DNA of 64,000 bases from Rhizophagus irregularis (Eukaryota): contig NC_089430.1 in assembly GCF_026210795.1 (NCBI RefSeq), positions 682,001 through 746,000 on the forward strand. The letters run 5' to 3'. Position 1 is the stretch's first letter. Each line of letters starts with the position of its first letter. The notes beneath the pieces are model-generated. The model did not search any database. It worked only from the letters and a program-made list of their open reading frames with translations, and was not told the origin of the DNA. The translations under genes were made by a program, and so were the position numbers. Below are positions 1 to 64,000 of this stretch, piece after piece.

Positions 1-48
1 ATAATAAATTTTAGAGTAGAATATGAAATAATAAAAACTAAAGAATTT

Positions 49-804
49 ATGAAATTTTACAAAACTATTGAAGAATTAGATGACAAAGGAATAGAAGAAG
101 AGTTAAGAATATGGCATTATATGTATACAATAGAATGTCCAATGTGTAACAAAATAATATTAAAGAAAGAAGCAATAAAAGCGGTAGAATATAATAAAGA
201 ATTTATAGAAAGAATATGTAAAAGTTGTTATGAAAAAGAATTAGAAAATGTAGAAGATGAGAATGAATTAGATGATGAAACAGAAATAGAGAAAAAATTA
301 GAACAGTTAAAAAATCTAATCAAAATTTTAGAAATTTAAGTTTCTGATGGAGAATTATTAAGATTAATAAGTATGGGATATAGAGATGTTGATATATTAA
401 GTGCAGACTTTATAAGAAAATTTCAAGAATATAAAAATGAAACAGAAAAAGAAATAAGGAAAATATTAGATGAATATTTAAAGAAATTTGAAATTGAAGA
501 AAGTGAAGAAGAAGTTGAAAAAGAAAATGATGATACAAATGATTCAGAAAAGATTGGAGAAATATTAGATCCAGAAGAACATGAGATTTGGGAAGAAAAT
601 ACTGAAAGTTTTGATGAGAATGAATTTGAGAGCGAAAATGAAAATGTTATAAATACAGAAGGTTTTAGTTTAAGTCAAAATTCAGACTTGAATAATTCAT
701 TGAATATTGAAGATTCTGATAGTGAAAGTGAAATATCTGATTATAATTTACAAGATTTATTTCAAGAAAATTTATTATTAAACATGGCAACATACGTTAT
801 TTAA
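49..804 (+). pseudogene. Acidic ORF with CxxC...CxxC motif at the 5'/gag side of the Gypsy element, interrupted by an in-frame TAA
   Basis: ORFs 49-339 and 373-804 share a frame and are separated by one TAA (337-339). Motifs are CPMC and CKSC. The ORF runs into LTR-derived sequence at 785. Confidence 0.55.
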
Positions 805-849
805 TTTTAATATCCTATGGGTGGCGTGTCACATTTTTGGTGCATGCTC

Positions 850-1930
850 CGAGAATTATCAGCACATTTTGGGATTCAAGCTACATATGAAAAAGTAAAA
901 GAAAAATATTGGTGGAAGAATATGAAACGAGATGTAGAAAAATATGTAAAAAGTTGTGATAATTGCCAAAGAAGAAATAATCCACAAGGGTTACATGAAT
1001 TACATCCAATAGAAGTAAAAGAACCTTTTCATATGATTGGGATAGATGTGATAGGACCATTACCAAGAACAGAAGAAGGAAATAAATATATAGTAGTAGC
1101 AATAGATTTCTTTACGAAATGGCCAGAAGCAAAAGCAATAAAAGAAGCGAATGCAAAAGAAATATCAAAATTCATTTATGAAGAAATAATTTGTCGACAT
1201 GGTCACATGGATGTCCAAAGAAAATACTTACAGATAATGGATCAGAATTTAATAATCAATTAACTAAAAATCTTACCAAAAAATTTAATGTTCAACATAA
1301 ATTCTCAACTCCTTATCACCCTAAAACAAATGGATTAGTAGAACAATTTAATAAAACATTAATAGAATCATTGGCAAAATTAGTAAAAGAAAAATTAACG
1401 ATATATAGAAATAGAGAATATGAAGATAAAAATTGGGATCAAAGAATAGCACCAATATTGTTTGCATATAGAAGTAAAATACAGAAATCAAGTAAAATGA
1501 CACCATTTTATTTGACTTATGGAAGAAGAGTAATAATACCAAATGATGAAGAAGTTAAAGGAATTACAATGATTAAAAGAATAGAACATATAATAGAAGA
1601 ATTACCAATAAAAAGACATGAAGCAAAGAAGAATATTGAAAAAGCACAAGAACAACAAAAGAAATATCATGACAAAATTGGAAAACAAAAACAAAATTTT
1701 CAAATAGGAGATAAAGTATTATACTTTGATGCAGCAAAATACAAAACACATACAGGAAAACTAGAAGAAAAATGGAAGGGACCATATTATATACATGAAG
1801 TAATAATAAATGAATCGTACAAAATTAAAGAATTAAATGGAAGAATTTTAAGAAGACCACTCAGTGAATGGAGAATTATTAAAAGAATACTTTGATAGAG
1901 AAATATTTGAACCATATATAATAATATAAT
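850..1930 (+). pseudogene. Ty3/Gypsy integrase (HHCC zinc finger, rve core, GPY/F module), frameshifted
   Basis: Motifs SAHFG..YWW..CDNCQ, IGIDVIGPLP, DFFTKWPEA, TDNGSEF, PYHPKTNGLVE, TPFYLTYGR and WKGPYYI. There is a frameshift at a small duplication (catggtcacatgga, ~1198-1211) and another near 1860. Confidence 0.92.
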
Positions 1931-1993
1931 ATGTTTGAGACCCGAATTCAATTCTTAATTTATGGGACATAAATTTTTCAAGAGGAGGATAAA

Positions 1994-2382
1994 TGTAATA
2001 ACCGAAAACACAATAAAATAGAATAAGGATAAATAATTAGCCGAAGGATAAATAATTAACTGATGGGTAAATAATTAGTCAATAAAATTATATTTATAGT
2101 TTAGTTTAGTGTAACGAGATAGTCATATGATAATAGATCTTCAAATTTTATTAGAAAAGATAGTAAATATTAGAAATATTTTTTTTAAAATATATAAATA
2201 CAAGTGGATTTCGATAGGAAATTCAGTAGTCAATTTTTGGCTCAATAAAAATAATATTAAAATATTAATTATTAAAATTTATTCAAATATGAATATACTC
2301 ATTTATAGATATTATTCGAACTCAACACGTCGGTGGCAACATACGTTATTTAATTTTAATATCCTATGGGCGGCGTGTCACA
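1994..2382 (+). repeat. 3' LTR (~389 bp)
   Basis: Starts TGTAA immediately after the PPT and ends GTGTCACA. Its last ~49 bp recur at 785-833 followed by a PBS-like motif. Confidence 0.8.
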
Positions 2383-4369
2383 CCCCATATTACCATATAC
2401 TTATTTATATATTTACTTGGAGCTACGCCAATATCGGTGTATAGCAGATCAATTCTATGAAGAAATTGTTTTTTTTCCATACAGAGTAAGTTATAAAAAT
2501 AATGAAAAAAACTTCCAAAGAGATTGTAGAAATCATTCAAAATTTTTCATAAAGAAATTCTTTGTCCAACGTGAATAAATTATAAATAATTAAACTTCCT
2601 GCGTAAAAAACATAAAAAAATTTTTGCAATTCTTATCAAAAAAGTTTTTTTATCAACAATGAATGGTCGTAAGAACTGGTCATTAGCGCCATATCATAGT
2701 ATCATACCAATATTAAGCATAATAACATAATGATTTCATTAGAAATCTAATTATATTTTGGCCAAAAAATGATTAAACGATTTAATTTTTTTTATTTGAT
2801 AAAATTATATTTGTTACAATTTACTATAATCATTTGATTTTTAGGAATTGTTTTTAAATCTAAATTGTAGTGTAGCGATACTACAATCGATTTATTTTTT
2901 TAAAAATTTCTTTTTTGTGGGCAAAATACACATACCAATATATCAACTTTTTTTTATACGTTTTTAAAATCTAAATTTGTAGTGTAGCAATAAAGTTGTT
3001 ATACTACAAACGATTTAATTTTTTTAAATTCTTGCTTAAATTTGTATTATTTAATTTTCATTTTTTTTCAAAATATTCCGTCATATCATTACACTTCATT
3101 TGTCACACATGCTTGAATTATTTTTTTTCCATCAGTTATACTTCGCATACTTCATATTTCGATCACGTTACCAAATTGGTTTGAATTAATTTGTGACTTT
3201 TACCCTTTTGTTCTTCAATCATTTTTTAGGATAAGTTAGTCTTAAATTTTATTTGGCTCATTTATTTATTTTACTTTTATTTTTATTTTTATTTTATTAA
3301 TTAATAAATTACAAGTTTTGAGCAGAATTTTAACATATGAGAAACTTTGAAGTGAAATTTTCAGCTGAAATGAGTGTGACGCTGTTTTTAGATTTTTATA
3401 TTATTTTCTGTTTTTACAAAACATTCAACAGTTCATTAGATTCGAGTTGAAAAGGTAAGTTTTAGATTTTTGAGAGGTTATCTTTTTTTTTAATTAACTT
3501 ATTTTTAGGGATGAAGAAATGGTGCTATTGCTTAAGATAATGTACATTGACTTTATTTTTTGCAATATTATCTAATAAAAGGGTTATCTTTAATACGAAA
3601 AACTATTGTATTTTGCAATGTATAAAAAAAAAAAAAAGTTTGGTTATTTTCATTCTCAATAATTTTTGTATTAACTATGAAAAATAAAGAAACATTTTCA
3701 AACCATTTAGAATTGTTTTAACGAGATCAAATTTCTAATTTTCTTTAATGGACCACGTCAAATTGTCAGAAGAATCAATAATATTCCTGATATTTTTTCC
3801 TTAAAATTATTTACAGAATCCATCCATTATTCGTTTTTGAACAATTATTTTGTATTCACACTTAAAATAAATGTTCAGATTTTTAAACCCTATAAAAAAT
3901 ATGATATCGTATTTTAGTATGCAATAATTATTACTACTTTAGATGGAACACAAATAGCATAGGACTTCTAAGTTCAACACAAAATCATCATGCAACATTC
4001 ATCCAAGGTCAATGATCTTTGTTTTGAACATTATAAAATTTCACTTTAAATTATTGGCTAAAAATGAAAAAAATTGTCCATTCATTCTTTGTAAATGAGT
4101 AAATGAAGAAACATAATAAAAGATTTATTGATTTATTATTTTAATAAAAACGATCCTTTATAGAAGGAAAAAAAGGTTAATTATTTATGTATCTATTTGA
4201 ACTTAAAATATTTTGTCGTAAATATACTCATTCACTACATCGTGTTACATACTAGGAACATAAATTATAGTTCAGGATACATGTGACTGCGATTATCTGA
4301 AATGGAAATAAACAAAGCAAAAGTGTACGTAATTCAGAGAATCATTCAAAAAAAGGAAATGGTTGAAAG

Positions 4370-6172
4370 TAGTGCTCCGAAAAAAATCTGATCTGATCTG
4401 GGATCCGCAGATTTGATCCGAGCCAGATCGGTTCGGTTTTCAAAATTTTGATCCATAGATCAGATCGGATTTAAAAAAAATCTGATCTGATCAGATTCAG
4501 ATCGGATCAGATCAAACACGAGAAAATCTGATCTGATCTGAACAGATTTCGGATCAGATTTTTTTTTTAAATTTTTAAAAAAAATTCATTTTTTTTTTAA
4601 AAACCCTTTCCTGGATGAACGGACGCCGGACGACCAAGATTTAAAAGAACTAACTAGGTAAGTTCATTTCTTTTTTTTTGTTATTTTTACTTGAGGGAAC
4701 TTAATTAACGGTTCCCTTCTTTTTATTAGGAAGCCTGGACGAACGAAGCCTAACGACCAGGATTTAAAAAAAAAAGAACGAACCTATGGTGAGTTCGTTC
4801 TTTTTTTAAGTTTTTTTTTTATTTTTACTTAAGGGAACGTAATTAACGTTCCCTTTCTTTTTTTTAGGAAACCTGGACGTGGACGAAGCCATTAACGACC
4901 AGGATTTAAAAAGAACGAACTATGGTAAGTTCATTTCTTTTTTTAAGTTTTTTTTTTTAATTTACTTAAGGGAACGTAATTAACGTTCCCTTTCTTTTTT
5001 TTTTAGGAAACCTAGACGTGGACGAAGCCATTAATGTCCAGGATTTAAAAAAAGAACGAACTATGGTAAGTTCATTTCTTTTTTTAAGTTTTTTTTTTTA
5101 TTTTTACTTAAGGGAACGTAATTAACGTTCCCTTTCTTTTTTTTAGGAAACCTGGACGTGGACGAAGCCATTAATGACCAGGATTTAAAAAAAGAACGAA
5201 CTATGGTAAGTTCATTTCTTTTTTTAAGTTTTTTTTTTTATTTTTACTTAAGGGAACGTAATTAACATTCCCTTTCTTTTTTTTTAGAAAACCTGGACGT
5301 GGACGAAGTCGTTAATGACCAGGATTTAAAAAAAGAATGAACTATGGTAAGTTCGTTTCTTTTTTAAGTTTTTTTTTTTAATTTACTTAAGGGAACATAA
5401 TTAACGTTCCCTTTCTTTTTTTTTTAGGAAACCTGGACGTGGACGAAGCCATTAACGACCAGGATTTAAAAAAAGAACGAACTATGGTAAGTTCATTTCT
5501 TTTTTTAAGTTTTTTTTTTTAATTTACTTAAGGAAACGTAATTAACGTTCCCTTTCTTTTTTTAGGAAACCTGGACGTGGACGAAGCCATTAACGACCAG
5601 GATTTAAAAAGAACGAACTATGGTAAGTTCATTTCTTTTTTTAAGTTTTTTTTTTTATTTTTACTTAAGGGAACATAATTAACGTTCCCTTTCTTTTTTT
5701 TTAGGAAACCTGGACGAACGAAGTCGTTAAGACGTTAACGACCAGGATTTAAAAAAAAAGAACGAACTATGGTAAGTTTGTTTCTTTTTTTAGGTTTTTT
5801 TTTATTTTTACTTAAGGGAACGTAATTAACGTTCCCTTTCTTTTATTTTTAGGAAACCTGGACGCGAGACGAAGCTGAACGACCAGGATTTAAAAGAACG
5901 AACTATGGTAAGTTCGTTTTTTTATTTTTTATTTTATTTTTTTTTACTTTAAGGAACGTAATTAACGTTCCCTTTCCTTTTTTAGTACAAGGACCAGATC
6001 CGAACCAGATTCGGATCAGATTCAAATCGGATTCAAATGGATCCGAACCAGATTCGGATCAAATTGAACCAGATCTGATCAGATTCGGATCAGATCAGAT
6101 CTATTAAAATAAAAATCAGATCGGATCAGATTTAAGCTAAATCCGGTCTGAACCGATCTGTTAGGAGCACTA
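4370..6172. mobile_element. Non-autonomous hAT-type DNA transposon (~1.8 kb)
   Basis: TIR TAGTGCTCC...GGAGCACTA with a perfect 8-bp TSD GTTGAAAG (4362-4369 / 6173-6180). GATCAGATC/GATCTGATC subterminal motifs occur at both ends. Confidence 0.9.
4605..5990 (+). repeat. ~140-bp tandem array (~10 units) of exon+intron-like modules inside the hAT element
   Basis: Each unit reads TTTTTTAG|GAAACCTGGACG...GAACTATG|GTAAGT, followed by a T-tract and the palindrome GGGAACGTAATTAACGTTCCC. Confidence 0.9.
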
Positions 6173-6600
6173 GTTGAAAGTGATGCAAAAATTTTAACGC
6201 CCATCTCTACAAAAAAAAATTTATTTATTTATTTATTTATTTATTTTTGCCTTTCACTAAAAGGTCTGAAAATTATTTACTGCTACACTAGTGGCGTGAT
6301 TATTTTATGAAGAATTTAACTTGGGAATTTTTTCTATACAGAAATTCTTGGTATGGAATGAATAAAATATAAATAATTAAAAAAAAAATTCTTACTTTCA
6401 AAACTTTTGTAATCTCTTTTCAAAAAAAGTATTTTTTTGTTGTCAATTTTATTATTAAGAACTAGAATATGCGATTTGCCAGGAGACTTCGTCCCCCAAA
6501 TATAACATTTATAATTAAAAAAATTCTTTGATATAAATAAATTGAATTGTATGTAAAATCACTAAAATATTACTGAATAATAAAATTTATTATAATTAGA

Positions 6601-6720
6601 TCCTATAAAAAATCATGTTTTTAATAAGGTTTTATACAATTTTTTCTTAAAAATAATATTTCTAATCTATATAGGAATACAGAAAATGCACAATTCCATA
6701 TTACAAAATGCATCATTTGC
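6601..6720 (+). mobile_element. Degenerate (C)CCTATAAAAAA-type transposon terminus
   Basis: Inverted homology to 45870-45981, e.g. AAAATGCACAATTCC vs GGAATTGTGCATTTT. Confidence 0.5.
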
Positions 6721-7039
6721 ATGATTTGACCATAATTTATGCTGAATTTATATTGATTTGATCACAGAAATTACATACTTTAAGCATAGAATTTACATGA
6801 TTTGGTTAATGAATTTACTACTTAAATTACAATTATTAATATTAGTTGCATTTATATGAATTTGATTTTAATAATATTTTATTAAATTATTAAATCAAAT
6901 ATAAAAATAAAAAAAAATCCTTAGTATCAATGTGATTATAATTAGCCAATAATATAAATTAATTCTTATGATTTAAAATAATGATGTAAGTTGTAATAAG
7001 TATTTTAAAGTTAATACAGCTACAAAAAAATGAAATCTT

Positions 7040-8708
7040 ATAAAAATTAATATTCAAGTAGAATCAACCCGCCTGAACAACTTTCAATTAATAAATAAAG
7101 TTGATTTCATTTGTCCAAAGTAGATATATTACGCTCTAAATTAAAAAAAAAACAGAAAAGAGAGTTAATATCATTAAGAAAAATGCAATTTTCTTTAAGC
7201 ACTACACCTACATTCATGAAAATTAATATTCAAGTGGTTTCAACCCACCTGAACAATTTTTAATTAATAAATGAAGTTGATTTCATTTGTCCAAAATAGA
7301 GATATTACGCTCTAAATTAAAAAAAAAACAGAAAAGAGAGTTAATATCATCAAGAAAATGCAATTTTCTCTAAGTACTACACCTACATTCATGAAAATTA
7401 ATATTCAAGTAGAATCAACCCACCTGAACAACATTCAATTAATAAATAAAGTTGATTTCATTTGTCCAAAGTGGATATATTACGCTCTAAATTAAAAAAA
7501 CAGAAAAGATAAAGAGTTAATATCATCAAGAAAAATGCAATCTTCTTTAAGCACTACACCTATATTCATGAAAATTAATATTCAAGTAGAATCAACCCAC
7601 CCGAACAACTTTCAATTAATAAATGAAGTTGATTTCATTTGTCCAAAGTGGAGATATTACGCTCTAAATTCAAAAAAAAACAGAAAAGAGAGTTAATATC
7701 ATCAAGAAAAATGCAATCTTCTCTAAGCACTACATCTACATTTATGAAAATTAATATTCAAGTGCTTTTAACCCACCTGAACAACATTCAATTAATAAAT
7801 AAAGTTGATTTCATTTGTCCAAAGTGGATATATTACGCTCTAAATTAAAAAAACAGAAAAGATAAAGAGTTAATATCATCAAGAAAAATGCAATCTTCTC
7901 TAAGCACTACACCTATATTCATGAAAATTAATATTCAAGTAGAATCAACCCACCCGAACAACTTTCAATTAATAAATGAAGTTGATTTTATTTGTCCAAA
8001 GTGGAGATATTACGCTCTAAATTAAAAAAAAATAGAAAAGAGAGTTAATATCATCAAGAAAAATGCAATCTTCTCTAAGCACTATACCTATGTTCGTGAA
8101 AATTAATATTCAAGCAGAATCAACCCACCTGAACAACTTTCAATTAATAAATGAGGTTGATTTCATTTGTCCAAAGTGGAGATATTACGCTCTAATTAAA
8201 AAAAAAACAGAAAAAAGAGATATCATCAAGAAAAATGCAATCTTCTCTAAGTACTACATCTATATTCATGAAAATTAATATTCAAGCAGAATCAACCCAC
8301 CTGAACAACTTTCAATTAATAAATGAAGTTGATTTCATTTGTCCAAAGTGGAGATATTACGCTCTAAATTAAAAAAACAGAAAAGAGAGTTAATATCATC
8401 AAGAAAAATGCAATCTTCTCTAAGCACTACACCTATATTCATGAAAATTAATATTCAAGTAGAATCAACCCACCTGAACAACTTTCAATTAATAAATGAA
8501 GTTGATTTCATTTGTCCAAAGTGGAGATATTACGCTCTAAATTCAAAAAAAAACAGAAAAGAGAGTTAATATCATCAAGAAAAATGCAATCTTCTCTAAG
8601 CACTACATCTACATTCATGAAAATTAATATTCAAGTGCTTTTAACCCACCTGAACAACTTTCAATTAATAAATAAAGTTGATTTCATTTGTCCAAAGTGG
8701 AGATTATA
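7040..8708 (-). repeat. ~175-bp tandem array (~10 units) with minus-strand exon/intron signals
   Basis: Repeated AAAATTAATATTCAAG...TTGTCCAAAGTGGAGATATTACGCTCTAAATT unit. The minus strand shows TTAAC, a T-tract and TTTAG, then a 63-nt segment, then CAG|GTGGGT. Confidence 0.9.
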
Positions 8709-8958
8709 GTGTGTTTGGAAAAAGAAGTTTAATTTAAAAAAATTTTATATAAAAAAAAATGTAATATAAAAATTAAGAACTGAGTTGACAAAAATTTGAA
8801 ATAACATGAATTTTAAATTAATTCTTTCATTAATTATAAATTCAAGTAGTTTAAAAATAAAAATAGTAAAAAAAAATATTTTTTATGAAATATCACAGTA
8901 TTTTTTAAAAGAAATACACTTATAATTTTAGTTTGTAATTATGTAATATCCAAATATT

Positions 8959-9409
8959 TATTGCCGTTTTCAGAAATGTTGACATTAGAATGTCGATCAT
9001 TTCTATAAATCGAACACACCGAACACACACTGAACACGGCAATTAAAATTAAAAAAAAACAAATTTTCCTTTAAAAAAAGCAAAATTAAAACTTTAGTAA
9101 TATATTTTTAGGTAGTGTGCATAAAAAAATGTATAAAAATTATATTATTTGCATATATGTATTCACTTGTATTTGCTTGTATTTGCCAATGTTCGGTGTG
9201 TTTGGTGTGTTCGTTTGTGTTCGGTGTGTGTTCGGTACAAATTTTCATATTTTCAATTTTATTCATATCTAAAAAGTGACAAAAATAGTTTTTATATAAA
9301 GTTATGCATGAATACTTCAAGTTTGCATAATTTTTTGTATGTGTTCACGGTGTGTTCAGTATAAAATGGTCAAAATTTCAGATTGTCAACATTTCTGAAA
9401 ATGGCAATA
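8959..9409. mobile_element. MITE with ~25-bp TIRs
   Basis: TATTGCCGTTTTCAGAAATGTTGACA ... TGTCAACATTTCTGAAAATGGCAATA, with inverted internal CGAACACAC/GTGTGTTCG repeats. Confidence 0.75.
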
Positions 9410-10700
9410 ATCTTACAAATAGAAAAAAATGTAAAAAAAATTTTATGATGTTTTTATAAAAAAAGAAAAAATTTTAAATTTTGAAAAAAAATTTCGTCTA
9501 ACACTTTTTTAATTGATTATCACAAGATCTGCATGATCATCTATACGTTTTTAATTTTTTTAACTTTATTTATTTCTTAAATAAGGGGGACCTCGTCCCA
9601 CAAGCATATCATTTGTTCATATATGCCAATTTTTGGAATTAGCACTTTTTGATTCTAAAAAACAAACTTTACCAAATTACTGGTTGCACAAAATAATAAT
9701 CTATGAATAAAATTGTTAATCATATTTTTTTTAATACACCATTATTAAAATTTAAATAATCATTATAAAATTCTTGGAACAAAATTGCAAATAACTTGAT
9801 GTCTATGTAAGATAAATGGATGAATTTATATTCATCCAAAAGAGAAAATTAAGACCTATCTAATGAATCTAAAAACAAATGAATTGATTCACTGGTTGCT
9901 GAGCAAATGCATTCAATATATATTTTTTTTTAATTTTTATCTTTGATTGTTGATATCACCATGCCTAGTAATGCTAAAATAAAGTACATTCTTACCTTTC
10001 AAATGAGTTTAAAATTATTTGATTAGCATATGTGAATGGCAAGATATTAATGAACTTGTTAATTGCATAAACTGACATAAAGTTATCATTTCTTATCAAA
10101 AAAAAATTTAGAATCTTATTAACTTAAAAAAAATAAAAAATCTTATATTATAGCTTATATTTTTAATATTTTATATAAAAAAAAGTAGGGAACTGAAGTT
10201 AAAACAAATAAAAAATAATTTTTTCTTATGAATAATAATTTTTTTTTTACTTACTGTTTAAAATAACCACTTTATATATTTATTAATTTTTTTTAACAAA
10301 AAAGTGATTGAAAAGTGATTGAAAAAAAGAATTGGTTATTATCTTTATTTTTGAATATAATAAAAAAAATTTTTTTATTTTCTGATAAATTTGGATTATC
10401 TGAACATATAACACATATTTAATTTAGGTTTATAAAAGTTAAATCGATAAAATTTTATGAAAAATTTAATTTTGGGTTAACTTTACTAACTGAAAGTTTC
10501 TTGAAGTTAAATCAGATGACCTTTGATTAAATATGTATTAAATTTTTTGTGAAGTTTAAAAATTGATAAGTATTGAATAAAAAGTAAAATAATTCTACAA
10601 AAAATAATATAGCATTGAACAATACAATGAGCAATTCTTGAGTGAATAATGTTCAGTAAATGTCAATAATCAGTAAATAATATTATTTTGCGTATTGTTT

Positions 10701-10930
10701 AAAGCTCCTGGCCAAATGGTTCCAATTTTTATTTTTTTTGATAATGTGTCAAAATAACTCACCATCTATCGATGCTAAAATGATGATTTTGGCATCATTT
10801 GAAAGCTCTCAATAAGAGGATTCTAATGAGCTCTTAATCGTCTTTCTACGATCACTGGATGGTGAGTTATTACGTGAAAACGATTCTGACCAATTAAAAA
10901 AAATTGAAAATTGGAACTGTTCGGAGCTTT
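10701..10930. mobile_element. Degenerate palindromic MITE
   Basis: AAAGCTCC..GTTCCAATTTT ... AAAATTGGAAC..GGAGCTTT ends and an inner inverted pair AATAACTCACCATC / GATGGTGAGTTATT. Confidence 0.6.
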
Positions 10931-13900
10931 TTTATTATTCAATGTTTTAATCATTGAAATGATCAACGCACTAGTATTATTGGTTTAATTTTTAATATAA
11001 AAATTATATTGTAATGGATAAAATAATTAAAACAATACAATATATCATTTTTATTTAATAAATTTTAGTAAAAACTTCATTATTTAATTAAATGTTAATT
11101 AAATTTAATTGTTTTTTCATTTTTTAATTTTTTTTTAATTTTTTTTATTTATCTCTTTGACGATGATCAAAGAAAAAAGATGATCAACAAAATTTTTTTT
11201 TACAAAAGTTTATTATTTGATAATTAAACTTAACAAGCAATAAGAGTATCACAGAAGTGCCCAATTTATGATTTTATTCTAATGATGTCAAAAGAAGCAA
11301 TATTTGCATATAGCAATATTTTTTGAAATATTAGCATTAAATAATGTATTACTATTGAAATTGCGAATATGCATATGCATATGCTGTTGCAATTGCATAT
11401 GCATATTTATATATATATAAATTTGAATTCTAAAGTTCACGTTGCACACTTCCAAATTTCTGAAAAAATACTTGAAGATCACACAACAAATACCAAATTA
11501 AGCGAAAAAGTACATTTATTTGGAAAGTGATCATCAATAACTATCACATTAAAAGTATACTATCGCGAATGACTTTCTTACAACATAAATCTTTCGTAAT
11601 TTCTGTTAATCGATACTCTCAAAAGATTGACGAATTTGTAGCGTAGCGATAAGTTGTCAAACGATTTTTTTTTAGTGGACGATATCATATTCGGTACACC
11701 TTACATTCATTAATTTATCGTTAAATAATTGCAAAGAAGAAATAAAATCGCATTAAAATTTCGATATACTCGATTAAATACGGCACATAATTAATTTTTT
11801 GAAACGAAACACACATTTTTTTTTTATACAACTATACTTTATTATGACTTCATATTATTTTAATTAATCAAATGTAAGATATAGTATAACTAATCAATTC
11901 GATCACATGACTATTAATTAAGATTTCTATTAAGGTTAATAACGTTAGGAATAGGGATTAAATTTTTAAATTTTGTTACTCAATGAGTAACCTATTTATT
12001 TATGTAATTTTTTTTAAATGTATCAGTATTACATGTACTAATAATAATGTAATAATAACTTACATTACAGTATAATATTTTTTTTTAATAATAAATCACA
12101 TAAAGACTTTTCTGAAGTATGCTTGTTATGAGATTTACCAAAATAACTCTTGGTTGTACCCACAGCTTCACACATCTTTTGTCAGGAAAAGGATAAAAAA
12201 ATAAAATTGAGTTATATTATCACATGAATATAAAAACTTTTAATTTGTATAAAAAACAATAATCATTTTTTAATTTGTAGAACAAGCTGCAAATACGCCT
12301 TTAAAAATTAATAAATTGTCAATTAAACTATTGAATCAAGATCGTAGATTGTTAAATAGTAACGTTGTATGATTATATTACAGAAAAAATTACTGTGTGT
12401 GTGAAATTAAAAGACCATAACAGAATGTACCATAAATTACTTGACGTATTGCATAAATTAATCTTGATAGAAATTAATAAGGCCATTCTATTAAAGAATT
12501 TTGTTTATTTTTTTTATTTGAGATGCGGGTTTTTTTCCATTTAAATTCCGCGAATATGTAACATATATATGAGGATCAAATTGCGGAATATTTTGTTATT
12601 TGGAATTACCGAAATGGCAGAATATTGTGATCCAACTTTTTGCCAATCATGTAACGGATTCTACGATACCCGGATAAAATTTTCTCTTTTATTAACAGTT
12701 AAGAAAATTTTTGTTTTTTCAAATAGTAATGCAGACATTAACTCATTTTTTGAACGCTTGATATCTAGTTTCTCTGCATCAAGATGGGCAGAGAAAGATA
12801 ATTAAAACAATTTTAAAAAGAAAATATATTGTAATTAAGATTTTTATGTTTGTACTTGCATATTACATTCGCCCATACAACAAAATTCCAACCTTAATAC
12901 CATTAACCTAATTCTAAAGATTCAGAATATAAATCTGGATACCATTTTTCTGGACGACGGCCGTGATGCTATATAAGTTCACAATACTTTAATGATAAAA
13001 ACAATTTTTAAACATCTATTTCATGGAAACAAACTAATTTCACGCAATTTTTAAAGATTAAAATTAACCATCTTGTTTCACAAGATTTATGGAAATATTT
13101 TTTTGCTCTTGATAACTTCCATCTCCTAGTTAATTGTAACTAATTTTAACTAATTGTAAAATTTTTACAAAATTTCGACAATAAAAGTGGAAAATATAAT
13201 ATGGTAAGCACGATATCTGGTATTTCATAACTAATGTATAATATTCTAATTCAGGATCTTTTGCAAAACTATAAATTATAATAAGATGAAAACACTGTTT
13301 ATACAAATATTATCACAATACATATCATATAATGAAAAAATTGTTAATTCATACACTGCAAAATTACCTATATTTATTAATTAAAATTTTTCATTTCAAA
13401 ACTAAATTATTGAATATGACCCCTACTCTCGCCATACTCTTTCACTTTCAAAAATCAAATTTGAAGTGTCCAACCCCTAATACTTCAAAATATAATAATA
13501 AATAATACATTCCTTAACATTACATAGTTAAATATTTTCTGGATGCTGCACAATTATAAGCCAGTCATCAAACGAAGAATAAGGAGAATAAAACAAAAAA
13601 AAAAAAGTTCATAAAAACTGTACAATTCTGCTCTATTAAATAAATAAAAAGATACATTTAAACTATATCTTCAGGAGTTTAACCCGTGCTTTCTAAAAAA
13701 ATATTTGGTAATTTAGATGAAAAAATGTGAGGAATAATAAATTCAGTATATACATAAATCAGTGCTTTTTTAGCCATACCCCTCATTTAGCCTTTAGGAA
13801 ATATCCAGTTAGGAAGTGAGAAATCAGCTGATTAGTTAATTTTAAAAATAAATATTAAAATTTGTACATATACAATCTAAAAGTTATTCCAATATTTTAT

Positions 13901-15948
13901 CATACATCATATTAAGTGTAATTGGATAAACCTTCTGAAAAAATGTGCAGCTGACTCAGGATATTTTTGAAAAATCCAGATGAAAAGAGGAGGTAACATG
14001 TTCACCTCTTCCTATTTTTTTTCAAATTCCTAATAGAGCAGAAGTCTGGATTGCTATTGTATAATTTCTTAATACAAATAACTAATAGTTGTCCAGTTTC
14101 TGATTTATGAAAATCTATAATTAAATGAAAAAGATTAAAAAGAAAATTAAAGAAATCATAAAAAAGTAAGTTGATGGCCTCGTTAAAAAATGTTTAAGCA
14201 AAGAACCAAAAAGAAACCCAGTAAGAAACTATACAGACCTGCTGCATGGTGAAAGGCTCGAGTTGTAATAGACCTGAAAAATATGAAGATAAGCCATTTT
14301 TTTATATTGACAGCAAATAAATAAAATAGACCTGAGATTTTTAATTTTTGTACAAATAAATAGCGTATTGTCCTCAAATTCTGATTGGTTTAGCTTATGA
14401 AAGTTGGCGTAGACATTATAATTATATAATTATTAACCAAACGCGTCAATTAATCAATTACCATCAAAAGCTATAGGTTATCATAGTTATCCATTATCAA
14501 AATATCATGCATTTTTAGATAATCTGTTAAAAGTCAGGCTAGTCAGCTTGTCATGAATTAATTCTACTATATTATGTAATTAAAAGTATTGTAAGCGATA
14601 TATTTAGCAATATCATAACCCATGTGATGATTAACAGTCAATTTTTACACAAATTCCAAAGTAGTCGGACAATTTGTTCACATAATCTGGCTATGTTCTT
14701 TTTTTTTGAAAAAAAAGTGAACTTACAGAAAGTTATTACTACCAACTTAATTCATTTTATCTCTTTGTAAATTATAATTAGAAATTTTAGAGCTGCGACA
14801 CCACATTACTGTACAATATAATAGATGGAAATTTTTACTATATTAGCCTATTCACAAAATTAGCTACGATTCTAAACACTTATTTCTCAAACATTCATAT
14901 CATTATTTAAAAAAGTTATTGAAGAAACTTTCAAATGAAGTTTAAAAAAATCGTTAAATTATTAGATGGTAATCCTTTTGATTTTTCAATATATCTTACG
15001 AATCTTTGTATTCTTTTTGTGCAAATATCATCTTTAATATATTATTTAAAATTGAAAATAATGTTAGTCTACAATTATCGTAATAATAATCTTTGCGTAT
15101 GATTAATTTAGATTATTTTAATAGTTTATTTTTCTACGATTATTCATTTAATAAACAAATATCACATGATTGACTATCAACATGTTTGAAATTTAACGAT
15201 TGGCTACAAATAAAATGAAGAGAGGTGTGATCAACATCTAAAAAACTTTAACTGATTAGAAACTGTTTAACCAAGGACCTTAATTAATTAATCGATTAAT
15301 ATTAAAAAATATTATAAATTCTTTTTTGGCTGCAGATTGTACCTATTTATTTTTACTCATATAATTAGTTGTATAAAGCCATATTTAATTAATTTTATTA
15401 TTAAAACATTAATAAAAAATCCGTTTGTTAAAATTTGAGTTTTGGAGAATATGTGACCGAAATTTCATCATTTCTGGTTGCATTATTAATTTTAATAAAT
15501 TGACCGATTTTTGAGATGCCCTAACTGGCTAACCATCTTAATCATCTATTAATGTTAATCAGTTCAAACCTCTAAAATAAAAAGCCAATACTTACTATCA
15601 TAAAGAATATTATCGAAGAATAATATTTTATTTCGCAATAATCCACAACTTATTTAGAACCATCCTTACATAATGTACATACAAAGATACTTTATTAAGC
15701 CACATTTATTACATGAACTTCTAGTGGGTGTATTCTACTGTAATAAAGACGTCATAGAAAAGTAATTTTACATCAAACTTAATTATTACTTATTAATACA
15801 ATTGGAATATTAATAGTTAGTTTATTTATTACTTCTTTTTTTGATAATTTTTTCAAATATGAATAATAAATAATAATAAAACAAGAATAAAATTTATATC
15901 TGATGTTATTTTTATATACTAAATATTTACATAAAAGTAAAATAAGTT

Positions 15949-17581
15949 TTAATTTCCTCCATCTATAACAAAAAAATAGTTTAATTAAATTTAATAGATA
16001 AAAAAATCACATGCAAAGAAATTACCTTTAGAATTAATATCAAGTTTAGTAAAATCCATTTTTAAGGAATCTGTAAAATAAAGGAATAATTATTACTCTA
16101 AATAGAATTAAATAATTATTTTAATTAAAGTTACCTGAATATTCTAAATCAGTATTGTCTGCATTTTTGGGTTCTGGAAGATTTTTAAAATCCAAAAGAC
16201 TACTTGTATAAACTGCTTGAGGGTGTGTTGTATATAAGAGATTACTAGTAGATGATAATGGTGGTTGATCCATTGAAGATGACAAGTTTTTATTAATATC
16301 ATCTGTTTCTTTAACTTGCCTATAAATTACAGAATCCACTTTACTACTATTAATAGCAGCCCATAAACCATAAAATAACCTAGATAATTCATATGCATTA
16401 GGTCGTTTTAAAGGGTCTGCATTCCAACATTGATTAATAGTATCAAAAATTAATTGAGGAATTTTATAATTGGACTTTGGCCTCAACCCCTTGCAAATTT
16501 TCATTGCTAAAAATTCATCATGAGCTATATCATAATAAGGTGGGAAACCTGTACAAATTTCATATGCAATAATTCCATATCCATAAATATCACTTGCTTG
16601 TGTATATTCTTTTCCTCTTAAAACTTCTGGTGCTACATAAGGTAATACTCCATATATTTTTTTATTACTATTTTGAGAGAATCCGACATTTGCTGGTTGA
16701 CATAGTCCCAAATCAGTAATATAAGCTTGGCCAATAAAGTTACTTAATATATTCCCACAATGAAAATCATGATGAATTAAACCTTCATGATGAATATCTT
16801 TAAGACCATTTGCAACACTTTGTAAAATCATCAATTTTTGGCTCCAATTCAGTGAAATGAAATAGTTATTCAAATGTTGTCTTAAACTACCATCTTTTAA
16901 TTGCATCACCATCATAAAATTATTTGTTTTTGGATCTTTTGTAATACCAAAACAACAAACTGTCCAACCAGAATGATATACTAAAATATTTGATTCAACC
17001 TTAAAATAAAATTATACTAGTTAGTTTAACATTTATAAAGGATAATGAAGATTCATAAGAAAATATCTTACTTCTTTTAAAAAATCTGCTGTAATACCTT
17101 GTGAATTATATAAACATTTTAAAGCAACTTTTGTCTCACCATTTCTTTTCCACTGATTATTATCATAATTCCATCTCAAAATATTTCCATCTTTCCAAAC
17201 TGCTTTAAAAGTAGTTCCAAATCCTCCTTTTGCTAAATATTCAACATCTTCAAATTTATCATATTCAATCCACTCTATGATATGCCTTGGATCTTTAGCT
17301 TTCAATTGTGCTTTTTTAATAAATTCATCAACGTCATGATTTCCACTTGTCCAATTTTTGAAATTTTGTTTAAAATGCTGTAAAATACATGGCCAACAAA
17401 CACAATAACCAGTATTAGGCTGCTTACATTCTTTACATAAACCAAATACTTTATAAAGTTCTTTTAATTCTTTGTCTGTTATTAGTTTATCGATTAACGA
17501 TTCTTGTTCTTCGGTCAAATTATGATTGTCAAAATCTTTTATTTGTTCAAATACATCATCACTTAGTTTAATTTCAGCCAT
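15949..17581 (-). CDS. TKL-like Ser/Thr/Tyr protein kinase, 4 exons (17581-17072, 16999-16135, 16070-16025, 15962-15949)
   Basis: Motifs CKEC..CWPC, WTSGN, WIEY, AKGGFG, VALK, HHDFHCGN, DLG, YVAPE, SDIYGYG and CW. Canonical GT-AG introns join in frame. Confidence 0.9.
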
Positions 17582-18704
17582 TTTAATAAATAATTTATTA
17601 AACAAAAAAAAAGAAAGGAAAGAAAAAAGAAATAGTGGTTAAACGTTGCAATGATGTCGAGATCGGCAACAAATTATCAAAAAGACTATTAAAATACTAA
17701 AATACACAGAAACTCTAATCTTGATCGGCAATTAATTTATTCAATTTTGGCAATTGTGGCTTTTTATATAAATTCCCATAATAGGCAACGTGAGTTTAAG
17801 TTAAACTTTTACGAATGTTGAATATTACTAACCAAAATAGAATTTGAAAATTTGAGAAAGAATTCGTTAGTTTCTGTGGAATTGATATCGTATTAACAAA
17901 ATCCGAAAATAATTTATGGAGAATTGCGAATAATAATATATCTTTATAATATATATATAGTATATATATATTAAAACAAAATTATTTTGAAATATTTACA
18001 AAATCTTGTTTTTGACTTCAAATTTTCACTAAATTTTCATTTGAAAATAATTAATAAATAAATAAAATCACATCTTTAATAAAAATGTGAAATTTTAATA
18101 TTTAATAAATTCATAAATTATTGATAGACCTTTATTTAGAATATATCATATAATTTGAGCTTCAGGTTTGTAATAATAAATTGCATTTTATTAGTACTTA
18201 TCCCAGTTTTTTATTGGCTAAATTCCAGATCACATGATATAGAATCAGCTCAGAAAATTGAAACAAAATCATGTGATTGTCGAGTATCAGCACCATATGT
18301 AGATTATGAAATTACATAATATAATTTTAAAAATTATGGTAATGATGTAAAAGTTTATTCTACATGATCACCACTTTAGATGTAACAGATGTAACTGATC
18401 ATTTCCAAGTTGGTTTTAACAAAAAAAGTGCGAATTAAGAAAATGTTTTTTTCATGATTTTTGCTGTGTAACAATGAGGCTTGATGATTCATGATTGACA
18501 CACATTTCAGATATATGTGCAAAATTTGTTGTTGTACATAATGCTTGTACTTATGATCAACACTTTTGCGCATAATGCATTTTGCATAAATATTATTACC
18601 ATATATATATACTTATAAAGGTGTTTAATAATAAAAAAAAAGAAAAAAAGAATATTTACATTATCTTTTCCAGTCAGAAAGAATTTTAATATAATTGTAT
18701 AGTA

Positions 18705-21700
18705 ATGGATGATAAAGGTAATAATCAATATATAATATAAACATTTAATACAATTAGAATTCTAATATTTTTAAACAAATTTACAATATAATAAAACTAG
18801 TTTCTAGTAATATTGAATTTGAAGGAAGCAGTACTAAAGAATTTGAAGGAAATAGCTCTAAGGAATTCAAAGAAAGTGGCTTTGAAGAATTTGCAAAAAG
18901 CAGTACCAAGGAATCTAAAGGTATATTAAGCATGTAAAAATATTAAGTTTTTATATTTAAATACTATCTATAATAATTATATCTTATATAATATACAAAT
19001 ATAGCTCGTAAGTTAATATAGGTTATCTTATAACTGAATAATAATGGAATTACTTATCATTTTTATCACATTTCATGTAATTAAATAATTCATTTAATGG
19101 TTTAGTTGGTAAGTTATTAGTTATTTAAGTTATTAATTCTTTATTTTGTTATTTTGCATAATATTCAAATAACTAAATTGAGTAAATTCTTTATTTAATT
19201 AACTATTTAATAATTAATTGTGTTACAGAAGGTAAGTTACAATATCATATTTATTTGTTTAATATTTATATAACTTAACTAATTATATTCTTAATTTAAA
19301 TAACTAGATTGTAAGTGATATATTTATTTACAGTAATTACTTTTATATTATATTTATATTTAACTAATACAGTAATTAATTAATAATACTAGGGTGTAAG
19401 TTATAGAATACTTACATTTCTATTATTTAAATTAACTAAATTAACTAAATTCTTTATTTAAAAAATTATTTTGTAATTTCTTTAGTTGGTAAGTTATAAG
19501 TTATTTATTCATAATAATTACATATAATTTAAACTAACTAAATTTTTTATTTAAACAGATCGTAAGTTATAATTTATTTATTTAATTCTATTATTACTTA
19601 TTGTTATAATATTTTACATATAATTTAAACTAACTAAATTCTTTATTTAATAAATTATTTAATAATATAGATAGTAAGTTATTTAATTCTTGTTATAATA
19701 TTTAAATGTAATTTAAATTAACTAAATTCTTTAATTAAAAAATTATTTTCTAATTTCTTTTAGTTGGTAAGTTATAAGTTATTTATTTAATTCTATCATA
19801 ACTCATTGTTGTGATATGTACATATAATTTAAACTCACTAAATTCATTATTTAAAAAATTATTTAATAATATAGGGAGTAAGTTATTTATTTAATTCTAT
19901 TATTACTAAGGATGCTCATTGGTCCTAAAAGATCATGGTCTTACAGTCTTACACCTTGAAAAGACAAACCAGTCCATCTTGGTGTAGGACTGTGGTCTTT
20001 CAGCCCTATATCACATACAATAAGACCATCAGTATTTTTAAGAACCACAGTCTTTTTAAGACTGATCAGTTTTTTTTGCTTTTTTTTTTTGCAAACAAAA
20101 AAATTTTTTGAGCTTTAAATTTAATATAAAATCATTTATTATGAGAAGACCAGTATGAGGACTGGTCAGTCCTCAGGACCAGTCCTACTGCACACAAAAA
20201 AATGCAAAACCGTGGTCTGGTCCTACAAGTCCTGGGACTGACCAGTCTAGGGTTGAGTAGGACCAGTAGGACCAATGATCATCCTTATTAGTTATTACTT
20301 ATTGTTATAATATTTGCACATAATTTAAACTAACTAATTTCTTTATTTAAAAAATTATTTAATAATATAGAGAGTAAGTTTTTTATTTAATTCTATTATT
20401 AACAATTGTTATAGTATTTACATATAATTTAAACTGACTAAATTCTTTATTTAAAAAATTATTTAATAATACAGGGAGTAAGTTATTTATTTAATTCTAT
20501 TATTACTTATCATTATAATATTTGCATAAAATTTAAACTAACTAAATTCTTTATTTAAAAAATTATTTAATAATATAGAGAGTAAGTTATTTATTTAATT
20601 CTATTATTACTTATTGTTATAATATTTACATATAATTTAAACTAACTTATTTCTTTATTTAAAAAATTATTTAATAATATAGGGCGTAAGTTATTTATTT
20701 AATTCTATTATTATTGTTATAATATTTACATATAATTTAAACTAACTAATTTCTTTATTTAAAAAATTATTAAATAATATAGAGCGTAAGTTATTTATTT
20801 AATTCTATTATTACTTATTGTTATAATATTTATATATAATTTAAACTAACTAAATTCTTTATTTAAAAAATTATTTAATAATATAGAGAGTAGTAAGTTA
20901 TTTATTAAATTCTATTAATATATTATTTTAATTTAACTATTACATATAATTTAATTAGACTAACTATAATATTTACATATAATTTAAACTAACTAATTCT
21001 TTATTTAAAAAATTGTTTAATAATATAGAGAGTAGTAAGTTATTCATTAAATTCTATTATTATATTATTTTAATTTAAATATTACATATAATTAGACTAA
21101 CTATAATATTTACATATAATTAAACTAACTAAATTCTTTATTTAAATAGATTGTAAGTTATAAGTTATTTCTTTAATACTATTATTCCTTATTGTCATAA
21201 TATCCACATAGAAATTTAAACTAACTAAATTCCTTATTTAAAAAATTATTTTGTAATTTCTTTTAGTTGGTAAGTTATAAGTTATTTATATAATTTGATT
21301 ATAACTCATTGTTATAATATTTACATATAATTTAAACTATCTAAATTCTTTATCTAAAAATATTATTTTATAATATAGGAAGTAAGTTATTTATTTAATT
21401 CCATTATTACTTATTATTACAATATTTCATATAATTTAAACTAATTAAATTCTTATATGATTTTGCTATTGCTTATTGTTATGATATTTACATATATTTA
21501 AACTAACTAAATTCTTTATCTAAAAATTTATTTAATAATATAGGGAGTAAGTTATTTATTTAATTCTATTATTACTTATTGTTATAATATTTTATATAAT
21601 TCAAACTAACTAAATTCTTTATTTAAATAGATTGTAAGTTATAAGTTATTTATTTAATTCTATTATTACTTATTGTTATAATATTTGCACATAATTTAAA

Positions 21701-24700
21701 CTAACAAAAATTCGTTATTCAAAAAATTATTTTGTAATTTCTTTTAGTTGGTAAGTTATAAGCTATTTATTTAATTTTATTATTACTTTTTGTTATAATA
21801 TTTATATGTAATTTAAACTAACTAAATTCTTTATTTAAAAAATTATAGAAAGTAAGTTATTTACTTAATTCTATTATTAACTATTGTTATAATATTTAAC
21901 TAAATTTTTTATTTAAAAAATCATTTAACAATATATTTACTTGTACTATTATTACTTATTGTTATAATATTACATATAATTTAAACTATCTAAATTCTTT
22001 ATTTAAATAGATCGTAAGTTATAAATTTTCATTTAATCCTATTACTATTACTTATTGTTACAATATTTACATATTAAAAAAATATTTTGTAATTTGTTTT
22101 AGTTGGTAAGTTATAAATTATTTACTTAATTCTATTTTATAATGTTTACAAATAATTTAAACTAAATAAATTCTTTATTTAAATAGATCGTAAGTTATAT
22201 TTAATTCTTGTAATATTTTACATATTATTTAAACTAACTAAATTCTATTTAAAAATTATTTAATAATATAGAGAGTAAGTTTTTATTTAATTCTGTTATT
22301 ACTTATTGTTACAATATTTATATATAATTTAAACTAATTAAATTCTTTATTTAAAAAATTATTTTGTAATTTCTTTTAGTTAGTAAGTTATAAGTTATTT
22401 ATATAATTCTATTATTACTTATTGTTATAATATTTACAAATAATTTAAACTAACTAAATTCTTTATTTAAAAAATTATTTTGTAATTTCTTTTAGTTAGT
22501 AAGTTATAAGTTATTTATTTAATTCTATTATTATTTATTGTTATAATATTTACATATAATTTAAACTTACTAAATTCTATTATTTAATAGATCGTAAGTT
22601 AAAGTTATTTATTTTAATTCTATTAATACTTATTGTTATAATATTTACATATATCTAAACTAACTATAATATTTACTATGTATAATTTAAATTAATTATA
22701 ATATTTACATATAATTTAAACTAACTAAATTCTTTATTTAAATAGATTGTATGTTATAAGTTATTTATTTAATTCTATTATTACTTATTGTTATAATATT
22801 TAATATGATTTAAAACTAACTAAATTCTTTATTTAAAAAATTATTTTATAATTTCTTTTAGTTGGTAAGTTATAAGTTATTTGTATAATTTTATTATTAC
22901 TTATTGTTATAATAATTACATACTATTTAAACTAACTAAATCTTTATTTAAAAAATTATTTAATAATATAGGGAGTAAGTTATTTATATAATTCTATTAT
23001 TACTTATTATTATAATATTTACATATAATTTAAACTAACTAAATTTTTTATTTAAATAGATCGTAAGCTATAAGTTATCATTATATAATTCTATTATTAC
23101 TTATTTGTTATATAATTTAAACTAACTAAATTTTTTATTTAAAAAATTATTTTGTAATTTCTTTTAGTTGGTAAGTTATAAGTTATTTATTTAATTCTAT
23201 TATTACTTATTGTCATAATATTTACATATAATTTAAACTAATTATATTCTTTATTTAAATAGATCGTAAGTTATAAGTCATTTATTTAAATCTATTATTA
23301 CTTATTGTTACATTATTTACACATAATTTTAAAAAATTATTTTGTAATTTCTTTAGTTGGTAAGTTATTAGTTATTTATTTAATTCAATTATTACTTATT
23401 GCTATGATATTTATACTATATAATTTAAACTAACTAAATTCTTTATTTAATAATATAGAGAGTAAGTTATTTATTTAATTCTATTATTATTTATTGTTAA
23501 TATTTACATGTAATTCAAACTAACTAAATTCTTTATTTAAAAAAATTATTTAATAATATAGGGAGTAAGTTATTTATTTAATTCTATTGTTACTTATTGC
23601 TATAGTATTTACATATAATTTAAACTAAATAAATTCTTTATTTTTATTTAAAAAATTATTTTGTAATTTCTTTTAGTTGGTAAGTTATAAGTTATTTATA
23701 TAATTCTATTATTACTTATCATTATAATATTTACATATAATTTAAACTAACCAAATTCTTTATTTAAAAAATTATTCATTTAGTTGGTAATTTATAAGTT
23801 ATTTATTTAATTCTATTATTTACTTATTGTTATAATATTTACGAATAATTTAAACTATAATATTTATACATAATTTTAACTAATTTTAATATTTTATATA
23901 TGATTTAAACTAACTAAATTCTTTAATTAAATAGATCGTAAGTTAAAGTTATTTATTTTAATTCTATTAATACTTATTGTTATAATATTTATATATAATT
24001 TTAAACTAACTAAATGCTTTATTTAAAAAATTATTTAATGATATAGGGGGTAAGTTATTTATTTAATTCTATTGTTGTTATAATATTTACATATAATTTA
24101 AACTAACTAAATTCTTTATTTAAATAGATCGTAAGTTATAAGTTATTATATAATTCTATTATCACTTATTGTTATAATGTTTACATATAATTTAAATTAA
24201 CTAATCCTTTATTTAAAAATATTTAATTATATAGAGAGTAAGTTATTTATTTTATTATATTATTATTTATTGTTATAATACTTAAACTAACTATAACAGA
24301 TAATATTTACATATAATTTAAACTAACTATAATATTTATACATAATTTTAACTAATTTTAATATTTTATATATAATTTAAACTAACTAAATTCTTTAATT
24401 AAATAGATCGTAAGTTAAAGTTATTTATTTTAATTCTATTAATACTTATTGTTATAATATTTACATGTAATTTAAACTAACTAAATTCTTTATTTAAATA
24501 GATCGTAAGTTCTAAGTTATTATTTAATTCTATTATTACTAATTGTTATAATGTTATCATATAATTTAAACTAACTAAATTCTTTATTATATTTAATAAT
24601 ATAGGAAGTATGTTATTTATTTAATTCTATTGTTACTTATCATTATAATATTTATATATCATTTAAACTAACTAAATTCTTTATTTAAAAAAATTATTTT

Positions 24701-27700
24701 GTAATTTCTTTTAGCGGGTAAGTTATAAGTTATTCATTTAATTCTGTTATTATTTATTATTATAATATTTACATGTAATTTAAACTAATTTAATTCTTTA
24801 TTTAAATAGATGGTAAGTTATAAGTTATTATATAATTCTATTACCGTATTTTGCGGTAAGTAAGCACCCCGAAAATAAGCACCCCGGCCAGAATTATGGC
24901 GATTTTGGCCAAAATTATGAGGATCTTGGACGGCATTAAGTGCAAAAGGGGATGCTTATATACCACAAAATATGGTATTACTTATTGCTATAATGGTTAC
25001 ATATAATTTAAATTGACTAAATTCTTTATTTAAAAACTTATTTCATAGCTAGTAAGTTATTTATTTATAATTCTATTATTACTTATTGTTATTATATTTA
25101 CATATAATTTAAACTAACTAAATGCTTTATTTAAAAAATTATTAAATAATATAGGGAGTAAGTTATTTATTTAATTCTATTATTACTTATTGTTATAATA
25201 TTTACATATGATTTAAACTAACTAAATTCTTTAATTAAATAGATCGTAAGTTAAAGTTATTTATTTTAATTCTATTAGTACTTATTGTTATAATATTTAT
25301 ATATAATTTTAAACTAAATTATTTAAAAAATTATTTAATGATATAGGGGGTAAGTTATTTATTTAATTCTATTGTTGTTATAATATTTACATATAATTTA
25401 AACTAACTAAATTCTTTATTTGAATAGATCGTAAGTTATAAGTTATTATATAATTCTATTATCACTTATTGTTATAATGTTTACATATAATTTAAATTAA
25501 CTAATCCTTTATTTAAAAATATTTAATTATATAGAGAGTAAGTTATTTATTTTATTATATTATTATTTATTGTTATAATACTTAAACTAACTATAACAGA
25601 TAATATTTACATATAATTTAAACTAACTAAATTCTTTATTTAAATAGATCGTAAGTTATAAGTTATTATATAATTCTATTATCACTTATTGTTATAATGT
25701 TTACATATAATTTAAACTAACTAAATCCTTTATTTAAAAATATTTAATTATATAGGGAGTAAGTTATTTATTTTATTATATTATTATTTATTGTTATAAT
25801 ATTTAAACTAACTATAACAGATAATATTTACATATAATTTAAACTAACAATAATATTTGTACATAATTTTAACTAATTTTTAATATTTATATATAATTTA
25901 AACTAACTAAATTCTTTAATTAAATAGATGGTAAGTTATGTTATTTATTTAATTCTATTATTACTTATTGTTATAGCATTTACATATAATTTAAACTAAC
26001 TAAAATTCTTTATTTAAATAGATTGTAAGTTATAAGTTATTTATTTAATTCTTGTTGTAATATTTATATATATTTTGACTGACTAAATTCTTTATTTAAA
26101 TAGATTGTAAGTTATAAGTTATTTATTTAATTCTATTATTACTTATTGTTGCAATATTTATATATAATTTTGACCGACTAAATTCTTTATTTAAATAGAT
26201 TGTAAGTTATAAGTTATTTATTTAATTCTATTATTACTTATTTTTATAATACAGTGACACCTTTCTAAGTGCACTCCCTTTGGTATTATAATAAAAAATA
26301 GTAGAATGTGCAGTGTGCATTTATAGAAAGTAAAATATTAAGAGCTCTAATAAGTTGGTACCAGTCCCACTGCACTTAAAGAGAATTTGTATAGTACATG
26401 CACTTATAGAGGGTGCACTTATAGAGGTGTCACTGTATTTACATATAATTTAAACTAACTAAATTTTTTATTTAAATAGATTGTAAGTTCTAAGTTATTT
26501 ATTTAATTCTAATATTACTTATTGTTATAATATTTACATATTGATATAATTTGGGCTAACTAAATTTTTTATTTATAAAAATTATTTAATAATATAGCTT
26601 GTAAGTTATTTGTTGTTTTTATTATTATATATTTATAAATATTTATTTGTTAATTGAATTCTATTCATATAAAATTTCTGTTACTTTAGTTGGTAAGTTG
26701 TGAAATATAGGCTATTATCATATATATTTATATGCAAAACTAAACATATATTATAATTAATTTCTATTTAAATTTTAGAGTAAGTAGTGTTGATTTTAAT
26801 CTTAAATTTAGTGTAATTTTTAATATAACTTTAATAATTATTTTAATTGTTTAATATATATATATAGATATGGAAAAAGTGGAAATACAATTATAGATAA
26901 TTTTATTTTAGAAAAAAAGTTAAAATGGATTCCCTACGATGAATTTAAAGATGTTAAATATCTTGATAAAGGAGGATTTGGTACTATATACAAAGCTATT
27001 TGGTATTATAATCATAAAGAAGTAATTCTTAAGTGTCATAATAATTTAAATGAAAATTTAAATGAATTTTTAAATGAAGTATGATAATATATTATTTATT
27101 TTTTAATTTGAATTATAATTTATTTATACTAATATATTATCACTTTTTTATAGTGGGAATATCATGAAAGTTGTTTAAATTCACATGATATTATTTATTT
27201 TTATGGGTTTACAAAAGATCCAGATACTTTAAAATATATGGTAGTAATGGATTATGCAAATAAAGGTAATTTAAGAAGAAACTTAACAAGAATAATCAAA
27301 AGTGGTTGGTATCAAAAATTATATATGTTATTTGGAATTATTTCTGGACTTAATGATATACATGAACAAAATCTTATCCATTGTGACTTTCATGATGGCA
27401 ATATTTTAAGACATAGTGAAAAAAAAATTTATATTAGTGATTTAGGATTATGTAAACCTGTAAAATCATTTTTGAAAGAATATAAGATTTATGGTGTTAT
27501 ACCATTTATGGCACCAGAAGTTTTAAGAGGCAAACCTTATACTCCAGCTAGTGATATATATAGTCTTTCTATGATTATGTGGGAATTTACATCTGGGACA
27601 CCTCCATTTAATAATAGAGCACATGATTTACAACTTAGTTTAAGTATTTGTGAAGGTGAACGTCCTGAAATTATTGAAGATACTCCACAATGTTATGTAG

Positions 27701-28065
27701 ATTTGATGAAAAAATGTTGGAATGAAAACCCATCAAAAAGGCCATCTTCTAAAAAAGTGTTAAATATTATTAAAAAATGGATTTCTCTTTCTGATAATGT
27801 CAAAATTGAAGATATTAATGAAGAATTAAAATGCAATATTATGGAATTTATAAATGCACCAATTGGGCATAACAATAATCTTGCTACTGAATCTCACCCA
27901 CAGGCATATTATACAAGTCGCTTACTTAGTTTTACTAGTAAACAGTTAAATGAAATTCTCAAAAGTAGAGATTTGCAAGTTTATTATTCAAGTCGATCTA
28001 TTAGTGAAAAAGTGAATGAAATTCTTGAAAGTGAAGATTTACAAGCTAGTGTAAAAAGTGAATAA
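18705..28065 (+). CDS. TKL-like protein kinase with a microexon-encoded N-terminus (~71 exons, ~486 aa predicted)
   Basis: Exons are 18705-18717 (MDDK), 18801-18920, ~66 microexons in 19005-26692, a 1-nt exon at 26779, then 26868-27078 (YGKSGNTIIDNFI..WIPY..KGGFG..VILK) and 27154-28065 (HCDFHDGN, DLG, FMAPE). Phases are consistent and no stop appears. The kinase portion is high confidence; linkage to the upstream exons is inferred. Confidence 0.75.
19907..20287. mobile_element. MITE (hAT-like termini) inserted in an array intron
   Basis: TIR TAAGGATGCTCATTGGTCCTA / TAGGACCAATGATCATCCTTA with many AGGACC/GGTCCT/CAGTC subterminal motifs. The TSD is not clean. Confidence 0.75.
24844..24975. mobile_element. 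Tc1/mariner-pogo-like MITE in an array intron
   Basis: TA TSD and TIR CCGTATTTTGCGGTA..TAAGCA / TGCTTA..TACCACAAAATATGG. Confidence 0.8.
26252..26435. mobile_element. Tc1/mariner-pogo-like MITE in an array intron
   Basis: TA TSD and TIR CAGTGACACCTTTCTAAGTGCAC / GTGCACTTATAGAGGTGTCACTG. Confidence 0.85.
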
Positions 28066-28540
28066 AATGCTACCAGTAAGTAAAGATTAGTATATAAAAA
28101 GAATTAATTTTGCAATTATTTATGTAAAATTAATTTTATTTATTTAATTATTTAGATATTAAAACTGATAAAAAATAACTAGTAAATATTGGTGTTTATA
28201 AGAATTTATAGTTTTTTTATAAGTGATATTTGATGTCATGCATTTAACAGAAATTATTGTTTAGATTTATTTAAACACTAAAGCTAGAGTACTAGTAAAA
28301 TATTTTACAATATTCTTAGTTTGTAATTTAAATAATTCCTTTTTTTATATCTTATTCATATATGTATTTTCTTTTTTTTGAATTATTTAAACACTAAGGC
28401 TAGAGTAGTAAAATTTTACAAATTTCTTAGTTTGTAATTTAAATAAATCTTTTTTTTTAGCTTTCCAATTATTAAATATAACTAGAAATGTGTCTAATAC
28501 CAGGGACTCCATCCCTGGACAACCTTGTCAGTAATGTCAA

Positions 28541-28824
28541 CCCTATAAAAAAAGAAAATTCGGAATTTGTCCTGAAAAGTATGGAAAATGTCCGGAAATT
28601 TTCCATGCGTCCGGAAAACATTCGGAAACGGTCATGTTTTGGAACATTTTCCGGACGCTCGATTCTGGACAAATTCTGGAGTGTCAAGAAAATGTCTGGA
28701 ATTTGTGCGTCCGGAAAATGTTCCAAAACGTGACCGTTTCCGAATGTTTTCCGGACGCACGGAAAATTTCCGGACATTTTCCATACTTTTCAGGACAAAT
28801 TCCGAATTTTCTTTTTTTATAGGG
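28541..28824. mobile_element. Foldback MITE, CACTA/EnSpm-like (CCC termini)
   Basis: Near-perfect ~284-bp palindrome CCCTATAAAAAAAGAAAATTCGGAA...TTCCGAATTTTCTTTTTTTATAGGG with 3-bp TSD CAA and many TCCGGA motifs. Confidence 0.9.
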
Positions 28825-31800
28825 CAATAATTTAATGTGTAATTGTTATTTGTTTAATTAAAATATAATATAATGATAGTAAAATTAAAAGTGAAAATAA
28901 AAGAAAATAAAATAAAAATGTAATAAATAAAATAAAAAGTGAAAAATAAAAAAATAGATTAAAAAAATAAAAAAAAATTTTACATTAATTTAATTGATAT
29001 TTCCCAATTTTGGGAACTTAGTGTAGAAGGATCAATTGGATAAAAAATAGTCATGTTAAATGTTTGTATCAAATCATTTTCATTTAATCTTGTTATACAG
29101 TTGCAGAACCAATAAAGAAATTTATTGCAGTAGATTCTTTATAATTTAAAATATATAAAATTATGGAAAGTTAAGTTGGTATTTTTGTTTATAGATAAAA
29201 AAATAATACAAATATTTTTTTAATAACCCTTATATAAGTTTTGTTTATTGAAATAGTTGGGAAATTTTATTTTATTATGTGTGAAAATATCTAAATTTTA
29301 TGGGAAATTTTTTAACATTTGAAATATTTATGTGAAGTTATATTTTGTATTTTATTTTTATTTTTATTTTTATTTAACAGTAATAGTTAGTGGGTACATA
29401 TTTTGTATTTTATTTTTATTTTTTATTTTTATTTTTATTTTTATTAATGGGCTCCAGTTAGAAACCTAACATGGACATGATTATAAGTAGAAAATTACAT
29501 ATAAGTCAAAATTGACAAAAATACTAACTAAACTACACGCAAAAATAATCTACTCAAACCGGTGGGCAATTAACCAATTAACAGAAAGAAGGTACAATGT
29601 GAAGATACTAAAATTAGACCCTATGACACAAAAATCCAGATAACGCCACTGCCCACTGCCTCCCATACTCTCACCTAAATAAACTAAGCTTTAGTAAGTT
29701 GAAGCCCATACCCCGCAGATTATCAGACCGAAACTGCCAGCCCCTGGTTGATAAAAATCCCCACACTGGTCGATAAAAACAAATTCTCCAAGTGACTACC
29801 CTATAAAAAAGGATTGTCCGGAAAGCATCTACAAAAATGTCCAGAAAATGTCCTGGTATATTTGAATGTGTCCAGAAAATGACCATTTTTCGTCCTAAAA
29901 AATAATCACATCATCCATTCACAAGTTTTTAAATGTCCAGAATATGTACATAAAATTATTAATTGTCCGGAATATGTACAGAATTTTTTTTTAAAAAAAA
30001 AAATTATTAATTTTCTAATACGGAAAATGTCCAGAATTTGTATAGAATTTTTTTTAAAAAAAAAATTGCTGTTTTTCTATACAGAAAATGTCCGGAATAT
30101 GTACAGATTTTTTTAAAAAAAAAAGATTTGCTATGGATTGGAATTTTATTAAAATACAATGGAAGGGATGAACTGATTCACACAAGACCACGAGACAAAA
30201 GCCATTATTGGTTTGAAGGATAGGGTAGATGAATAAGAGGTAACATTCAGGTATAAACCACGTACAATAGGCAGAATGTACTTAAATATTTTTTTGTATT
30301 AGCTCAGAGCGAAGTTAACCTAATAAATAAAATAAATAAAATCAGTAGCTGCGCAGTTCTATATTAGTAAAATTATTATAATTTTATAATTTACAAATCA
30401 CAATGGTAGTAAAATTAAATTATCAACGTATGTCCCAATTGTCACATGTAATAGGGATGGGAACGACTTTACCTTGGTTCTACGAGTCAGATCAAGTTCA
30501 AAAACTGGTTTGGAGTAGAGTTTGGATCTGATGTTGTATAATTTATTACATTAAATCATCTAAATAAAATAAATTAACTTGATCATTATTATTTTTTAAA
30601 TTTTTAGAAAAAATAATTATTTTTTTCGAATTATCTGTTCGTTTAATTATTCAAATAAAAATTTATTATGGAATTTATCATTATCAATAATTGCTTGTTA
30701 TTTACAATATTAGTATTATAAATTGTTATTATTAATTGTTCGCTATTGCTATTTGCCACTACAAAATTCTGATTTAAGTTTTCATATGTAGCTAGACTTA
30801 AAAAAAAAAATAAAAAGATTGGTCATCATAGGGATGATCATTTTTTTCATTTTTTTATGACATCTTATTTATTTATTTTTAAACACAACACAATAATATA
30901 AATTGTAGATAAAGGTATACTTTATTGTAAAACAATTTCTAGGCAGATTTAATAAATTTGTGAGATTCCACATGAAAACCACAAAATTAACACAAATACA
31001 AAAGAAATTTTAACATTGTTATTTCAGATCTGGAGATCTACTTCACTAAATACTATAAGTCTATCCTGCTTATATATTGTATTGAGATTAAAGATTGAAC
31101 GAAGGTCTGCAACTCTGCATAAAACTAAAGTAAAATTAAATATTTAACAAAACAGGTGGTCAGATGATTTTTGCACTAATGAATCATGTGTCAATTTTTG
31201 AAGATCATTTGTTAGGGTATTTTCTGACGTGCTTGAATAATACGGGTCAGATTTGGTGATAGGTATCATAAGAAGGAAAAGGGTCTTGAGGTATCCACTA
31301 GACAATATTCTTTGAAGTTAGCATTCGTGTGTAATTTCTTCTTTTCTGGATAAATCTTATCAGAACGTGGGAGTTTTTGAGCAAAAATAATTTTTGCTAA
31401 TCATCTTTGTAAATTTTTAAGAAATGTTGATAATAAATTTTTTAAAGCTGATGAGGGAGCTATCGGTCTATTTGCACTGCAGCATTGTGCTAAACCTGAT
31501 CTAAAACTTCACACCTAAAAGACAAAGAAAAAAAAATTAAAAAAAAAAATTAAAAAAATGAAAAAATAAGGGAAAAAGTTTCAAAATGAAAAAAGATTTA
31601 GTGCTTACAGTGTACAGTAGTATCACATCCAATAAGTACGTCTCATCCAATCTGAATCTAAAGACTTAAAAAGAAAGGAGTATAAAAAAGGAATAAAAAA
31701 TGAAAAAAAGAGATATATAGCACTTACATAATGCCACAACATCATACAGAATCCAATCTAGCTCTTCTTGAACCTAAAAGAAGAAAACTAAAGAAAGAAA

Positions 31801-32439
31801 GTTAATAAAAAGTATTAATTAAAATAATCAAATAAAGGAAAAATTCACAATGAAAAAAAAAGAACCCAGCACTTACTATAGTACCGCAGCAGTAGGTGCA
31901 CAATCTGATCCAAGCCCTCCTCTCCCGAATCTAAATTAGAAAAATAATAAAGGAAAAATATTAGTAAATATAAACAAAAAGAATGAATGAATGAAACAGG
32001 AAAAAAGAGTGAAAAAAAGAAATTAATTCTTACTGTTGCATTACGCTGAAACTTCTGAATCTAAGGTAAAAAGATATTAATAAATAATAATAATAAAAAT
32101 TTATTTTGAAACGAAAAAGAAATGAGAATTGACACTTACCATTGTATTATTCCATCTGACCTATGAGTTCCCGATCTCAGGAGATGAAAAGAAAAAAAAT
32201 TATTGGCAAATTAATAAAAAAAAAAGAAAAACTTTTCAAAAAATATTTGGAACTTACTGTGGCACTGCAACCACACGCTGAAACCTATCCAAGACTTCCT
32301 GATCTTAAAAGAAGAAAATGAAGGAAAGAAAAAAATTGAAAAAATTTAATAAAAAAAAATTAGTGAAAATCAAAAAAAAAATAAATAAATCAAAAAAAAA
32401 ACAAATAAAAAAAGAATCTGATGCCTACTATGGTACTAT

Positions 32440-32638
32440 TCCTATAAAAAATTTTTATCCGAATATTTCCATTCTTTCTCTGTGTCTTCTATAAAAAATT
32501 CTGTGAAAATGATACATTCACGGATATCTGTATTAGCGAGATGAAAATTTCCATGATTTAAGGCTATAAATTCCATGAAAATGATACATTCATGGAAAAA
32601 CATGGAAAGATAAAACACAGATCATATTTTTTACAGGG
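32440..32638. mobile_element. Degenerate CCCTATAAAAA-family MITE
   Basis: TCCTATAAAAAAT ... ATTTTTTTACAGGG with TAT on both sides. Confidence 0.6.
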
Positions 32639-32847
32639 TATGGTACTGCAACATCAATCCGAACTCAAACTGATCCTAAAAGAAGGAAAATAAAGAAAAA
32701 AATTTAATAAAAAAAATAGTAAAATAAAAATTAATAAAAAAAAAGAAAAAAAAAAGAATCTAACACTTACTATGGTACTGCAACATCAAGTTAAAACTGT
32801 TCCAAGGCTTTCTGATCATAAAAGAAGAAAAATAAAGGAAAGAAATA

Positions 32848-33142
32848 GGACCCCGGATATCTCCAAAACAGGTCATAAGTCACACTTTCGGCAGATTGGC
32901 ACATTTTTCAGGGGCTCAAAAAATCGTTTTTTGTAAATATCTCGGCATCCAGTGGTCCAATTTTGATGAACTTTTTTTTAAATTGTAGAGCTAAATGAGG
33001 GCTACAAAATAAAAAAAAGTTCATTAAAATTGAATTACTGGATGCTGAGATATTTACAAAAAACGATTTTTTGAGTTTCAGCAAAAAGGGGTGTTTTTGG
33101 CCAAAAGTCCATTATGACCTTTATATTAGATATCCGGGGTCC
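32848..33142. mobile_element. MITE with TA TSD
   Basis: TIR GGACCCCGGATATCT / AGATATCCGGGGTCC and a long internal inverted repeat (AAAAAATCGTTTTTTGTAAATATCTC / GAGATATTTACAAAAAACGATTTTTT). Confidence 0.9.
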
Positions 33143-33875
33143 TAAAGAAATAAATAGAAAAAAATTTAATAAAAAAAATAGTGAAAAATAAATAATAATA
33201 AAAGAAATGAAAAAGAAACTGGGCACTTACTATAGCATAAAAAATAATGATTGTTTTATTGTGTTTAAGCCCAAGTCATGTTCTAACATCATCACCATGA
33301 ATATTACGTCAAGTAAAGAAAATAAGAGTTATATCTATTAAATATAATTTATATCATTAATTGCATATAAATACATTATCATTATGAAAAGTGTGTAATT
33401 ATATCTAATAGATCATAGAATAAAAAACATTAAAATGATACATACTTCTGCTACTACAGCATCACCACCACCTACTTCACAATCTTTTCAACATGGATTC
33501 CAATTTGTTATATTGATATGATGAATGGGATTTAAATAACCAAATTCCCTCAATTTAAGATCCACTCAACATAAAGCTGATTCCTAAAAAAAAAATCCCT
33601 AAACATTAAGTAATTAAAAAATAATAATAATAAAAGAGTTCCAAATTTCAGAAGTTATTTAAAAAAGAAAAAATTCACGCTGATGCTTCATCTTTATTAA
33701 ATTTTTTTTGCCAAGTAGTACAAATATAAACCTCCCTTCTTGTGATACATATCGGATATCAATATTTTAATCAGGAGATTAAGTTGATCATGCTCTGTCG
33801 CTCAGTGTAAAAATATCTTTGAATTTAACACACTTTTATAAATAAAATTCCCTTTTTTAATTTTTCAATTTTATA

Positions 33876-36800
33876 ATGTCAGAAAAAGTATTGTGTAAAT
33901 GTTTTATTTGTAAAGCAAAAAACCCTGAATTAGGCGGTAAGTATCATACCTTTCCAACTGTAAAAAAGCATAGAAAAAAAGAACTTGAATGGATAAAAAA
34001 TACAAATATGAATAGCCAAAGTATTGAAGTAAGGTGAGTTTTTTCAGTTTAATACTAAGTAAACTAAAAACTTAACTAATTTTTATTTATATTAATAAAA
34101 GTGATAGGGGCGATAATATACAATTTCAAGATTTTTATCAAAATACTGATTTAACTATGGATGAGTTTCATGATAAATTATTACAAGATAATAATTTAAA
34201 TAATGATAATGACTTACAAGATTTAAGTGACAATGATAACTCGCTAGATGATAACAATTATGATAACTTAGAGGATTATGAAAATTCAAGTGATGGTAGC
34301 TTAAAGGATTATGAAAATTCAAGTGATGGTAGCTTAGAGGATTATGAAAATTCAAGCAATGGTAGCTTAGAGGATTATGAAAATTCAAGCAATGGTAGCT
34401 TGCAAGATGATTATTATATGCAAGAATTAGATCAAGAATATAATAATTATGATGCACAAGAAACATCATTTACGGACGACTTAAATAATAGTAAGCTTTG
34501 ATTTATATCTTTATATTATATTTAAATAATAGCTTATATAGTATTGCTAACGAAATTTCAACTTATATAGATGACTTCAAATTAAATATATCTCAAGACT
34601 TGGCACAAGCATTACGACTTTTTGAAATTAAAGTTCGATGCAATTTAACTGATAACGCATTGAATCAGATCATGAGAGCAAGCAATATTTCAATCAGTAT
34701 TTATCAAATAAAAAAAACATTAAAAAAATTGGTAAATACTGAACCACAGTGGATTGATATGTGTATTAATTCCTGTTGTGCATATACAGGACAATTTGAG
34801 AATGAAATGCTATGTCCTTATTGCAATAAATCTAGGTATGATCAAAAAAAAACCGCGTTACCAATTTGCGTGTTTTTCCCTTATAAAGCATTTAAAAATA
34901 CAATATGAGAATCCAAATTGTGCAAATGAGTTACGTTATCAATATATATACATAACATGTAATGGATTTGGCGAAGATGGTAAAATAGGAGATGTATTTG
35001 ATGGAAAATGTTATTTAGATCTTTTGAAAATAGGATAAATTCAAGATGAGCATGATATTGCTTTAACTGGCTCTGTAGATGGTTATCAGATCTTTCGTCA
35101 AAAAACTGAAACTTGCTGGATATTATTATTTATCAATGCAAATCTTTCACCAGAAAAATGGGTACTTAAGGAAAATTTATTAATTACATCAATAATTCCT
35201 GGACCAAAGGAGCCAAAAGATTTTAACTCATTCATGAATCCAATAGTTGATGAACTTAAGGAATTAGCCAGTTAAGTTTTATTTACAATTATAATTATTA
35301 TAATGTAATTAAATAATTAAACTATTTTTAATTAAAATCTTTTATCTTATAAAGGAGGTACTGACTGTATAGATGGCAATACCAAGAATCATTTTATTTT
35401 AAAAGCACATGTTTTGTCATGGTCGGGTGATACACCTGGCCTGACAAAACTAAAGTGTTTTACTGGCCATAATTCATATAAGGGATGTCGCTATTGTAAT
35501 ATTAAAGGAATCTGTGTAAAACATGTATACTTTTCTACCATTCCTCCGATAGGATCCAATAATTTAATGAGCTACGATGCAAATAATTTACCCTTAAGAT
35601 CACATGAAGAATATGAAAAAATAATACGAAATTTAAATTGTATAATAACACAACAAGCAATTGAATCTTTACAACGAAATTATGGTAAGTTTTTATTAAT
35701 CTATTATAATAAATATACTATCTAATAATAATATATATTAACTATAATATCAGGAATAAAAAATCAAAGTATATTATATGATCTACCTTCAATCAAATTT
35801 CCATCTTCTTTTGCATTAGATATAATGCACCTAATGTTTGAAAATGTTGCAAAATATATGGTTAAGCATTGGTTTGGTGTATTTTTCAAAAATGTTGGCG
35901 AAAATAGTAATAAACCATATATACTTAATAAAACTATATGGACCGAAATTGGAAATCTAATGCATACAGCTCGTAAAATGATTCCATCTTATCTTGGACG
36001 CCCACCTCGTAATATTACTCTTTATTATAATAGTTATAAGGCAGAAGAATGGATGGCCTGGATTATTATGTATTCCTTACCTTTGTTAAAAGATAAGCTT
36101 TCAATAAAATATTATGAAGGTTGGGCTTTATTTGTTAAAGCAGTTAGATTATGTAAAAAATTATGTTTATTTGAAGAAGATATATCAGAAATTAAAATTT
36201 TATTATTAAATTTTTATAAGCATTACGAAAAGTAAGTATACATTAATTTATTTAATTAATTTTTAAAAAAATTAATAATATTATTTAATGCAAAATATTT
36301 ATTATATTTCATTATAATATTTTAAATTAATATTTTTATTACTTTATTTTATTTGTAGAGAATATTATGGCGGTATTAAAGAAAATATCAGTGCAATAAA
36401 ACTTTGTTTTCATTACTTATTACATGTAACTGATAGTATTAGAAATACAGGTCCTTGTTGGGCCACTTGGCAATTTCCCATGGAGCGTATATGCGGAATG
36501 TTAATTCCATTGGCAAAATCATGTTTACATCCCTATAAAAATATTATTAATAACGTATATCTTATGGAATTATTTAACCATCTCCCTTATCATGAAATTT
36601 ATCAACATGTTTTTTTATCAAAATCATCTCCAAAGCAATATGCTCAGCATTTAATATATACTGATGAATATTATTTTGAAGAATTTTATTTTCCTACTAA
36701 AAAACATATTCTTTCACAAATTCAACTTAAAAAAATAAAAGAAAATTTATCAACATCATATAATAATATAACTGATTTAAATTTAAATGTAAGTACAGTT

Positions 36801-37380
36801 TGATTAAATATTATTATCATATTTTAATTTTCAACTATTTTTAAATATATTAACTATTAATTTATTTAGAGTTTACCAAAAGAAGGTATAATGTATGGAC
36901 GGATGTTAACCAAAAATAAATATTTTATTGGATCAAAATGGATTAATAAGAATAATGATTGGGCAAGAATTAATCATACTGTAAAAGTAAATATTCCAGT
37001 TTTATATATTATTGTAGTGTTTATTAATTATAATAAATTACAATATTTTTATTTTATATATTTTTTAGGTACAAATTGAAGTTGATAAATGGGCGAATTT
37101 CAAATATCGCGAATCTGAATTTGTAACAAAAACTTTTTATGGAATTATTGAATTCTTTTTTTTATATGAATTTAATGATCAAAAAAAAATGTTAGCGTAT
37201 ATTCAGTGGACAAAACCAGTTACTGAAGATAATGTAGGAGTATTATTATTTAGTGGATTTAGTTATTATGATTTTATAAGAGTATCAGCTATTGATTGTT
37301 GTGTTGGCTTTTTTCCATTAGGAAATAAATATTGTATTATAGATAGAGATAAGGATATAGCTGAAATTTCAAAAGATTAG
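33876..37380 (+). pseudogene. CACTA/EnSpm Tnp2 (Transposase_21-like) transposase, multi-exon, inactivated
   Basis: Motifs MSEKVLCKCFIC, IDMCINSCCAY..CPYC, DVFDG, SVDGYQIF, IIPGPKEPKDFNSF, GDTPG..GHNSYKGCRYC, DIMHLMFENV, RPPRNI..YKAEEW and HYLLH..GPCWATWQFPMER. There is a frameshift in the A-run near 34850 and a TAA at 35036-35038. Confidence 0.9.
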
Positions 37381-38689
37381 TAATTTATTTTTTGTATTTT
37401 ATACATATAATAAATAATAAATTGCTAAACGTATTAGTCGTATTACCATCTGATAATTGGGATGATCTGCAACATATATATAAACCAGCCACTGGATATG
37501 TTGATCTTATACGTATGATGTGGGGTGGATCCGTGGATGTCACATAAATCAGAATGTGCCACAGAATTGCATATAATTATTTTTTGCCACCACATTTTTT
37601 TATTACACAAAAAAAATCATTGGGCATTACGTTTAAATTAACCTGTATAAATTAATTTTAAATTGCTGATCTGAATTCTTTATAGCTAAGACCCGCTTGA
37701 TTAGCAAGTCATATTGTTATATATAATCCAATTCCGGTTAATGAAATTTTAATCGACCGATTTACATATTTTTTTTTCAATTTTATTTTTTTCATTTTTT
37801 TTAAACCTATTTTTAAAATTTTATCTTTTCTTCCGAACCAAATTACCAAATTGAATTCTTTCAGTTCCCTTTTTTTTAATTTTCTTTTTTTTTCTTGAAT
37901 CGATCTTTTACTTTCAGTTCTTTCTTTTTTTTAAAAGTTTCCTCTTTTCTCTTTTAAACCTTTTTCCTTGTTCTTTCCCTTTTTCTTTTCCTTTTTTTTA
38001 AAAAAAATTTTCATTTTTTTCCCTCTTTTTTTGGTTTGGTTTTTTTTCCAACCCGAGAATTTTATTGGTTTTTTTCCAAACTGAAATTTTTTTTATTGGT
38101 CTTTTAAGATCGATTTTTTTTTATATTATTATTTTTTTCAGTCTTTTTTTTAGACCGTATTATTAATTTATTTTAAAATTTTTTTTTTCAGTCTTTTTGG
38201 ACCAGATTATTGTTCTTTCTTTTCAGAATTTTTTTCGGTGCTTATTTTTTTTACAGATTCCTTTTTTTCTTTTCTTATCTTTTTTCTTTTCCCTCAAATT
38301 TTATTTTTATCTTTTTTTCAATTTTCTTCATTGTTATTTTTTTTTCTCAAATCACATTCTTAAACCATTTAGATTTGGATCGGTGATCAGATTGATAGCA
38401 CCATGGTAATTGCCTTTTTTCCGATTCTTATTATTATTATTAGTAATAATATTTTCCCTAATTATTTTTTAGGCTCAATATAAATAGACTGATGTATAAT
38501 TTACTTATTTATTTTTTGTAACAATAGATCGGTTTAGTAAATTCTATGGGAAATATTTTTTTCATGACAATAGATTGTTATAATTGAATTTTTTTTCATA
38601 TTACAATGATCAAGAAGAAAGAATCTAATAAAAAATGAAATAATAATGGAGTAATGGAATGTAATGGAAGATGAAAGAGAGTAAAAAAG

Positions 38690-38990
38690 AGTAGTGAAAA
38701 GTGATAGGAAACAAAAAGGAGAAATATGGTATGATGGTAGATGAAGAGGAGTAATGGGAGATAAAAGGAGTGATGAGGAGAAGTGATAGGAGACGGAAAG
38801 GAGTGATGGAAAGATGAAGAGAAGTGATGGAAGACGAAAAGGAGTGATGGGAGACGAAGAGGAGTTATGAGAGATAAAAAGGAGTGATGGGAGACAAAAA
38901 GAAGTGATGGAAAGATGAAGAGGAGTGATGGGAGGTAAAAAGGAGTGATGGGAGACGAAGAGGAGTGACGAAAAGAAGTGATGGGAGACG
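38690..38990 (+). repeat. Purine-rich ~20-bp minisatellite
   Basis: Repeated GGAGTGATGGGAGACGAA(GA/AA). Confidence 0.85.
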
Positions 38991-39239
38991 TGTGTTATTA
39001 TTACTCTCTTTATTACTCTCTTACTTGATGGGCAAGTATCATTCCCGTCACAATGTGATGGGTTACACCTAGTTGAATCTAAAGTAATTCATAATACTCT
39101 TTTTTAGTAGTATTAATTAATTTTATTTATTGATAGAAGATACATTATTTAATTTTTTAAAATATTCATTAATTTTTTTTATTCTTTCTACACTTAAATT
39201 ATCCCATACTTTTTGCTTTACAAAGAAATCTAAGTAATT

Positions 39240-39520
39240 CATTCCTATAATAAAAGGAAAAGAGACGGTAAGTAATGTTCCTTACGAAAAATACAAAAAA
39301 AAAGATAATGAACTACTTAACTCAAAGAAGATGAATTGCTGTTTAAAAAGTTCATTCTAACCAGTTTCTATAAAGAAAAAAAGAAAAGGAGTGATTAGTA
39401 ACGTTCCTAAAAGAAAAATACCAAAAAAAAGATAAAGAAACACCATCTACCTCAGAAAAGGTGAAATTGCTGTTTCAAAAGTTCATTCTAACCAGTTCCT
39501 ATAATAAAAAAAAATGAATG
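39240..39520 (-). repeat. ~130-bp tandem exon+intron-like repeat (2-3 units)
   Basis: Duplicated AATTGCTGTTT.AAAAGTTCATTCTAACCAGTT.CTATAA. The spacer resembles the reverse complement of the 4.6-6.0 kb unit. Confidence 0.6.
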
Positions 39521-40735
39521 GTTAAACATATTTCTAATTAAAGAACATAAAAAAAAGATAAACTTTCTGCATTTACCTAAAAGAAGTAAATTGATCATAT
39601 TTTTGAGTTGTGAAATGTTTTTATTATTCTTAGTTACCAGTAGAATATTAAAAAAAAAGCACTCAGATCGCAGATAATCAACCAATTCACATACTTCACA
39701 TGAGATGCATGAGCTTCAATCCGAGATACACAATGATTATCAAATAATAGTTTTTAATGAATATTTATTAATCTGAATAATATGTAGTTTACCGGCCAAA
39801 TAAAGAAGTACCAGTTCAGGGATGATCATAAGACTTTCAAGCTAAACTATATTAAGTTAATTTAATATCAAGCTAAGCTATATCAAGTTAATTTAATTTA
39901 AGTATCATTAAATAAGGAAATGTTCCCCATGATTGATATTAAACAAACAGTTAAAACTGATATACATGATATACATGATCAGAAAACTACGTAATTAACA
40001 TCTTTTTTATTATGTACTTTAGTGTGAGAATTTTCATTTCATGTGAAAAAAAATTCCACCCTTTTTTTTTATAAAAAATATATTGCACAAAAAAAAAAAG
40101 GTTTACTCCTATTTAAAAAAAATTCTCCCCTTACTTTAAACTTCGGAATTTCAAGTACAGTATGCAAGTTAAATTTTCCAAATAGAGTTCATGTGGAATG
40201 TAAAAATAAAAAAATATTGTTAAATAAAAGTTATTTAATAGTATAAAAATACATTTTTTATTAAATTTATTGCGTAAAATATTTTTTAATTTTAAACTTT
40301 CAGTTATAAATGTCCTTTATCAGATATCTGATTGATTACCAAATGAATAATTGATCGGTCCAATAACAGTTTAGCTTTATTTATTATTTTTATAAATGTA
40401 ATGTTATATTTTGTTTAAATACACAATAATTTTACTCTTTAAATGTCTATTTTTTTATGAAAATAAAAGTCAAAGATATCGCACACAAATGTTATTTACT
40501 AGATTGACATGCAGTAACTAATACCAGATGAATCTCTAGATTTACGATATTTACAGAAAAATAGCACGTTTAAAATGTATGAAAAAGGTTGATTGGACTG
40601 ATTGTATGTTGATTTTCTATAGGGAGTTTATTGTAAGATGTGGATTTATCAATATATTATAAATAGTATATAATTTTCTCAAACGCGAATGCAATTTTAT
40701 TCTCTAGATATTTTTTGCTCGCGTTTTTAAAAGTG

Positions 40736-42620
40736 ATGTCAAAATTAGTAAAAAAAAAATATACCCAACCTGAAACTCAATCTACGTTTATTAGTGATGG
40801 TCAAAGTATATTTATTTATTAATATATTATAATTTTAAATAATAATTTAATACTTTTATAATTTAATACTTTTATATATTAAAATTTAAAAAAAAATATT
40901 CATTAACAGCTACTAGTATACAAGACCTAAAAAATCAATTAGAAATTATGAATAAACAAAATAAAGATTTACTTAGACGGCTCAAGCAAAGTCAACAACA
41001 AAATCAAGATTCAACAGACGAAAATGTATGTGATTTGGTATAAAGTATAAATTACTTTATATAAAATAACTGATTTATTTAATTTGTAACAGCAATCAAG
41101 AAGATCTTCAATTGCTTCCGTTGAAGATATTGAATCTCAAAGTCATTTGAGTCCATGTACATCATTTTTAAATCAATCATCTATTATTCAATCTTCATTT
41201 AAGGATCAACCAGTCCAACCATCATTACCTATTGCAAAACCACGTGGTAATTTAGCTAAAAATGTTCGTAAAGCATTGAATTTAACAAGACGTGAATATC
41301 AAGGATATCGTGTAAGTTCTTATTTTATAATATTTTTACATTAATAATAATTAAATTGTTAATATATTTAAAATTAAACTATTATTAGGCTGATTTACGT
41401 GATTTGATCAATGGTATGTTAGATCGTGATAAGAAATGGTGTGACTAGGATATGAAAAAAATTTTAAGTCTTATCTATCTGGTAATTGCATTAAATTTGA
41501 TTCATTCAAATGATTTAATATTTTTATTTTATATGCTAATTCATATGTTATATTATTAGTTTAAACAAAAAAATCCCACTTTTCCTAATTGCGCTAACGA
41601 TTGGGCAATTAAGGAAATAATCCGTGCTATAATTAATAATAAACGTAAGTATTAATTTTTTTTATTTTACATCAATCTGCATTTATAATTTAATAATTAA
41701 TCATAATATCATGTATTGCTTTTGCATTTTTCTATCCAGGTGAATATTCACGAAATAAAAAGAATTATAAGGACCAAGAGCAAGATGATGAAATTGATGA
41801 AATGCAATCAGAAAAGCATATTCAGCAGGTATTTAATTGACCATTAAAAACTTTTTTACAATTATAATTCACATTAACCTTTTTTCTTTTAAAAAAAAAT
41901 TCTAGAATTCTGAGGATTTAGAAAATATGCATGATGAGATTGAGGTGATAACGATTAATGTTTTCTAAAAATTTGTGTGTTTTATAATAATATAAATATT
42001 AAATTAAATATTTTATAATTTTGAATTTTTAGCCTAATGAAGATGTGAATGAAAGAGGTAATAATTGTCATAATTTTTTAATGAATTAACGGTCTTTCTA
42101 ATGTATTTTACTTTGCAGATCAGAATTTTTGGCTGAGCGAAGAACCTGAGCATTTAATGAATGCTTACTTAATATTATATCCTGAAGCACAAGATGAATT
42201 AATTGACTTTTTGGCTGATAAGCGTGGAATTGGAGTAAAGCAACCTAAAGATAATCCAGGTCAAGGAGATATAATTATATATTGAATTTTAAGTCATTTC
42301 TAAATATAAAGCTAAATCAAGTAATTCTTAACAATTTAGTGTCTGATATGAAAGGTAAAAGGTCCATAGGTTTTATTCAAGACAAAAAAAGAATGAAAAG
42401 ATCAGACAATAATCAAAAACAAAAAAAGATTAGACGAGAGGGTGACAAAAATGATAACGATGCAAGCGATTTTTTTGAACAAAAATCTCGCAGATCAGCA
42501 ACAAAGAAGGTCATTGGTAGGTGTAGTAATTTTATTTTATTTCTACATTGCCTTAACTAAATTCTCACATTTATAAATTTAATTTAAAGATTACAATGAA
42601 AATAAAAAAAAAACCCATAA
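40736..42620 (+). pseudogene. Multi-exon hypothetical gene (coiled-coil N-terminus), probable CACTA accessory/cargo ORF, with premature stop
   Basis: Splices in frame as MSKLVKKKY.. / SIQDLKNQLEIMNKQNKDLLRRL / ..IAKPRGNLAKNVRKALNLTRREYQGYR / ADLRDLINGMLDRDKKWCD*DMKK / FKQKNPTFPNCANDWAIKEII. The 3' end is uncertain. Confidence 0.6.
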
Positions 42621-44229
42621 TAATTAAAATTTTAATACATCCTAAATGAAATTTCCGTTAACTAGAGTGAAGAAATGAGATTATTTTGATTTTTGGCTAA
42701 AAAACTTTCCTTGTAAATTTTTTTGGTAATCGAGAAATATTACTTTTTTTTCGTATGTAACCTGATTTTTACACATTAAATAAAGATTGATTTTTGGTGG
42801 TAAAATGCAGCAGACAGCTTTTTTACTTTTAACCGTCAACTGAATTATTATTTTAATAAAAATAGTTCCAAAATTATGGGCAATAAACATTAAATAAAAA
42901 AAAATAGACGCAATGCAAAAAAAATTTATTTACGAATTGCTTAATAGCGCCAAACTAGAAAACTTATTTCTATATAATTTAAAAATGAGTTTGATTGAGT
43001 AAAAACTCTTAGTTTTATCAGTAATAGGAATAAATATTCTCCTTGGCAATTTGTGTGAACTCATTCCTTTCGCATACCCATACATGATCCCAGTCTTCCA
43101 CTTTTCTCTCACATCTTATGCATATATCACTCTCTATTTTATTAACGTTCCTTTTATTTAAGATTCTATACGTTGGCAATTCCTTTATAAGATTCTTTAT
43201 TTTATAAACTCTATCTTTTGAATCTTCTGAACGTCAAAGAAATTATAGAAAGATCAATAGTAGAATACGAAAAAATGTTAAAAATTCAAGAGAAGCATAC
43301 AGAATGTAATATTTTACGTGAAAATAATTTTAATTTTATACAGATTCTTAATCAACAATCAGAAATTTTATTAGGAAAAAGTAAAGATTGGAAGTTAATA
43401 AGAGGCGATTTTAATAACAGATTTAACAAGATTTCATCGAAAATAGAAGTTAAAAATTTAATTGATGATCTTTCAGTTATAGAGGATAATTTAATTTTTT
43501 ATTAAATTTTCTTCTAAGTGTTTAAATAATTATGTAATCAATTAATATTATTGAATTGTTAATTAATAAACGCGTTACTAATTTTTTTTTAAAAAAAAAA
43601 AAATTTATTTATTTATTCTTTTTTTGCATGGTTAAATGCTTTATTTATTATCACAATTCTCTAAAAAATAATTGAAAGTAGATTTTTAACAAGGTTATTG
43701 ATCGATTTTATATTTCTATGACAATTTGTGATTTTTACAAAGATTTCAAAGGAAAGATCACGTAAATTCCAAGGACAAAAATGCATATTTTATTAAATAT
43801 TTTTAGTCTTACAAGGTCTTTACAAACCAACATGTTAAGAAAATAATGTAGAACGTAAATAATTTGTGTAACTATAGCAGATAGGATCATAGGAATTCCG
43901 TCATGCTAATAATTGGCCAATAAAAATTATTTTCAAAATTGTAAGTTAATCATGCACGTGTCATTGATAATACGTGTTATGATTGTTTTAAAAATAGTAA
44001 ATCACGAATTTACTATAAATATATAAATATATGGTTTTTTCAAAAGAAAAAAATAAAAAAATTTTTTCCTCTTTCTTTTATTTTCTTTTTGTTTTCAATA
44101 TTTACAATATTTACGAGCTCTTTTTCATCAATTTATAACAAAAAAAAATAGTAAAATTGAAAATATTATCGATAATATTGGTAACTTTTCTCTTATTTTA
44201 TCTCGCTCTTATTACTTTTTTTTACATAT

Positions 44230-44610
44230 AAACATTACTAATTCTTGTTTTCACATTAAATACTAATATCTCTTTTTTTACACTATTTACACCAAAACTA
44301 ATACCTCTCATCATTTTACATTTAAATACTAATATTTCTCTATTTTTTTACATTTAAATACTAATATCTTAATTTTTTATGTTTAAATATTAATAATACT
44401 AATTATTTTTTTTTACATTTAAATACTAATATCTTAATTTTTTATGTTTAAATATTAATAATACTAATTATTTTTTTTTTTACATTTAAATACTAATATC
44501 TTTTATTAATTTTTTCACGTTTAAATATTACTAATAATAACTCTTTATTTCTTTTACATTTAAATACTACTACTAATACCGTATATCTCTTATTAATTTT
44601 ACATTTTAAA
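44230..44610 (+). repeat. AT-rich tandem repeat
   Basis: Repeated TTTTACATTTAAATACTAATATC. Confidence 0.7.
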
Positions 44611-44825
44611 TATTTAAATATTGCATATCACTTTTATTATTTAGATACTAAAAATATTTAGAAAATATAGCATATACCGTATAATGTTTATTAATGTAAT
44701 TTATATTTGATTTAATAAAGATTTATAATTTAAATTTCGAAATTCGAATGTAAATTTGATTTATAATCAATTCTAAATTTGGCTGCTAAATGCAAATTTG
44801 ACTTTTGACTGATATATATTTATGA

Positions 44826-45046
44826 ATCGGCTGGAATTAGTCGCAATTATCCTATAAATTCGGCTGCAATTATCTGATAAATTTTTAACTGACAAACCCG
44901 GCTGAAATTAACTGATAAATTCGGCTGAAATTGATTGATAAATTCAACTGAAATTGATTGAAAATTGATTGATAAACCCGGCTGAAATTAACTGATAAAC
45001 TCGGCTGAAATTGATTGATAAATTCGGCTGAAATTAACTGATAAAT
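44826..45046 (+). repeat. ~21-22-bp subterminal tandem repeat
   Basis: Repeated CGGCTGAAATT(A/G)A(C/T)TGATAAA next to the TIR ending at 45335. Confidence 0.8.
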
Positions 45047-45769
45047 TTTGTAAATGAGAAATCCGGATACTTTCCGGATAATGTTCTGAAAATGTCTGCA
45101 AAATGTCCCAAAAGTATCCCGATTTTCATATTGATTTTCCGTTGTTTAAAGTTTTGGACAAAATATGGACAAATACCGGACAAAAACTAAAACCAGTACA
45201 AATTCCGGACAAAATGAGTGTCCGGAAACGAGTGTGTTTTTGGAACATTTTCTGGACAAACATATGTCCGGAATTTGTATTGATTTATTCCGGACATTTT
45301 CTTTGACATTTTCCGGACATTTATTTTTTATAGGGTAGGTTGTTTCAGTTTGTTGCTTTAGAGTCTTCTTTTTTTGTAGGTCAGTTTTGGATTTATTTTG
45401 TTGTTTTGGTTTCTTTTTCATCAGATGCTTCATAATTTTTTTCATTTATGTAGGTCAGACATTCTGGAGTTCTCTTTCTTTTTTTGTAGGAATGCTGACC
45501 TTTGGTGACTTGGACGATTGCAGATACTATATGAAGGGGGGGGGTTTTGTTTCCAATTAAGCTAGACATTCTTATGTTTCTTTTTTTGTTATTTGACTCC
45601 AAATGAACCTGAACTTATAGATAATTTTGGTTGCAATAGGTGGTTTTAATAAGGAGGGAATTTTCATAATGTATTTGTATTTTGTTTATTTTTTATTTTT
45701 TATTTAATTTAATAAAGTAAAATTAGATTTATGTAAATATAATTATAGTAAACTGTAATACAAATAGTA

Positions 45770-45981
45770 AATTCAGTGACCAAATCGTATAAATTTCGTG
45801 ATAAAATCAGTGATCAAATCATGTAAATTCCATATGAATTCCGTGCAAATTCCGTATCCAAACCACATTTTTAGTGATACGGAATTGTGCATTTTTCCGT
45901 ATCCTATTATGATACATTATTTCTAAGGAAAAAAATCGTATAAAAACTTTATAAAAAATGTATCCCAATTTTTTTATAGGG
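45770..45981 (-). mobile_element. Second CCCTATAAAAAA-type terminus
   Basis: Ends TTTTTTTATAGGG and is homologous in inverted orientation to 6601-6720. Confidence 0.55.
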
Positions 45982-46725
45982 ATATTTTATTGAAGAAAAT
46001 AAAGAAAGATAGAGTTAAATGACTGCACCAAAAAAAATATTTTATCATATTGTTATGCCCAGTTCTTGAATGCTTATAAAAATAAGCTTATATGTGTATA
46101 GTAAGCAGAAGGAATATTAATAAAATAAATGTTAATAAACGCGTATAAGCGTGCGTATTAAAACACTAATAAGTATATCACTGTCGATCAATTTACGAAG
46201 GTAACACAATAAAACAGATGAATCAAATGCGAATACGGTAATGCATACACTAGCATATACACTCAGACGCAAATATTGATTCACAATAGAACAAAACCTT
46301 AAAATAAACAATGAGATAACCTCTTTAATAAATGCTTTACAAAAATTCAAGACAAATTATCTGTTTTTACATTGATTTGGAACGCACATATTTATAACAA
46401 TAAAATCTATGCTAATCATGTTTAATATAATGTATAAATGCTACATGTTTAATAAGTGTTATATATTAAAAATATATTAAAACAATAAAAAGATATTATT
46501 GGGCGTTTTTTATAAAACTAGTAACGATTTTGTTAATCATTTGTTGATCATTTATTTTAAATTTATTATAAATTTTGTCACGAGATTTTCTATGGAAATC
46601 ATTTCTCAATTTGTTATTAAAACACCTGCTGAATTGCCTCGAAATTGAAAATCATTTCCCTTTTTATAAAAAAATTTCCTTTTTGGTAAAAAACTCTCAG
46701 ATTAATCTTATATAACTTTATGTAA

Positions 46726-46818
46726 ATGTCAATGACAATGTCAATGTCAGTGACAATGTCAATGTCAATGTCAATGTCAATGTCAATGTCAATGTCAATG
46801 TCAATGACACTGACAATG
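46726..46818 (+). repeat. (TGTCAA)n microsatellite
   Basis: About 15 hexamer units. Confidence 0.95.
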
Positions 46819-47134
46819 AAAAAAACTTCTAATGCCAACTTTTCGCAAAAACTCTTCCTGTGCCACTAAAAGTCCCTGTTAAATTGTTGCATCATTCAAT
46901 ATTTGTATAATTTCATTATTTTGTTGATCATTAAAATTTCATAAAATATTGCAAAAAAATAAAAAAATTGTAAAAAAAACGTTTCAGCGTTTTTTCATAT
47001 AATATTATTAAAAAAAATGCCAAAAACTTTTTTTTTTGCATTACTATTAAGAAAAAAACATTTTGGCATTTTTCCATATAAAATTATAAAAAAAATAACA
47101 CAAAAACGTTTTTTCTTCATTTTTTATTTTTTTA

Positions 47135-48697
47135 ACAAAAAATGTCAAGACTGACGTTTTTAATTAAAAAAAACCAATATTTTTTTGATTTTTAATCACA
47201 AAAATGTCAAGTCTGACGTTTTTAATTAAAAAATCATTTTTTTTGATTTTTTAATCACAAAAATGTCAAGTCTGACGTTTTTAATCAAAAAAATCATTTT
47301 TTTTGATTTTTTAATTACAAAAACGTCAAGTCTGACATTTTTAATTAAAAAAAACCAATATTTTTTTAATTTTTATTTTTTAATCACAAAAATGTCAAGT
47401 CTGACGTTTTTTAATTAAAAAATCATTTTTTTGATTTTTTAATAACAAAAACGTCAAGTCTGATGTTTTTAATCAAAAAAATCATTTTTTTTGATTTTTT
47501 AATTACAATAACGTCAAGTCTAACGTTTTTAATCAAAAAAATCATTTTTTTTTTGATTTTTTAATTACAAAAACATCAAGTCTGACATTTTTAATCAAAA
47601 AAATCATTTTTTTGATTTTTTAATTACAAAAACGTCAAGTCTGATGTTTTTAATTAAAAAAAACAATATTTTTTTGATTTTTAATTACAAAATGCCAACT
47701 GCCAAGTCTGACGTTTTTAATTAAAAAATCAATATTTTTTTGATTTTTAATCACAAAAACATCAAGTCTGACATTTTTAATTAAAAAAAACCAATATTTT
47801 TTTTGATTTTTAATCACAAAAACGTCAAGTCTGACGTTTTTAACTAAAAAAATCAATTTTTTTACAAAATTGTCAAATCTAACGTAAAAAATAATTTTTT
47901 GAATCATAAAAATGTCAAATCTGACGTTTTTAATTAAAAAATCATTTTTTTTTTATTTTTAATCACAAAATTGTCATGACTGACGTTTTTAACTAAAAAA
48001 ATCATTTTTTTTGATTTTTTAATTAAAAAACGTCAAGTCTGACGTTTTTTAACTAAAAAAATCATTTTTTTTGATTTTTTAATTAAAAAACGTCAAGTCT
48101 GACGTTTTTTAACTAAAAAAGTCATTTTTTTGATTTTTTAATTACAAAAACGTCAAGTCTGACGTTTTTTAACTAAAAAAGTCATTTTTTTGATTTTTTA
48201 ATTACAAAAATGTCAAGTCTGACGTTTTTTAACTAAAAAAGTCATTTTTTTGATTTTTTAATTACAAAAACGTCAAATCTGACGTTTTTAATTAAAAAAA
48301 TCATTTTTTTTATTTTTAATCACAAAAATGTCATGTCTGACGTTTTTTAACTAAAAAAGTCATTTTTTTTGATTTTTTAATTACAAAAACGTCAAGTCTG
48401 ACGTTTTTTAACTGAAAAAGTCATTTTTTTTTGATTTTTTAATTACAAAAACGTCAAGCCTGACGTTTTTTAACTAAAAAAATCATTTTTTTGATTTTTT
48501 AATTACAAAAACGTCAAGCCTGACATTTTTTAACTAAAAAAATCATTTTTTTGATTTTTTAATTACAAAAACGTCAAGCCTGACGTTTTTTAACTAAAAA
48601 AGTCATTTTTTTGATTTTTTAATTACAAAAACGTCAAGTCTGACGTTTTTAATAAAAAATCAATTTTTTTTATATTTAATTATAAAAACGTTTGATG
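47135..48697. repeat. ~57-60-bp double-palindrome satellite (~26 units)
   Basis: Unit AAAAACGTCA-AGTC-TGACGTTTTT plus AAAAAATCA-Tn-TGATTTTTT. Confidence 0.95.
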
Positions 48698-50025
48698 ACC
48701 CGACCCAAAATTTTCGAGTCAATCTGACAGTATAATGATTATAACTCACTAATAATTACCAAGTTACTCTAGTTAAATATATGCTATATGTTCAAGGTTG
48801 CATATGTTAAACATATCGAACATTCGTAACATTTGCAACATTCGTAACATGATCATCGGTCACGATTATTCTATAATCAATCAAATATTTAACTGATCAC
48901 GTAATAGTGATGTGAAATTATTACTTTTTAAAATTTTATTTATGTTTTATAATTTTTAAACTTTTATTGAGTAGTCAATAAATACTCAATAATTTTAAGA
49001 GTCATGTGAGGGTATAAGTTTAGTATTAGTTATTGCTTATCCCATAATTATTGTTAACAAAAAAAAATATTATTAGTGGGTGAATGTCCCAACATCCAGT
49101 ATCACCCTAAAGACTGTGGATTAGGTATTTAATTAACTCAAAAAGTTACTTTAAGAAATTGACAATCTTGCGGATTCTTGCAGATGCATGATCAATCAAA
49201 AATCGATTAATCTTGATTGATCATGAGTGTGCAATTGATTTTTTAATCAATTTTGTAGTTCATTCAAACAAAAGAAGGATACTATTTGGTTTAAAATCAT
49301 TTTAACAATAATTTTTTGCATAAAAAAAACTCATTTATATTTATTCATCATATTACATAATATTCATATTACTAATTGGTAAATTGTGAGATCGTCCAAT
49401 TTAAGCAAAATTGATTGTTTATTTTATTTATTTTATGTCAAGCAGGAAATTGCCTACTGAGGCTATTACAATTCAAAAGAAGAGAAATAAGCACTATAAT
49501 CCCCTGTCGCACTAAGTGTCACTCATGATCACCTTCATACTAATTTTAAAAAATTGCGAGTGATTAGCTGAGTTTATAAATGACCGGGAATCTTCGTTTA
49601 GTTATTTCCCGGTCTCATATATAGATAGCCGGGAAATTACTAATTTTAGTTTAAAATAATTAAAATAGTTAATATTTAATGAGTGACACGCTCCAGGGGA
49701 TTACCCATTTATTTCCTGGGAAGGAAAACAATAGGGTTTTTTTCCCTTCGGGAAAAAAACCTATTATTTTCAACTCCCCATGAAATAAATAATACTAACA
49801 GGAAATTATCACCCAAAGTCGATTCAAAATCGAAATCAGGCCCTCACTTGTGTTTGAAGAAAACCCAGTTTGAACCCTAATCCATCCGATGAGGAACAAA
49901 ACGAATGATAATGAAAAAAAAGGACCTAGCAGAACATAATAACAAATTATAAAAAGGAAGACTATATCGATAGAAACGACAGATTAGAGAAGTCAACAAC
50001 CAAAAAATAAAATAAATGGTTCATA

Positions 50026-51100
50026 TTTTTTTTTCGGCCTGACGGCCGCCACCTGTAAATACTGTAAGAGGTGGAATGATTCACACTATTCTAAATTGTT
50101 TGTAGACGTAATATTGTCAATAAGATGTAGAAATACTACTATATAGTAAGGGGTAATTTGAGTTAAAAGACTCGCTATGACTAACTAAAATTAAAAAGAA
50201 AATTTGGCGATTGTAGAAGGTCCGCTTCCAGGGATTCAAGAAGAGGTTCCGGAGAAGGACATAATCGTTTCAAGTCTATAGTGCTGTGTGAAAAATTTAA
50301 ATTGCGATTAGTAGCGACATTTCGCTTGTTAGGTCGTGCTTCAACTTCTTTCGTATCGTCCGATGTGGAGGAATCGGTATGGTTAAACGTATGACCAGCT
50401 TTCAATACTTGGCAAGCGTTAGGGAAGTGTTGTATAAAGTTGTTCATTTCTTTGTTTAATAAACGTTGGTGGCTAACTTTTTTCGTCTTTTTCGCTCTTT
50501 TTGCGAATGCGGTCATATTTGATGATAGTTGTCATTAAGTTTCATTAAATACTGTTCTTGTTGTTCGCGTCGTGTGAAACTTTTCACGTTCGTTCCATGG
50601 AAAGTTGCTTCGGCCTGTGCATCTCTTGCACGGGCTTCTCTTGAAGATTGTGTTGATGATAAATTATCTATACGTTCTTGTTCGGTGACCATATCAAGTT
50701 CATCTTCAAGTGATATAGGCATTTAAACGGGTCGAGGTAGTAGGCACTACAGGCTGGTTTGATTGTGGCAGAGGTGTCGTGATAGTTAACGGATCATTTG
50801 AAACGGCTGCAACATACCGTACTGGTATAAGTGTTAGTATTCTTTTCGGTAACTTTCCCAGAGGGAGTAGCATTAACTTTTATTTTTCGAAATGCAAAGA
50901 ATGGGACCAGGTAGTTGTAGTCATTCGCGTCTGGTTCTGTAAAGGCTTTGGCGTATTTTAGGTGTTTGATCGGTTTGTTGACGTATTGTGATTTAAGAAA
51001 AAGAAATCTATTTTTTTTTAGCAGCGGCAAAGTTGGTCTTCAAATGTAAGTGAAGTTTGGGTTTTGATTTATTAAGGACGAGCGCGAGCGAGCATAGCAG
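50026..51100 (-). mobile_element. Decayed ORF-bearing repeat, possibly a non-LTR retroelement fragment
   Basis: GC/CpG-richer than the flanks, with successive broken minus-strand ORFs (51030-50794, 50722-50513, 50516-50181). It ends in stem-loops followed by an A-run on the minus strand. No RT motif is seen. Confidence 0.4.
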
Positions 51101-52559
51101 GCTTTCTATATTATCACGTAGATTTTGCCGATCATTTTCAATTTTATCACATATCGTTATGATGCATCATATTGATTCTTTTGAATAGTTCTACATAATA
51201 ATATATTCTCAAAATTTGCCAATGTTTTAATTTTATTATGTATTTTAAATATATTTATTTTTATTAAAAACCATTCATTATTGGTCAACTTTTATATGTA
51301 ATAATATTTAATTTAACATAATCTCTCGACTATTTTTAATATAAATGTCTTGGTAGATTAAAATTTTACATAATAAATATACCTCAAACTTTCCAATCTA
51401 TTAAATATCAATTTAGTATATCTGTGTATAAATTTTTATTAAAATTGGAAATAAAATAAGGGACTTTAATATGTACTGTTCGCTTAAAATTAAAATCAAA
51501 AATAATTCTTATAGCAAAATTGTAAATAATTTGACATACATGTACGCTAGAGACATGATTCTACATTTATTTGAAAGGGGAGAGTGAGGTCTATCCAGCG
51601 ATTAAAAATCACGTAAATTGAATCACTGGTTGATGAATAATTTCGTCCAACATATTAATTTCCAATTATTGAACTTAATCATCAATATCTCCACATGTAA
51701 TAATTTAATTTGAATGATCTTTAATTCTAAAATTAGTGTATATTTTCCTTTTCAAATAAATATAAATTGTTTATTTAGTATATACGAGAAATCAATGAAT
51801 ATAACTACAATCAAAACCCATTAAAAAATATAGATCATATTCCTTACTATAATAAAAAAAAAATCATAAGATTATTTTCATTTCATTTAAAAAATGTCAT
51901 TTAAGCTTTTAGTAGGATGAAATTGATGGAACATATGAAATAACTTCGTCCTAAAAGAAGAGTGAAAAAACATATATAATTAGTTTATTAAAAAAAGGAA
52001 AAAAATTACTCTGAAAATCCTATACCAAAAAACTCTCCCTTTATTCTGCAAAAATATTTGGTCAAAATATTTATCTTGTCGTTTTATTTACTTTAATAGA
52101 CCATTATAGAAGTAAACTTTTAAAAAATAACAAATTATAATTACTGTATATTGAATAAGAATAAATATAAATTAAATAAAAATAATTATAAAATATAATA
52201 TTACTATTTTATGCGAAACTTTAACATACTTGTAACTTCTGAATTACCTCTCCAATATTCAAATTATTTTGCGAGGTACTTAAAAAGAGTTTGCAGTATT
52301 GAAATATGCATGTAACTTTTGCTATTAAATTTTTTGTGGCGCTATTTAATTAAGATAGTGAAAGTGAAGATATCACGAATTTAAGTTTTGTGTAACATCA
52401 CGAGATCTAGCTAATAAAAATGCGTACACTTGTGTCAAACAATTACGTAATTCATAATTATGATACCTAACAGATTTTGCAATTTTATTTTTATATAACA
52501 TTTCGTTAAAATTATTTTTTTTAATGGAAAATGAAAGTGATCGGCAAAGTGATCGGCAA

Positions 52560-53480
52560 AGTGATAATATAGAAAGCATGCTATGTTGGACGAGCGTTGA
52601 AATCGTTTTTATTGCTTTTTCCGAGTATTCGGATTGGGGCTAGGCGAGAATCGAAATTTAATTATTTTTTTCGATACATAAGTCTATTTCCCAATTTTAA
52701 GATCGAGTTAGAGTCGCAGGCGTGAATCGACTCTTTATAGGAGATACCCAATCTATCTGAAGTGACATGTTTTTGTTGTCATAATATCCAACGGTGAAAT
52801 AGAAGATTAGCATGTGAAGATTTGTCGTTAATAAAGTCGTTGGTAGTGTCTTTCACAACTGTGGGATCAGCTGTTTTGATATTTTTGAACATCTGTTTTA
52901 AAAAAATTTTTTGATGATTGACGCAAGCGCGTCGGTATTGTAACATAACGAACGAGGTCGGATTCTTGCAACTTTTGTAAGAGAAGTTGAAAAAAGTTTT
53001 TGTGATAGTGTTGCGTTTGGCGTTACTTGAGCCACGTAATATTAACTGAGCGGCGCGTTCCAATAATTTTTTACGAATCATGTTGAAGTATTTTTGTTGA
53101 ATTCGGCGTGGCGTGGTATAACTCTTTGTAAGGAAAAAAAATGTGTTAACATACAGCTCAATTGGTATTTGTAATTCGGATACGAACTCGTGTTCTTATA
53201 ACTAGACGGGGTCGATTTCATATGATAGTCGTTGGTGTGTATCTTTAGATTAATATCTGATGACGATCAACTAATTCACTTCTCGATCGCCTGATCTTCT
53301 TGTAACCTGAACGTTTGGGTCTATCACGTGAAATTTTTTCAGGGAGACCTGAAGGGAGTTTTTTGTTTCCGAACATGAGAACGGTGATAATGAGGACGAC
53401 ATGTCTTTGTGATAATAACTAAAGAGGTATAAAAATATATATTATAAAGTAGGGGACGTACAGGCGACAATAGAAAGATA
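52560..53480 (-). other. GC-richer repeat-like segment with broken minus-strand ORF (52779-53081)
   Basis: Compositional shift, intronless ORF fragment, and an end motif shared with 51090-51145. Confidence 0.3.
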
Positions 53481-55041
53481 AATTTGAGGCGTTCGTAAAG
53501 GAATACTATATTAAAAGTATGTTTAAAAAGACTTTGTCGAGCTAGTCAACTGTATAATTTTATTAAAAGTTTAAAACTTTTACCATATGTATATACTATA
53601 AGATATGGAATGAAGTGTCGTATTCGCGAGTTGTTTGTGGTTTAATAAAAACAAACGAAAGCAAGTGATAGAAGACTATTTTTTAAAAATTTCTATTGCG
53701 CCATTTAATAAATTGAAAAATTGCGGAACAGAAAAATTGATCAAAAATCAAATTAATTTAATTAACGTTTTTATAACTCGTGATCGATCAATTAATTGAC
53801 CCAATCAATTACCAATCTATCTCGCTCAATTTGATTAAGAGCTGATTTCTCCAGCATAAATTCCTAACAATATTATCAAATTTTTTTTATTTGCCGAGCT
53901 GATAATCCTAAATTTTCCTTTTTTTTCAATAAATCAAAATAATTTAATTATTACAATACAAAATATTCGATAATTATTCACTTCAATGTTAACTAAAAAA
54001 TGGATGATAAAAATATTAAGTTTTTGACGAATTTGCTACAATGGATATACGGCTTTAACTTCTAATGTACTATCGAAGTTTTTAATTGTTTAAAGATAAA
54101 ATATTTAATTGATTTGCAACTTAACTAAGCAGTTAAAGGATTTGTGACTTTTTACGTCTTATTTTTTTGGGGTTAATTTATAGATAATCTGTGCATAAAA
54201 TCATAATATATGATAACTTTTTTTTTCTAAAAGCTAATGAAAAATTTTGATTTTATTTTGTGAATTGAAAATTTTTTTATTTGCGCATTTTCAAGTACGA
54301 CAATTTCTGCCAAGATTTATTCCTATGTGTAAGATTATTATCATTAACAATTTTAATTACAAATTTTTAAAATTAACTTTATTATAGTTAAAAGTCTAAT
54401 ATAAATTTAGCTAATAAAGTGACTTTAATTTGTACTATCATCGAAATATTAATCTTTTTTTCTTAATATAATAGAAGAATCGAAATCAGCATTAAAAAAT
54501 TTGAATAATTCAAATGGTACTAATTCATTAAAAGTTTATTACAATACTGTAATATTTACTAATAATAACTTAAAATTTATCAGATAACAAATTATAAGCT
54601 AAGAAATTTTATATATGAAATCTTATTATTCTAATCTTAAGTGTTGAATTTTTCGATATCTAAATGTTTTTGAAAAAATTTTTTATCATTTGCGATCGAA
54701 TATTAGGGTTATTGTGATTTTCATAAAAAAAAATGTTTCGTATACCATCATTAACTAAGGATCATGATAATTTTATTCTATTTGATATTATCTTTCTTAT
54801 AAGTATTGATTTTATGCTAAATTATAAAGAAACTTATAAGATGTTATTGTAAAAAATTTGACAATCCAACCTATTTATTATAAATAAATTTTTTTGTACA
54901 TAATATTTACGTCACTTCTTGTCATACTTTCATGAGGTTAAAGTCAACTTGTTGTAATAAATTCATGTATAACGAATGGAATAATCTGTCGTGATTTTAC
55001 CATAAATTTACGTTAAGGTATTTAATTTTCGCCAATATATG

Positions 55042-55202
55042 CCCAATAAATAGTTTTTGTATAAATTTATACCAAACGGGCTCATTGGCTCGAAATTAGC
55101 TCAAATTTATGCAAAAAATAATCCAAATTTAAGCCAATCTAGAGCCAATTATATATGGATGAGCCCATTTGGTACAAATTTATACAAAAACTATTTACTG
55201 GG
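55042..55202. mobile_element. Palindromic MITE, CACTA-like (CCC termini)
   Basis: CCCAATAAATAGTTTTTGTATAAATTT..GGGCTCAT / ATGAGCCC..AAATTTATACAAAAACTATTTACTGGG with 3-bp TSD ATG. Confidence 0.9.
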
Positions 55203-55386
55203 ATGGTATTATACATGTAATAATTTACATAAATTTATTAAAATTATTTAAATTACAAACTAAGAATTTTTGTAAAACATTTACTATTCTAGTCTTAGTG
55301 TATAAATAACCTAAATAAATAATAATAGATGGATAAATAAATGATAATAATTTAAAATATAAAAAAATATATTGTTAAAAGGCAAT

Positions 55387-57662
55387 TCAAAATCCATCTA
55401 AAGTTAAAAAATAACAAATTATAAATCAATTATTTGCTTTAAAAAGAAATTTAATTTATTTAAGAACTTACGATCAGGAATTTCCAGTTCATCTTGTTCT
55501 TCTGAATGAAGATTTGGATTATTATATACTTCGTCATCATCTATAAGAAAATAAACATAATTAAAATAGTATAAAAATTGTTTGTTATTACGTAAGATTT
55601 TCACCTACCATCGACATGTTGTTGAGTTATTTCCTTTTCATCATCTAAATTTTAAATGAAGGTCGCGTTAAATAACGAAATTGATATAGTAATTTTGTTC
55701 GTTAGTAATTAATTTACTTACTATTTGACTTTATTTGCAACTTTTTAAATAATTTAGATAATTTTTTATTACTATCTAAAAATTAAAATATAGATTTAAT
55801 ATATAAATCAATCTCTATTTGACAATAATTAAAATACATTACCTCTAAAAATAGTAATTACTTTTGATGATTTGCTATTTCGCTTATTTGATTTATTAAA
55901 ATCATTAACTAAAATAAATATCAATTATTAAACATCATTATGTAATAATTCAATGCTGTAATGTTAATAAATACTTACTATCGCGAGGAATGTTAAAATC
56001 ATACAATTTACTATGAAACACTATTAGTAGTAAAGTAATGTATTTTAAAAATTAAATTATTATAGTCACCAAAAAATGGTAAAAATTATTGTTTATATGG
56101 TTATACCTTCTTGTTCTTCTATTATAATAAAATGATAATATTAATAATGTATTTTAAAATAAATACATTCATTAATAAAATATTATAACTTATACCTTCT
56201 GTTGCATTTCTTGGTTCAGATAGATTTTCAAAGTTGTGAATTTTACTTGTAAATAATCTGCTATTCGTATAATTTTCTTCTACTTTATTCATTTCTAAAT
56301 TATCTATTTCTGATTTGAATAATTCATCTGACATATTTTGAAATTAATTTTATGCATTTTTCTCTCAAGTGCATTAACGTTGGGTCTTTTTAATGGATCA
56401 GCATCCCAACATTCTTTCATTAAATTTTTATATTCTAATGGAGTTCTTGGCACGATTTTTGGTCTTATACCGTTAATAATATTCATTACAATATCATTTT
56501 CATGTTCATATTTTATAAATGGTGTTTGTCCAGATGAAATTTCCCACATAAGAATTGCAATACTATAAATATCTGATGCAAAAGTATATTCTCTTCCAAC
56601 AATAACTTCGGGTGCTATGTAAGGAAGATTTCCATATATACTTGTTGAAGATTTATCAGCAGGTCCACAAAATCCAAGATCACTGATACACCACCGATCA
56701 TTAAATTGAGAATATAATATATTTCCAGAATGTAAATCTCTATGAATTGCTTTCTCATCATGAATATAACTAAGTGCAAGTATTACTTCATAAGTAATAT
56801 TAATTCTATCTTTCCATGTAAGTTGATTATGATTTTGTTGTAAATATTTTCTTAAATTTATATCCATTTTATTCATTACAAGCATATAATTTCCATTTGA
56901 TGGATTTTGCGTTAAACCATAACATCGAACAACATCCGCCCATTTATTACTTATAGTTAAATGTGATTTAGCCTAAAAAGCAGTAATTTGTAAAAATGCT
57001 CATATTAATATAAAACCTGCATAATTTTATACAATAAATTTAGAATATAATTATACAAACCTCTTCAAACCAACTTTGATTTGCATTTCTAAAGTTTTAA
57101 GTACTACTTCTGCCACCATGTTTTGCATTCCAGGTCTTTCAATTCTTTTTAATTGTTTTTTTTCAGAATCCCATTCATCATAACCTCCATTAATCCAATC
57201 TGCTGTATAAATTTCTGAGAATCCACCTTTTGTTAAATATTTTATATTTTCTAAATTACTATATGGGATCCATTCAACCACCATATTTGGCATAAGTGAT
57301 TCCATTTGACATTTCTGTATTAAATTATCAATATCATCATTCCCAGATGTCCAATTTGGAAAATTTTCTTGTAAATAATTTCGAACACAATATTCACAAT
57401 ATAATGTAGCTAAACATTCTTGGTTACAATTTTCACAAATTCTTTTTGTTCCTGAATTAAAAATAATTTTATTTCGATCATAAGTTTTAGTTAACCATCT
57501 TATTGCATAAGTATTTTCGTCATTTCTAAGAATTTTATCAGCAAGGACTGTTTGTTTTTGAAATTCAAATCGTTTGTGTATATCATCGTAAATATTAGTA
57601 TCTGTTAATGTTATTGCTCTATTAGTTGTTGCAGCAATTAATTCATATCGAAGAGTGGACAT
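55387..57662 (-). pseudogene. TKL-like protein kinase with multi-exon C-terminal tail and two frameshifts
   Basis: Motifs CENC..CEYC, WTSGN, WIPY, KGGFS, HRDLHSGN, DLG, YIAPE and tail DDDEVYNNPNLHSEEQDELEIPD. Exon 1 is 602 nt but joins a phase-0 exon (shift near 57088). A second shift lies near 56340. Confidence 0.85.
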
Positions 57663-59223
57663 AATGTAATCAATAAGAAAGAAAGATATAATTATTTTAA
57701 GTTCGTTACTACGAGATAAATTAGTAAAATGCAAATTGTTGATCAAACTTCATGCCCACATAAATTTTGTGATCTTGAGGCGTAGTATTTTACGCCTCAT
57801 AATCAAAAAAAGAAAAATATTATCGTACTTCAGTTTCTAATTTTAATTTTATTTATTTATTTTTTTTCAGCAAATACAATTTGTGTTTAACAAATTTGAT
57901 ATACTTAATGAATAGATAATATTCAGTTCCTTGATTATATTGATTAATATTCAAATAATTTAGTAAACGAAAATCAATGATTGTTATTCAACAGATTATT
58001 AATTTGTAGTTATTTTTAAATCTTACTTAAAAAACAATATATTGTTGATGAACGGGACAATTTTTCTTTAGTTATTTTAAATTGAATTTATTTTAAATAA
58101 ATAACATGGTGAATAATGAACATGAAAGATTATTAAGTAATCATTCAACTTATTATTCTACTAAAAAAGTCTATATATTATAATGATAGGTTTGAATAAA
58201 ATATATATGGTTAGTAAAAAAAAAAAAATAAATGAAGAGATAATTACATCATTATGTGTGTTACTTTAACAATTTAGTATAAATAATGAATAGATCAGGC
58301 GTAGGGATTTTCATATTATGGCACGATTTTCATATAAATTCTTACGTATTTTATTTATCGATAATCTGTGAAGTCTAACTTTATTTTGCATAATCTGGCG
58401 TTTAGAATAGCCTCCATGTAAATAATTTGAATTGTGTAATAAGATTTTTATATCAAGAATGGTTACTCGTGAGATTTAGTACATCATTGTCAACCAGATA
58501 AAGAAAGCTTTTAAGATGAAGTTTGGATCATCTATCCATTTAGTTTGTGGGCTTGACCGAGATGAGCAAAACTTAAATGACAAGAATGGGCTCTATTAAT
58601 AACCGTAGACTGATATTATAATAACTAAACTATTGTACTACTAAACAATCAATGAATCGATAAATGAAACTTTTTATGGCAAAAATGGTTCATTTTACTA
58701 TATCGATGCCAATGCAATGTTAAATGTGTGAATTTTCTATCATTGTTGATTAAAGTACTTCATTTATAGCGAGAATGAACATGCATAAGCTATACTATTC
58801 TGAGATTTATAAAAGCAAGAGTATAAGCGTGACATATCTGCCGATCCGCAGAACGCATAGCATCGAATTATCACTTGCATTCTGCAGATCGGTTAATATA
58901 AATGCAACGTGACTGACTTTCAAAATTAAGGAAATAAAGAAATACATATACCATAAATGTCAGATAATTTTACAGAAGTTTTTAGAGAAGTTTTTAACTG
59001 ACATAATTCATAATTTTTTTTTTATATATTTATGGATTTACGACAATCAAGTGAACTAATTGATATTATCGGAATTGTGATTTTTTTTTTTAGGGTCGTT
59101 TATTGTAAATCGCCCTATTAAATGATTTATTACAGATTTACAGGGTGTGTTTTGTCCGAAAAATGTTGAGGTAATATACAGAAAATGTACCGAGAATGCC
59201 GAAAGAAAAAAAAATACACTATA

Positions 59224-59569
59224 CAGTCAAACCGGCAAAAGTTCGGTATATATATAGTAGAAGCTCATGTAAGATTTAACAGTATAAATTATGTGAAATT
59301 TCAACCACGTGATCAAGTTCGGTATATGAAGAATTTTTTTTATATGCTTTATTATAAACGGTAAATCTTCTTTCCAGCTTCACATAAAATAAAATAAAAT
59401 AAATTATAAACGGTAAATCATAAAAGTTCGGTATACGTTATTTCGAGTTTATATGAAATTTGGTATATCGAGATTTTTTTAAATAATATGAACCCGGTTT
59501 TCAAAAAAAAGTTCGGTAAGTCAAGAGTTCGTTATATCGTGGGTTCGTTTATATATCGAGGTCAGACTG
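59224..59569. mobile_element. pogo/Tigger-like MITE, abutting a second CAGTCAGACC end at 59574
   Basis: TA|CAGTCAAACC ... GGTCAGACTG|TA with internal AAGTTCGGTATA repeats. Confidence 0.7.
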
Positions 59570-60485
59570 TATACAGTCAGACCGATATCCTATGTACTGA
59601 TAATTGCAAGTACCGATAAATTTTCCATGTTCTGTTTCACAACTAATAAAAAAACCTCGTTATACCAATATTATATATACTGTACTGTATTCCGATTTTT
59701 TTTATTTATTTTATCGAAACGTTTTTTAACGTTTTGAAATTTTACCGTTGTACCGATACTTTAAATTACACTGATATTAATTTGGACCACACTATAAATT
59801 TGGCCAGAGTTGAAATTATACCATAAATTGTTACCATTTCATGGTAAGGTTTTAGATAAAATTTTCTATAAATTGTACAATTGCATAATTAAGTCAGCCA
59901 ATAACTGAGCAAGAGAAATTTTAAACTTTTAATAAATCAATCAAATATAATAATAATAACTTTAATTTTCGATTATACTAATTTAATTTACATTTTGGTT
60001 TTGATTTAGTTTTTGGTGTCATTACCAACTATTTTGAGAAATAAAAGAAATAAAGAAAGTATTATTTAGAATCACATCAAATAAGGAAATCCTAATTTTA
60101 CTTGTTACCAAAATATTCATTTATATTTTGATTTAATAGTAAATTAATATAATAGATAGAAGATTATTCTTGCCATAAAAGTTTCCCCATTTTTAGTTGA
60201 TAATAATGATGTAAGAGTCACATTAGTCTCATTAGAATAAATTGATTTGATAGCTAGATAGATGATCCATACTTTCTAAACTTGTCACAAAAGTTTCCTT
60301 ATCTTGGTTTATAATGATGTAAATCTCATAAAAATAATCTCAATAACCATTCTTGCTATATAAATTTTACAATTTTGTCGATCTAAAAACTTATAATACC
60401 ATTTTTTTTAATAAAAACCACGCATTAAATTCTTTATCGAATATTGATTGTTAAATCTACTCAAGTAATAATTATTATTTGTATC

Positions 60486-62151
60486 ATGGATCAATCAAAT
60501 ATAGAAGAACAAAAATATGGAAGATGTATAGGATGTAAACAAATAAGTACATCACTCTTATGTTATACTTGTGATTCACTTTTTAAAGAAAGAAAATCTG
60601 GAAAGTGTATAGTATGCAAACAAATAAAGCAAAAAGCTAAGGGAACAAGAACATGTCATACTTGTTATTCAACTTCTCTAGAACAAAAATATGGAAAGTG
60701 TATAGAATGCAAGCAAATAAATACTGGAATTGATTGGTGTCAAACTTGTAATTCAAAAAGATTTCAACAAAATTTTAACAATTGGACTAGTAATAATGAT
60801 GATATTGATAAATTTATTCAAAATATTCAGTTATCAGCAAGAAATAAATATCAATTATTAGAGTGGATACCCTATGATAGATTTTCTGAAGTTGTATATG
60901 TTGCAAAAGGAGGATTTGGCAAAGTATATAAAGCAATTTGGCAAGATGGCAAGATATCACATTGGGATGTGAGTAAAAATCAATGGGAAAGAAATAGTGT
61001 GCGTATGCACGTAGCTCTTAAAAGTTTAAATGACTCTCAGAACCTCAAATCACAATTTATCAAGGAGGTAACAAAATTGGGTTATTGAATTTTTTTTCGA
61101 AATATTTTTGTTTTGCAAATTATAATAAATTTTGATAATTTAGATTACGTCACAACTCAAAATAGTTGAAGATAGACCACTGAACCAATTTATTAGATGC
61201 TATGGAATAAGTCAAGACCCAAATACAAAAGAATATATCATGGTTATGAAATTTGCTGATTGGGGAGGTTTGCGAAATTATTTTGATAAGAAAGAAAAAT
61301 ATGAAAAGAAATCGCGTGAAGAAAATATCCTCTATTTGAAATTGAGACGTAAAATTATTGTTATGAATTGTATTGCAACTGGGCTTAAGAGAATTCATGT
61401 AAAAGGATTAATTCATAGAGATTTACATACCGGAAATATAGTATGTTTTAAAAGTATGATTTGTATAACTGATATGGGATTATGTAAACCAGCAAATTAT
61501 GAGGAATTAGAAAATTCAGAAAATAATGCGTATGGCGTTTTACCTTATGTAGCACCTGAGGTTTTAAGAGGAGAACATTATACACAAGCATCCGATATTT
61601 ATAGTTTTGGCATAATTATGTATGAGGCAATTTCGGAAATGCCTCCATATTATGATATTAATCATGATGAAGTTTTAGCAGTAGAGATCTGTAAAGGGTT
61701 AAGACCCAATTTTAATATTAAAGTACCACAATTAATCATTGAATTAATAAAGAAATGCTTAGATGCAAAACCATCAAATCGACCAAATGCAAAGGATCTT
61801 TCAAGAATTTTTAAAGAATTAATGATAGATTTTAATAGACGTAAACCAGAATTAATTAAACAAATTGAAGAAATAAGCAATAGTTTATCAGATTTACCTT
61901 CAATAAATAAAATGAATACGATGCATTCTGGAGCTATATATACAAGTAGATTACTTAGTTTTAAAAATCTTCCCGAACCGAAAAATTCTGATGATTATTA
62001 TGAATATTTTGATAATATAACAAGTATGAAATATTCAGGTATTTATAAAAAATCTTACCTTATTACTCATTCAATCTACTTATATAAACTAATATTTAAT
62101 AAATATTTTTATGTAATGACAGAATGTTTGGATTGTGAAGTTAAAGATTGA
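60486..62151 (+). CDS. TKL-like protein kinase with three N-terminal CxxC-CxxC repeats, 3 exons (60486-61067, 61144-62038, 62123-62151)
   Basis: Motifs WTSNN, WIPY, AKGGFG, VALK, HRDLHTGN, DMG, YVAPE and SDIYSFG. GT-AG introns keep the frame. Confidence 0.92.
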
Positions 62152-64000
62152 AATAGAAATGTGTCATTTTATGTTCTTGGATTTTTGATGTGGTAGTCAC
62201 TTAGCACAATTATATAGTTTCTGTTTAACACGCACTGATTATGTGAACTTCTTTTTTTCATAAATAAAATCAATTTGTGATATGTTTATTAAAAATTATC
62301 ACCGATGAATTTTTAGTCAGTATAAACGTAGTAAATTCTAATTTTAAATGTGGAAATACTATTCGTAAAAAATCCAGATACCATGAAGAATAAAAGTATG
62401 AAGCATAAAGCATATAAAGTATATAAAATTACCATTAAGGACTAGGCCATGATTGGGCGAAATTCTTGGTTAATATGATTTTCTAGTTAAAATTGAAAAA
62501 ATTGAACTATATACAAATAAGTCATTTTGGTATTCTGCAATGGTCGCCCATGATCAGTTACCAGTCAGTCATAACTGGTAGTTAAGAACCTTTAACCAAT
62601 TACTGATCACTTTAGTTGACCATTTAACCGACCGTTTGACAACAAACTCTATAAATAATTTGAATTTGTGTAATATAGAAACGCGTGATATGTCCGTGCC
62701 TGATCTATTCCATAATTATTATAATTATTATGGCCTGTCTGGTCATGTATACATTCTGATCCAGTTCCGGTTAATGAAATTTTGATTGGATATTATTTAT
62801 AATACTAACAATAATTTATTTATTTCTTTTTTTTTTTGATCAGCATGTTTTTTTTTTTAAACCGAATTCCTTTTTTTTTGTATTATTAATATTTTTTATT
62901 TTTTATTTTTTTTTTCAAACCCGACTTATTTTATTTATTTTTTTTTTCTTCAGTTTTTTTTTTATTTTTGGTTTTTTTCAATGCCAATAATAATTTTTTT
63001 CGATCAGGTTTTTGTTTTTTCAGTCACCGAATATAAATTTTTTAAAATTATTTTCTATTTATTTTCAATACTGGAAAATAATTTTTTTAATTTTTTATTT
63101 CAGTCTTTTTCAAATACCGAAAATAATTTTTTTTTAATTGGTTTTTTTTTATTTTTTTGATTTAAGCTGAAAAATTTAATTTTTTTTAATTTTAACTGAT
63201 CTTTTTCTTTTAATTATCGCAATATCAAATATATAATATTTAGTACAGTGGCTATCAAAAAATTAAGTTTGAATTGTGTAATGTGTAGTATGCTGCGTCA
63301 AATCTACTAATAGATCGGTAGAGAATGCCAATAATTTCTTCTATATCAACATGAGATCTTTTCTGGTGTTTTTAAGTTTCTTTATTGGGTTCTAGAAGTA
63401 CTATGTGGGTTAGACTTTCAATAGTATTAAAGAAATGTAGTAACATTCTTTTTTTTTTGTTTTTAGACTACTCATCACTGGAACATTCTATAGACTTGAA
63501 CGAACCTGCACTTAGGTACTGTATATAGAGGGATGTTGGGTATAGCAATAATATACTGCCATATTTAAATTTTTTTATGTAAATTTCATATGATGTATAC
63601 TGACATTTTTACTAAAATTAAACAATTTTGGAGCAATAGAAGCAACGGATGGCTGCCAGTAATTAACTAAAGTTAATTATTTTTTATTTTGTTTGATATT
63701 TTGGGATTGTCTCAGTTTATAATAGGTATTTGGCGTTTATTTTTTAAAAAACAATCAAAATAAATTAATTAAAATTTCTTTTTTTATTCTCGGGCTTTAA
63801 ACAAATGAAATCAGTTTATCTTTGAACTTAAATGACTAAGCATCAATTGTAATTTTGCTTAATATAACGATTTTATTACGAGCAAATTTTTAATAAATAA
63901 AAACTCGCTCTTGATTACTTACTTCTCTTTATTCTTTAGCAGTAGCAATGCAATAGCATCATCTTTATCATCTTTTAAATTAAATTATTTTGACGCGCTT

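Follow-up and report, generated by a model that had tools for sequence, protein, structure and literature searches.

Runs of codon-sized exons are known from the nank genes of Tuber melanosporum, in which 3-bp mini-exons number in the dozens and are alternatively spliced, according to the passages on these genes in PMC4986451, PMC13449251 and PMC9815663, citing Iotti 2012. The locus studied here lies in a window of 64 kb (64,000 nucleotides) of Rhizophagus irregularis DNA, the whole of which was analysed, and all coordinates given below are window positions on the + strand. As far as the nank genes are described in those passages, the locus resembles them in its tens of consecutive 3-bp exons, in the preservation of the reading frame, and in belonging to a gene family that has expanded in a mycorrhizal fungus. 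It differs from them in phylum (Glomeromycota versus Ascomycota), in the host protein, which is a kinase instead of an NLR (NACHT plus ankyrin), and in the position of the array, which is N-terminal to the catalytic domain instead of in a C-terminal recognition domain. It is also closed by a 1-nt exon, unlike the nank arrays as described there, and whereas alternative splicing is reported to be extensive in Tuber, the only sign of it here is a single RNA contig without unit 3, possibly derived from an allele. The initial annotation knew of no description of this layout, but the dozens of 3-bp mini-exons of nank provide one: on the strength of those passages arrays of codon-sized exons are a known kind. 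In the literature searched, which excluded supplements and most subscription papers, we found no report of microexon arrays in Glomeromycota, kinases included.

The micro-exon genes (MEGs) of Schistosoma consist of short symmetric exons of 6–36 nt, and these encode the bulk of a secreted protein that has a signal peptide. They have in common with this locus the tandem arrangement of short symmetric exons and the possibility of in-frame skipping, but the microexons here are of 3 nt, account for 14% of the coding sequence, and precede a kinase; the nank genes are the closer match to the array. Single-nucleotide exons have been described in Arabidopsis (PMC4674806), in Fusarium CYP621A (PMC12940212), and in Coprinopsis cinerea, in which 13 exons of 1 nt and 27 of 3 nt were counted in 26 genes (bioRxiv 10.1101/2024.05.10.593147). 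In the relevant passages of these reports they are required for the frame and present in RNA, as is the one found here; they occur in isolation, however, whereas here the 1-nt exon stands at the end of a run of 66 microexons.

Gene model of the kinase locus

The gene model consists of 71 exons and 70 GT..AG introns, and reproduces the stop-free kinase read of 1461 nt and 486 aa that had been obtained by manual splicing, with 0 internal stops. Exon 1 (18658–18717, part of it covered by RNA) has its ATG at 18705 and thus contributes 13 coding nt (18705–18717); exon 2 (18801–18920) is acidic and Ser/Glu-rich, with a degenerate 24-nt repeat. Both end in phase 1, and the N-terminus they encode is acidic and, as judged by eye, has no hydrophobic run. 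A regular-expression parse of the region 18921–26760 places the array at 19005–26692 and divides it into 66 microexons, 64 of 3 nt and two of 6 nt (AGAGTA, at 20887 and 21029), each of them bounded by complete introns of roughly 100 nt. The microexons total 204 nt (204/1461 nt of the coding sequence); the earlier estimates of some 66 microexons, nearly all of 3 nt, and of about 200 coding nt are therefore accurate, and the array peptide as first spliced agrees with the parsed one. The array is followed by a single-nucleotide exon, A, at 26779, by the kinase N-lobe exon (26868–27078), which carries the Gly-rich loop GGFG and the lysine of VILK, and by the last exon (27154–28065), which carries the C-lobe motifs HCDFHDGN, DLG and APE, the tail and the stop codon. 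The 1-nt exon was missing from the exon list of the initial annotation, although its junction string implied it; it is required for the kinase frame, as without it a stop is reached at residue 122.

All 66 microexons are phase 1-1 and 3 or 6 nt long, and are thus symmetric and multiples of three. The donors that follow them are GTAAGT (62), GTATGT (2), GTAAGC (1) and GTAATT (1), and the acceptors that precede them are TAG (63) and CAG (3). The 65 introns between microexons range from 70 to 493 nt (median 101), and 49 of them have a CTRAY branch-like motif 15–55 nt before the 3' end. The array is not the product of chance, because the pattern YAG-NNN-GTAAG occurs 61 times within it, but only a single time on the rest of the + strand of the window and 0 times on the − strand. 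The open frame alone, on the other hand, is weak evidence of coding, because the microexons of this array taken alone remain stop-free in shuffled order with P = 0.076; stop avoidance was not significant with eight metagenome arrays added either (P = 0.136).

Splicing of the array ends

Runs from a list of 24, in which none is on record as RNA, were aligned to the two flanks of the array (X1, X2, X23 and X24 to the 3' flank; X1, X2, X5 and X24 to the 5' flank), and the unaligned, or loose, ends of reads and contigs are readable for 30 letters. X24 consists of polyA reads, while X1, X2 and X5 are presumed to be RNA runs. Three studies provided RNA contigs or polyA reads that match the predicted joins letter for letter. 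The GT..AG joint between exons 1 and 2 is present in an X5 contig (covering 18658–18715) and in 10 X24 reads. Past exon 2, the X5 contig (study P3) continues with 30 loose letters that are those of predicted microexons 1–10, and so does the consensus of 6 X24 polyA reads (P12, agreement 0.89). At the other end, an X1 contig (P1) with 0 mismatches over 26868–27078 is preceded by 30 letters that comprise part of unit 57, units 58–66 and the 1-nt exon. Nowhere in the DNA of the window do these 30-mers occur as uninterrupted stretches. Both ends of the array are spliced as predicted, and the joins that the initial annotation had foreseen are the ones recovered from RNA. Nothing from X1 aligned on the 5' flank, a blank of no evidential weight.

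Altogether 20 of the 66 microexons (1–11 and 58–66) are read whole in RNA and unit 57 is read in part; units 12–56 (45/66) lie beyond the readable letters. Over the array ends that they cover, X1, X5 and X24 omit no unit. Microexon 3 (AAG, 19229–19231), the sole unit that ends in AG (CAG-AAG-GT), is present in X5 and X24; it is absent from an X2 contig that matches exon 2 with 0 mismatches and reads units 1, 2 and 4–11. The unit may have been skipped, may be missing from the allele sampled, or may have been lost because splicing moved on to the second AG of CAG-AAG. The initial proposal of single-codon exons that serve variation is thus borne out as regards the exons, found in RNA at the array ends, while the variation amounts to this one contig. 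Recursive splice sites and stwintrons involve a zero-length or transient exon that is gone from the mature mRNA; we rejected such a reading of the array, as the triplets read at the array ends stay in the RNA and only unit 3 could serve as AG|GT.

These data bear on whether the array could be a satellite, lying in one long intron or between two genes, with splice-like motifs copied from a single unit. The array does score as a tandem repeat, the frame is likewise open if exon 2 is joined straight to the 1-nt exon, and several database models, for example P0016, make the corresponding join directly. However, the ordered triplets in RNA at both ends refute this explanation for units 1–11 and 58–66, and the listed loose ends after 18920 (X2, X5 and X24) all begin with the first triplets and none with the kinase exon, so that we regard it as extremely improbable. 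Another possibility is that the ends are spliced while the middle mostly fails, through retained introns and stops, the array throttling expression or marking a decaying gene. Consistent with this are the low depth (contig depth 6–16), two X2 contigs that reach 242 nt past exon 2 and 213 nt before 26868, both longer than the predicted 202–205 nt and thus a misfit to a single fully spliced string, and reads of related genes in which an intron further upstream is retained although the join to the kinase exon has been made (26779–26871 and 26587–26872). We nevertheless consider it improbable, given that 486 codons are open and the kinase motifs intact, that 0 broken splice sites were found in the 54 unit ends described below, and that the X5 and X1 contigs extend 159 and 156 nt into the spliced string, and would overlap in mid-array if all units were included.

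Related genes contribute further joints at the 3' end. The joint from 26779 to 26871 is found in X2, X23 and X24, from related genes, and the GT..AG joint 27078–27154 in 26 X23 and 34 X24 reads, of which most belong to related genes; 55 X23 and 73 X24 reads of related genes carry the same last two triplets and the A, preceded by mixed letters (agreement 0.68–0.70).

The kinase family and related arrays

The last exon matches only kinase families, namely Pfam Pkinase (E 2.4e-33) and PK_Tyr_Ser-Thr (E 1.8e-32), with nearly equal scores. A protein search returned 1525 matches, and every listed match that bears a species name is from Rhizophagus; identity to Rhizophagus proteins is as high as 86%, and the HCD catalytic loop is common to 106 of 120 matches. 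Tyrosine-kinase-like kinases are expanded in Rhizophagus irregularis, according to the passage on them in PMC4219462, citing Tisserant 2013. The gene is like these expanded kinases in its two Pfam matches, catalytic motifs and close Rhizophagus homologues; it differs in that, by eye, the correctly framed (phase-1) array peptide was not found among the printed N-termini of database proteins inspected.

Gene annotation missed the array, as had been anticipated: the protein on record for the window itself, P0001, comprises 275 aa from the last exon only. Fragments of paralogues that resemble exons 1 and 2 have been recorded as separate hypothetical proteins, exon-2-like N-termini are found in the paralogues P0010, P0016, P0026 and P0034, and G/L/I/M/R-rich stretches that resemble wrong-frame triplets occur in 6/120 and 2/69 database proteins. 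Homologous arrays, joined in phase 1, precede more distant kinases in the metagenome contigs L006, L063 and L018, the array-bearing metagenome kinases being 41–55% identical to a close paralogue, and similar arrays adjoin a NACHT-ankyrin gene and GTPase-like genes.

Unit turnover and a putative diversifying role

Each unit consists of an intron and a codon, and from 24019 a block of units repeats at an offset of 1300; duplication of such intron-plus-codon units, in tandem and in blocks, enlarged the array. Introner-like elements are near-identical introns scattered over unrelated genes; within the 64-kb window the units occur in tandem only. Inserts flanked by TA are found in the introns before unit 11 (19909–20285, with terminal inverted repeats, which we take to be MITE-like), before unit 52 (24844–24975, with inverted ends that were set by eye and are not among the 25 longest pairs) and before unit 64 (26252–26435, with terminal inverted repeats).

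When unit ends were located by flanking context alone, 54 were found (61 units in range) and 54/54 keep AG..GT; had they changed at the intron rate, some 9.7 should be broken, a rough estimate as the units are related; this supports the view that the splice sites are under selection. Two TA..AA matches of a strict donor-context scan proved to be branch boxes and not broken unit ends. Triplets and introns were compared in 19 nearest-neighbour pairs with intron identity ≥90% and 3-nt exons, leaving out units 1, 11, 52 and 64 (the last three on account of the inserts in their preceding introns). Triplets differ at 17/57 positions and introns at 87/1928, in a comparison that is biased, as pairs were picked by intron identity and share members; in this biased set the counts support a divergence of triplets several times faster than that of the adjoining introns, a contrast that may be heightened by gene conversion among the introns or by CpG decay at ATC|GT. 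Skipping of any single unit gives a stop-free product in 63 of 66 cases, but random skipping would be costly, because the stop-free products drop to 76% at 10% skipping and to 38% at 50%.

It could be argued that the exons are real and near-constitutive, but that the array arose incidentally when an intron+codon unit underwent unequal crossing-over within a low-complexity linker that tolerates such change, with selection on splice sites and frame only and peptide variation without a role. In agreement with this, the array peptide has a hydrophilic composition (36% D/E/K/R), stop avoidance fails to reach significance, inclusion is full in X1, X5 and X24 over the stretches covered, and the sole skip hits the only unit with a second AG and may be splicing noise. 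We consider this explanation rather unlikely in view of the faster change of triplets than of neighbouring introns in the biased pair set, of the layout being kept in kinases of 41–55% identity, and of the similar arrays near NACHT-ankyrin and GTPase-like genes.

The interpretation that we favour, and hold to be probable, is that of a transcribed Rhizophagus kinase gene whose N-terminal segment lies on 66 microexons and a 1-nt exon, which together would serve as a peptide-varying device. An N-terminal segment of 68–69 residues would be encoded by the 66 codon-sized exons and the 1-nt exon, with the array, spliced as predicted at both ends, likely spliced so throughout. Each unit combines one triplet with an intron of about 100 nt that is complete in itself, the introns probably being recognised singly and removed in turn. 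Because the exons are in phase 1 and multiples of three, adding, losing or skipping a unit leaves the reading frame intact and alters 1–2 residues. Variation may have one source in the genome, where the comparisons above support unit turnover and fast triplet change, and another in exon skipping in RNA, suggested by one observation; the varied segment would likely tune kinase binding or sensing. We infer a diversifying role of the array.

The locus provides a case, supported by RNA at both ends, of 67 consecutive exons of 1–6 nt, and the array offers a natural experiment on how the spliceosome copes with exons far below its footprint. These results suggest that in this model mycorrhizal fungus the N-termini of an expanded kinase family are mis-annotated, as truncated, split or wrong-frame triplets. 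More tentatively, arbuscular mycorrhizal (AM) fungi may possess a hidden kinase repertoire with an N-terminal sensor peptide encoded one codon per exon, in which duplication of units together with combinatorial skipping would yield numerous variants of each gene for nonself recognition, the cassette being reused in NLRs, GTPase-like genes and kinases. If skipping is common, the array would be a testable source of protein diversity in plant symbionts, and would carry the mechanism of Tuber nank over into a second phylum and another class of protein.

Exon structure of the gene and its reading in RNA

A parse of positions 18000-29000 (+ strand) yields 66 microexons at 19005-26692, 64 of 3 nt and 2 of 6 nt, for a coding total of 204 nt, in agreement with the ~66 counted by eye in the initial annotation. 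The acceptor ahead of them is TAG in 63 cases and CAG in 3, the donor is GTAAGT in 62 and a one-letter variant in 4, and the introns between microexons have a median length of 101 nt (70-120 nt in 55/65), with a CTRAY motif 15-55 nt from the acceptor in 49/65. Array introns also contain three TA-flanked inserts with inverted ends. With exons 18705-18717 and 18801-18920 upstream, and a single 1-nt exon (26779) followed by exons 26868-27078 and 27154-28065 downstream, the full model has 71 exons and 70 GT..AG introns, and the 1461-nt, 486-aa spliced read proposed earlier is reproduced with 0 internal stops. Since the exons are in phase 1, every array codon is split over two exons; the frame is lost when the 1-nt exon is omitted, and kept when the whole array is. 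The open frame alone is weak evidence (P=0.076 after shuffling exon order). In the 64 kb window the array accounts for 61 occurrences of the microexon motif, against a single one in the rest of the + strand and 0 on the - strand, and the array of 66 microexons with its kinase gene is a real observation.

Of 24 sequencing runs listed, 6 were compared with the sequence, at the two flanks of the array only. At the 3' flank, a contig of run X1 matches 26868-27078 with 0 mismatches and reaches 156 nt further upstream. The 30 letters printed for this extension comprise the final two of unit 57 (a unit being a microexon with its intron), units 58-66 and the 1-nt exon, as predicted. At the 5' flank, a contig of X5, from a different study, has exons 1 and 2 spliced together and extends 159 nt further, the first 30 letters beyond exon 2 being units 1-10. 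In X24, from a third study, the consensus of 6 polyA reads gives the same units 1-10 (agreement 0.89); some of the X24 reads differ on exon 2, and thus mix alleles or paralogues. A contig of X2 that matches exon 2 exactly carries units 1, 2 and 4-11. The missing unit 3 is the sole microexon ending in AG (CAG-AAG-GT), so that splicing at the second AG would drop it; use of this AG would explain the contig, which may also represent an allele. The extensions of two X2 contigs, 242 and 213 nt, exceed the 202-205 nt predicted, and the excess could correspond to retained introns. X24 is on record as polyA RNA-seq and X1, X2 and X5 are RNA by guess only, but their joins lack introns and therefore cannot derive from DNA of this locus; the window DNA contains none of the RNA 30-mers as an uninterrupted stretch.

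These reads show that the gene is transcribed and that both ends of the array, like the 1-nt exon, are spliced. The claim that exon 2 is spliced to the kinase through ordered triplets is thus borne out at the two ends (units 1-10 in X5 and X24, 58-66 in X1); 20/66 units are read whole, and units 12-56 lie outside the stretches read. That splicing fails in this middle part appears improbable, and that the array is a satellite scarcely credible.

Growth of the array and retention of its splice sites

Three types of acceptor occur among the units and correlate with the type of triplet (ATN; TTG/TTA; GGA/AGA and kin). A multi-unit block is repeated at offset 1300 (units 44-47 versus the region of 55-58), with identical introns in units 46 and 57, from which it follows that both tandem and block duplication enlarged the array. 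Splice sites are retained: among 54 unit ends located by flanking context alone (61 units in range), AG and GT are intact in 54/54, versus ~9.7 broken ends expected at the intron rate, a rough figure given the relatedness of the units. Between the members of 19 nearest-neighbour pairs, 17/57 triplet positions differ versus 87/1928 intron positions, a comparison biased by the choice of pairs on intron identity; CpG decay or gene conversion may add to the contrast. By computation, 63/66 single-unit skips are stop-free, and random skipping leaves 76% of products open at 10% skipping, only 38% at 50%. Neutral expansion of such an array, spliced constitutively, is conceivable, and we consider it rather unlikely.

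The kinase and its relatives in the window and in Rhizophagus

The last exon matches Pfam Pkinase and PK_Tyr_Ser-Thr. Its catalytic loop reads HCD, as in 106/120 homologues; non-RD kinases are often linked to immunity. The database protein for the gene is a 275-aa piece, as anticipated by the suggestion that gene finders would miss it. Stretches rich in G/L/I/M/R, the phase-0 alphabet of the array triplets (90% in the window gene; at most 56% in kinase-domain windows), are found at the N-terminus of 6/120 homologues and 2/69 further ones, indirect evidence that paralogues may also have arrays that are translated out of frame in database models. Related-gene reads ending in the array's last two triplets plus A number 55 in run X23 and 73 in X24. 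There are also related-gene reads in which the intron preceding the 1-nt exon is retained and the downstream one spliced, which fits stepwise intron removal. The kinase is matched by 1525 proteins and, among the matches listed, all those with a species name are from Rhizophagus. An expansion of kinases in Rhizophagus is described in PMC4219462.

Three further kinase genes that belong broadly to this family, at 16121-17638 (-), 56304-57749 (-) and 60429-62151 (+), have Cys-rich N-terminal stretches; the microexon array is absent from all three, and their N-terminal exons have no Pfam match. Elsewhere in the window, broken retrotransposon-like ORFs occur at 340-1895 (+), their integrase core falling short of the Pfam cut-off, and a run of ORF fragments at 34076-37380 (+) resembles by eye a DNA-transposon gene (3 fragments tested, no Pfam match). 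Tandem arrays are present at 4672-5983 (period 140, 9.4 copies) and 7043-8704 (period 176, 9.5 copies), both with ~90% matches, and at 47120-48691 (60-nt unit, ~25 copies, two blocks). The related repeat-rich stretches 28472-28822, with overlapping ORFs on both strands, and 45146-45445 contain TCCGGAAA-type words and are likely a mobile element end.

Codon-sized exons in other genes and genomes

In Tuber melanosporum, nank genes have codon-sized exons that number in the tens or dozens and are alternatively spliced (passages of PMC4986451, PMC13449251 and PMC9815663); the window gene thus shares the nank design without belonging to that group. The layout, for which the initial annotation knew of no description, is therefore not without precedent, while our literature search found no description of codon-exon arrays in Glomeromycota. 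Exons of 1 nt are known from Arabidopsis (PMC4674806), Fusarium (PMC12940212) and Coprinopsis (bioRxiv 10.1101/2024.05.10.593147).

When metagenomes were scanned for chains of three units, at least 106 stretches were returned. Among the matches listed, chains of at least 5 varied triplets occur in 22 of 104 loci examined, three of which (L054, L075, L089) resemble simple repeats, and many other loci are plain repeats; 6 AT-rich loci are homologous to the window array (65-69% identity). In L006, L063 and L018 a kinase follows the array, joined to it in phase 1 with no stop; these kinases are 41-55% identical to a close paralogue, and by eye the array occupies the position of the Cys-rich stretch in the other window kinases. 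L043 has a kinase fragment downstream of its array. In L025 (5565-8174, +), 27 codon-sized exons, stop-free in phases 0 and 2, directly follow a hydrolase-NACHT-ankyrin gene assigned by Pfam, which is the nank layout in another fungus. Arrays of 10-34 varied triplets are present in five more loci. Those of L038 (7300-11093, +), L035 and L077 come after a P-loop GTPase-like gene, recognised by weak Pfam matches in L038 and by eye in the other two, and the downstream text of L010 and L076 looks similar by eye; the codon-exon cassette may thus have an additional host family. Arrays of 13-28 varied 3-nt units occur in L022, L028, L049, L072 and L103 (contig GC 33-57%).

For the window gene, each array intron would be defined singly and removed in turn, and the main mRNA would include the whole microexon row. 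We regard it as fairly probable that the array is spliced throughout, and that the hydrophilic peptide preceding the kinase is varied by the turnover of units, by rapid change of the triplets and by a degree of skipping; this peptide may in turn affect binding or sensing.

What the first reader, a model, noticed from the sequence alone, without database searches (positions are those of the whole stretch)
26693..26870. A 1-nt exon (A at 26779) supplies exactly the phase correction the kinase needs
The last unit reads TTTTAG|A|GTAAGT. Upstream exons and all 3/6-nt microexons stay in phase 1, while the kinase exon at 26868 (A|TAT GGA AAA AGT GGA AAT) needs phase 2. The single A closes the gap, so one Glu codon (G+A+A) is drawn from three exons. 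This phase match is independent support that the array is coding. Inference: skipping this base would frameshift the kinase and could act as an on/off switch. Single-nucleotide exons are very rare.
Basis: partly seen in the sequence, partly recalled or inferred. Interest (0 to 1): 0.88.

Follow-up and report, generated by a model that had tools for sequence, protein, structure and literature searches.

The report
Real one-base exon in kinase gene
A Rhizophagus-type fungal kinase gene carries a one-base exon that RNA assemblies show joined into the message and that three related genes keep; it holds the reading frame between a chain of 66 tiny exons and the kinase domain, and would be about the third such nuclear exon described.

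Summary
A at 26779 lies between TTTTAG and GTAAGT, and the kinase exon starts at 26868.

Two RNA-type contigs reach upstream of 26868 (runs X1 and X2, one study). Both read ...CTT-TTG-A-ATATGG. No listed record in the four runs joins TTG directly to ATATGG.

Contigs from runs X5 and X2 join exon 1, exon 2 and the first 10-11 microexons exactly as predicted.

The assembled ORF is 486 codons with no stop, running from ATG 18705 through 66 microexons of 3-6 nt. G(26692)+A(26779)+A(26868) form Glu113. Without the A, a stop follows at codon 122.

All three of the closest related metagenome loci keep TTTAG|A|GTAAGT and the downstream acceptor, although their introns have diverged.

The on/off-switch idea has no support so far.

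One-base exons are in print for Arabidopsis APC11 and Fusarium CYP621A. Arrays of codon-sized microexons are in print for the Tuber nank genes. This scan has noted one-codon exon arrays on other DNA before, but not this one-base exon.

The parts
18658..18717 (+). Exon 1: 5' UTR (at least from 18658) plus the start codon ATG at 18705 (ATGGATGATAAAG). Ends in phase 1.
   Evidence: X5 contig piece 18658-18715, joined with cut +2 (exon ends at 18717), 0 other letters. Sequence.
18718..18800 (+). Intron 1 (83 nt, GT..AG).
   Evidence: Joint 18715->18799 (cut +2) in an X5 contig.
18801..18920 (+). Exon 2 (120 nt), an acidic, Ser-rich EFEG/KEFK repeat. Ends in phase 1.
   Evidence: X5, X2 and X14 contigs cover it. 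Similar N-termini occur in P0003, P0009, P0016 and P0099.
19005..26692 (+). Array of 66 microexons (64 of 3 nt; two of 6 nt at 20887-20892 and 21029-21034). They are separated by 70-493-nt introns, mostly of one tandem-repeat family (GTAAGT ... CTAAC ... TAG). The last two microexons are CTT 26598-26600 and TTG 26690-26692.
   Evidence: Seen letter for letter in RNA-type contigs: the first 10 (X5), the first 11 minus AAG (X2) and the last 10 (X1).
26693..26778 (+). Intron upstream of the 1-nt exon (86 nt, GTAAGT...TTTTAG). Not a member of the repeat family.
   Evidence: blastn-short against the array gives only a 16-nt match. Position conserved in L001-L003.
26779..26779 (+). One-nucleotide exon (A), the middle base of the Glu113 codon.
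   Evidence: An X1 contig has 30 visible loose letters ending ...CTTTTGA directly before 26868. An X2 contig has the letters ATTATTCTTTTGA between 26482 and 26868. Conserved in 3 of 3 related loci.
26780..26867 (+). Intron downstream of the 1-nt exon (88 nt, GTAAGT...TATAG). Not a member of the repeat family.
   Evidence: Both contigs that reach this boundary begin their exon match exactly at 26868 (table 8).
26868..27078 (+). Kinase exon A (211 nt): SGN..ID.FI motif, glycine loop (KGGFG) and the beta-3 lysine (VILK). It has no in-frame ATG.
   Evidence: P0001. X1 contig covers 26868-27078 with 0 other letters. Homologues are Rhizophagus kinases.
27079..27153 (+). Intron (75 nt, GTATGA...TATAG).
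   Evidence: X1 has zero depth over 27089-27147.
27154..28075 (+). Kinase exon B: the rest of the kinase domain (HCD...N, DLG, APE) and the tail. Stop codon TAA at 28063-28065, then the start of the 3' UTR.
   Evidence: P0002. Pfam Pkinase E 2.4e-33 and PK_Tyr_Ser-Thr E 1.8e-32.
28076..28155 (+). 3' UTR intron (80 nt, GT..AG).
   Evidence: Joint 28075->28156 in an X1 contig and in 2 raw poly-A RNA reads of X23.

Best explanation
The A at 26779 is a genuine one-nucleotide exon of a Rhizophagus-type protein kinase gene. The short introns on either side of it (86 and 88 nt, GTAAGT...TAG) are both absent from the spliced message, which reads TTG-A-ATATGG.

Shown:
- The gene is exon 1 (ATG 18705), exon 2, 66 microexons of 3-6 nt, the 1-nt exon, and two kinase exons.
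- Joined in that way the ORF is 486 codons with no stop.
- G26692 + A26779 + A26868 make Glu113.
- Leaving out the A gives a stop at codon 122.
- Exon A, which carries the glycine loop and the catalytic lysine, has no in-frame ATG, nor does the intron read-through just upstream. A complete kinase can therefore only be translated from ATG 18705, through the chain and the A.

Inferred:
- The upstream 3' splice site and the downstream 5' splice site touch the same base, so the two introns are likely removed one after the other. Each removal would recreate an ordinary splice site (ttttag|AATATGG or TTGA|GTAAGT), as in recursive splicing.
- Recognition likely relies on intron definition with near-perfect signals. 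GTAAGT is present in 63 of 70 introns and TAG in 67 of 70.
- The three last introns do not belong to the repeat family, and their layout recurs in relatives of 64-75% identity. The 1-nt exon is therefore likely an old, constitutive feature of this kinase subfamily, with the long array amplified later upstream of it.
For: 1. Sequence anatomy and phase.

2. RNA-type contigs at the 1-nt exon.
- X1 record 2 (368 nt) matches 26868-27078 with 0 other letters. It carries 156 loose letters before 26868. The 30 visible letters equal the concatenation of the last 10 three-nt microexons plus the A: (A)GA, ATC, GGA, ATG, ATT x4, CTT, TTG, A.
- An X2 contig joins 26482 to 26868 with ATTATTCTTTTGA between them.
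- That is 2 of 2 records reaching upstream of 26868, from 2 runs of one study.
- X1 has zero depth over 26558-26852 and 27089-27147 while the exons are covered. It also shows a GT..AG joint in the 3' UTR. So it behaves as RNA.

3. The 5' end of the gene.
- An X5 contig (another study, 0 other letters) joins exon 1 to exon 2 and runs on for 159 letters. These begin with exactly the first 10 predicted microexons.
- An X2 contig runs on for 242 letters with the same chain minus AAG. The predicted chain is 205 nt.

4. Conservation. L001 (75% identity), L002 (64%) and L003 (67%) all read TTTAG|A|GTAAGTA, then 72-100 nt of diverged intron, then AG|A(T/C)(A/T)TGGAA. The block TTTAGAGTAAGTA is invariant in 4 of 4 sequences. 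In L002 the upstream microexons CAT and TTG plus the A again give S-F-E before YG.

5. No alternative start. The in-frame read-through upstream of 26868 has stops and no ATG, and P0001 has no Met.

6. The kinase looks intact. Pfam Pkinase E 2.4e-33. VILK, HCD..N, DLG and APE can be read directly.
Against: - The runs that carry the joined form are listed only as 'RNA? (a guess)'. The session offered no check of whether the joined form also exists in DNA runs (section 5b), so a processed DNA copy is not formally excluded.
- Only 30 letters of each loose end are visible. That makes 21-22 of the 67 microexons seen letter for letter; the rest rests on contig lengths.
- The two contigs showing the A come from one study.
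- The raw poly-A runs X23 and X24 are mostly 95-99% alike, so they probably hold paralogues or another strain. They give no listed joint or loose end at 26868 for this gene.
- The X2 joint 26779->26871 carries ATT where this gene has ATA, so it probably comes from a paralogue and is not counted here.
- X14 contigs show a variant chain (agreement 0.88).
- Translation of the message has not been shown.
- No public protein model contains this exon A; the best identity is 81-83%.
Confidence: 0.85

Rival explanations
1. Regulated switch. The 1-nt exon would be alternatively skipped. The frameshifted message (stop at codon 122) would be degraded or would yield a truncated protein, so inclusion of the A would turn the kinase on or off.
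For: Skipping the A gives a premature stop nine codons into exon A. Microexon skipping does occur in this gene: the AAG at 19229-19231 is absent from the X2 contig but present in the X5 contig.
Against: No listed record in any of the 4 runs joins 26692 to 26868, and 2 of 2 bridging contigs carry the A. The A and both of its splice sites are invariant in 4 of 4 loci, as expected for a constitutive exon. Contigs hide rare forms and the raw reads were too few, so this is absence of evidence only.
Confidence: 0.08
2. No 1-nt exon is ever spliced. The contigs would come from a genomic copy (an allele, another nucleus type, a paralogue or a processed retrocopy) in which A and ATATGG are already contiguous.
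For: The runs are not on record as RNA. The joined form could not be checked in DNA runs (section 5b). The fungus has very many paralogous kinases (239 hits).
Against: - The X1 contig matches exon A with 0 of 211 other letters, and its chain letters match this locus's microexon order exactly.
- Partly spliced forms occur in the same runs: an intron kept while the chain downstream is already joined (X2).
- An AAG-skipped form also occurs. Both are typical of RNA processing, not of one DNA copy.
- Intron stretches have zero depth in X1.
- All 3 related genomic loci keep the intron after the A.
Confidence: 0.04
3. The transcript is spliced as seen but the gene is a decaying member of a huge family. 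The microexon chain would be an untranslated or meaningless leader, so the phase match would have no protein-level consequence.
For: A stop-free chain is not significant on its own: 1544 of 20000 shuffles are also stop-free. The chain peptide matches no Pfam family (exon 2 tested; the chain itself could not be submitted). Three transposon-like inserts sit inside the array. No annotated protein holds this exon A.
Against: The ORF from ATG 18705 to TAA 28063 is open over 486 codons across 70 introns. The kinase motifs are intact. S-F-E before YG recurs in L002, built from different microexons. The inserts lie in introns, and at least the first is spliced out (X2 chain passes from GGA to AGA).
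Confidence: 0.1

Closest known systems
Single-nucleotide exon of Arabidopsis thaliana APC11 (Guo & Liu 2015, PMC4674806; abstract and outline seen)
   Same: A constitutive 1-nt exon between two canonical spliceosomal introns. It is needed for the reading frame and was missed by annotation.
   Different: That case is a plant gene with a single isolated tiny exon, validated with GFP-fusion splicing assays. Here the exon is in a fungal kinase, is the last element of a chain of 66 other microexons, recurs in several paralogues, and is supported only by RNA assemblies and conservation.
One-nucleotide exon of Fusarium CYP621A P450 genes (Nelson & Syed 2026, PMC12940212; abstract and outline seen)
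   Same: A fungal nuclear gene in which the single base is the middle base of a codon. Omitting it breaks exon phase. It is supported by public RNA reads and by conservation among homologues.
   Different: That case is in Ascomycota and concerns orthologues of one P450, with the base lying inside a conserved catalytic-fold motif (the PKG glycine). Here the fungus is of the Glomeromycotina type, the exon sits in paralogues of an expanded kinase family, and the base lies in a linker just before the kinase domain, next to 3-nt exons.
Codon-sized microexons of the Tuber melanosporum nank (NACHT-ankyrin) genes (Iotti et al. 2012; seen only as cited in a passage of PMC4986451)
   Same: Multiple 3-nt exons in an expanded fungal gene family, with alternative splicing of individual codons. 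Here the AAG microexon is skipped in one contig.
   Different: A different fungal phylum and a different protein family. I did not see the original paper, so unit numbers, and whether it has a 1-nt exon, cannot be compared. Here there are 66 consecutive units on a tandem intron repeat, closed by a 1-nt exon.
Micro-exon genes (MEGs) of Schistosoma mansoni (bioRxiv 10.1101/2023.06.21.545858; abstract seen in a search listing)
   Same: Genes built largely of very short exons of symmetric phase, so that skipping keeps the frame.
   Different: MEG exons are 3-81 bp, separated by long introns (up to 5 kb), and encode secreted proteins. Here almost all are 3 nt with introns of about 100 nt in tandem repeat, feeding into an intracellular-type kinase domain. 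The 1-nt exon is asymmetric, so it cannot be skipped without a frameshift.
Recursive splicing at zero-length exons (Drosophila ratchet points; recalled, not looked up here)
   Same: A 3' splice site directly abuts a 5' splice site, so removing one intron regenerates a usable site for the next. This is the likely way a 1-nt exon is handled (inferred).
   Different: At a ratchet point nothing remains in the mRNA, and the purpose is stepwise removal of one long intron. Here one base remains and it is needed for the frame.

Membership tests
Constitutive single-nucleotide exon | A single base flanked directly by a canonical 3' splice site (AG) and a 5' splice site (GT) | tested here: met
   TTTTAG|A|GTAAGT at 26773-26785. 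It is the only AGAGT between 26693 and 26867.
Constitutive single-nucleotide exon | The mature transcript carries exactly that base between the neighbouring exons | tested here: met
   The X1 and X2 contigs read ...CTT TTG A | ATATGG. That is 2 of 2 records reaching upstream of 26868. The runs are RNA by behaviour, not by record.
Constitutive single-nucleotide exon | The base is needed for exon phase and the reading frame | tested here: met
   With the A the ORF is 486 codons and open. Without it a stop falls at codon 122. There is no alternative in-frame ATG.
Constitutive single-nucleotide exon | The layout is conserved in homologues | tested here: met
   L001, L002 and L003: 3 of 3 loci of 64-75% identity that include the upstream sequence. 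It is absent from the more distant subfamily L004-L012.
Constitutive single-nucleotide exon | Splicing shown by experiment (reporter or RT-PCR), with no form lacking the base | not testable with these tools
   Only assemblies and thin raw reads were available. No form without the A is listed in the 4 runs.
Protein kinase (Pfam Pkinase / PK_Tyr_Ser-Thr) | A profile match above the curated cut-off | tested here: met
   P0002: PF00069 116.1 bits (cut-off 31.7) and PF07714 113.1 bits (cut-off 23.1).
Protein kinase (Pfam Pkinase / PK_Tyr_Ser-Thr) | Catalytic residues present: beta-3 Lys, catalytic Asp and Asn, the DFG-type Asp, and APE | tested here: met
   Read directly: VILK in P0001; HCDFHDGN, DLG and APE in P0002. 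The motif names are recalled from general kinase knowledge.
Frame-switching regulatory exon (unproductive-splicing switch) | Both forms, with and without the exon, are present and change with condition | tested here: inconclusive
   Only the form with the A was seen. The data cannot reveal rare forms or conditions.
Recursive splice site (zero-length exon) | AG|GT juxtaposed with nothing left in the mRNA | tested here: not met
   One base lies between AG and GT, and it is retained in the contigs.
Tandem arrays of codon-sized microexons (Tuber nank type) | Several consecutive 3-nt exons, all spliced into the mRNA, with some alternatively skipped | tested here: met
   61 YAGNNNGTAAGT sites against 0.51 expected. 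The first 10-11 and last 10 units are seen joined. AAG is skipped in X2. The family definition is taken from one citing sentence.

The most novel reading that the evidence does not exclude
A whole subfamily of Glomeromycotina kinases builds the segment in front of the kinase domain one codon at a time, from tandem arrays of intron-plus-codon cassettes. This gene has 66 such microexons, all spliced in, closed by an ancient conserved 1-nt exon that locks the frame. The arrays grow by cassette duplication and vary by skipping single codons. That would be a splice-based generator of peptide diversity in a massively expanded signalling family, and this gene would be the most finely fragmented coding sequence known.
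Probability: 0.35. Interest if true: 0.9.

Novelty: new variant of a known kind. Interest (0 to 1): 0.75.

Why it matters
By the published count (abstract of PMC12940212) this would be about the third nuclear one-base exon and the second in fungi. It would be the first seen in several paralogues and as part of a microexon chain.

It shows that a fungal spliceosome can accurately handle dozens of consecutive exons of 1-3 nt using intron signals alone. That bears on how exons and introns are recognised.

It also explains why public gene models of this large Rhizophagus kinase family have odd or truncated N-termini. Several appear to translate intron ends. Annotation of arbuscular mycorrhizal genomes would therefore need tools that are aware of microexons.

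If the chain is translated, tandem cassette duplication plus codon skipping would be a cheap way to evolve and vary a protein segment.

Tried and rejected
- Whole genome of the window: not held, so no genome-wide census of paralogues was possible.
- Run search: no RNA holder listed. The runs used are 'RNA?' by guess and were judged by what the lay showed.
- Motif statistics: YAGNGTAAGT occurs 2 times against 0.46 expected, and 8 of 100 shuffles reach 2. Not significant alone.
- Stop-free chain: 1544 of 20000 shuffles of microexon order are also stop-free. Not significant alone.
- X2 joint 26779->26871 (plus 1 X23 read): it carries ATT instead of ATA. It therefore probably comes from a paralogue like L001, or from a copy without that intron. 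Not counted for this gene.
- Raw poly-A runs X23 and X24: most reads are 95-99% alike and depth on exon A is about 2-4. No joint or loose end at 26868 is listed (39 loose-end rows were not shown). They say nothing about the forms with or without the A.
- X14 contigs: a variant chain (agreement 0.88), so probably a paralogue or another strain. Not used.
- Protein searches with exon A: no public protein above 83% identity, so no existing model of this gene could be compared.
- Laying reads on the whole 18.6-28.2 kb gene was not attempted, because the tool turns away long repeats. The middle 45 or so microexons were therefore not seen letter by letter.
- Earlier findings by place and by sequence: nothing.
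- Literature: Rhizophagus + microexon gave 3 papers, none relevant by title or abstract. 'Rhizophagus irregularis' + micro-exon gave 0. Rhizophagus + introner gave 1, not relevant. I therefore found no description of these arrays or of this 1-nt exon in that library. Subscription journals are not covered.
- Other kinase genes in the window have no arrays and are only 37-51% identical, so they did not help.
Full report
WHAT IS IN THE SEQUENCE

The window is very AT-rich: 12-30% G+C in 2-kb windows.

At 26773-26785 it reads TTTTAG|A|GTAAGT, with the A at 26779.
- Upstream lies an 86-nt intron (26693-26778) that begins GTAAGT straight after the 3-nt microexon TTG (26690-26692).
- Downstream lies an 88-nt intron (26780-26867) ending ...TATAG.
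- The next exon starts at 26868: A|TAT GGA AAA AGT GGA AAT.

THE GENE AROUND IT

From 19005 to 26692 there are 66 sites of the form (T/C)AG|NNN|GTAAG(T): 64 of 3 nt and two of 6 nt.
- YAGNNNGTAAGT occurs 61 times in the window against 0.51 expected. Sixty of the 61 lie in this stretch and all are on the + strand.
- The spacers are introns of 70-493 nt, mostly one tandem-repeat family (TRF periods of about 94-117).
- Of the 70 introns in the CDS, 63 begin GTAAGT. Sixty-seven end TAG and 3 end CAG. Fifty-two carry CT(A/G)A(C/T) 10-43 nt before the 3' end.

Upstream are exon 1 (ATG at 18705, ending at 18717) and exon 2 (18801-18920).

Downstream are kinase exon A (26868-27078), a 75-nt intron and exon B (27154 to the stop at 28063-28065).
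- Exon B matches Pfam Pkinase (E 2.4e-33) and PK_Tyr_Ser-Thr (E 1.8e-32).
- The lysine (VILK), HCD..N, DLG and APE can be read directly.
- The nearest proteins are kinase-like proteins of Rhizophagus irregularis, R. diaphanus and R. clarus, at 81-83% identity or less to exon A. So the organism is a Rhizophagus-type arbuscular mycorrhizal fungus, and this exact gene has no public protein model.

PHASE

Joined as above, the CDS is 1458 nt = 486 codons with no stop.
- Exons 1 and 2 leave one base over, and every 3- or 6-nt microexon keeps that phase.
- Exon A needs two bases carried in.
- Without the A, the frame runs into a stop at codon 122.
- Exon A has no Met.
- The in-frame read-through of the last intron has stops and no ATG.
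- The chain has no Met in the kinase frame.
- A kinase with its glycine loop and catalytic lysine can therefore only be made from ATG 18705, through the whole chain and the A.

IS IT MORE THAN CHANCE?

Not from the motif: 2 matches against 0.46 expected, and 8 of 100 shuffles reach 2. Not from the 1-in-3 phase match. Not from the open chain: 1544 of 20000 order shuffles are also stop-free. The weight comes from RNA and from conservation.

RNA EVIDENCE

The run search listed no holder on record as RNA. Runs X1-X14 are 'RNA?' by guess, and X23 and X24 are raw poly-A RNA reads of another organism label.

Laid on 26440-28200:
- X1 covers the exons in pieces with 0 other letters.
- X1 has zero depth over the introns 26558-26852 and 27089-27147.
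- X1 shows a GT..AG joint, 28075->28156, in the 3' UTR. Two X23 reads show it too.
- It therefore behaves as RNA of the same strain, or nearly so.

Contigs at the 1-nt exon:
- X1's 368-nt contig matches 26868-27078 exactly and carries 156 more letters upstream. The 30 that are shown equal the last ten 3-nt microexons in genomic order plus the A: (A)GA 25535-37, ATC 25648-50, GGA 25756-58, ATG 25928-30, ATT 26022-24, ATT 26104-06, ATT 26199-201, ATT 26480-82, CTT 26598-600, TTG 26690-92, A 26779.
- An X2 contig joins 26482 to 26868 with ATT ATT CTT TTG A between. It is anchored in an intron end, so it looks like a partly spliced molecule.
- So 2 of 2 records that reach upstream of 26868 have the A. 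Both are from one study.
- No listed record in the 4 runs joins TTG directly to ATATGG.
- Neither TTG nor ATATGG has an A next to it in the DNA (TTGg..., ...gATATGG), and AGAGT occurs only once in between. Two canonical splices around 26779 are therefore the only simple source of that A.

Laid on 18600-19500:
- An X5 contig (another study, 0 other letters) joins exon 1 to exon 2 (intron 18718-18800). It runs on for 159 letters that start with exactly the first ten predicted microexons: CTC, TTG, AAG, ATT, GGT, TTG, ATC, ATA, TTG, GGA.
- An X2 contig runs on for 242 letters with the same chain but without AAG (19229-19231), and with the next microexon AGA (20371-20373). That AGA lies beyond a 493-nt intron holding a transposon-like insert.
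- The predicted chain is 205 nt. The contig lengths (159, 242 and 156) are therefore compatible with full coverage of the chain. Only 21-22 of the 67 microexons were seen letter by letter.
- X14 (a third study) shows a variant chain (agreement 0.88), probably a paralogue or another strain. It is not used.

CAVEATS

- The session gave no check of the joined form in DNA runs, so a processed DNA copy is not formally excluded. Against it stand the partly spliced form, the AAG-skipped form and the exact match to this locus.
- The X2 joint 26779->26871 (plus 1 X23 read) has ATT where this gene has ATA. It most likely comes from a paralogue such as L001. It hints that the intron after the A can be removed while the one before it is still present, but it is not evidence for this gene.

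CONSERVATION

Of 22 related metagenome loci, three are close (64-75% identity) and include upstream sequence.
- All three read TTTAG|A|GTAAGTA, then 72-100 nt of diverged intron, then AG|ATTTGG, ATATGG or ACATGG.
- The 13-nt block around the A is invariant in 4 of 4 sequences, while the introns differ in length and sequence.
- In L002 the preceding microexons CAT and TTG, with the A, again give S-F-E before YG, as in this gene.

The three last introns of this gene are not members of the repeat family (only 13-23-nt matches). So the terminal CTT/TTG/A layout looks ancestral and the long array looks like a later amplification upstream (inference).

More distant kinases were also examined (L004-L006 and L008-L012, 40-45% identity).
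- They too have arrays of 3-nt microexons, on a different intron repeat.
- Their final exon keeps phase 1 directly (...aatag|ATAATAAA), and they have no 1-nt exon.
- L007, L014, L015 and L017 have an ordinary continuous exon there.

Several public models look like mis-readings of the same layout (inference).
- 4 of the 31 proteins fetched begin ...NLE(F/Y)GKSGN or ...LILESGKSGN, as if the upstream intron end plus the A were translated.
- 3 of 31 have ...IYRFGKSGN, like this window's own intron read-through ...IYIYRYGKSGN.
- P0099 and P0100 carry G/I/L/E/V-rich runs before the kinase that look like annotated microexon chains.

HOW IT LIKELY WORKS

Shown: the base is retained in the message and sets the frame.

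Inferred:
- The upstream AG and the downstream GT touch the same base, so the complexes that mark a 3' and a 5' splice site can hardly sit there together. The two introns are probably removed in sequence.
- Either order regenerates a normal site (ttttag|AATATGG or TTGA|GTAAGT), as at recursive splice sites.
- Recognition would rest on intron definition, with short introns and near-consensus GTAAGT, CTAAC-type branch sites and TAG.

The switch idea has no data behind it. Only forms with the A were seen, and the invariance of the site fits a constitutive exon. The data could not reveal rare isoforms.

COMPARISON WITH WHAT IS KNOWN

- One-base exons are described for Arabidopsis APC11 (PMC4674806; abstract seen).
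- They are also described for Fusarium CYP621A (PMC12940212; abstract seen, which calls it the second example and the first in a fungus).
- A placozoan mitochondrial case appeared only as a title in the search listing (PMC5436844).
- Schistosome micro-exon genes have longer exons and long introns (abstract).
- Searches for Rhizophagus with microexon, micro-exon or introner found nothing relevant.
- Earlier notes of this scan describe arrays of one-codon exons in other genomes (HET genes, protist genes), but none on this genome and none with a 1-nt exon.

VERDICT

- The core interpretation (a real 1-nt exon that restores the kinase frame, within a coding spliced array) is supported. The switch is not.
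- It is a new case of a very rare but known kind of exon, in an unusual setting: the last link of a 67-microexon chain, kept across paralogues.
- Confidence that the 1-nt exon is real and constitutive: about 0.85.

Noticed in passing
window 19005-26692: The apparent 7.7-kb AT-rich satellite is a run of 66 introns separated by 3-nt (twice 6-nt) exons. The unit types end in ATC/ATT, GGA/AGA or TTG/TTA and are arranged in higher-order repeats (TRF periods 94-499). RNA-type contigs show the first 10-11 and the last 10 joined. With 71 coding exons over 9.4 kb this is an extreme gene structure.
   Followed up: partly
window 19229-19231: The microexon AAG is present in the X5 contig but absent from the X2 contig. 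This is in-frame skipping of a single codon and removes one Glu.
   Followed up: partly
window 19899-20295, 26248-26439 and about 24846-24975: Higher-G+C inserts sit inside array introns. Two have terminal inverted repeats (29 nt at 86% and 32 nt at 88% complementarity) and look like miniature inverted-repeat transposable elements (MITEs). The third shows no inverted repeat. The intron holding the first is spliced out in the X2 contig.
   Followed up: partly
L004-L006 and L008-L012 (e.g. L008:1735-2847, L011:208-1427): A more distant kinase subfamily (NWTSG(H/N)EFIDKF type, 40-45% identity) also has upstream arrays of up to 14 or more 3-nt microexons, on a different intron repeat. The last exon is entered directly in phase 1, so there is no 1-nt exon.
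   Followed up: partly
L002:1-190: Upstream of the short microexon chain in L002 lies an open frame resembling the C-terminal part of another kinase domain. The chain may link two kinase domains there, as in the two-kinase protein P0018 (646 aa).
   Followed up: no
X1 loose end at 26484: An X1 contig carries 148 letters of a different triplet chain (TTG ATC ATC ATC ATC AAT GGA ATT TTG AAT...) running into a retained intron of the same repeat family. Other arrays elsewhere in the genome therefore seem to be expressed and spliced too.
   Followed up: no
proteins P0099, P0100, P0003 and P0016: Public Rhizophagus models hold short odd segments between the EFEG-repeat exon and FGKSGN: G/I/L/E runs, or 'DGK' and 'ACK'. 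These could be spelled by 3-nt microexons plus a 1-nt A. If so, a few transcript-based models already contain such chains without anyone having commented on it. Not checkable without their genomic DNA.
   Followed up: no
window 28076-28155: An 80-nt GT..AG intron lies in the 3' UTR, 10 nt after the stop codon. The joint is seen in an X1 contig and in 2 X23 raw RNA reads.
   Followed up: partly
window 17347-16133 (-), 57347-56379 (-), 60858-62016 (+): Three further kinase genes of the same superfamily lie in the window (37-51% identical in the kinase domain, 68% over a 28-residue stretch). None has a microexon array.
   Followed up: no
window 2482-2491 and 33931-33942: Isolated matches to the microexon motifs (CAG|A|GTAAGT and TAG|GCG|GTAAGT) lie outside the array. 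Not examined; they may be chance or ordinary donors.
   Followed up: no
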